This document shows positions 1-32,000 of a stretch of DNA of 32,000 bases, piece by piece. Position 1 is the stretch's first letter; each line of letters starts with the position of its first letter. The DNA is from Crocosphaera subtropica ATCC 51142. GTDB lineage: Bacteria; Cyanobacteriota; Cyanobacteriia; Cyanobacteriales; Microcystaceae. Both the position numbers and the translations under genes were made by a program. The DNA is taken from NCBI RefSeq assembly GCF_000017845.1, contig NC_010546.1:4440001-4472000 (forward strand), read 5' to 3'. The notes under the pieces were generated by a model that searched no databases, was not told the DNA's origin, and saw only the letters and a list, made by a program, of their open reading frames with translations.

Positions 1-634
1 CTTTAAAGTTTAACATGCCTCTAGAATGATAGTCAGGTTTTTCTAATCCTAATTCTTCTAAAGTTGGAATTTTCCCTAGTTCAATATTAGGAAAAGGTAG
101 TAATTTTATCGGAGTTATTAATGTGGGGTTTACCGTAGAACTTTTTTCAACTTTTTTACGAAAACTGGTAAAAACTTCTGGTAATTGATTCACTTCAAAA
201 GGTAAATCATCCCAATGATATAATGTTGATCCCCAAAATCCTTGGACTTTAACTTTCAGAGGTTTTAAAGCTTGTTTGACTTCTTTTTCTACTGTAGTTT
301 CTTCTGATGTTACTTCTTCATGAAAATAAACTGCATCTATTTCTAACTCTTTAATTAATTCAGGGATTATTTTTTCAGGATACCCTTTTCTAACAATTAA
401 ATTACTGCCTAAGTCTTGTAAAGATTGGCGTAAGTTAGCAACACTTTCTAACAAAAATTGACCTCTAAAATTACCCGTTTTAGGAAAGCCATAAGAAGTA
501 GTTTTAAATTGTCGAATATCAAAACAATACAAAGGAATTATTAAAGCACCCTCTTTAATAGCTTGATACATTGGTTCATGGTCATGAATTCGTAAATCAT
601 TACGATACCAAATTAAAATTTTTTTATTAGACAT
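1..634 (-). CDS. Cryptochrome DASH / DNA photolyase family protein. The N-terminal part is in the window; the gene continues past the window's left edge.
   Basis: Reverse-strand translation from ATG (complement of 632-634) reads MSNKKILIWYRNDLRIHDHEPMYQAIKEGALIIPLYCFDIRQFKTTSYGFPKTGNFRGQFLLESVANL... This closely parallels the N-terminal alpha/beta domain of cyanobacterial Cry-DASH (WFRNDLRLHDHEP...KTG...FL..S...L). It is absent from the ORF track because it runs off the window. Confidence 0.85.
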   Translation of the reverse strand, partial: MSNKKILIWYRNDLRIHDHEPMYQAIKEGALIIPLYCFDIRQFKTTSYGFPKTGNFRGQFLLESVANLRQSLQDLGSNLIVRKGYPEKIIPELIKELEIDAVYFHEEVTSEETTVEKEVKQALKPLKVKVQGFWGSTLYHWDDLPFEVNQLPEVFTSFRKKVEKSSTVNPTLITPIKLLPFPNIELGKIPTLEELGLEKPDYHSRGMLNFK

Positions 635-790
635 ACCCAATAATTTCATTTATTAAGATTTGTTAAGTATGATAACATTTTTACTCTAATATTTAAAATC
701 CGCGTGTTTTTGGGCGATCGCATAGGGTTTATATAACAGTTAGAAATAGCAATCGCCATATTTCAAAATTTTTTACAAAATCATAAAATA

Positions 791-822
791 TCTAGACAAA
801 TCTAGGTAAATCTGGTTATACT
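791..822 (+). promoter_or_regulatory. Candidate promoter overlapped by three tandem 10-bp iterons, upstream of the three-gene module.
   Basis: Iterons are TCTAGACAAA / TCTAGGTAAA / TCTGGTTATA at 791-800, 801-810 and 811-820. The -35-like TAGACA is at 793-798 and the -10-like TATACT at 817-822, with 18-nt spacing. A GAGGA Shine-Dalgarno lies at 835-839. Confidence 0.35.
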
Positions 823-846
823 CGAAACAGCACTGAGGAAAAAGTC

Positions 847-2097
847 ATTTCTGAGTTTGTTAGTCCAAAAGAAGCAGCACAGAGTCTTGGGGTTAGCGTC
901 GATACTTTGCGACGTTGGGAAAAAGCTGGAAAAATTAGTGCAATTAGAACGGCCGCAGGACATAGAAGATATGACGTTCATTCAGTACATAAACAGGACA
1001 CTCAAAATGATAGGGAGAAATATTGGGTGAATGAGGAAACAGTACAAAGAATTGCCAAGGGAATCTGTCAGTATCATCAAAATATAAACAGGCAAAAATT
1101 ATCTCAATATCCAGCTAATTTACAGTTAGCAGTCGATAAATTAATCATCAAGTGTTTGTTAACAAAAACAGAGCCTCTACAGGGAGTTCCAGATTTTCTT
1201 AATCGTTGGGCAAAACAGCTTTTGCAAGATTGGGATTTGGATATTAATTGTCCTGAAGATTGGCATAGTAAATCTTTAATAGAAGAACAAAAACCGAGTA
1301 ATTTTTGTGTTGAAACTGCAGAGGAATATTTAGAAGAATACGGTAATTTTCAAAGAAAGGTAGTTGAAAAGCTAAGATTAAAAGCTTTTTGCGATTGCGA
1401 TTTATATACTAAGTTTCGGCAATATATTATCGAACATCCTATAATTACTAAAGGTGAACTAGATACAACCGCTATTTTAGAGTTTTCATCATTAAAAGAA
1501 TTATTAATAGACTGTTACGAACTAGCACCAGAATCGTATAAAAAAGATGGTAATTTCTATTATTGCGGTCATTGTGGTGGTTTGATGTATTTAAAAAGTG
1601 ATGGTGATTTGCGATGTGAAAATCGTCATTGTTTGCAATATAAGAAAAAACCAATTCCTTTTAAAGCAGATAGTAACGATTTAGTTTTATGGTTAAAGCA
1701 AGATTTACGCTATTTTATGCACCGCCCTGGTAGACCAGAAGTAAGGTTATTTAATAAGCTAAAAAAATTAGATTTAAAAGAGGTAATTCTTTTTCCTAAC
1801 TTAGATATATACGATATACATTTAGTTTTTCCTGACGATACAGTTTGGGCGATTGATCTTAAGTTTTGGGAGTCAGCATATAACTTAGCTAAGAAAGTCG
1901 ATAAACCTATTCCACGTTGGAAAGAACAGCCTTACAACGAATGTTTTTTCATATTTCCTGATGAGATAAAACACTACAGTAAGGAATATATACAAGAATT
2001 CAGAAGTTATTGTACTGTTCCTCTCAAAAAATCTCAGGTCATGTTTGAAGGTGCATTTATGCAGAAAGTAAAAAGAAAATTAGGTAAACAATCATGA
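847..2097 (+). CDS. MerR/excisionase-type HTH + 4-Cys zinc ribbon + PD-(D/E)xK restriction-endonuclease-fold protein. This matches the nuclease component of a pPIWI-RE-type three-gene island. The start is uncertain: ATT at 847 is proposed, and the ORF track begins at TTG 907.
   Basis: The frame is open from 796. The residues upstream of the tracked start (ISEFVSPKEAAQSLGVSVDTL) complete the HTH (EAA..LGVS..TLRRWEKAGKI...R...GHRRY). The Zn ribbon is CGHCGG...CENRHC. The C-terminal YDIHLVFPDDTVWAIDLKFW fits a D...D-x-K nuclease core. The stop overlaps the next gene's start (ATGA at 2094-2097). Confidence 0.7.
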   Translation: MSEFVSPKEAAQSLGVSVDTLRRWEKAGKISAIRTAAGHRRYDVHSVHKQDTQNDREKYWVNEETVQRIAKGICQYHQNINRQKLSQYPANLQLAVDKLIIKCLLTKTEPLQGVPDFLNRWAKQLLQDWDLDINCPEDWHSKSLIEEQKPSNFCVETAEEYLEEYGNFQRKVVEKLRLKAFCDCDLYTKFRQYIIEHPIITKGELDTTAILEFSSLKELLIDCYELAPESYKKDGNFYYCGHCGGLMYLKSDGDLRCENRHCLQYKKKPIPFKADSNDLVLWLKQDLRYFMHRPGRPEVRLFNKLKKLDLKEVILFPNLDIYDIHLVFPDDTVWAIDLKFWESAYNLAKKVDKPIPRWKEQPYNECFFIFPDEIKHYSKEYIQEFRSYCTVPLKKSQVMFEGAFMQKVKRKLGKQS

Positions 2098-5000
2098 GAA
2101 ATATCACCGAATGGCAAGAATCATTGAAAGATGATTTAGATACTGGATTGTTAAATGTAGAGTTAGGGCTTTATTTATTAGAAAGTCTTCTTCCTAATGC
2201 AACAGCTAAGAGTTTATGGGTTTTATTAACTGGATACGATTATTCATTTACTGAAAAGCAAAACTGGACGCAAGAACAAAGACAAATGTTAAGTATTGCC
2301 CGTCATTTATTGGCACAATATGCTTCACCTAAACTCTGGTCTGATACTTTAGATAGATATCAAGAATATCCAGAAGAAACTAGAGGTTATGAAATAACAG
2401 AATTGGGTACTTTTGAGAGACGAACTAATATTACTGTTGCTAATAATCGCTTTGAAGTTTACGAAAGAAGTTTAAATACACCAGTTGTTTTATCTCAGAG
2501 GAAAGAAGTAAGCTGGGCAAGGGAAGGACAATATAAATGTGAAGTAGAAAAGCGTATGGATACTGTCACTATTACTTCAGAGTTAGCTAATTTTCCCCGT
2601 CCTCCTAGTCATAATTTAAACAATAATTCGCAAAGAGAAACTTTAAACATACCCTGGCGAGATTTACATTCTACAGCAGAATGGATGGACGAACAGCGAA
2701 TAGAAAAAGGTTTAAATCCAATCTGGATAAACTGTTTTGAACGCATGAAATTAGAAGTATTTAATGATAGTGAAGAACTGGTAGAAGCGGATTATTTAAG
2801 ATTAGACTGCATCAAACATTTAGGAGGGATTCCTTCTGCTGGTAAATCAGTGTTGATGAAAGTTTTAACAGTATATGCTTATCGCCGAGGATTGAAAGTA
2901 ACTTTAATTGTTGCCGATGTTTTGCAAATATTCGATCTGATTAAAACATTTACAGAAGTAAATATCAATGATGTTGCGCCGATTTTAGGTAATTCTAATA
3001 AAGCTAGTCATTTAAGTCGGTTACATAAAGCAGTTTATAATGCTAATCCAAACGAACCTTATAATCAAAATCATCCAGGGTTTAAATATTTAAGTAGTGC
3101 TTGTTTGCTGACTCCTTATATTACTCCGAGATTAGAAAAAGCTTTTGAAATTGGCAAGCAACCTTGCTTTAGTTTAGAACCCATTGAATCAGAAGAAAGC
3201 GAAGAATTTACTAACAATAAATATTGTCCTGCTTATGGTGTTTGTCCTTCCCATCAAAAAGAAAGAGATTTAGTAAAAGCTTCAATTTGGATTGCTACCC
3301 CAGGCAGTTTAATTTATTCCAAAGTACCTCGAACGATTAATCGAGAAAATATTATTTATTTTGAATTAATGGCGAGGCGTAGCGATTTAGTAATTATCGA
3401 TGAAGTTGATCAACATCAAGCTTATTTGGATAGTGCATTTAGTCCCAATCAAACGTTACGTCGTCCTACTAGAGATGCTTGGATAGATGAATTACATGAC
3501 TTAGTTGAAACTAAATTAAAATATACTCAATCTAAGTTATTACATAAAGATTTTATTGCTGATTGGTGGGACGCTTTACAAGAAGCGCGTCAGATAGCCG
3601 ATACTATTTATGGATTATTAACAGAAGAAAATAGAATTAATTTGGGTAAGTGGCGTAGCTATAAAAGATATTTTACAGATTGGTTGCTGTTAAATGAGGT
3701 AGCAACATTACTGACAGTAAGGAATAAACAAGAACCACAGCCAGAAGAAATTAACAATCGACAATGGTTTATGCAATATGTTTTTCAGCCTTACATAAAC
3801 AGTAAACTAGAACCTGATGTAAAAGCTGAAGAATTAGATCAAAGAGATAAACAATTATTATTACAATTAACTTTAATAGCAAATAAGAAAAAGAAAAAAT
3901 TAGCTATTAGAAAATGGATTAATGAAGTAGCAACTATTCAATTATCAAAAGAAGAAAAAAATAAAGTTATAGCAACGCTAGAATTTGCTTTGCTTGTTTG
4001 TACTTTACAAAGAAATCTCTATTTAGTTACCAGTAGGTGGCAATTTGTTAGAGGAATATTAAACCTAAATATGTCCGATTCAATGTGGTTTGAATTTCCG
4101 CCTTTAGACTTTAATCCTCTGATTCCTAATATGCCAATGGGGAATCAGTTAGCCTTTCAATATCTTAAATCATATAAAGAACCATTAGGAAGTTTACAGG
4201 TTTTTCGTTGTACTGGGGTAGGACGTTGGCTATTTACTAACTTTGCTAATTTGTTTCAAGGCGATAATTTTAAACCTCCTTATTTATTAATGATGTCAGG
4301 GACAAGTTGGGCGGGTGAATCTTCCGCTTTTCATGTTGATGTTCCTGTATCGGGAATAATTTCGCCAAGGGAAGAAAAAGAGATAAAAATAGACTCAAAA
4401 TTTTTACCTTTTTATGACGACCAACAAAAACCTATATCTGTTTCTGGTACAGGGGATAAAAAAGACTATAATCTGAAAAAAATTGTTAGTAAATTAGTAG
4501 AAAAAAATTATTTAGAAGAAAAATTACAGCAGTTAAACGGTAGAAAGATTTTATTACTGGTAAACAGTTATTTGCAAGTTGATACAGTTTACGAACATCT
4601 CAAAGATTTGGGTTGGGAAGATAGGGTTATCCCTTTATCTCGTGACGACGAAAATATTAATGAATGGGAAGATATTAAAGATAAATCATTACAAAGGGGA
4701 CAATCAAAAGAATTTGCAACAGGGAAAGAAGAAATATTAATTGCACCATTAAAGTCTATTGAACGGGGGCATAATATTGTTAATGTTGATGGAAAAGCAG
4801 CCATTGGTGCAGCCTACTTTTTAGTTTTACCTCATCCGAGTCCTGACGATCTTTCTTATGCAATTCATTCTATCAATCGTTGGGCGATCGATAATTACAA
4901 AAAGGTTAGTGGTGAAACTTTAGACGAATTGGGGGATAACTTTCGCAAAAATGCTTATGCTAAATGGCGACATTGGTTACAGCTTTCGATTAGATTAAGA

Positions 5001-5345
5001 ACTTTACCTCAAGACGAACAATATAGTGATCGCAATGCTGTTTATTGGGACATTATTGTTTGTCTATGGCAAGTAATTGGTCGTTTAATTAGGGGAAATG
5101 CTAACGCTGAAGTTTTTTGGTGCGATGCTAAATTTGCCCCCAATACGGCTAAAAATGGTGATGAATCCGATAATGTAGCAACTAGCACTTTAGTAGGAAT
5201 TGCTCATTTATTGCATCCCTATTTTCAAGAGGATTCCGATATACCGCAGCAAGAAAAATTAATTGTACAGCGTTTGTACAAGCCTTTTTATAAAGCTATT
5301 ATTCAAACAAAAGGTGTGTCAGGTTTACCAATAGTAAACATTTAG
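2094..5345 (+). CDS. Large SF2 helicase-like P-loop ATPase, DinG/XPD-like. This matches the helicase component of the pPIWI-RE-type island.
   Basis: Walker A is GGIPSAGKSVL and Walker B is LVIIDEVDQHQ. Four Cys (codons at 3102, 3165, 3225, 3243) sit between Walker A and B, as in the Fe-S insert of XPD/DinG helicases. The gene is translationally coupled to the upstream gene and lies 18 nt before the downstream gene. Confidence 0.65.
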   Translation: MRNITEWQESLKDDLDTGLLNVELGLYLLESLLPNATAKSLWVLLTGYDYSFTEKQNWTQEQRQMLSIARHLLAQYASPKLWSDTLDRYQEYPEETRGYEITELGTFERRTNITVANNRFEVYERSLNTPVVLSQRKEVSWAREGQYKCEVEKRMDTVTITSELANFPRPPSHNLNNNSQRETLNIPWRDLHSTAEWMDEQRIEKGLNPIWINCFERMKLEVFNDSEELVEADYLRLDCIKHLGGIPSAGKSVLMKVLTVYAYRRGLKVTLIVADVLQIFDLIKTFTEVNINDVAPILGNSNKASHLSRLHKAVYNANPNEPYNQNHPGFKYLSSACLLTPYITPRLEKAFEIGKQPCFSLEPIESEESEEFTNNKYCPAYGVCPSHQKERDLVKASIWIATPGSLIYSKVPRTINRENIIYFELMARRSDLVIIDEVDQHQAYLDSAFSPNQTLRRPTRDAWIDELHDLVETKLKYTQSKLLHKDFIADWWDALQEARQIADTIYGLLTEENRINLGKWRSYKRYFTDWLLLNEVATLLTVRNKQEPQPEEINNRQWFMQYVFQPYINSKLEPDVKAEELDQRDKQLLLQLTLIANKKKKKLAIRKWINEVATIQLSKEEKNKVIATLEFALLVCTLQRNLYLVTSRWQFVRGILNLNMSDSMWFEFPPLDFNPLIPNMPMGNQLAFQYLKSYKEPLGSLQVFRCTGVGRWLFTNFANLFQGDNFKPPYLLMMSGTSWAGESSAFHVDVPVSGIISPREEKEIKIDSKFLPFYDDQQKPISVSGTGDKKDYNLKKIVSKLVEKNYLEEKLQQLNGRKILLLVNSYLQVDTVYEHLKDLGWEDRVIPLSRDDENINEWEDIKDKSLQRGQSKEFATGKEEILIAPLKSIERGHNIVNVDGKAAIGAAYFLVLPHPSPDDLSYAIHSINRWAIDNYKKVSGETLDELGDNFRKNAYAKWRHWLQLSIRLRTLPQDEQYSDRNAVYWDIIVCLWQVIGRLIRGNANAEVFWCDAKFAPNTAKNGDESDNVATSTLVGIAHLLHPYFQEDSDIPQQEKLIVQRLYKPFYKAIIQTKGVSGLPIVNI

Positions 5346-5363
5346 TTTCAAGGAACAATTTTT

Positions 5364-8258
5364 ATGGTTTATCAAACAATTTCGGCTTTAGCTTTAAAAT
5401 TAAAAGCTGATTTACAATCACAAACTTATTACAGACTACAATTTAATAACTCCGAAGAAGCAATACATTATCTCAAACTATTAACAGCACAACGTAACAA
5501 ACAATCGGTAGAAAAAACAACTATTCCTTCTAAGTCTCTTTATCAAGCACTAAGATTACTTCCTGGTTTAATTCATATCGGTCAACTGTCATCTTACTCT
5601 GGAAACTATTTAGCTTATAGTCCTCAACCTATAGATAAAACATATATTAGAGCAATTATAAATTGCTGGATTGATTTAGAATTTCCCGACAACCCAACAA
5701 CTAAAAAAAAGCAAGGTATTACTGCTGAAGAAAGAGACAATGCAAAAAGCTTTTTTTCTGAGAACAACTTAGCTTGGTTTGAAGAAAATATTACTTTTAA
5801 TAATAAATTTAAGACTCATCCAAACGGTACAGCAACTCTAGCTAACGATGATTTTATTTTGCTTTCTTATACTATGGCGGCGGAATTAACCAAACCAGAA
5901 TGTACTTTTATAGTAGATAATCAACCGTTAAAATTTTATCGCACCACCTCATCTAAATTTCAACCTATAGAGTTAATATCTTGGAATCCCATTAAAGCAA
6001 CAATAGGAGAAGAAATCTATTATTATTCACTTGTTTTAACAATTAAAGTTGAAACTATACCCTATCAATCCTATCCCGAAATACATATTAAACCTAGTAT
6101 TAGAAGGTGGTTGAGTTTACCTAATTCTAGACTTTCTCATAATCATTCAAGTAATGCTTTTATCTTGACAGATTTGCAGTGGGGTAAATCAACTAATCCT
6201 AATAATTTTAGTAAATGCTTTGTTTCCTATCTCATGAAGATGTATAAACAAACAATTGATGGTGAAAGTCAATGGATACCTAATTGGAAGAATAGAAATA
6301 GAATCACTCAACTTTTAACAGAATTAAATACATTATCTGCTACACCTCAAGAAATATTATCCAATCCAGTAAATTATTTACAAAGCAATTCTAAAGAATC
6401 AATCGGCGTTGTTTTTAAAGAAGGAATGACACCACAACATCAGGTAGGAAAAGGTTTACCCACTTTAAATGTCAAAGAATTATACGAACAAATAAACAAT
6501 ATTGGCTTTGTTAAAAACCATTTTGAAACAATATCCTATCAACGGGAAACTTATGATGTTAGCAAACAGTCTCAACAATATTTTGATTTAGCTAAACCAA
6601 AAAAAAGTTTTGACGAACCTATAGTAAAACGGCAACCTGAAACTGAAGATCAGTTTGAAGCTAGAAAGAAAAAACTAGAACAGAAACAGCAAACCAAACT
6701 AAAAAACTGCAAAAAGAAAAAAAAAGAATCAGATGAACAATATAAAGATAGAAAGCAACAGTTAATTAAAAAACAAGAGGAAGATTTAGAAGCACTAAAA
6801 CCTAAATCAGAGGAAGATAGAAAAAAGGAATTTACAGCAGAATTAGAAGCGTTTAAACAAAACAAAGAACAGTGGCAAGCAGAATTAAGAACCGCTATTC
6901 TTGATTCTGGTATTAAAAACTTAACTCTTTGGCTGTGGCATATCAAAGACGATAATCTAAAAGAGCGTCTCAAAGCTATTCAATATTGTTTGGGTATACA
7001 GGAACTAAAAGATGGTATTTATTCTTTTGGTGAAGGATTAACCATTAATATTAAAACTCAAGAAATGGGCAGAATTGCAGAGAGATTAAATTTATCTGTT
7101 GACGAAAAACCAGATAATCAGACAATAATTGAAGCTACCAAACAAAGAATTACTGAAATTAGAGAAATAGTTCAATCTAAGACAGACAATATTGCAGAAT
7201 ATACAGCAGTCTGGGTTGAACTCGAAGGAGAACAATATTATAAGTTTACCAAAAAGAAATACTCCCCGTGGTGCGACCCAAAAAATGCTATTAAATTGGG
7301 GTTTGCCAAGTTAGGTTTTGTCAGCAAGTTTATAACTCCACAAAGGAAAAGCTATAAACACAAAGCCATTACCAGCTTAATAGAATTATTGCGACAGTTA
7401 GGAGTTAGAATTGCACCTTCTAATATTCAATTAAGTAACGTAGATTCTAATATTTCAATTAATGAAGTAGCATTATGGTTGGTAAATAAAACAGGTGAAA
7501 GTACAATTAACAATCAATCTTTAATTTTACCTGTAATGGTGAGAATGGTTTCAGATTCGCAACAAATAGAAGCTATTTTTCCTGGTAGTGATGAATGGAT
7601 ACCGTATCGCAAAGCATTAACTAAAATCAATGATGCTGAAAGCTGGAAAAACGATAACGAAGGTAAAAATAAAGTTAGAACTTTTATACAACAAACACTT
7701 AAAATCAAAGAACTAAGAAATAAACCCACAATACTTTATTGTAAAGCAGAAAATATCCGTTCAGCTTGGTCTTGGTTACAAGATACACAAATATCTAATG
7801 AAGGATTATCTTTCGGTGAAAGAGATAAACCGCTATTTGAAGAATTCAAAAATTTACGAGTAATTCGATTACGAAATAGCGAAACCTCTGAATGGTTTGC
7901 TATGGATGGCGAAAAAATATCGGGATTCGTGACGGGTTTATTCAAGAAAAAACAAAGCGATTGCGTATTCTATAGCTTGGGAAACAAAAGCGCACAAATG
8001 ACTGGGCAAAACTCGGATTCAAAAATTAAAAATCCTGCAAACAGTTGGGGACATCCATCACTTTTAGAAATAACTATTGGTTACTATCAGCAAGAAGATA
8101 ATCTTACAGAATTAGCTGCGATCGCACACGAATCAAGAAAAGGTATTTTGCAGTATGCAGACTGTTTGGAAGTACCGAGAGTTTTACACTACGCCAAGCA
8201 AATAAATGAATATGTTTTGATTAAAAATGAAACGGAAAACGAAGATGAGGAAAACTAA
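5364..8258 (+). CDS. pPIWI-RE-like protein (prokaryotic PIWI/Argonaute-related) with a large K/E-rich coiled-coil insertion.
   Basis: 964 aa. The C-terminal tail CLEVPRVLHYAKQINEYV resembles the PIWI C-terminal P-x-P-h-H/Y-Y-A-x-x-h motif. AVWVELEG...NAIKLGFAKLGFVSKFITPQ resembles the first PIWI strand plus the helix-GhxSQ strand. VIRLRNSETSEW may carry the family's R...E signature. The gene context (REase + DinG-like helicase) is the published pPIWI-RE arrangement. Assigned from motifs and context only. Confidence 0.6.
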   Translation: MVYQTISALALKLKADLQSQTYYRLQFNNSEEAIHYLKLLTAQRNKQSVEKTTIPSKSLYQALRLLPGLIHIGQLSSYSGNYLAYSPQPIDKTYIRAIINCWIDLEFPDNPTTKKKQGITAEERDNAKSFFSENNLAWFEENITFNNKFKTHPNGTATLANDDFILLSYTMAAELTKPECTFIVDNQPLKFYRTTSSKFQPIELISWNPIKATIGEEIYYYSLVLTIKVETIPYQSYPEIHIKPSIRRWLSLPNSRLSHNHSSNAFILTDLQWGKSTNPNNFSKCFVSYLMKMYKQTIDGESQWIPNWKNRNRITQLLTELNTLSATPQEILSNPVNYLQSNSKESIGVVFKEGMTPQHQVGKGLPTLNVKELYEQINNIGFVKNHFETISYQRETYDVSKQSQQYFDLAKPKKSFDEPIVKRQPETEDQFEARKKKLEQKQQTKLKNCKKKKKESDEQYKDRKQQLIKKQEEDLEALKPKSEEDRKKEFTAELEAFKQNKEQWQAELRTAILDSGIKNLTLWLWHIKDDNLKERLKAIQYCLGIQELKDGIYSFGEGLTINIKTQEMGRIAERLNLSVDEKPDNQTIIEATKQRITEIREIVQSKTDNIAEYTAVWVELEGEQYYKFTKKKYSPWCDPKNAIKLGFAKLGFVSKFITPQRKSYKHKAITSLIELLRQLGVRIAPSNIQLSNVDSNISINEVALWLVNKTGESTINNQSLILPVMVRMVSDSQQIEAIFPGSDEWIPYRKALTKINDAESWKNDNEGKNKVRTFIQQTLKIKELRNKPTILYCKAENIRSAWSWLQDTQISNEGLSFGERDKPLFEEFKNLRVIRLRNSETSEWFAMDGEKISGFVTGLFKKKQSDCVFYSLGNKSAQMTGQNSDSKIKNPANSWGHPSLLEITIGYYQQEDNLTELAAIAHESRKGILQYADCLEVPRVLHYAKQINEYVLIKNETENEDEEN

Positions 8259-8315
8259 AAGCGATCGCAAATTACTGTTATCTCATATCTTACACTTTCG
8301 ATAATCCGCCCCAGG

Positions 8316-8350
8316 GGGGTAGGGAATAGGGGAATGGGCAATGGGCAATA
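8316..8350. repeat. STRR-like G-rich heptamer tandem repeat.
   Basis: GGGAATA GGGGAAT GGGCAAT GGGCAAT read directly from the sequence. A HIP1 GCGATCGC lies just upstream at about 8262. Confidence 0.7.
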
Positions 8351-8603
8351 GTGTTTGTTTTTAACTGTAACTACTTGAGAATTAATTTTCTCTAGTTTTT
8401 TGTTTAGTTTTTATGTAAGGCGTGCAAGATGTCAGTTATTGTCTCTTATAAATATAATTGTGTCTTATCTAAATTGAATTGATTATAACATCCCCCAAAA
8501 GCATGAAAAAAAATCATCTGTTATGGGGAGGTGACATAGAAAAAGAAATTGTTTGAATAGAAATAACTTTAATTGAGATATATTACTTTGAGGAGTGCTA
8601 CTT

Positions 8604-8762
8604 ATGTTATACAAACCACTTAAATTAATGCTTATCACTGCTACTATTTTTGTGTGGATCAGACTCCTAGCAGGAACCGTAGAAGTCTTTAATAATCCTA
8701 ACCAAAGCTTATTAGATAATCAAACCATCGCTTCAGAATCTAAGTCGTATATTCAGCGTTGA
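8604..8762 (+). CDS. Hypothetical small membrane protein (52 aa).
   Basis: ATG 8604 is preceded by GAGGAG. Translation is MLYKPLKLMLITATIFVWIRLLAGTVEVF..., with one hydrophobic helix. Its 3' end overlaps the convergent argJ stop by about 20 nt. No homology was recognised. Confidence 0.25.
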   Translation: MLYKPLKLMLITATIFVWIRLLAGTVEVFNNPNQSLLDNQTIASESKSYIQR

Positions 8763-9984
8763 TCTTGACATAATCATAACTTAAATCACAACCCCAAGCG
8801 ATACCTTTGCCTGAACCATTGCCGACGCAAACAGAGATTAAAACCGTATCGTCTTGTAAATATGTCCCATGTGCGGCTTGTTTCATGTAGTTACTGGCTG
8901 CTGAGCGATCGTACTGCAAAGGTTGTCCATTTTCCATCATTACATATTCACCCAGTACAATGCGTAACTCCTCTTGATTAAAAATAACCCCGGCACGGCC
9001 AGCAGCAGCAGCAATGCGTCCCCAGTTGGGATCACGGCCAAAAATGGCAGATTTAACCAAAGAAGAGCCAACAATAGTCTTAGCAATACGCCTGGCGGAC
9101 TCATCATCCGGCGCACCAGATACCTGTACCTCTACTAAACAAGTTGCCCCTTCCCCATCCCTTGCGATCGCTTTTGCTAAATGTTGACACACAGTAGTTA
9201 ACATTGTCTGCAAAGTTTGAGCATTTTTACTATTCATATCTGTAATGGCCGGGGTGCGAGATTGACCATTAGCCAAAGCAATTAAACTATCATTGGTACT
9301 GGTATCCCCATCTACAGTAATCTGATTAAAACTTTCATTGGCTGCAACGGTTAGCATTTGTTGCCATAACCCCGTTGAAACTGCAGCATCACAGGTAACG
9401 AATGATAGCATGGTAGCCATATTCGGATGAATCATCCCCGAACCCTTAGCAATACCCCCAACCCTCACAGGACGGTTATCGATCATGGTTTCTAAAGCAA
9501 TTTCTTTAGTGACTAAATCGGTGGTAATAATGGCTTTCGCTGCTGCGTCGTTACCATCTTCGGACAAATTGGCCACTAGTTGAGGGATTCCTGACCGCAA
9601 CGCCTCCATCTTTATCCGTTGTCCAATTACTCCCGTAGAAGCCAATAAAACCGCTTCTGGTGCAATATTTAAGGCTTGGGCGACTAATTGAGACGATTCG
9701 ATGGCATCTTGCCACCCCTGTTCCCCGGTGCCTGCATTTGCTTGACCGGCGTTACAGAGAATTGCTTTGGCACTGGCTTTTTGTTGTAGTTTTTGGCGAC
9801 AATAATCAACACAAGCCGCCCTTACCTGAGACGTGGTAAATACCCCTGCTGCGATCGCCTCTACATCGGAGACAATTAGGGCTAAATCGGGATTTCCTGA
9901 CGGTTTTAACCCGGCTGCGATTCCTGAGGCTTTAAACCCTTTGGGGGCGGTTATTCCTCCTGCAATTGTGCTGTAGTTTTCCAT
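8740..9984 (-). CDS. argJ: Bifunctional ornithine acetyltransferase / N-acetylglutamate synthase.
   Basis: GGITAPKGFKASGIAAGLK, KGSGMIHPNMATMLSF (the autoproteolytic T-containing motif) and the NAEYTT C-terminus are typical of ArgJ. The tracked start is TTG 9993. ATG 9984 sits 10 nt after GAGGA and is preferred. Confidence 0.9.
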   Translation of the reverse strand: MENYSTIAGGITAPKGFKASGIAAGLKPSGNPDLALIVSDVEAIAAGVFTTSQVRAACVDYCRQKLQQKASAKAILCNAGQANAGTGEQGWQDAIESSQLVAQALNIAPEAVLLASTGVIGQRIKMEALRSGIPQLVANLSEDGNDAAAKAIITTDLVTKEIALETMIDNRPVRVGGIAKGSGMIHPNMATMLSFVTCDAAVSTGLWQQMLTVAANESFNQITVDGDTSTNDSLIALANGQSRTPAITDMNSKNAQTLQTMLTTVCQHLAKAIARDGEGATCLVEVQVSGAPDDESARRIAKTIVGSSLVKSAIFGRDPNWGRIAAAAGRAGVIFNQEELRIVLGEYVMMENGQPLQYDRSAASNYMKQAAHGTYLQDDTVLISVCVGNGSGKGIAWGCDLSYDYVKINAEYTT

Positions 9985-10015
9985 AAAATGCAAGTCCTCT
10001 GGTTGTATTTATTGC

Positions 10016-10207
10016 TTACTGTGCGATCGCTGTTTCGTCTGTGGAGATCACAACTCGATCTATATTAAAGGTTTGTTTAAAGGTTTTCTGATTCTCTCCC
10101 TTTTTCTTTATCAACTGTTCACTGTTTGGCGACAGATAGTAATTATTGCTTTGACAGCTATTATGAGTGGAAGCAATTAATAAGATTATTGTCAGGGTGG
10201 ATAGCAT
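10016..10207 (-). CDS. Hypothetical small secreted protein or lipoprotein (63 aa).
   Basis: It has a hydrophobic N-terminus (MLSTLTIILLIASTHNSC) and lies immediately upstream of argJ on the same strand. No homology was recognised. Confidence 0.3.
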   Translation of the reverse strand: MLSTLTIILLIASTHNSCQSNNYYLSPNSEQLIKKKGENQKTFKQTFNIDRVVISTDETAIAQ

Positions 10208-10448
10208 ACCTATTAGGGAATTCTCTAGACCAATAAGAATTTTTAAGGCTTTTTGTTATTTTTACTGAAGAGTTGGGAATAGTATAGATAGCGGATCAGT
10301 ATTCAAACATTTTTCTGTCACTCATTGTTCCTATTGAGACCTGCTAGAGACTTTAAGCTATAGATTTAAAACTTAAAGTCATTGCTTGCTCTGACCGTTG
10401 CTCAATTCTGCTATCAATATTTACATCTTAAATCTAAAGGATAGATAT

Positions 10449-12872
10449 ATGGACAGCCAGCAAAACCACGAGTCTAACTCTATTAGTTCTAATAATGGTC
10501 ATGCTAACCATGAGCCTGAAATGACGAATGATCAACAAGAGAAAGACAAAATAATTATTAGTGGATATTCCCAAGTTAATGAGTATCAATCTAACGAAGA
10601 AAATGCAACCATCATTGCTAAAGAAGAAGCCATAGATAGTAAGAATCAAAAACTTACTTTTTGGCAACGCTTTAATCTAAAAACTAAAGCCACATTATTA
10701 GCGGTAGCCATTGGCACTATTCCCGTATTAGCCATTGGAGGTGTTAATTACTACTTAACTGAACAGTCTCTCACCAAACAAGAATTCAAGTACCAAAAAA
10801 CCAGAGCGGTAACCGTTAGTAATGACCTGACTCAATTTGCTAAAAATAATTACCAAAAAGTCATGGATTTATCCAGACTTCCTATTTTAACAAATCCCGA
10901 ACTATCTGAAAAGCTTAGTAAAGAAGAAAAGGAGAAAGCCTTAGAGAAATTTCTCAAAGATGGAGTGAATAGTATTGTCGTCATCGATGCTAAAACAGGA
11001 AATACGGTTTTAGAAGGTAGAGAAGCTAATAGAGAAGCAACTATTCCTAACTATAGTAAAATTGATTATTGGCAAGAAGTTGTTAAGACTAAAGAACCAG
11101 TCATCAATCCTTTAAGAATATCAAAAGCTAATAATTTATCTTCATTTTTTGTAGCTGCTCCAGTATTTCATGAAAAAACAGGAGAACTATTATATGTTAT
11201 TCGGACAAGAACCGATGCCAGCTATATTGATAATTTAATTCGTTCAAGTATTAAATATCGTTCTGAAGAAGTTGGTGATCAAGGAGAACCCAAATATTTA
11301 GTTACGGATCAAAATAATAAAGTATTTGTTTCTGAAAAACCCGAAGAAATTGATCAAGATATCAATAAATTTTTCCCTAAATTTTCAACCTTAAAAACGG
11401 CTCAAAAATCAGAAGTTGCTTTTGATGTCAGTCCCATCAATCAAGAAAAATATGTGGTTGCTTATACGCCCCTACAAAATGTTGATGGTTTACCCACTCA
11501 AGACTGGAGTATTATCGTCGCCGATAAAGTCAGTACAGCCTTTGCACCCCAACGTTATTTACTATTAACCTTTACCCTGGGAACTTTACTGACAGCGTTA
11601 GGGGTTGCCATATTAGCTGCGTATTTAGCGAACCGAGTCACCCAACCCATTATTAATGCAGCCCACGCCGTTGAACAAATTGGAGATGGAGAATTAGACA
11701 CCCGTATTGAAGTGACAGGAAATGATGAAATTGCTAAATTAGGGTCTAATATTAATCGCATGGTGGATCAAATTCAAACCCTATTGGTTGAACAAGAAGA
11801 AGCCACCCGTCAACGGTTAGAAGCGCAACAAGACAGCAAACAACAACAATTGATTGCCGAAAAAGAACGACAACAACAACAACAACTGCAAAATGAATTA
11901 ATGCGACTGTTGAGTGATATTGAAGAAGCTACCAACGGCAACTTAACCGTTCGTGCTGAAATTTCTGACGGACAAATTGGTATTGTGGCGGACTTTTTTA
12001 ACGCCATCATTGAAAGTTTACGGGACATTGTTACCCAGGTAAAACAAACCACCCAACAAGTGAACTTATCTTTGAGTGGAGATGAAAAATCTATCCAAGA
12101 ATTAGCCCAACAATCTCAAGGACAAGCCCAACAAATTCAACAGGTTTTAAACTCTGTTGAAGCTATGGCTCAATCCATTCAACAAGTCTCAGCCAATGCT
12201 CAAGCTGCAGCCCAAGCAGCCAGAGAGTCCTCCCAAACCGCTCAACTGAGTGGAGATGCTATGGATAATACCGTTAATAGTATTCTCCAATTACGGGATA
12301 CGGTTGGAGAAACCACCAAGAAAGTTAAACGGTTAGGGGAATCATCCCAACAAATTTCTAAAGTTATCTCTTTAATTAACCAAATTGCCTTACAAACTAA
12401 CTTACTTGCCATTAATGCAAGTATTGAAGCAGCCCGTGCAGGAGAAGAGGGACGAGGGTTTGCGGTGGTTGCAGAAGAAGTGGGACAGTTAGCAGCCCAG
12501 TCGGCCGCAGCTACCAAAGAAATTGAAAAAATTGTTGAAACTATCCAACGAGAAACCAGCGCAGTCGTTGAAGCGATGGAAGTGGGGACTGCCCAAGTTG
12601 TCGAAGGAACCAATTTAGCTGAAAGTACCAAAGAAAGTTTAGGCAAAATTGTGGTGGTTTCTCGTCAAATTGATGACCTCCTACAATCTATTTCTCAAAC
12701 CACAGTGTCTCAAGCGGATACCTCGAAATCGGTTACCCAATTAATGGAAGAAGTGGCTCAAGTATCCCAAAAAACTTCTGATTCTTCTATCCAGGTGTCC
12801 CATTCCTTACAACAAACAGCCCAAAAGGCTAATCAATTACAAGAGTCTGTTGATACCTTCAAGTTGAGTTAA
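10449..12872 (+). CDS. Methyl-accepting chemotaxis protein (PilJ/Tax-type): periplasmic sensor, HAMP and MCP signalling domain.
   Basis: Two TM segments flank a region of about 290 aa. The HAMP segment is [27 protein letters not shown]...[14 protein letters not shown]. The highly conserved MCP hairpin is [42 protein letters not shown] 10449 is preferred over the tracked TTG 10398. Confidence 0.9.
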
Positions 12873-12880
12873 ACACCATT

Positions 12881-12985
12881 GAAGGAGGCAGGAGTGGAAA
12901 GGCAGGCGGTTCAGAGGTTAGAAAGTGAGCAAGAAACCTCGCCTTGGTCACACCTCTCCCCTGCCTTCCGAGGCAGAAACCTCGG
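12881..12985. repeat. Nested palindromic G-rich element in the MCP-CheA intergenic spacer.
   Basis: Outer arms are 12881-12897 (GAAGGAGGCAGGAGTGG) and 12951-12968 (CACCTCTCCCCTGCCTTC). The inner hairpin is GAGGTT 12914-12919 / AACCTC 12935-12940. A second hairpin is CCGAGG 12968-12973 / CCTCGG 12980-12985. Confidence 0.6.
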
Positions 12986-13022
12986 TCAGTACACCGAATA
13001 ATCGCTCGTAGGGACATCAATC

Positions 13023-16022
13023 ATGACACAGGATAAAGAAAAAAAAGTCAGGTTACAATTTCTTACAGAAGCCCAAGAATATTTGAATAACCTAGAATCA
13101 GGGTTATTAGGGTTAGGAACTCATGGCATTCATCGTCAACAAATTGATCGCCTATTAAGGGCAGCCCATTCGATTAAAGGGGGGGCGGCCATGATGGGGT
13201 TTCAATCCCTTTCTGACATTGCTCACCGTTTAGAAGATTTCTTCAAAGTCCTCAAAGCTGAAGGAAGTCACAGGGTAGATGAAGAACTAGAAGGGCTATT
13301 TTTAAGCAGCGTCGATCGTCTCAGACAAATTGCCCAATGGAACCGTCAAGGGGTTGAGATTGACCCCACTTGGTTAAAAAAAGAGGTGAATCCTCTCATG
13401 GATGCCCTCTACGAACGCCTAGGTGATCCTCAACCAGAAGATGCGGTTAACCTTCTCTCAGAAGAAGCAGAGGAAGACATGGTTGTACTCATGTTTGAAT
13501 CGGAAGTGGAAGGCTGCTTACAACGGTTAGAATCAGTATTTCATAATTCCCAACGGCCTTGTTTACGGGAAGAATTTTTGATTGCAGCCCAGGAATTAGA
13601 AGGGTTGGGGCAGATGTTAGAGTTACCGGCCTTTTCTGCCCTCTGTCAGTCTATTATTCAAGGGATTGAAACCTATCCCGATGCCTTACCAACAGTGGCT
13701 AATTTAGCCCTACAAGCCTGGCGGCGATCGCAGGCCATGGTGATGATCGGACAACGGGAGATGATGCCCACCGAACTTAATTTCTCCTGTTTAAATACAA
13801 CGGAGTTAACAGAAACTTGGGAAGATAGGTTTGCCGGGTTCGATGATTCTCCTTTATCCTTTGGTATTCCCTCTAACACAGACTCCCCCTCTTTCTTAGC
13901 AGAGGCGTTAACCCAATGTGCTGATATGTCTCTAGAAGTGAATGCAGCTTTGGAGTTAGAGGAACAAGGGGACCCCTTGGAAATCATTATGACTCCAGAT
14001 ACCTTAAAGTCCTACGTTACGCCTCAAGAGTTTACTCAAGAAGCCCAAGCATTTTTAGCCGATTTAAACGATTCGACCCCTCAAACGCCTAAAGATTTTA
14101 TTATTACTTCCTCGTCTGACCAAGAAAAAGAAACCGAGGATGACCCTGAACAAGATACCATTCGGGTTCCTGTCAAACAATTAGAAACCCTCAGTGATCA
14201 ATTTGGAGAATTGACCATTGAACGCAATGGTTTAAATTTACAGATCAAACGGCTACGTCATCTTATTGAACGATTAAGCGATCGGGTCGGCATCCTCGAA
14301 GAGTCCAATCAACGGTTACGCCATACCTACGATCAGATCACACCTCAAGCTAAAAGTAGTGATCCTCAAATCATCAATACTCTGTTGCAAGAGTTTGATT
14401 TATTGGAAATGGATCGTTATGGCGATGCTCATCTTGTCTCCCAAGAAATTATGGATACGGTGGTTCAACTCCAAGAAGTCACCAACGATTTACAACTCAA
14501 TTTAGAAGATACGGAAAGTTCTTCACGAGCTTTTTCTCGCACGTCTCAATTAATGCAGAATACTATCACCCAATTGCGAATGCGACCTATTTCTGATGTG
14601 GTGGGACGGTTTCCTAGGGGGTTACGACAAATGGAAGTGCAATATGGAAAACAGGTCAATTTGAAGATTAAAGGAGGTGCAACCTTATTAGATCGAGCCG
14701 TACTAGAAGCCTTAAATGATCCGTTATTACATCTTTTACGCAACGCTTTTGATCACGGGATTGAATCCCCGGAGGTTCGTCAAAGGATGGGAAAACCTGC
14801 CACAGGAACCATAGAAATTACAGCCGGTTATCGGGGCAATAAAACAGTGATTACCCTGCAAGATGATGGAATGGGTATTGATTTAGAGAAAATTCGGGAC
14901 AAAGCGTTGGAAATGGGATTACAAGAAGCTGATCTTCAACAGGCCAGCCATCAAGACTTATTAGACCTTATTTTTGAACCTGGGTTTAGTACCGCAGCCA
15001 AAGTAACCGACTTATCCGGTCGTGGGGTAGGAATGGATGTGGTTCGCACCAATTTACATGAAATTCAAGGGGATATTCAGGTCAATACACAGCCAGGAAA
15101 GGGGACAATATTTACCATTACGGTTCCTTTTACTCTCTCAGTGGTGCGGGTCTTGTTAGTGGAAAGTGGCAGAATGTTATTGGCTTTTCCTCATACTGTC
15201 ATTGATGAAATCGTCCGTCTGCATCCTGAAATGTTTGTGAGTGGTGCAGGTCAAGAGGTTCTTAACTGGGATGGTTCTTTAGTTCCTCTCATCAGCTTGA
15301 AACAATGGTTTAATTTCCCCAGGCCTCCGCAGATGATTCCAACGGATGTAACTCCAGTGATTGATGAACCAACAGTTTTAATGATTGCTCATGGTAACAA
15401 TTATCTGGGGATTCAAGTTGATCGCTATTGGGGTGAACAAGAAGTGGCTATTCGACAAGTAGAAGGTAATATCGGATTACCTTCAGGGTTTGGTGGATGC
15501 ACCATTTTAGGAGATGGTCGAGTGGTTCCCTTGGTGGATGTGATGGGATTGTTACAATCAAATGATAGTGATTCTTCTCCATCTTCTTTTACCCCGAAAC
15601 TTTCTCCCACCGTGACTGAGTTAGACTCACAATTTATTGATAATCAGTCTACGGGGATTATGGTGGTAGATGATTCTATCAATGTCCGTCGCTTCTTGGC
15701 CTTAACATTAGAAAAAGCTGGTTATCGGGTAGAACAGGCTAAAGATGGTCAAGATGCTTTAGATAAGTTACAAGGGGGTTTAGGGGCAACGGTTCAACTG
15801 GTGATCAGTGATATTGAAATGCCTCGTCTTGATGGTTATGGTTTACTCTCTCATCTCAAATCTAATCCTCTCTTTCAACCCTTACCTGTCATTATGCTAA
15901 CGTCTCGCAGTGGGGACAAACATCGTCAATTAGCGATGAATTTAGGGGCTTGTGCTTATTTTTCTAAGCCGTTTAAAGAAACTAATTTATTAACGACTAT
16001 TAAACAGTTTATTGAGCATTAA
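13023..16022 (+). CDS. CheA-like hybrid histidine kinase (PilL-type): Hpt, dimerisation, HATPase, CheW-like and receiver domains.
   Basis: Hpt is RAAHSIKGGAAMMGF. The N/G boxes are HLLRNAFDHGIE, DDGMGID and GRGVGMDVV. A CheW-like segment follows. The C-terminal receiver is MVVDDS...ISDIEMPRLDG...SKPF. Confidence 0.9.
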   Translation: MTQDKEKKVRLQFLTEAQEYLNNLESGLLGLGTHGIHRQQIDRLLRAAHSIKGGAAMMGFQSLSDIAHRLEDFFKVLKAEGSHRVDEELEGLFLSSVDRLRQIAQWNRQGVEIDPTWLKKEVNPLMDALYERLGDPQPEDAVNLLSEEAEEDMVVLMFESEVEGCLQRLESVFHNSQRPCLREEFLIAAQELEGLGQMLELPAFSALCQSIIQGIETYPDALPTVANLALQAWRRSQAMVMIGQREMMPTELNFSCLNTTELTETWEDRFAGFDDSPLSFGIPSNTDSPSFLAEALTQCADMSLEVNAALELEEQGDPLEIIMTPDTLKSYVTPQEFTQEAQAFLADLNDSTPQTPKDFIITSSSDQEKETEDDPEQDTIRVPVKQLETLSDQFGELTIERNGLNLQIKRLRHLIERLSDRVGILEESNQRLRHTYDQITPQAKSSDPQIINTLLQEFDLLEMDRYGDAHLVSQEIMDTVVQLQEVTNDLQLNLEDTESSSRAFSRTSQLMQNTITQLRMRPISDVVGRFPRGLRQMEVQYGKQVNLKIKGGATLLDRAVLEALNDPLLHLLRNAFDHGIESPEVRQRMGKPATGTIEITAGYRGNKTVITLQDDGMGIDLEKIRDKALEMGLQEADLQQASHQDLLDLIFEPGFSTAAKVTDLSGRGVGMDVVRTNLHEIQGDIQVNTQPGKGTIFTITVPFTLSVVRVLLVESGRMLLAFPHTVIDEIVRLHPEMFVSGAGQEVLNWDGSLVPLISLKQWFNFPRPPQMIPTDVTPVIDEPTVLMIAHGNNYLGIQVDRYWGEQEVAIRQVEGNIGLPSGFGGCTILGDGRVVPLVDVMGLLQSNDSDSSPSSFTPKLSPTVTELDSQFIDNQSTGIMVVDDSINVRRFLALTLEKAGYRVEQAKDGQDALDKLQGGLGATVQLVISDIEMPRLDGYGLLSHLKSNPLFQPLPVIMLTSRSGDKHRQLAMNLGACAYFSKPFKETNLLTTIKQFIEH

Positions 16023-16045
16023 TTCATTTTAAACATTCTTTGATT

Positions 16046-16567
16046 ATGACTATTTATTCTCATCATCGCTCTCGCCGTTTGGCTAATAAAAATAAGGAAA
16101 ATACTCGACAAATTGTTACTTTTCTTTTAGGAAAAGAATGGTTTGCTTTGCCTATTGATGCGATTCAAAAAGTTGTCCAATTAGGTAAAATTTATGGTGA
16201 TCCTCAACAGAAAGGTATTAGTTTAACTCATTATCAGGGTCAAGAATTATTAGTCATTGATGTAGCTCGTCGTATTTTTGGTACAGAGGTGCTTCTCTCT
16301 CATAAAGATACTGAGCAAACTCGTTTTTTACTAATTATTCACAATAAAAATAATGAAATAGTTGGATTACCCATTGATTCACCTCCCTCTATTCTAAGGA
16401 TTCCTGAATCAGCTTTGATTCCCTTACCCGATATTTATTTAACTCAAGGTAATATTGATTGTATTAGTTCTACTCTCATTCAAGTTAATGAGCAACAATC
16501 TTTCTTTTTATTAGATGTTAGTCAGCTAATGTCAGTAAAAGGCGACCATTTATCGGTTACCCATTAA
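16046..16567 (+). CDS. CheW-like coupling protein.
   Basis: IVTFLLGKEWFALPIDAIQKVV...VGLPIDS is the typical CheW fold signature. It follows the CheA-like gene. ATG 16046 is preferred over the tracked TTG 16040. Confidence 0.8.
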   Translation: MTIYSHHRSRRLANKNKENTRQIVTFLLGKEWFALPIDAIQKVVQLGKIYGDPQQKGISLTHYQGQELLVIDVARRIFGTEVLLSHKDTEQTRFLLIIHNKNNEIVGLPIDSPPSILRIPESALIPLPDIYLTQGNIDCISSTLIQVNEQQSFFLLDVSQLMSVKGDHLSVTH

Positions 16568-16622
16568 CTTATCTAATCTCCGGGCTTATTAATGTAAAAT
16601 AGGATGATCTTTTCTTTATTGA

Positions 16623-16694
16623 CTGGGGTGCTAGGATTCGAACCTAGGAATGGCGAGACCAAAACCCGCTGCCTTACCGCTTGGCGACACCCCA
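16623..16694 (-). tRNA. tRNA-Gln (anticodon UUG), 72 nt, CCA not encoded.
   Basis: The reverse complement folds as TGGGGTG TC GCC AAGCGGTAA GGC A GCGGG TTTTGGT CTCGC C ATTC CTAGG TTCGAAT CCTAG CACCCCA G. The cloverleaf is complete, with the T-loop TTCGAAT. It is near-identical in layout to E. coli tRNA-Gln(UUG). Confidence 0.9.
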
Positions 16695-16715
16695 ATATTT
16701 ATTGTTGCCTTTGTA

Positions 16716-16746
16716 ATTATAACAATAGGTGTCAGTGGTTTGTCAA
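16716..16746 (-). promoter_or_regulatory. Near-consensus sigma-70 promoter for tRNA-Gln.
   Basis: On the minus strand, TTGACA is at 16741-16746 and TATAAT at 16716-16721 with a 19-nt spacer. The -10 lies about 20 nt upstream of the mature tRNA 5' end. Confidence 0.5.
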
Positions 16747-16754
16747 GTATTTTT

Positions 16755-17741
16755 TTATTTATTTTTTACGGATAGTCTCTGAAACTGGGATGTTGAGTGC
16801 TTTTCAATTAAATAGTCAAGAAAAGAATGGTATTCTAACGGAAGATTCTCTCGATAGTCAGATTCCGTTAAGAGTTGAATAATTAAAGTAGGATGAACAT
16901 TATCTGTCTCAACTTCCTGGGGAGTAAAAGGAATATTCTCTAACTCGCAAAATAGTTCTTTTAACTCATGTAGAATGGGATGAAGACTAATTTTCATGTT
17001 ATTAATAGCTTCTTGAAAAATAGTGTTTTTGTTATCTAACTCAGCTTCAAATTTTTTCTGTTCTACTTTTAGTTTATTTTCATTGCCAGATAGTTCAGAT
17101 GAGATTTTCCAATATTTAATTCCTTTAGCGAGTCCATCAATCCCTGTAAAAATTGCTAAACTAAAAAATATTAAATAAAAGAGAGGATTAGCGACAAAAA
17201 ACATCGTTAATAACCCCACTCCTATATAGTTAGCTACATTTTGAATAGTATTCCCTGTTGTTTTTTCAAGTTTTTTCTGTTGCTGTTTAAGTTCTTCTAG
17301 GGTTTGAGTGTACTTATTTTGATTTAAGATGACAGTTTTTTGTCTTGTCTGTTCAAGTTGTTGAGTAAAATCTTGTTTAATAATTTCAGCTAAATAAGTA
17401 CGGTCTATTTCTTCATCTCCTGCCCAAATTTCTAATTGTGGTCGAACAAATACCCCATTTTCAAGTTTATTAACCGCTTCATCAAAGCAAAAATGACAGA
17501 TAAAATCCTGAGAACCGCAACCTGTTGGTAGTAGAAAAACGGGAACCGTACAAGGGGTAAAAATTGTACTCATTACCCTTGCAATGGTATCTGAACCAGC
17601 TTTTGTGATGGTATTGGTAACGGTTTTACTTGTTTCTAAAATCCAACTATTCATAGAATTTGCTACATTGATAGCTGGATTAGTAACAACTTTGAGACTA
17701 TCTAATTTTGGCAAATTTAAAAATTTTTTATGATTAATCAT
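16755..17741 (-). CDS. Hypothetical membrane protein: a Cys-containing N-domain and a 2-TM hairpin flanked by coiled-coil segments. Candidate effector of the SNF2/Hsp70-like cluster.
   Basis: 328 aa. The 4-Cys patch is PCTVPVFLLPTGCGSQDFICHFC. The hydrophobic hairpin is YIGVGLLTMFFVANPLFYLIFFSLAIFTGI, between heptad-like K/E/Q-rich stretches. No family was recognised. Confidence 0.6.
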   Translation of the reverse strand: MINHKKFLNLPKLDSLKVVTNPAINVANSMNSWILETSKTVTNTITKAGSDTIARVMSTIFTPCTVPVFLLPTGCGSQDFICHFCFDEAVNKLENGVFVRPQLEIWAGDEEIDRTYLAEIIKQDFTQQLEQTRQKTVILNQNKYTQTLEELKQQQKKLEKTTGNTIQNVANYIGVGLLTMFFVANPLFYLIFFSLAIFTGIDGLAKGIKYWKISSELSGNENKLKVEQKKFEAELDNKNTIFQEAINNMKISLHPILHELKELFCELENIPFTPQEVETDNVHPTLIIQLLTESDYRENLPLEYHSFLDYLIEKHSTSQFQRLSVKNK

Positions 17742-17802
17742 AGAATATTTGTCTTAAATATAAGAATAATTTAGTAAATCTTTGATAAAAGCTCTTTTTC
17801 TC

Positions 17803-17834
17803 AAAAAAATGAAAGGGGTGAACAGTTACACCCC
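17803..17834 (-). terminator. Rho-independent terminator-like hairpin 16 nt after the Hsp70-like gene's stop.
   Basis: The minus strand reads GGGGTG-TAACTGTT-CACCCC followed by TTTCATTTTTTT. On the plus strand, the stem arms are at 17815-17820 and 17829-17834 and the A7 run is at 17803-17809. Confidence 0.55.
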
Positions 17835-17850
17835 AGATTGATGGATTATT

Positions 17851-19368
17851 TTACATTGACGAGTGATCATCAGGATATCTACCCCATTCAGGAATAGTTG
17901 GTTGACAAAGAGGTGATGACTGCACGTCTGCAAACTGTTTAGGGAAACCTTTAACTTCTGGGGCTTGATAATCAGGAATAGATAAGCCATAAGCAATGGC
18001 AAAACGATGAAAATTATTTTTACTAATTCCCTTCATATCAAAGTCACTAGGAAATGGTACATTTTGAACATTATATGAAGGAATACCACATCTTTCCTGA
18101 CAAAATGCCGTGTGTGTTCCTTCGATAGTATCCCGATAAAATTCAGATTGTCCACCGCCACCACCAAGAAAAATTCTTAATTTGGGCTGATTTCTTAATT
18201 CATCAGGAATTTTGTCTTTACAGGTCAAAATAACGTCAGAAACTTGTTTATGAATTAAATGCTGTCCTAAAATTAAATGTAATAGTTTTTGAGATGGAAA
18301 ATCCTTCATTATTTCTAGACAGGATTGAACTTCCTCAACTAAAACTCGCCAATGAGGACCTGGAAGAAATACTTTATTAGCTATATGTTCTCCTTGTTTA
18401 GCAGAACGAGCTATGGTAGCTGAAAGGTTATAAATTTCTTCTAAAAGCCATTCACTATTGTTGATAATATCGTGAGTGATCTCATTTTCAGAATTGGGCA
18501 AATGTGTAGCAATCTGTTTGGCTAAACCATTAACACCAATGGGTTCTACTTCTCCTGAATAATATTCAACACTCGATTGTCCTTCTTCTCGGAAGAAACG
18601 AAAAGCTGACCCTTCAATGGTTCCGCTTCCTACATCAAAGAACATATAAATGCCTGGATCTGCTTGCCGAGAAACCGTATAAGAATAGACTCCAGCCCCA
18701 ATTTCAGGAAAAGCAAAGCAGGGTATTGGCAAATCTTCTTCAGTATATTGACTTTCTAATGTTTCTAACTCTTTTCTCAAAGAATTCATTCGTTTTTGTA
18801 AATTATAAATATTTTGTGGTGAATTTTCTCCTAGTAACCAAGCTAACCTTAAGACTTTTTTAAAACGAGTGATCGCCTTTGAGTCAAAGTATTTAACTGG
18901 AACTCCTACGTTAGCACTCCATTCAATGTTTTGATTTTTGACTAACTCAGGGTTATCTTCCTTGACCCATTTTTGAGCTTTAAAAATTACTTTATTAAGA
19001 TAATAGGCACATAAATTTTCCAGGTTTTCTGAAGTATTTAGATCAATCTGATCGAAACTTTGTAAAGAATCCGAGAGATGTCCTTGTCCTTCTTCTTGTA
19101 AGTCTAAATTTGCCAATCTCATCTTAATAAAATCGATAGCAACGGCAAAAGAAGTGACGCTTTCATCCCATTCTGATTGTGTTAATCCTCCTATAAGAGT
19201 TCCATCAGGACAAATTCCTATCTTTGTCGGGACTAAAGCTTCATTCAGTGAAGTTTTCTTTTCACAAAAAGTTACTAACCAAGAATGTTCAATACTGGTA
19301 TCTCGAACAACAACTTTAGTAAAACTGGTTCCAAAATCAATCCCTAAATTAAGAAATAAATCAGACAT
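17851..19368 (-). CDS. Hsp70/actin-fold (ASKHA) ATPase: an Hsp70-like nucleotide-binding domain without a recognisable substrate-binding domain.
   Basis: Phosphate-1 is LGIDFGTSFTKVVV. Phosphate-2 is FFDVGSGTIEGSAF. The adenosine/connect motif is IFLGGGGGQSEF. Its start codon lies 3 nt downstream of the SNF2 gene's stop. Confidence 0.7.
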   Translation of the reverse strand: MSDLFLNLGIDFGTSFTKVVVRDTSIEHSWLVTFCEKKTSLNEALVPTKIGICPDGTLIGGLTQSEWDESVTSFAVAIDFIKMRLANLDLQEEGQGHLSDSLQSFDQIDLNTSENLENLCAYYLNKVIFKAQKWVKEDNPELVKNQNIEWSANVGVPVKYFDSKAITRFKKVLRLAWLLGENSPQNIYNLQKRMNSLRKELETLESQYTEEDLPIPCFAFPEIGAGVYSYTVSRQADPGIYMFFDVGSGTIEGSAFRFFREEGQSSVEYYSGEVEPIGVNGLAKQIATHLPNSENEITHDIINNSEWLLEEIYNLSATIARSAKQGEHIANKVFLPGPHWRVLVEEVQSCLEIMKDFPSQKLLHLILGQHLIHKQVSDVILTCKDKIPDELRNQPKLRIFLGGGGGQSEFYRDTIEGTHTAFCQERCGIPSYNVQNVPFPSDFDMKGISKNNFHRFAIAYGLSIPDYQAPEVKGFPKQFADVQSSPLCQPTIPEWGRYPDDHSSM

Positions 19369-19371
19369 TAG

Positions 19372-22300
19372 TTAGTTCTCCACAAAAATAATTCCGGTAG
19401 CTAAAGTAGGATTAGAAGTTGCAATTTTTCGTTTTTTGTCAATTTTTTTCAGAGCTAAATTGAGACGTTCAGTATTTTTGCCAATTTTTCCTGCCTCTGC
19501 CGAGATAATTGACAATTTTTCTTCACGTTTGAATCTTTCGATTCTTTCTTCAAATTCTTTTCTTTTTCTGTCTGCATAAGCTTTAACACTACTTTCTTGT
19601 GTATTACACTTATCTGTATTTTCCGCCTCAAAAAGTATTTCATTATCAGCAAAATCTAGACTTAAGGACTCCTGGCACTGTTCATAAACTTTAATAATTT
19701 GTTCAATGTTGATTAGATTAATTACATTCGGCTTATGTTTGCCGTGAATAGCTGTTGTATTAATGAGATTTTCTGTTAGTTCATTAGACAATTCTTGTTC
19801 ATCTTCTAAGCAAATTGCCTTATAAGATAAACGAGTTTCTATTCTGATTCCTTCAAACTTCCAGCATTGAATGACATAAATATAAGTACCTGTTTTTATG
19901 TCTAAATCTGTTGCTTTCAGATTTAATGTAGATGCTGAAACTGTTTGGAATCTTAATGATGGTTGTTCTCTGGATGATTGAGGCTCATATTTATCACGAA
20001 TCCATTGAATCAAGGGATGGGTTGGATCTATGAGTTCATGATTAGCTTTCCCCATTGTTCCAGCTACTTTTGAATCAAAGAAACAATTTACAGGTTGACG
20101 ATCTAAAAATGTTGAGGTTGAAATACGAGTTTTTTCTTTAAAAAGTTTTAAGTCAATTTTTGCGTCTTCTGAAAGTTTAATCTGATAAAGACTTTCTATT
20201 TTCTGATTTGGAGTAATTACTGTACCAGGATATTGAAGCTGAAAAAAGTCTTCGACAAAAGCTTTTAATTCATCTGGAGTTAACCATCTTTTTTGCTCAC
20301 GACTTTTATCAACTGTACTCAAAATATAATCTGAAAATGCGACCAAATTCATCGCTTCATTTTCCAGTTTTCTTTCTAGTTCCATTTGATCTGCGATAGC
20401 CCTAATTTGACGATCAGCTTCTTCTTTAAGTTCTTTCTCATTAAGTTTAGGGTTAAGTAAATCTAACATTAGTTCTTCTGTTTTTTCTCCTAATATTTCC
20501 TCTAAATCTCCGATACTTTCTTCAAATATATGAATTCTTTCGTAAAGTCTTTCTAAAATATATTCTTCTATGGTATCTTTCAAACTAAAATTAATAATCG
20601 AAATAGTCTCTGATTTTTGATTTAAACGGTCTAATCTTCCAATACGTTGTTCAACACGCATAGGATTCCAAGGTAAGTCATAGTTAATTAAAAATCGACA
20701 AAATTGTAAGTCGATTCCTTCACTTCCTACTTCTGAAGATAATAAAACTGAGATTTGATTATTATCTTGAAAAGACTTAAGTTTGTCTTGTTTATCTTCT
20801 TTATCCATACCTCCTAAAATAAGACAAATTTCAATGCCATCTTCTTGCAGACGTTCCGCTAAATAGGTTAAGGTATTACGATAGAATGCGAATAAAACAA
20901 ATTTTTCTTTTGGATTTTCCGCTAATTTTTGTTTGAGACATTGGATTAATTCTTGATATTTAGTATCATGTTTTCTTAAATCAGTAATAAATTGCTGAAG
21001 CTCTTGTTCATTATTAGGGATAGGATTAATGGGCATTTCCCAATCAACTGATTCTTCTAAACTACCTTTATAACCATTTACGGCATAATCTATTAAAGAG
21101 CCATGAATTTCATAAAGTTCTTCTTCATTATCATCTATAGCTAAAAGGTCATCAATAACTCTTGTCTTTTTTTCAGGGTCTATTTCTGTCCAAGCTTCTA
21201 AAGCAGCAACCATAGAGCTTGCCATTTGTCTCTGTCGTGCCATTAATCTAAATACATTAAATTTAGATTCTCCTATAGCTTGAAGCCGAATTTTATAGCT
21301 TATATAGTCATAAACTTCTTTTTCTTGTTGGGTAAAATTAACGGTTAGTGTTTGAGGTTTTCGCTTAACTCGATGATCTTTGAGGACTTCTCTTTTTCGG
21401 CTTCTTGTCATAAAATGACCAAAAAGGGAAGCACTTTCTAAAATTTGAGCAAACCGAACTTGTTGTTCAGAAGTAATTGTATCACTAGAATTTAATTCTT
21501 TATAAAGATTATCTAATCTTAAACTTTTACGAAAATAATTAGATTTTAGAGCCTGTTCTATTAACTCTCTAATCTCTTCAATATTTGGCTGTGTTTTCCA
21601 AATTAATTTGAGAGCATCAACAATCGGTTTATTATCTTCTAGCATCTTTTCAAAGTTAGTCGAATCAAAAAAATCGTCAGGACTAATTAGTTTTAGTAAT
21701 TGATATAAATTATTACTACGAATCTGAATGGGAGTTGCTGTTAGTAAAATCAAATATCTTGAAACTTCTCGTAAAAGATTTCCTAATTTGTTATTAGCTG
21801 TTTCTGGGTTGCGTAAATAATGAGCTTCATCAATAATGACTAAATCAAAAATTCCTCTGTCGTCAATCACTGGGTTTTCTTCTAGTAAACGAGCTAATTT
21901 TGCTCTTGTGTCGTTAGATTTTTTTTCATCATCCCAGTTTTTTACTCTCATTCCTTCTAAACTGGTTACATAAAGAAATGAATCAGGAGTGCCATTTTGA
22001 GTAAATGACTGAACTTTTTCGAGGAGTCCTTTAGTATCGATAATCTCTGCATATAAATTAAAGCGATTTCTTAAATCATTAACCCACTTATCCCGTAACA
22101 TAGCAGGACAAACAATTAAAAGACGACGAGCATCTTCTCTAATTTGTAATTCTTTCCAAATGTACATAGACTCAATGGTTTTACCGAGTCCAACTTCATC
22201 AGCAATCAGTAATCGTCCAACTGAGGAATCAAGAAATTTAAGAACAGGTTTAAATTGATAAGCATAAAAGTCAGTATTACTAGACTCCATACTATAAAAA

Positions 22301-22590
22301 ATATTTGTTAAATCACCTTTGATTTTTTCAAAGGTTAAAATTCTTCGTAAATCGTCAGGATTTCCGAACTTTCCATCACGGATTAAATCATTAATACTTT
22401 CTTCCACTTCGCAAAGTTCTAACTGTTGATACTGCTTGTATGTATTTTCATTCGGTCCAAAGTTAATAAGTACCAATAAACGTCCAGCAGATTTTCTTGT
22501 TTTTCCAGTTGTAAAACCTTGTTTTCCAGGATTGTTTTTTAGTCTAATCTTTTGATTAGGAATTTCAGGATTCCAAGTTTGTTCAGTCAT
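19372..22590 (-). CDS. SNF2-family helicase/translocase with an N-terminal beta-rich module and a long C-terminal extension.
   Basis: Motif I is LIADEVGLGKTIE. Motif II is VIIDEAHYLRN. Motif III is LLLTATPIQ. Motifs V/VI are LLSSEVGSEGIDLQ...NPMRVEQRIGRLDRLNQ. Confidence 0.9.
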   Translation of the reverse strand: MTEQTWNPEIPNQKIRLKNNPGKQGFTTGKTRKSAGRLLVLINFGPNENTYKQYQQLELCEVEESINDLIRDGKFGNPDDLRRILTFEKIKGDLTNIFYSMESSNTDFYAYQFKPVLKFLDSSVGRLLIADEVGLGKTIESMYIWKELQIREDARRLLIVCPAMLRDKWVNDLRNRFNLYAEIIDTKGLLEKVQSFTQNGTPDSFLYVTSLEGMRVKNWDDEKKSNDTRAKLARLLEENPVIDDRGIFDLVIIDEAHYLRNPETANNKLGNLLREVSRYLILLTATPIQIRSNNLYQLLKLISPDDFFDSTNFEKMLEDNKPIVDALKLIWKTQPNIEEIRELIEQALKSNYFRKSLRLDNLYKELNSSDTITSEQQVRFAQILESASLFGHFMTRSRKREVLKDHRVKRKPQTLTVNFTQQEKEVYDYISYKIRLQAIGESKFNVFRLMARQRQMASSMVAALEAWTEIDPEKKTRVIDDLLAIDDNEEELYEIHGSLIDYAVNGYKGSLEESVDWEMPINPIPNNEQELQQFITDLRKHDTKYQELIQCLKQKLAENPKEKFVLFAFYRNTLTYLAERLQEDGIEICLILGGMDKEDKQDKLKSFQDNNQISVLLSSEVGSEGIDLQFCRFLINYDLPWNPMRVEQRIGRLDRLNQKSETISIINFSLKDTIEEYILERLYERIHIFEESIGDLEEILGEKTEELMLDLLNPKLNEKELKEEADRQIRAIADQMELERKLENEAMNLVAFSDYILSTVDKSREQKRWLTPDELKAFVEDFFQLQYPGTVITPNQKIESLYQIKLSEDAKIDLKLFKEKTRISTSTFLDRQPVNCFFDSKVAGTMGKANHELIDPTHPLIQWIRDKYEPQSSREQPSLRFQTVSASTLNLKATDLDIKTGTYIYVIQCWKFEGIRIETRLSYKAICLEDEQELSNELTENLINTTAIHGKHKPNVINLINIEQIIKVYEQCQESLSLDFADNEILFEAENTDKCNTQESSVKAYADRKRKEFEERIERFKREEKLSIISAEAGKIGKNTERLNLALKKIDKKRKIATSNPTLATGIIFVEN

Positions 22591-22719
22591 ATTTTTTATA
22601 CCTAAAATTGTTATTTAACCTTACCCCAATCGTTAGTCATTTCCTCTAGATGATTGTTGATTTAATCGTAAGTGAACTTCTGCTCCCTCGTCAGTCCCCA
22701 TTTCCTTCTGCCCCAGGTG

Positions 22720-23913
22720 TCAGATATCTTCCACTTCGGGTTGAGAGGATTGTAATAATCGATTAGCGTCTGTATTTTGAGGGGATGAAAACAGAAATCG
22801 GACTTTCCAGTAGATAAAAGACAAAGAAAAACCTTGAGGAATGGTATTATTTGATTGACTCATTGAAGGTTGTGTATGTTTAGTCTCCCAACTACTACAT
22901 AAGTCAGAGAGATTCTGAGGATGTTTAACCAGTTCTCGTAAAGAACTATATTGCTCTTGAGTGAGATTTTGCCATAATTTTTCACCGAGTTCAGTTTGCT
23001 CATTAATAAACCACTCGTTAATAAAAGCTTTCACTTGTTGCTCATTAAATAAAGTTAAATAATAAGTTTGGAATCGAGAGGAAGGAAAATTTTTATTGTC
23101 AATAATCCGTGACTGACAACCGGCAAAAATATTGGCTTCACCTATCCATCCTTTGAAAAGTGTATCTAGTAACTTAATTGAGCGTTTATTGTTTGCTAAC
23201 CCATCAATCAGTAACCAGACATTTCCTTGTTTAAATAAATTTAAAAGATGCTCTGAAGAAAGCACGATATGAGGAAAAAAAGAATGGGCTTCTCTTAGCC
23301 AATCTTCGATTAAATAATAGGTAATTGATTTATTTTTTAGCTTTTCTAAAGATAGGTAAATAGGATAACCTTTCTTATTTTTTAAAATCCACAAACCAAA
23401 TTGATATAAAAAACTACTTTTACCAATTCCTTTCTCTCCTAATAATAAACATTTACTCTGCCCCTCAAGCATTTGAGATTCATAAAAAGCTTCTCTATTA
23501 ATAAGATTATCATTATTAGAAAGATGAGGAGAAATATAAATTTCTTTTGAATTAAGAGACTCTGAATTAACCTCAAGCATTTGTAAACAAACTGTTTCCC
23601 AGTCCATAATAGGCTGAATGATTCTGCTTGAGTATTCTTGTTTAAGCCAAGATATAAGAATTTTTGACTTATCTGCTTTTTTTTCTGTCAGTTTTTCGCA
23701 TCTTTTTTCTAGTTTTTTATAGATTTCAGTTAGCTGTTTTTTATAAGTTTCTTTAGTCGTTTGTAATTCAGTTTCAGCTATTTCATAAAACTCAGATTCT
23801 GATAGATGCCGATAGATTTCGCTAAATCGACAACGGAAAATTTTCGATTGTCCAGACGATAATTCATAATCAACTGCGATCGTGCATAAAAAACTATCCC
23901 AAGAGAAGGTCAT
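22720..23913 (-). CDS. Short NACHT/STAND-like P-loop NTPase with a helical HTH-like N-terminal leader and no C-terminal repeat sensor.
   Basis: Walker A is LLLGEKGIGKSSFLY. Walker B is VWLLIDGLAN. The N-terminal FLCTIAVDYELSSGQSKIFRCRF...EIAETEL...YKKQLTEIYKKL resembles the leader seen on many cyanobacterial NACHT/WD40 proteins. It is on the same strand, 129 nt upstream of the SNF2 gene. Confidence 0.6.
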   Translation of the reverse strand: MTFSWDSFLCTIAVDYELSSGQSKIFRCRFSEIYRHLSESEFYEIAETELQTTKETYKKQLTEIYKKLEKRCEKLTEKKADKSKILISWLKQEYSSRIIQPIMDWETVCLQMLEVNSESLNSKEIYISPHLSNNDNLINREAFYESQMLEGQSKCLLLGEKGIGKSSFLYQFGLWILKNKKGYPIYLSLEKLKNKSITYYLIEDWLREAHSFFPHIVLSSEHLLNLFKQGNVWLLIDGLANNKRSIKLLDTLFKGWIGEANIFAGCQSRIIDNKNFPSSRFQTYYLTLFNEQQVKAFINEWFINEQTELGEKLWQNLTQEQYSSLRELVKHPQNLSDLCSSWETKHTQPSMSQSNNTIPQGFSLSFIYWKVRFLFSSPQNTDANRLLQSSQPEVEDI

Positions 23914-24107
23914 GATTAATACCTTAGAACTAATGCTAGGACACAGAGTTATTAGGAAACTCCAAACCTCTTTTTTTCCTGATTATTCTGAGTATTCCCA
24001 AAAATAATGACTTAATTACACCATCAAGTAGGTGTTTTTCCCGTCGCAAACTTCTTTTAAAAGTTCAAACATACTCTAAAATTAAGCGAGTTAATAATGA
24101 CCCTTAC

Positions 24108-24959
24108 CTATTTCTTATTCCCTAACGGTTGACATTGAGGACAAAAATGAGAAGACCGTCCTCCTAATTTTATTCGTTCAATGGGTGTCCCACACACACG
24201 ACAAGGTTGGTTATGACGACCATACACCCAAGCAACACCGCTATAATTACCATTAATACCTGTCACCCCTCGAAAATCACTAAAAGTTGTCCCACCCTCT
24301 TCAATCGCCGTTTTCAACACTTCTATCATGGCTTCTCGTAACCGTTTAACCTGGGGTTGGCTTAATTCTTTTCCTAGGGTTGTCGGTCGAATGCCACTCT
24401 TAAATAACGCTTCATCGGCATAAATATTGCCTATTCCTGCCACCACACTTTGATCCAGTAGAATGGTCTTAATATTGCGCTGACGACCCTTTAATTTATC
24501 TATGAAGTAATCCAAGGAAAAAGCGTTTGAAAAGGGTTCTAGACCCAATTTTTGTAGTCCTGTGATGATAGTTTCAGGGGGTTGGTTAGGGGGAACCCAC
24601 CACACTTTACCAAAGGTGCGAATATCGACAAATCTTAATTCTTTCGAGCGATCGCAAAACAAACGTAAACGGGTATGACGGGATAAGGGTTCGTTTTGTT
24701 TAACCCATAATAATTGTCCTGTCATGCGTAAATGAACTCCTAACCATCCTTTCTTCTCTTCTAGGGGAACCAGTAAATATTTACCTCTTCTTTGCCACTG
24801 GCCAAAAGTCGCATTGTTAATCTGTTCTAGAAATTCTTCGATAGAAACGGGGTAAGCAAGTGTGCGTGGTAACAACACTTTCCCACCCCGAATGGTTTGC
24901 CCAAAGGTCAATTGATTTAACCCTCGGCAAACCGTTTCAACTTCAGGAAGTTCTGGCAT
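24108..24959 (-). CDS. mutM: Formamidopyrimidine-DNA glycosylase.
   Basis: The N-terminal MPELPEVETV carries the catalytic Pro2/Glu3. The H2TH region is present. The C-terminal zinc finger is CRVCGTPI...GGRSSHFCPQCQ. Confidence 0.92.
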   Translation of the reverse strand: MPELPEVETVCRGLNQLTFGQTIRGGKVLLPRTLAYPVSIEEFLEQINNATFGQWQRRGKYLLVPLEEKKGWLGVHLRMTGQLLWVKQNEPLSRHTRLRLFCDRSKELRFVDIRTFGKVWWVPPNQPPETIITGLQKLGLEPFSNAFSLDYFIDKLKGRQRNIKTILLDQSVVAGIGNIYADEALFKSGIRPTTLGKELSQPQVKRLREAMIEVLKTAIEEGGTTFSDFRGVTGINGNYSGVAWVYGRHNQPCRVCGTPIERIKLGGRSSHFCPQCQPLGNKK

Positions 24960-24975
24960 TTAATCCTGAAACCAA

Positions 24976-25197
24976 TTACTTGGACTTAGAGGCAACAACT
25001 TCTAATTCGCTTTCAGCAAAGTTGTTGGTATTAACCCCAGTGGCACTACCACTGTAGCCATTGTAATTGACTTTATCAAAACGGACGACGACAGGATAGA
25101 TGATACCAGCTTTATCGACAGTGGCAACGGTACCAATGTCGTTGTACCAGTAAGATTCTTTGCGTTTGATTCTAACTTTGTCTCCACGCTTGACCAT
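24976..25197 (-). CDS. psaE: Photosystem I reaction centre subunit IV.
   Basis: [68 protein letters not shown] is near-identical in pattern to cyanobacterial PsaE. ATG 25197 has an AAGGA Shine-Dalgarno. The tracked ORF carries a spurious 10-aa extension. Confidence 0.92.
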
Positions 25198-25307
25198 AGG
25201 TATTGTCCTTAATAAATGGATATTCAAACAAAGGCAAGGAATAAGCTCCTTATCTATAAAAGCCTACTATTGGATCGCAACACCTTGCTACTTCAAAAGT
25301 TTAAGTT

Positions 25308-25925
25308 TTATTGCGAATCTCGCCAGGTTACTTCAACGAAATAGGCTGGATGACCTGAAAAATCACGGGTTCGAGCGATTTGGACTAATTCTAAATTGAA
25401 AGGAATAGCAGTGGTGAGATATTTCTGGGCCAAAATACCCATATCGGGGGACAGTTGCGACGCTGTGGAGGTGGCCAATAGTAAGCCTAAAATTTGTTCA
25501 ATGGGTCCTTTGGGGAGTAATAAATGAGTCCCTAAGACAAAGCTGGTAGTCAGTAACATATTAACGGACATATTGGTACCGCAACGGGGATGTACGGCTA
25601 AATTCCAAATGCCGGCACGAAACCGATGTAAGGCTTTACTGACGGCTTTTTGTACATCTAAATACTTCACGTCTCCGTAGAGATAGAAGCCATTGGGAGT
25701 GGATAAACCCCCTAAGTTTTCATTGTCTTGTAACCCTTGTCGGGTTTCACTGAGGACCCAAACCGTTCCATGTTCTAACCCATGAACTTGACGTAACATG
25801 AGAACTTCTTTTAATCCGGGAATAAATCCCAGTTGTTGTAAAATATCGCTATCTTGATGGTGTTGGGGTTGATACCAGTCAAAGTCCCAAAGGTTTCCAG
25901 TGGCAGGGTTAACCGAGTTGGTCAT
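25308..25925 (-). CDS. Conserved hypothetical protein with possible metal-binding motifs.
   Basis: 205 aa with clean coding potential. It contains HGLEHGT and HPRCGT motifs. I recognise it only as a cyanobacterial conserved hypothetical. Confidence 0.6.
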   Translation of the reverse strand: MTNSVNPATGNLWDFDWYQPQHHQDSDILQQLGFIPGLKEVLMLRQVHGLEHGTVWVLSETRQGLQDNENLGGLSTPNGFYLYGDVKYLDVQKAVSKALHRFRAGIWNLAVHPRCGTNMSVNMLLTTSFVLGTHLLLPKGPIEQILGLLLATSTASQLSPDMGILAQKYLTTAIPFNLELVQIARTRDFSGHPAYFVEVTWRDSQ

Positions 25926-26146
25926 AATTCAATGAAGTCAAGAGTCAGAAGTCAGAAGTTAAATTTATAGTTAGGGTGTCTAACCACTTACTAAAATTAC
26001 ATCTTCTTGAATCTATTGTAATGGGGAAACTTGAGTTCAGTGTTAGGAGTTCAGCGTTATAATTTTTTCTAAGAAGATAATTTAAGATTTAATCCATTCA
26101 TAAATAAATTCTTTTATCTTTAACTCAGGTTGATTAAGACGATAAC

Positions 26147-27118
26147 ATGATTTCTTTTAAGACTCGTCGTAATTTTTTATTAGCAGGAATGAGTATGTTG
26201 GGGACTGTAGCCTGTCAAAAGGTCAATCAGTCTGAAACGGTTGAAAAAATAGCTTTTTCCCCTGTTACACCCCTACCTGAACGCATTCTAGGCAATACTG
26301 GTGTTTCTCTTCCCATCCTAGGGTTAGGAGGAGCCGGACAAACTCCTCTATCTAAATATGGACAGGAAAAAGAAGCGATCGCACTCATTGAAGCAGCCCT
26401 GAAATTAGGAATCCGCTATTTTGATACTGCAGCCAGTTATGGACCGAGTGAAGACTATTTAGGTAAGGTTCTTCCTCCTCATCGTTCCCAAGTCTTAATC
26501 GCTACCAAAACCGATAAACGGGACTATGATGGGGCATGGCGAGAGTTAGAACGATCGCTCCAACGACTACAAACGGACTATATTGATGTTTGGCAGTTAC
26601 ATCATGTCTCTTTCCCAGAAGAATTAGAGCAGATTTTCGGGAAAAATGGAGCAGCTAAAGCCATTGAAGAGGCAAAAGCACAAAAAATAATTCGTTTTTC
26701 TGGTATTAGTGGCCATCATGAACCAGATGTTATCGCTAACGCTTTACAACAATATCCCTTTGATATGACTTTAATCTCCTTGAATGCGGCCGATGTTCAT
26801 CACCCTCGTCCTTTTAGTAAAACGGTGTTACCAGTGGCTAAAGAAAAGAATGTTGGCGTTGTTGCCATGAAAGTCCCTGCTTATGGGCGATTATTAAAAC
26901 CTGGAGCATTATCGAGCATGGATCAAGCGATGGGTTATGTCCTTTCGTTGGGGGGTGTTCATAGCTGCATCATCGCTGCTGAATCAATACAGCAATTACA
27001 AGGCAATGTTCAAGTTGCGTCTCAGTTTCAACCCCTTAACCCTTCTCAAGTCTCTGAGATAGAAACCCTAACCGCAAAGGTTTGGCAAGAAAATACCTTC
27101 TTCCGTCGTTGGACATAA
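26147..27118 (+). CDS. Aldo/keto reductase with a Tat-like signal and lipobox-like Cys.
   Basis: N-terminal KTRRNFLLAGMSMLGTVAC. AKR signatures are GIRYFDTAASYG, DYIDVWQLH and GISGH. Confidence 0.8.
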   Translation: MISFKTRRNFLLAGMSMLGTVACQKVNQSETVEKIAFSPVTPLPERILGNTGVSLPILGLGGAGQTPLSKYGQEKEAIALIEAALKLGIRYFDTAASYGPSEDYLGKVLPPHRSQVLIATKTDKRDYDGAWRELERSLQRLQTDYIDVWQLHHVSFPEELEQIFGKNGAAKAIEEAKAQKIIRFSGISGHHEPDVIANALQQYPFDMTLISLNAADVHHPRPFSKTVLPVAKEKNVGVVAMKVPAYGRLLKPGALSSMDQAMGYVLSLGGVHSCIIAAESIQQLQGNVQVASQFQPLNPSQVSEIETLTAKVWQENTFFRRWT

Positions 27119-27555
27119 GTTCAAATTATCAATAATATTTAATGGTTTTAAAATTTAAAACCAGCCTAAAATTTTTCTTAAGAAAAATATGAAAATAATT
27201 CTCAACAGTCAACGAAGTTCCGCCTTTATGGTATGATAATCGAGACTGATAATTTAGGCTTGGTATATCTCATTACCAAAGTTGGGTCTGTAACTATTAT
27301 AATCTCGTCGAACCGTTCGGATTAGTTACCTATTTTTCCTTCTATTTAGGTTGAGTTTGAACAAATGTACTAAAAATGACACTGAGTCTGATTACTGGGG
27401 CATTGACAAAATAGTCAAAATATGGGTACAAGAATTCCAAACTTCTTAGTCTTGAAAAATCATTGTGATTGATATAATTATCCTCAGAGGTATTAACGAA
27501 TAGGTTTCTCATTGAGATCGGACTTATACAAAAGGGAAATCAAAGAAAATTTTTT

Positions 27556-28335
27556 ATGAAAAGCACTAAAGTTATCCATTGGATTTTAGTTTGTTTACTG
27601 TTCAGTTTTTCAACGATTTCCGTTGTTTTAGGAGCAGAAAAAACAACTCATAGTTGGGGTTATGAGGGAGATAATAATCCTAGTCAATGGGGAAGACTAA
27701 GTGCTGAATATGAAACGTGTGCAATGGGATTATTTCAATCACCGATTCATTTAACTCCATCTAATTTAATTAGGCAAGATGGAAAAATTGAAACCCATTA
27801 TCAGCCAACTCCGTTAGTCATTAATAATAACGGTCATACGATTCAGATAAATTATGAACCAGGCAGTTATGCCATGATTAATGGCAAAAAATATGAATTA
27901 AAACAGTTTCATTTTCATACTCCTAGCGAACATAGTTTAAATGGTAAAAAAAGTGATATGGAACTCCATTTAGTTCATCAAAATGAGAAAGGAAACATTG
28001 CAGTGATTGGTGTTTTTATTGAGGCAGGAAAAGCTAACTCAACCGTAACAACTATTTGGAATCATTTATCAGAAACAGAAGGAATACAAGAAGTCAAAGA
28101 ACAGATAATCAATGCCAGTGATTTTATAGCTAACAATGCTAGTTATTTCCATTATCAAGGATCATTAACTACCCCTCCTTGTAGCGAGAATGTGATCTGG
28201 AATGTTATGCGAGAACCCTTAGAAGCATCAAGGCAGCAAATTGACCAATTTATGAAACTATACCCGATGAATGCTAGACCTATTCAAGAACATAACAATC
28301 GCTTAGTTGAATTAATTATTAATCAATCCAGTTAA
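27556..28335 (+). CDS. ecaA: Secreted alpha-class carbonic anhydrase.
   Basis: A signal peptide is present. SWGYEG..NPSQW is followed by the zinc-ligand histidines in QFHFHTPSEH and ELHLVH, then GSLTTPPCSE. Confidence 0.88.
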   Translation: MKSTKVIHWILVCLLFSFSTISVVLGAEKTTHSWGYEGDNNPSQWGRLSAEYETCAMGLFQSPIHLTPSNLIRQDGKIETHYQPTPLVINNNGHTIQINYEPGSYAMINGKKYELKQFHFHTPSEHSLNGKKSDMELHLVHQNEKGNIAVIGVFIEAGKANSTVTTIWNHLSETEGIQEVKEQIINASDFIANNASYFHYQGSLTTPPCSENVIWNVMREPLEASRQQIDQFMKLYPMNARPIQEHNNRLVELIINQSS

Positions 28336-28345
28336 TAAATAAAAT

Positions 28346-28490
28346 AAAAAAAAGGGCTATTTACTGTCAAAGACAATAAATAACCTCTTGCTGTTGTATG
28401 CACCCGCTTTTTGAATCCTGTACCTATTATGTTCGGTTTCTCTGTGACCTTCAATAGTCTCGATCACAATAAAAATGTGATTATTATCAA
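28346..28490 (-). ncRNA. Candidate small RNA gene, copy 1 of a 161-bp-period tandem pair.
   Basis: On the minus strand, a 14-bp hairpin (GGTTATTTATTGTC-TTT-GACAGTAAATAGCC, plus-strand 28354-28385) is followed by C and T8 (plus-strand A8 at 28346-28353). This is a canonical intrinsic terminator with no protein-coding gene feeding into it. There is no ORF. Nearly the whole unit is duplicated at 28504-28651. Confidence 0.45.
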
Positions 28491-28503
28491 AGTAAAAAAT
28501 AAC

Positions 28504-28651
28504 AAAAAAAAAAGAGGCGATTTACTGTTAAAAACAATAAATAACCTCTTGCTGTTGTATGCACCCGCTTTTTGAATCCTGTACCTATTATGTTCGGTTT
28601 CTCTGTTACCCTCAATAGACTTGATCACAGTGAAAATGTGATTATTATCAA
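28504..28651 (-). ncRNA. Candidate small RNA gene, copy 2.
   Basis: The architecture matches copy 1, ending in T10. The loop-closing pair changes from C-G in copy 1 to T-A here (GTCAAAGAC versus GTTAAAAAC on the plus strand). That is a compensatory change which preserves the stem. Confidence 0.45.
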
Positions 28652-28788
28652 CGTTTAGGTAAAATTCATTGTAAAATAAGCAGCGAAGGAACGGTTATGC
28701 CCTCAAGGGGGAACAGTATTCAGCTTGTGACCCCATAATCGTGCTACATTCCTTAATCGCAGTAATTAGTAAGCATTCGGAGAAAATT

Positions 28789-29301
28789 GTGGACTTATCA
28801 CTCATTCCTGCTCAACCTAAACCTGGTTTAATCAATGTTTTAATTGAAATTCCCGCAGGGAGCAAGAATAAATACGAATATGACAAGGATATGAACGCCT
28901 TTGCTCTTGATCGTGTCCTATATGCCTCGGTTAAATATCCTTATGACTATGGGTTCGTTCCCAATACCTTGGCCGATGATGGTGATCCCTTAGATGGGAT
29001 GGTGATCATGGATCAACCCACTTTCCCTGGCTGTGTCATTTCAGCCCGTCCCATTGGTATGTTAGAAATGATCGATGGTGGCGATCGCGATGAAAAAGTG
29101 TTGTGTGTCCCTGACAAAGATCCTCGCTATGCTGAAGTACATTCACTAAAAGACATTTCTCCTCACCGTTTAGAGGAAATTGCTGAGTTTTTCCGCACCT
29201 ACAAAAATCTTGAGAAAAAAAAGACAGACATTCTAGGGTGGAAAGATGTTGATGCTGTCACATCTTTAGTGGAAGAATGTGTAAAAGCAGGAAGTAAATA
29301 A
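28789..29301 (+). CDS. ppa: Inorganic pyrophosphatase.
   Basis: (M)[44 protein letters not shown]...DGDPLD matches cyanobacterial Ppa from its known N-terminus. GTG 28789 lies 5 nt after GGAGA. The tracked ORF from GTG 28741 adds 16 non-homologous residues. Confidence 0.9.
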
Positions 29302-29427
29302 TAATTGGGTGGGGATAATGGCTAATGTCGTTGTCCCCTGATGATACTTTTAACATGGCTTAATTGCTCTTCAGAAGAGAAAGGATTACCATCTAGATAT
29401 ACGTCTCTTATTTTTTGTTTGCTTACT

Positions 29428-29787
29428 ATGTTTGTCAAATCAACAACTCGTCATATTCGTATTTATGCAGCTGAAGTTCACAATAGTGAACTGGTAGAAA
29501 GTGATAATATGCTCACTTTAGATGTTGATCCTGATAATGAATTTAATTGGGATGAAGATGCTTTACAGAAAGTTTATCGTAAATTTGATGAGTTAGTAGA
29601 AGCTGCCAGTGGAGAAGAATTGAGCGATTATAATTTACGTCGTATTGGTTCAGATTTAGAACATTTTGTCCGCAATCTTCTTCAAAACGGTGAGATTAGT
29701 TACAATTTGAAAAGTCGTGTCCTTAATTACAGTATGGGACTGCCTAAAGTTGAAAGTCCAGAAACCGAAGGAGCTTATAATCTCTAA
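29428..29787 (+). CDS. ndhM: NAD(P)H-quinone oxidoreductase (NDH-1) subunit M.
   Basis: MFVKSTTRHIRIYAAEVHNSELVESDNMLTLDVDPDNEFNWDEDALQKVYRKFDELVE...GEISYNLKSRVLNYSMGLP matches cyanobacterial NdhM. ATG 29428 is preferred over the tracked 29341. Confidence 0.9.
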   Translation: MFVKSTTRHIRIYAAEVHNSELVESDNMLTLDVDPDNEFNWDEDALQKVYRKFDELVEAASGEELSDYNLRRIGSDLEHFVRNLLQNGEISYNLKSRVLNYSMGLPKVESPETEGAYNL

Positions 29788-29890
29788 GATTTCTGGGATA
29801 AATTAATAGGAATTTTAGATGTCTTCCAAAGAGTAAAGTTCAACTGTAGTCATTAGTGTCAAGTTAACGGTGAATCATCATTTTTTGATT

Positions 29891-30053
29891 GTCATTGCGA
29901 GGCGGATGAACTACTAATATAGCCTGATTTGTAGTCATTATCACTCCGAAGCAATCTCTACTTTTTCCCAAGGATGTTGTCTAGATTGCTTCGGAAGCAG
30001 AATTAAGTCTCAAACTAAGCTTCAGTAAAAGTTTTGCCTCTTCGCAATGACAG
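29891..30053. mobile_element. MITE/REP-like nested palindromic element, non-coding.
   Basis: Outer inverted repeats are TGTCATTGCGAGGC (29891-29904) and GCCTCTTCGCAATGACA (30037-30053). The inner inverted repeats share TCCGAAGCAATCT (within 29945-29962) and AGATTGCTTCGGA (within 29980-29998). Confidence 0.5.
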
Positions 30054-30144
30054 TTCTTGATCTTGACAATATCTGGCATCTCTAATCGAAGTTTTTAGAA
30101 CTGATATATGTACCTGGACAAAAATAAACGTTATTGTAGAGTAA

Positions 30145-30182
30145 GCAGGGGGAGCAGAGGAGGCAGGGGAGGCAGAGGGGAA
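30145..30182. repeat. G-rich STRR-like tandem repeat.
   Basis: GCAGGGGGAGCAGAGGAGGCAGGGGAGGCAGAGGGGA. The GGCAGG/GAGG motifs are related to those at 12881-12968. Confidence 0.6.
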
Positions 30183-30247
30183 AGGTCTTATTTACATTTC
30201 TTAGGACAGTTAATTATATTTATGTCCAACTACTTAAAATAAATTGA

Positions 30248-30457
30248 CGATTTTGTTATAATTATAGCCATCATTTAGGTGAAACTCGTTGGCAAGCTGA
30301 GGAATTAATTAATTTTATTAAAGACTGTGTGAAATCAGGCACAAAAGCGGTTTCTTTTGGCGGTGGTGAACCTTTAGAATATCCCGATTTATTCCGTTCT
30401 ATAACGCCCCAAGAAATGGCTAAGGTAGCAGGAAGAAAACCGTTTCAATATGAATAA
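30248..30457 (+). pseudogene. 5'- and 3'-truncated remnant of a radical SAM enzyme gene.
   Basis: The open frame has no start codon: RFCYNYSHHLGETRWQAEELINFIKDCVKSGTKAVSFGGGEPLEYPDLF, then unrelated residues and a stop. The GGGEPL SAM-binding motif is present. Only the last Cys of a CxxxCxxC cluster is retained. Confidence 0.45.
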
Positions 30458-30615
30458 TTGTGAAACGTAAAGATTATATTTTCAAATTTATTTGTACCCA
30501 GTAATCACGGGTCGCTAATTCGGCGTATTCCTCATAAACCATACATTATGGCATTTTGTAAAACGGGAAGTTCAGATATAGAATTGAAAAGAAAACAGAT
30601 GTTGAAGTGAGACTT

Positions 30616-31761
30616 ATGAATTTAACAGTTAATCTTTGGGATTGGGAAGGATTTTATTACATCGGCTCCAGTAACGATGATGTTATCAACGGTTCATTGT
30701 TTAGTGATACAATCGCTGGCAATGCCGGCAATGATTCTTTGATCGGTGGTTCAGGAGATGATAGGTTATATGGTGGAAATGATAACGACACATTGCAAGG
30801 AGGACGTGGCAATGACTATTTGGATGGTGGTTCAGGCTTAGACATTGTAAAAGAATTGGCAGATGTTGACTTTGAACTCAACAACAGTCGGTTAATTGGA
30901 TTGGGAACAGACGTAATTGTCTTAATTGAAGGCGCGCATTTAATTGGCGGAGAGAGCGACAATACTATTGATGCAGGGGGCTTTTCCCTTGGTTCAGTTA
31001 CTTTAGAAGGAGAGGGAGGAAATGATCGCCTTTATGGTGGACAACTGGATGATTTGCTCATCGGCGGTGAAGGAAATGACACTATGTCAGGCAATCCCGG
31101 ATCTGATCACTTGTTAGGAGAGAATGGCAATGATAGGTTATTAGGTCGTTCTGGTCAAGACACATTAGAAGGTGGAGATGGTAGCGACCACCTCTATGGT
31201 GGATCAGGCGATGATGGCTTGCTTGGAGGGTTTGGAGATGATTACCTTAATGGAGGATATGATAATGATACGTTAGTTGGTGGTTTTGGCTCTGACACCC
31301 TTCTGGGGAATTATGGAGATGATTTTCTTCATGGAGGAGGAAACAGTGACATTTTAGAAGGTCAAGATGGTAATGATACTTTACGAGGGGCTCAAAATTA
31401 CTGGGACAGTTTAGGGACAATAGATACTTTGACTGGAGGACAAGGGAGAGATATTTTTATTCTTGGCGTTGATGATGAAGTCTCTTTCGGCAATTTGTAT
31501 GATGACTATCTTTATCCTGGTCGGGCTTATAATGATTACGCTCTAATTACTGATTTTGAAATTTCTGTGGACAAAATACAGTTATTCAGTTCGCCAGGTG
31601 GTTATACTCTGGGCAGTTCTCCTGTTTCTGGCATTAGTGGAACAGGGATTTTTGTTGATCGAGGTATACATGGTGTTTACGATTCTAAGGATGAATTAAT
31701 AGCCATAGTCGAAAATGTTTCTGGGCTTAACTTAAGTAAAAGCGATTTTATTTATGTATAA
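30616..31761 (+). CDS. RTX (hemolysin-type calcium-binding repeat) protein.
   Basis: There are many GGxGxDxL/I nonapeptides (GGSGDDRLYGGNDNDTLQGGRGNDYLDGGSG...) followed by a non-repeat C-terminal domain. ATG 30616 is preferred over the tracked GTG 30607. Confidence 0.85.
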   Translation: MNLTVNLWDWEGFYYIGSSNDDVINGSLFSDTIAGNAGNDSLIGGSGDDRLYGGNDNDTLQGGRGNDYLDGGSGLDIVKELADVDFELNNSRLIGLGTDVIVLIEGAHLIGGESDNTIDAGGFSLGSVTLEGEGGNDRLYGGQLDDLLIGGEGNDTMSGNPGSDHLLGENGNDRLLGRSGQDTLEGGDGSDHLYGGSGDDGLLGGFGDDYLNGGYDNDTLVGGFGSDTLLGNYGDDFLHGGGNSDILEGQDGNDTLRGAQNYWDSLGTIDTLTGGQGRDIFILGVDDEVSFGNLYDDYLYPGRAYNDYALITDFEISVDKIQLFSSPGGYTLGSSPVSGISGTGIFVDRGIHGVYDSKDELIAIVENVSGLNLSKSDFIYV

Positions 31762-32000
31762 GGTAACCGTTCACTCCACCCAAGAAACAAGAGATGATTG
31801 GAGAAGTGGCTCAAAATCCTAGCAGGGTTGCGAAGTCTATAATTGAGCCTCTTTTCACATAGGGACATCCTTATCAATAATCGTAAAACTTAAAGATTAT
31901 ATTTTCAAGTCTATTACCCTTTTATGATAGAAATATTTTCGTAAATATCACTAATTTTGACATCAATATTAATGAAATTTAGCTTAATCATATCGTTGAT

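Follow-up and report, generated by a model that had tools for sequence, protein, structure and literature searches.

Do the four co-oriented minus-strand genes that lie between tRNA-Gln and the mutM-psaE pair of Crocosphaera subtropica ATCC 51142 constitute a single undescribed defence system? An earlier note on this locus proposed that they do, and we followed the proposal up in the window, that is, the whole 32,000-nt stretch of DNA that was analysed (NC_010546.1, positions 4,440,001 to 4,472,000). ORF, ARAGORN and Pfam checks agreed with the gene arrangement that had been described:

16621-16695, minus strand: tRNA-Gln(ttg) (ARAGORN), edge of the low-GC island
16755-17741, minus strand: orphan membrane/coiled-coil gene (328 aa, cce_4319)
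17751-22662, minus strand: two-gene cassette (72-nt leader, SNF2, Hsp70-like ATPase, terminator), the variable slot content
17806-17834, minus strand: terminator-like hairpin GGGGTGTAACTGTTCACCCC and then T-run TTTCATTTTT, 17 nt past the ATPase stop
17851-19368, minus strand: Hsp70-NBD-like (ASKHA) ATPase gene (505 aa, cce_4320)
19366-19385, minus strand: SNF2 stop/ATPase start junction with Shine-Dalgarno-like GGAG (gtGGAGaacTAActaATG, 3-nt gap)
19372-22590, minus strand: RapA-/DrmD-like SWI2/SNF2 ATPase gene (1072 aa)
22720-23913, minus strand: short NACHT-domain NTPase gene (397 aa)
24108-24959: mutM (Pfam-confirmed)
24976-25227: psaE (Pfam-confirmed)

The region from about 16.7 to 24.0 kb, beside tRNA-Gln, is a low-GC, HIP1-free island that holds a variable slot. 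GC content falls from 0.43 to 0.32 at tRNA-Gln and stands at 0.31-0.32 in the cassette (0.324) and both flank genes, versus 0.43 in mutM and cheA. HIP1 (GCGATCGC) occurs 10 times in the whole window, where chance would give 0.07, and a window scan found none from 13732 to 24647. The AT-rich, HIP1-free character that had been judged by eye is thereby borne out.

Two of the four genes form a conserved unit. A homologue of the 505-aa protein is encoded at 79 genome loci that we compared, in cyanobacteria, alpha- and gammaproteobacteria, spirochaetes and acidobacteria, and about 66 of these loci carried an adjoining full-length SNF2 homologue on the same strand; the SNF2 homologues at these loci were 36-64% identical to that of the window. 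The two genes, whose synteny elsewhere the earlier note had left as a question, are therefore syntenic in several phyla, and no other gene family is conserved across the 79 loci. The junction in the window reads ...GAG AAC TAA cta ATG..., which gives the 3-nt spacing between SNF2 stop and ATPase start that had been reported; a GGAG precedes the ATG by 11-14 nt. Where the gene order is the same (33 loci), the median gap was 1 nt, and overlaps of 4 or 8 nt were common. Moreover, identity to the window co-varied between the two proteins (Pearson r = 0.92, n = 52). Together, these results show that the SNF2 gene is translationally coupled to the Hsp70-like ATPase gene and that the pair is one evolutionary unit, patchily distributed over at least five phyla. 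Translational coupling and co-divergence, the two observations that bear on the point, suggest that the proteins also interact physically.

Neither outer gene belongs to this module. The upstream one is NACHT-like, as had been claimed (Pfam NACHT, 30.1 bits against a gathering score of 26.7). The downstream one encodes a protein whose single 40-residue hydrophobic stretch (169-208), split by Asn-Pro and bordered by E/K/Q/L-rich flanks, fits on sequence inspection the proposed transmembrane (TM) hairpin with coiled coil. No tblastn match to either was found at any of the 79 loci. The membrane gene is an orphan with two relatives among 5.8 billion proteins, both of which (loci L080 and L081) lie downstream of dynamin-like genes with no SNF2 or ATPase gene; L080 has no NACHT gene. 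L081, a sister Crocosphaera contig, encodes the NACHT protein at 95% and the membrane protein at 90% amino acid identity, and nucleotide identity to it (93-95%) ends at 22663 and picks up again at 17750, exactly between the pair and each flank gene. The slot in L081 is occupied by a different 3.8-kb cargo, a dynamin-like set of three genes with weak LeoA and JukB matches, in place of SNF2 and ATPase. Since the flank genes are absent from the 79 loci and L081 carries this other cargo, the SNF2 and ATPase genes make up a 4.9-kb cassette in a variable slot, of which the NACHT gene is the upstream and the membrane gene the downstream flank. The terminator-like hairpin falls within the cassette limits. 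What occupies the slot in ATCC 51142 is an autonomous, horizontally mobile two-gene cassette.

The SNF2 protein matched Pfam SNF2-rel_dom (8.6e-25) and Helicase_C (5.2e-23), and its motifs I (DEVGLGKT), II (DEAH), III (TATP) and VI (QRIGRxDR) were unchanged across 41 homologues, in keeping with the intact motifs described earlier. It matched the PADLOC DrmD model PDLC02623 over its full length (E 1.9e-304) and scored 469.5 bits with NCBIfam DISARM_DrmD, under the equivalog cutoff of 610. Other matches were to PADLOC BrxHI/HII (2e-65), to HmaA (2.5e-54, weak compared with DrmD), to NCBIfam RapA (1.3e-47; 162.6, far under the equivalog cutoff of 576) and, in the helicase core only, to ZorD (8e-15). 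The best PDB matches to its AF2 model, which is of moderate confidence (pLDDT 74.9), were E. coli RapA (about 1100 aligned columns, E 2e-33), with other SNF2 proteins at about 1e-16. The protein is a DrmD-family helicase with a predicted RapA-like fold over its full length.

For the 505-aa protein, no sequence match was obtained in Pfam, NCBIfam, PADLOC, PHROG or PDB, profile search included. Its AlphaFold (AF2) model (pLDDT 90.8, pTM 0.89) nonetheless supports the Hsp70 fold that had been named: the top 50 Foldseek matches were all nucleotide-binding domains (NBDs) of DnaK, Hsp70 or Hsp110 (E 4e-13, prob 1.0), with no ParM, MreB or actin among them. The ATPase corresponds to an Hsp70 NBD without a substrate-binding domain (SBD). 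Its ASKHA motifs, previously reported as intact, were invariant in 59 sequences at phosphate-1 (D11, G13, T14), the PE glutamate (E222), phosphate-2 (D245, G247, G249, T250) and GGG 403-405. The family counts 438 representatives at E<=1e-30. About half the family appears to carry an N-terminal membrane hairpin and a coiled-coil stalk of 200-1000 residues; the window's ATPase is a short form with no membrane anchor. No SNF2-ATPase fusion protein was found in the family, whose largest members are coiled-coil extensions.

The company that the pair keeps varies. In Geitlerinema PCC 7407 the order is DrmD, SNF2 (52% identical), ATPase (44% identity), DrmMI, DrmA, DrmB, a DISARM class 1 operon. The adjoining DrmD belongs to another clade (PDLC02621) and is separate from the pair, which makes the pair an add-on in this genome. 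In Mesorhizobium, HmaB (E = 0) and HmaC (E 2.6e-286) are followed directly by SNF2, ATPase and PDC-S68, which puts SNF2 in the helicase position; in Rhizobium and Sinorhizobium the order is DpdF/UvrD-like helicase, SNF2, ATPase, PDC-S68, HKD+Snf2. PDC-S68 lies immediately downstream of the pair in 7 alphaproteobacterial loci, and ParE/RelE-UvrD (ArmD-like) helicases are neighbours at L024 and L058. Four plasmid records, mobilisable plasmids among them, carry copies of the pair, and the neighbours of plasmid copies include a CRISPR array with cas1-cas2, toxin-antitoxin genes, XerD and hsdR. In the majority of genomes the pair is on its own, and more than 50 loci have no DrmA, DrmB or DrmMI within 10 kb. 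Its cyanobacterial context does not consistently look like a defence island: 113 ORFs in the neighbourhood fall into 221 Pfam families, most of them housekeeping-like, and among these ORFs only 3-4 encode SNF2 helicases (DrmD-like or other) and 2 an MZB domain. On the choice between defence and housekeeping surroundings that the earlier note posed, DISARM, Hma, PDC-S68 and CRISPR elsewhere speak for the former and the cyanobacterial neighbours for the latter.

By this guilt by association, the pair is probably an undescribed defence module; that much of the original proposal stands, and the NACHT and membrane genes drop out of it. We favour, at somewhat better than even confidence, a reading of the whole cassette as an anti-phage or anti-plasmid module in the group of RapA-like helicases that comprises DISARM, BREX-related, Hma and ARMADA systems. 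RapA acts on RNA polymerase; the SNF2 subunit would likewise be a nucleic-acid motor, translocating on the DNA of an invader or on a transcription or replication complex that has stalled. The Hsp70-like subunit might, as a conjecture, serve as an ATP-driven switch or localiser that detects the trigger and controls the motor by gating, loading or localising it. In long forms the anchor would keep the motor at the inner membrane, the entry point of foreign DNA, while the anchor-less short form of the window would act in the cytoplasm. Neither protein contains a nuclease, methylase or other effector domain recognisable with Pfam, PADLOC or NCBIfam, so a principle for telling self from non-self is missing, and interference would proceed by blocking or remodelling, or in cooperation with partner modules, which in other genomes are DrmMI-DrmA-DrmB, HmaB-HmaC or the RecD-like PDC-S68.

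The earlier note recognised no named system with this pairing. We found no published description of it in the literature covered, many subscription journals lying outside, and no model for the Hsp70-like partner in PADLOC 2.0 (DISARM or other families), Pfam or NCBIfam. The claim needs narrowing all the same: because the SNF2 protein is of the DrmD family and the pair occurs in the Geitlerinema operon, the module is related to a named system. It resembles DISARM class 1 (Ofir et al. 2018; PADLOC/NCBIfam models) in the end-to-end DrmD match and in the Geitlerinema arrangement, whereas the window lacks DrmA, DrmB, DrmC and DrmMI. BrxHII and BREX-related helicases (PMC12839542) and ArmA (BrxHII/RapA-like; PMC12458937) have been described as RapA-like, yet an Hsp70-like partner is not reported for RapA, BrxHII or ArmA, and PglX/PglZ-type and YprA-type genes are absent here. 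Hma, a candidate helicase-methylase-ATPase system (PADLOC; PMC8565338), is approached in Mesorhizobium, but the window has neither HmaB nor HmaC. Hsp70-fold ATPases are also non-chaperone parts of predicted immune systems in CoCoNuT CnuD (PMC11090510) and GTPase-tubulin-HSP70 systems (PMC7159879), where their partners are McrBC-type GTPases, or TRAFAC GTPases with tubulin, rather than SNF2; CnuD differs from the window's ATPase in keeping an SBD and in the degeneracy of its ATPase motifs. As for Zorya, its ZorAB membrane complex reportedly has a long coiled-coil tail and works with an SNF2-type ZorD. The long forms, which would join a membrane hairpin, a stalk of variable length, an ATPase head and an adjoining SNF2 motor, recall this design by analogy only, as neither ZorA nor ZorB homology was seen and the window's ATPase is short.

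Alternatively, the pair could lie outside immunity, as a RapA-like accessory factor in transcription or DNA maintenance (for instance in the rescue of stalled RNA polymerase or in nucleoid remodelling under stress), to which the Hsp70-like protein would be a dedicated co-factor; the pair would have spread horizontally because it is self-contained. The full-length RapA-like model, the housekeeping neighbours in cyanobacteria and the missing effector and methylase would suit such a factor, as would the absence of any copy from 50,697 phage records, which leaves no counter-defence footprint. We nevertheless consider it unlikely, given the exchange for dynamin-like cargo, the low-GC, HIP1-free host block, a pPIWI-RE defence island 8 kb away, the DISARM, Hma and PDC-S68 arrays, the plasmid copies beside CRISPR and toxin-antitoxin genes, the patchy phyletic pattern and the RapA score far below its cutoff.

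The pair could also be a stray piece of DISARM class 1 (DrmD plus accessory) with no function of its own, either decaying or dependent on DrmA/B/C and a methylase encoded elsewhere. The PADLOC match, the name DrmD given by NCBI to a 52%-identical homologue and the complete-looking Geitlerinema operon point that way. Such a remnant is nonetheless quite improbable: neither ORF is disrupted and the catalytic residues are invariant, the loci without DISARM partners include mobilisable plasmids, Geitlerinema has its separate DrmD, the DrmD equivalog cutoff is missed, and the pair joins the non-DISARM partners Hma and PDC-S68.

The original proposal, one system in which a STAND/NACHT regulator and a 2-TM abortive-infection effector act with the SNF2 and Hsp70-like ATPases, is favoured by the shared orientation, close spacing and low GC of all four genes; the membrane protein also resembles in architecture the N-terminal extension of long-form ATPases, and two strains keep the NACHT and membrane genes together. 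A softer form would make the membrane protein a generic adaptor or effector for any upstream cargo. Against the four-gene system stand the 79 loci without either flank gene, the orphan gene's company of dynamin-like genes, the NACHT-less L080, the cassette boundaries and the hairpin between the ATPase and membrane genes, and we regard it as very improbable.

The ASKHA superfamily includes ParM-type partition ATPases, and four plasmid records carry copies, but service to a mobile element, such as the maintenance of a plasmid or island by a DNA motor and a segregation ATPase of the actin-like ParM type, is extremely improbable: the structural matches are to Hsp70/Hsp110 NBDs, the window has no centromere-like or boundary repeats, copies are mostly chromosomal with no conserved neighbouring element genes, and the HL-69 plasmid encodes its own ParA next to the pair.

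In the window, which is from Crocosphaera subtropica (Cyanothece) ATCC 51142, four co-oriented ORFs lie on the minus strand between a tRNA-Gln gene and the mutM-psaE pair, as the earlier note had described:

22720-23913, minus strand, NACHT-like protein of 397 aa (ORF call)
19372-22590, minus strand, SNF2 ATPase of 1072 aa (ORF call)
17851-19368, minus strand, Hsp70-like ATPase of 505 aa (ORF call; identical to cce_4320)
16755-17741, minus strand, membrane protein of 328 aa (ORF call; identical to cce_4319)
16621-16695, tRNA-Gln, on one side of the four-ORF block
mutM and psaE, on the opposite side of the block

The block is AT-rich, with a GC content of 0.31-0.32 in the four ORFs versus 0.43 in mutM and cheA, and of the 10 HIP1 octamers observed in the window (0.07 expected by chance), none falls between 13732 and 24647. 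The stop codon of the SNF2 gene and the ATG of the ATPase gene, read directly in the sequence, are 3 nt apart, and a GGAG lies 11-14 nt upstream of this ATG. Since GC content, HIP1 distribution, ORF layout and the 3-nt gap were all found as reported, the observations of the earlier note were correct. Sigma-70-like matches were rarer than in shuffled sequence, so the promoter scan was uninformative. A 92-aa plus-strand ORF (16604-16882), almost certainly spurious, overlaps the tRNA-Gln gene and the 3' end of the membrane gene, which is on the opposite strand.

Pfam identified the 1072-aa protein as an SNF2 ATPase. Motifs I, II (DEAH), III and VI are invariant among its homologues. The PADLOC DrmD model PDLC02623 matched the protein end to end (E 1.9e-304), while it scored 469.5 bits against the NCBIfam DrmD equivalog NF038317 (cutoff 610) and 162.6 bits against the RapA equivalog PRK04914, under the cutoff of 576. 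Foldseek searches with its AlphaFold model (pLDDT 74.9) returned E. coli RapA as the best match (E 2e-33, compared with ~1e-16 for other SNF2 enzymes), and the RapA structures 6bog, 8spg and 8t0l aligned over 1055-1112 columns (E 2e-33 to 8e-31). At this model confidence, the predicted structure appears to share the RapA architecture of an N-terminal beta domain, an SNF2 core and C-terminal alpha+beta domains. The SNF2 protein is RapA-/DrmD-like and belongs to a known kind, the RapA-like defence helicases, which include the DrmD, BrxHII, ArmA and HmaA types (PMC12839542, PMC12458937, PMC8565338).

The 505-aa protein had no match in Pfam, NCBIfam, PADLOC, PHROGs or PDB sequences, even when a 59-sequence profile was used, and a profile built from the long-form ATPases described below returned coiled-coil noise only and nothing specific. 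Its fold was resolved by structure prediction only (pLDDT 90.8, pTM 0.89), and the top 50 Foldseek matches of the model were all nucleotide-binding domains of DnaK, BiP or Hsp110 (E 4e-13). Positions D11, K18, K82, E222, D245-x-G-x-G-T250 and G403-405 are invariant in the family alignment, which also contains a GIDFGT motif, and the catalytic Asp/Lys/Glu/Asp-x-Gly set of the ASKHA nucleotide-binding domain is present and invariant. The model and these positions support the earlier prediction of an Hsp70-fold protein with intact phosphate and adenosine motifs, and both proteins of the pair keep ATPase catalytic residues. In the model, the nucleotide-binding domain and its helical insertions fill the 505 residues, with no C-terminal substrate-binding domain. 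Because such a domain is lacking and the Pfam HSP70 model does not match, we regard the protein as Hsp70-like and not as an Hsp70; as modeled, it is an Hsp70-NBD-like protein without a substrate-binding domain. Of 1.84 billion cluster representatives, 438 belong to the family at E<=1e-30, which amounts to about 440 clusters at 50% identity.

The C-terminal tail of the ATPase (window 17851-17880; columns 1001-1025 of the family alignment, A1) is conserved beyond a variable linker and reads GRYPDDHSSM in the window and R-Y-E/D-D-x-R-D/G-S in distant homologues. Hsp70s end in an EEVD tail, and by loose analogy the conserved tail of the ATPase may be a docking motif.

We compared 79 genome loci in which the 505-aa protein has a relative; they represent cyanobacteria, Rhizobiales, Paracoccaceae, Caulobacterales, Arenicellales, Spirochaetia, Clostridia and Pyrinomonadales. 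A full-length SNF2 homologue (36-64% identical to that of the window) directly adjoined the ATPase on the same strand in about 66 of the 79; several of the remaining loci end at a contig boundary. Moreover, the identities of the two proteins to their window counterparts co-varied (r = 0.92, n = 52), and the proposed synteny of the SNF2 and Hsp70-like genes therefore holds across genomes. All-versus-all clustering of 1071 ORFs yielded no third conserved gene, as no other family occurred in more than 6 loci, and same-strand downstream ORFs in cyanobacteria were mutually unrelated. Two gene orders were found. In 33 loci, as in the window, SNF2 comes first and a short ATPase (median 496 aa) second; the two genes are a median of 1 nt apart and often overlap by 4 or 8 nt. 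The order is reversed in 26 loci, where the first gene encodes a long ATPase (median 748 aa, up to 1454 aa). In long forms (A1 columns 1-460), a hydrophobic hairpin at the N-terminus leads into a coiled coil of 200 to about 1000 residues, which consists partly of near-perfect tandem repeats of ~60 residues each (SQLQQDLSNFQNAIESR...). The length of this stalk differs greatly among close relatives (for example P0247, 1454 aa; P0244, 1115 aa; P0254; P0250). A Rosetta-stone fusion of SNF2 and ATPase was considered for the 1115- and 1454-aa family members and rejected, as these are coiled-coil repeat extensions instead.

Four loci with flanking DNA present depart from this pattern: L023, L077 and L078 encode an ATPase homologue without an adjacent full-length SNF2 homologue, and L030 has only weak, fragmentary SNF2 matches beside it. 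Their ATPases are 25-37% identical to that of the window, one being a second copy in Geminocystis, and may mark other partnerships of the family.

The earlier note had joined all four ORFs into a single system, a reading that the flanking genes essentially refute. The 397-aa protein matched Pfam NACHT at residues 155-305 (30.1 bits versus a GA of 26.7), and its orthologue in L081, a contig from a sister Crocosphaera strain (Logan SRR21285602), is likewise annotated NACHT. No other domain scored above the curated cutoff, and neither C-terminal sensor repeats nor an N-terminal effector was found; PADLOC gave no match, and HyoA reached 11.8 bits only. Antiviral STANDs (Avs/NLR-like), in contrast, have sensor repeats or an effector. 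The 328-aa protein has a single 40-residue hydrophobic stretch with Asn-Pro in its middle and E/K/Q/L-rich segments on either side, which is consistent with the 2-TM hairpin and coiled coil suggested before. Neither protein matched any of the 79 loci by tblastn (E<=1e-5), and 5.8 billion proteins contained just two relatives of the membrane protein, in L081 and in a further locus, L080. L081 contains the mutM end, the NACHT gene (95% amino acid identity) and the membrane gene (90%), and aligns to window 24157-22663 and 17750-16703 at 93-95% nucleotide identity. Its slot between the two flanking genes (1499-5329), however, holds a dynamin-like GTPase and ORFs of 297 and 450 aa in place of SNF2 and the ATPase; the GTPase weakly matches LeoA/LeoBC and the 450-aa ORF weakly matches JukB. 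The breakpoints in these alignments lie 72 nt before the start codon of SNF2 and 10 nt before that of the membrane gene, and a terminator-like hairpin (17834-17815) with a T-run sits 3' of the ATPase gene, inside the exchanged segment. Given these breakpoints, the cargo swap in L081 and the absence of the flanking genes from the 79 loci, SNF2 and the ATPase form a 4.9-kb cassette (17751-22662) in a variable slot, and the NACHT and membrane genes are the flanks of that slot and lie outside the pair. No convincing att-like or boundary repeats flank the cassette or the island, and further slot variants turned up neither in a metagenome scan that used the NACHT protein nor with an exact 28-mer of the flank. 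In L080 (6028-10915), which has no NACHT gene, a dynamin-like gene (834 aa) and ORFs of 199 and 213 aa are followed by the membrane-gene homologue, and a phage-type integrase adjoins; the orphan membrane protein may be part of a dynamin-type module. Together, these results show that the pair is a conserved, co-evolving and translationally coupled two-gene unit that is horizontally mobile and exchangeable as a cassette.

The suggestion that the genes match no named system stood for one partner: the SNF2 protein matches PADLOC DrmD, but PADLOC 2.0 (models to 2023), Pfam and NCBIfam contain neither the ATPase nor the minimal two-gene system. The DrmD match spans the full length of the protein. 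PADLOC and Pfam scans of the 32-kb window (21 listed ORFs of at least 100 aa) found no drmA (helicase), drmB (DUF1998/MZB), drmC (PLD) or methylase drmMI of class 1 DISARM; its other large genes are a pPIWI-RE trio and chemotaxis genes only. HmaB (DUF1156-type methylase) and HmaC (DUF499/BrxC-like ATPase), partners in the helicase-methylase-ATPase candidate system Hma, are absent from the window, whereas the Mesorhizobium pair has both. ZorA and ZorB had no match among the four proteins, and the sole Zorya match was to the ZorD helicase core (8e-15); the membrane stalk of the long forms is similar to Zorya in design but shows no homology. CoCoNuT, whose Hsp70-like component is CnuD, needs an McrB-like GTPase and an McrC/DUF2357 partner, and the window contains no such ORF. 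Described Hsp70-like components accompany McrBC in CoCoNuT (PMC11090510) and also GTPase-tubulin systems (PMC7159879). Our literature search found no paper linking an SNF2/DrmD/RapA-like helicase to an Hsp70-like/ASKHA ATPase; only CoCoNuT and GTPase-HSP70 systems surfaced.

In some other genomes, the pair is embedded in larger arrays. In Geitlerinema sp. PCC 7407, it lies within a DISARM class 1 operon, in the order DrmD (PDLC02621), SNF2 (PDLC02623), ATPase, DrmMI, DrmA, DrmB. Here the window-type SNF2 (1632 bits to PDLC02623; named DrmD by NCBI) is a second helicase beside the PDLC02621-type DrmD, and the ATPase is 44% identical to that of the window. In Mesorhizobium (L043, L044), the order is HmaB-HmaC-SNF2-ATPase-PDC-S68, the last being a PADLOC candidate, and HmaB/HmaC occur beside the pair nowhere else. 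Rhizobium and Sinorhizobium have a DpdF/UvrD-like 1700-aa helicase, SNF2, ATPase, PDC-S68, HKD+Snf2 and DUF4391. PDC-S68 copies, RecD/AAA_30-type helicases of 1245-1284 aa that are 37-62% identical to each other, lie directly downstream of the pair in seven alphaproteobacterial loci (L043-L047, L058, L059; ~11.3-15.2 kb in each). This downstream conservation is limited to alphaproteobacteria and suggests a three-gene variant there. ArmD-like ParE/RelE-UvrD helicases lie near the pair in L024 and L058. Copies also occur on plasmids, beside a CRISPR array with cas1-cas2, HigB and a relaxase in Leptolyngbya BL0902, and amid toxin-antitoxin genes, XerD, ParA and hsdR in Cyanobacterium sp. HL-69; the ATPase was found in none of 50,697 phage records. 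On cyanobacterial chromosomes, 113 neighbours fell into 221 mostly housekeeping-like Pfam families with few helicase or defence matches. As these neighbourhoods are heterogeneous, we claim no defence-island enrichment there.

The tandem SNF2 genes of Geitlerinema (L082 6725-13162; CP003591) belong to different PADLOC DrmD clades, and the Hsp70-like ATPase follows the PDLC02623-type second gene only; L009 has the same tandem. The PADLOC label 'DrmD' therefore covers at least two helicase families.

Based on the DrmD kinship, the embedding in DISARM, Hma and PDC-S68 arrays, the plasmid and hotspot locations and the patchy distribution, we infer that the pair acts against invading DNA. The motor would then be SNF2, with the Hsp70-like ATPase as an ATP-dependent switch or localiser, and long forms would be tethered to the membrane through the stalk. 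A bolder reading, possible but less likely than not, makes the pair a new type of immune system that suffices by itself: a non-chaperone Hsp70-fold ATPase would serve as the sensor or switch that permits a RapA-like motor to act against invading DNA or the transcription of that DNA. A membrane-anchored coiled-coil stalk of 200-1000 residues and tunable length, present in half of the family, would place this machine at the DNA-entry site, and some DISARM class 1, Hma and PDC-S68 arrays would contain the pair as an accessory that has so far gone unrecognised. The main weakness of a defence reading is that no nuclease, methylase or self/non-self determinant is visible in the pair; a non-immune RapA-like factor in transcription or maintenance is a possible, though less likely, alternative. 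More than 50 standalone intact pairs disfavour a DISARM fragment dependent on DrmABC, and the uniformly Hsp70-type fold matches disfavour a ParM-like partition role.

The role of RapA-like SNF2 helicases (DrmD, BrxHII, ArmA, HmaA) in DISARM, BREX and their relatives is poorly understood, and a dedicated, co-evolving Hsp70-fold partner in a minimal two-gene unit provides an easy way into motor action and its switching. If the immune reading is true, an Hsp70 nucleotide-binding fold with intact catalytic residues joins the immune regulators that are paired with DNA motors, and the membrane-stalk forms would suggest, by analogy, that a Zorya-like 'guard at the membrane' design has evolved along another path. 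The Crocosphaera slot illustrates cleanly how candidate defence cargos are swapped in nature, SNF2/Hsp70-like versus dynamin-like. PADLOC-type annotation would call the window SNF2 an orphan 'DrmD' and miss its partner, which a model of the ATPase family would remedy.

The window also contains a complete three-gene pPIWI-RE defence island (907-8258, plus strand; GC 0.325), composed of an REase with a Y domain and a MerR-like N-terminus (396 aa), a DinG-type helicase with a Z domain (1083 aa; PADLOC PprDinG, E = 0) and pPIWI_RE (964 aa); its sole internal HIP1 site, at 8118, is close to the 3' end. Directly upstream of the four-ORF low-GC island, a chemotaxis-like cluster (10398-16567, plus strand) encodes a hybrid CheA with Hpt, HATPase, CheW and receiver domains (999 aa), a CheW (175 aa) and an 824-aa protein that reads as a putative methyl-accepting type. 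With a GC content of 0.43, this cluster looks like ordinary core genome.
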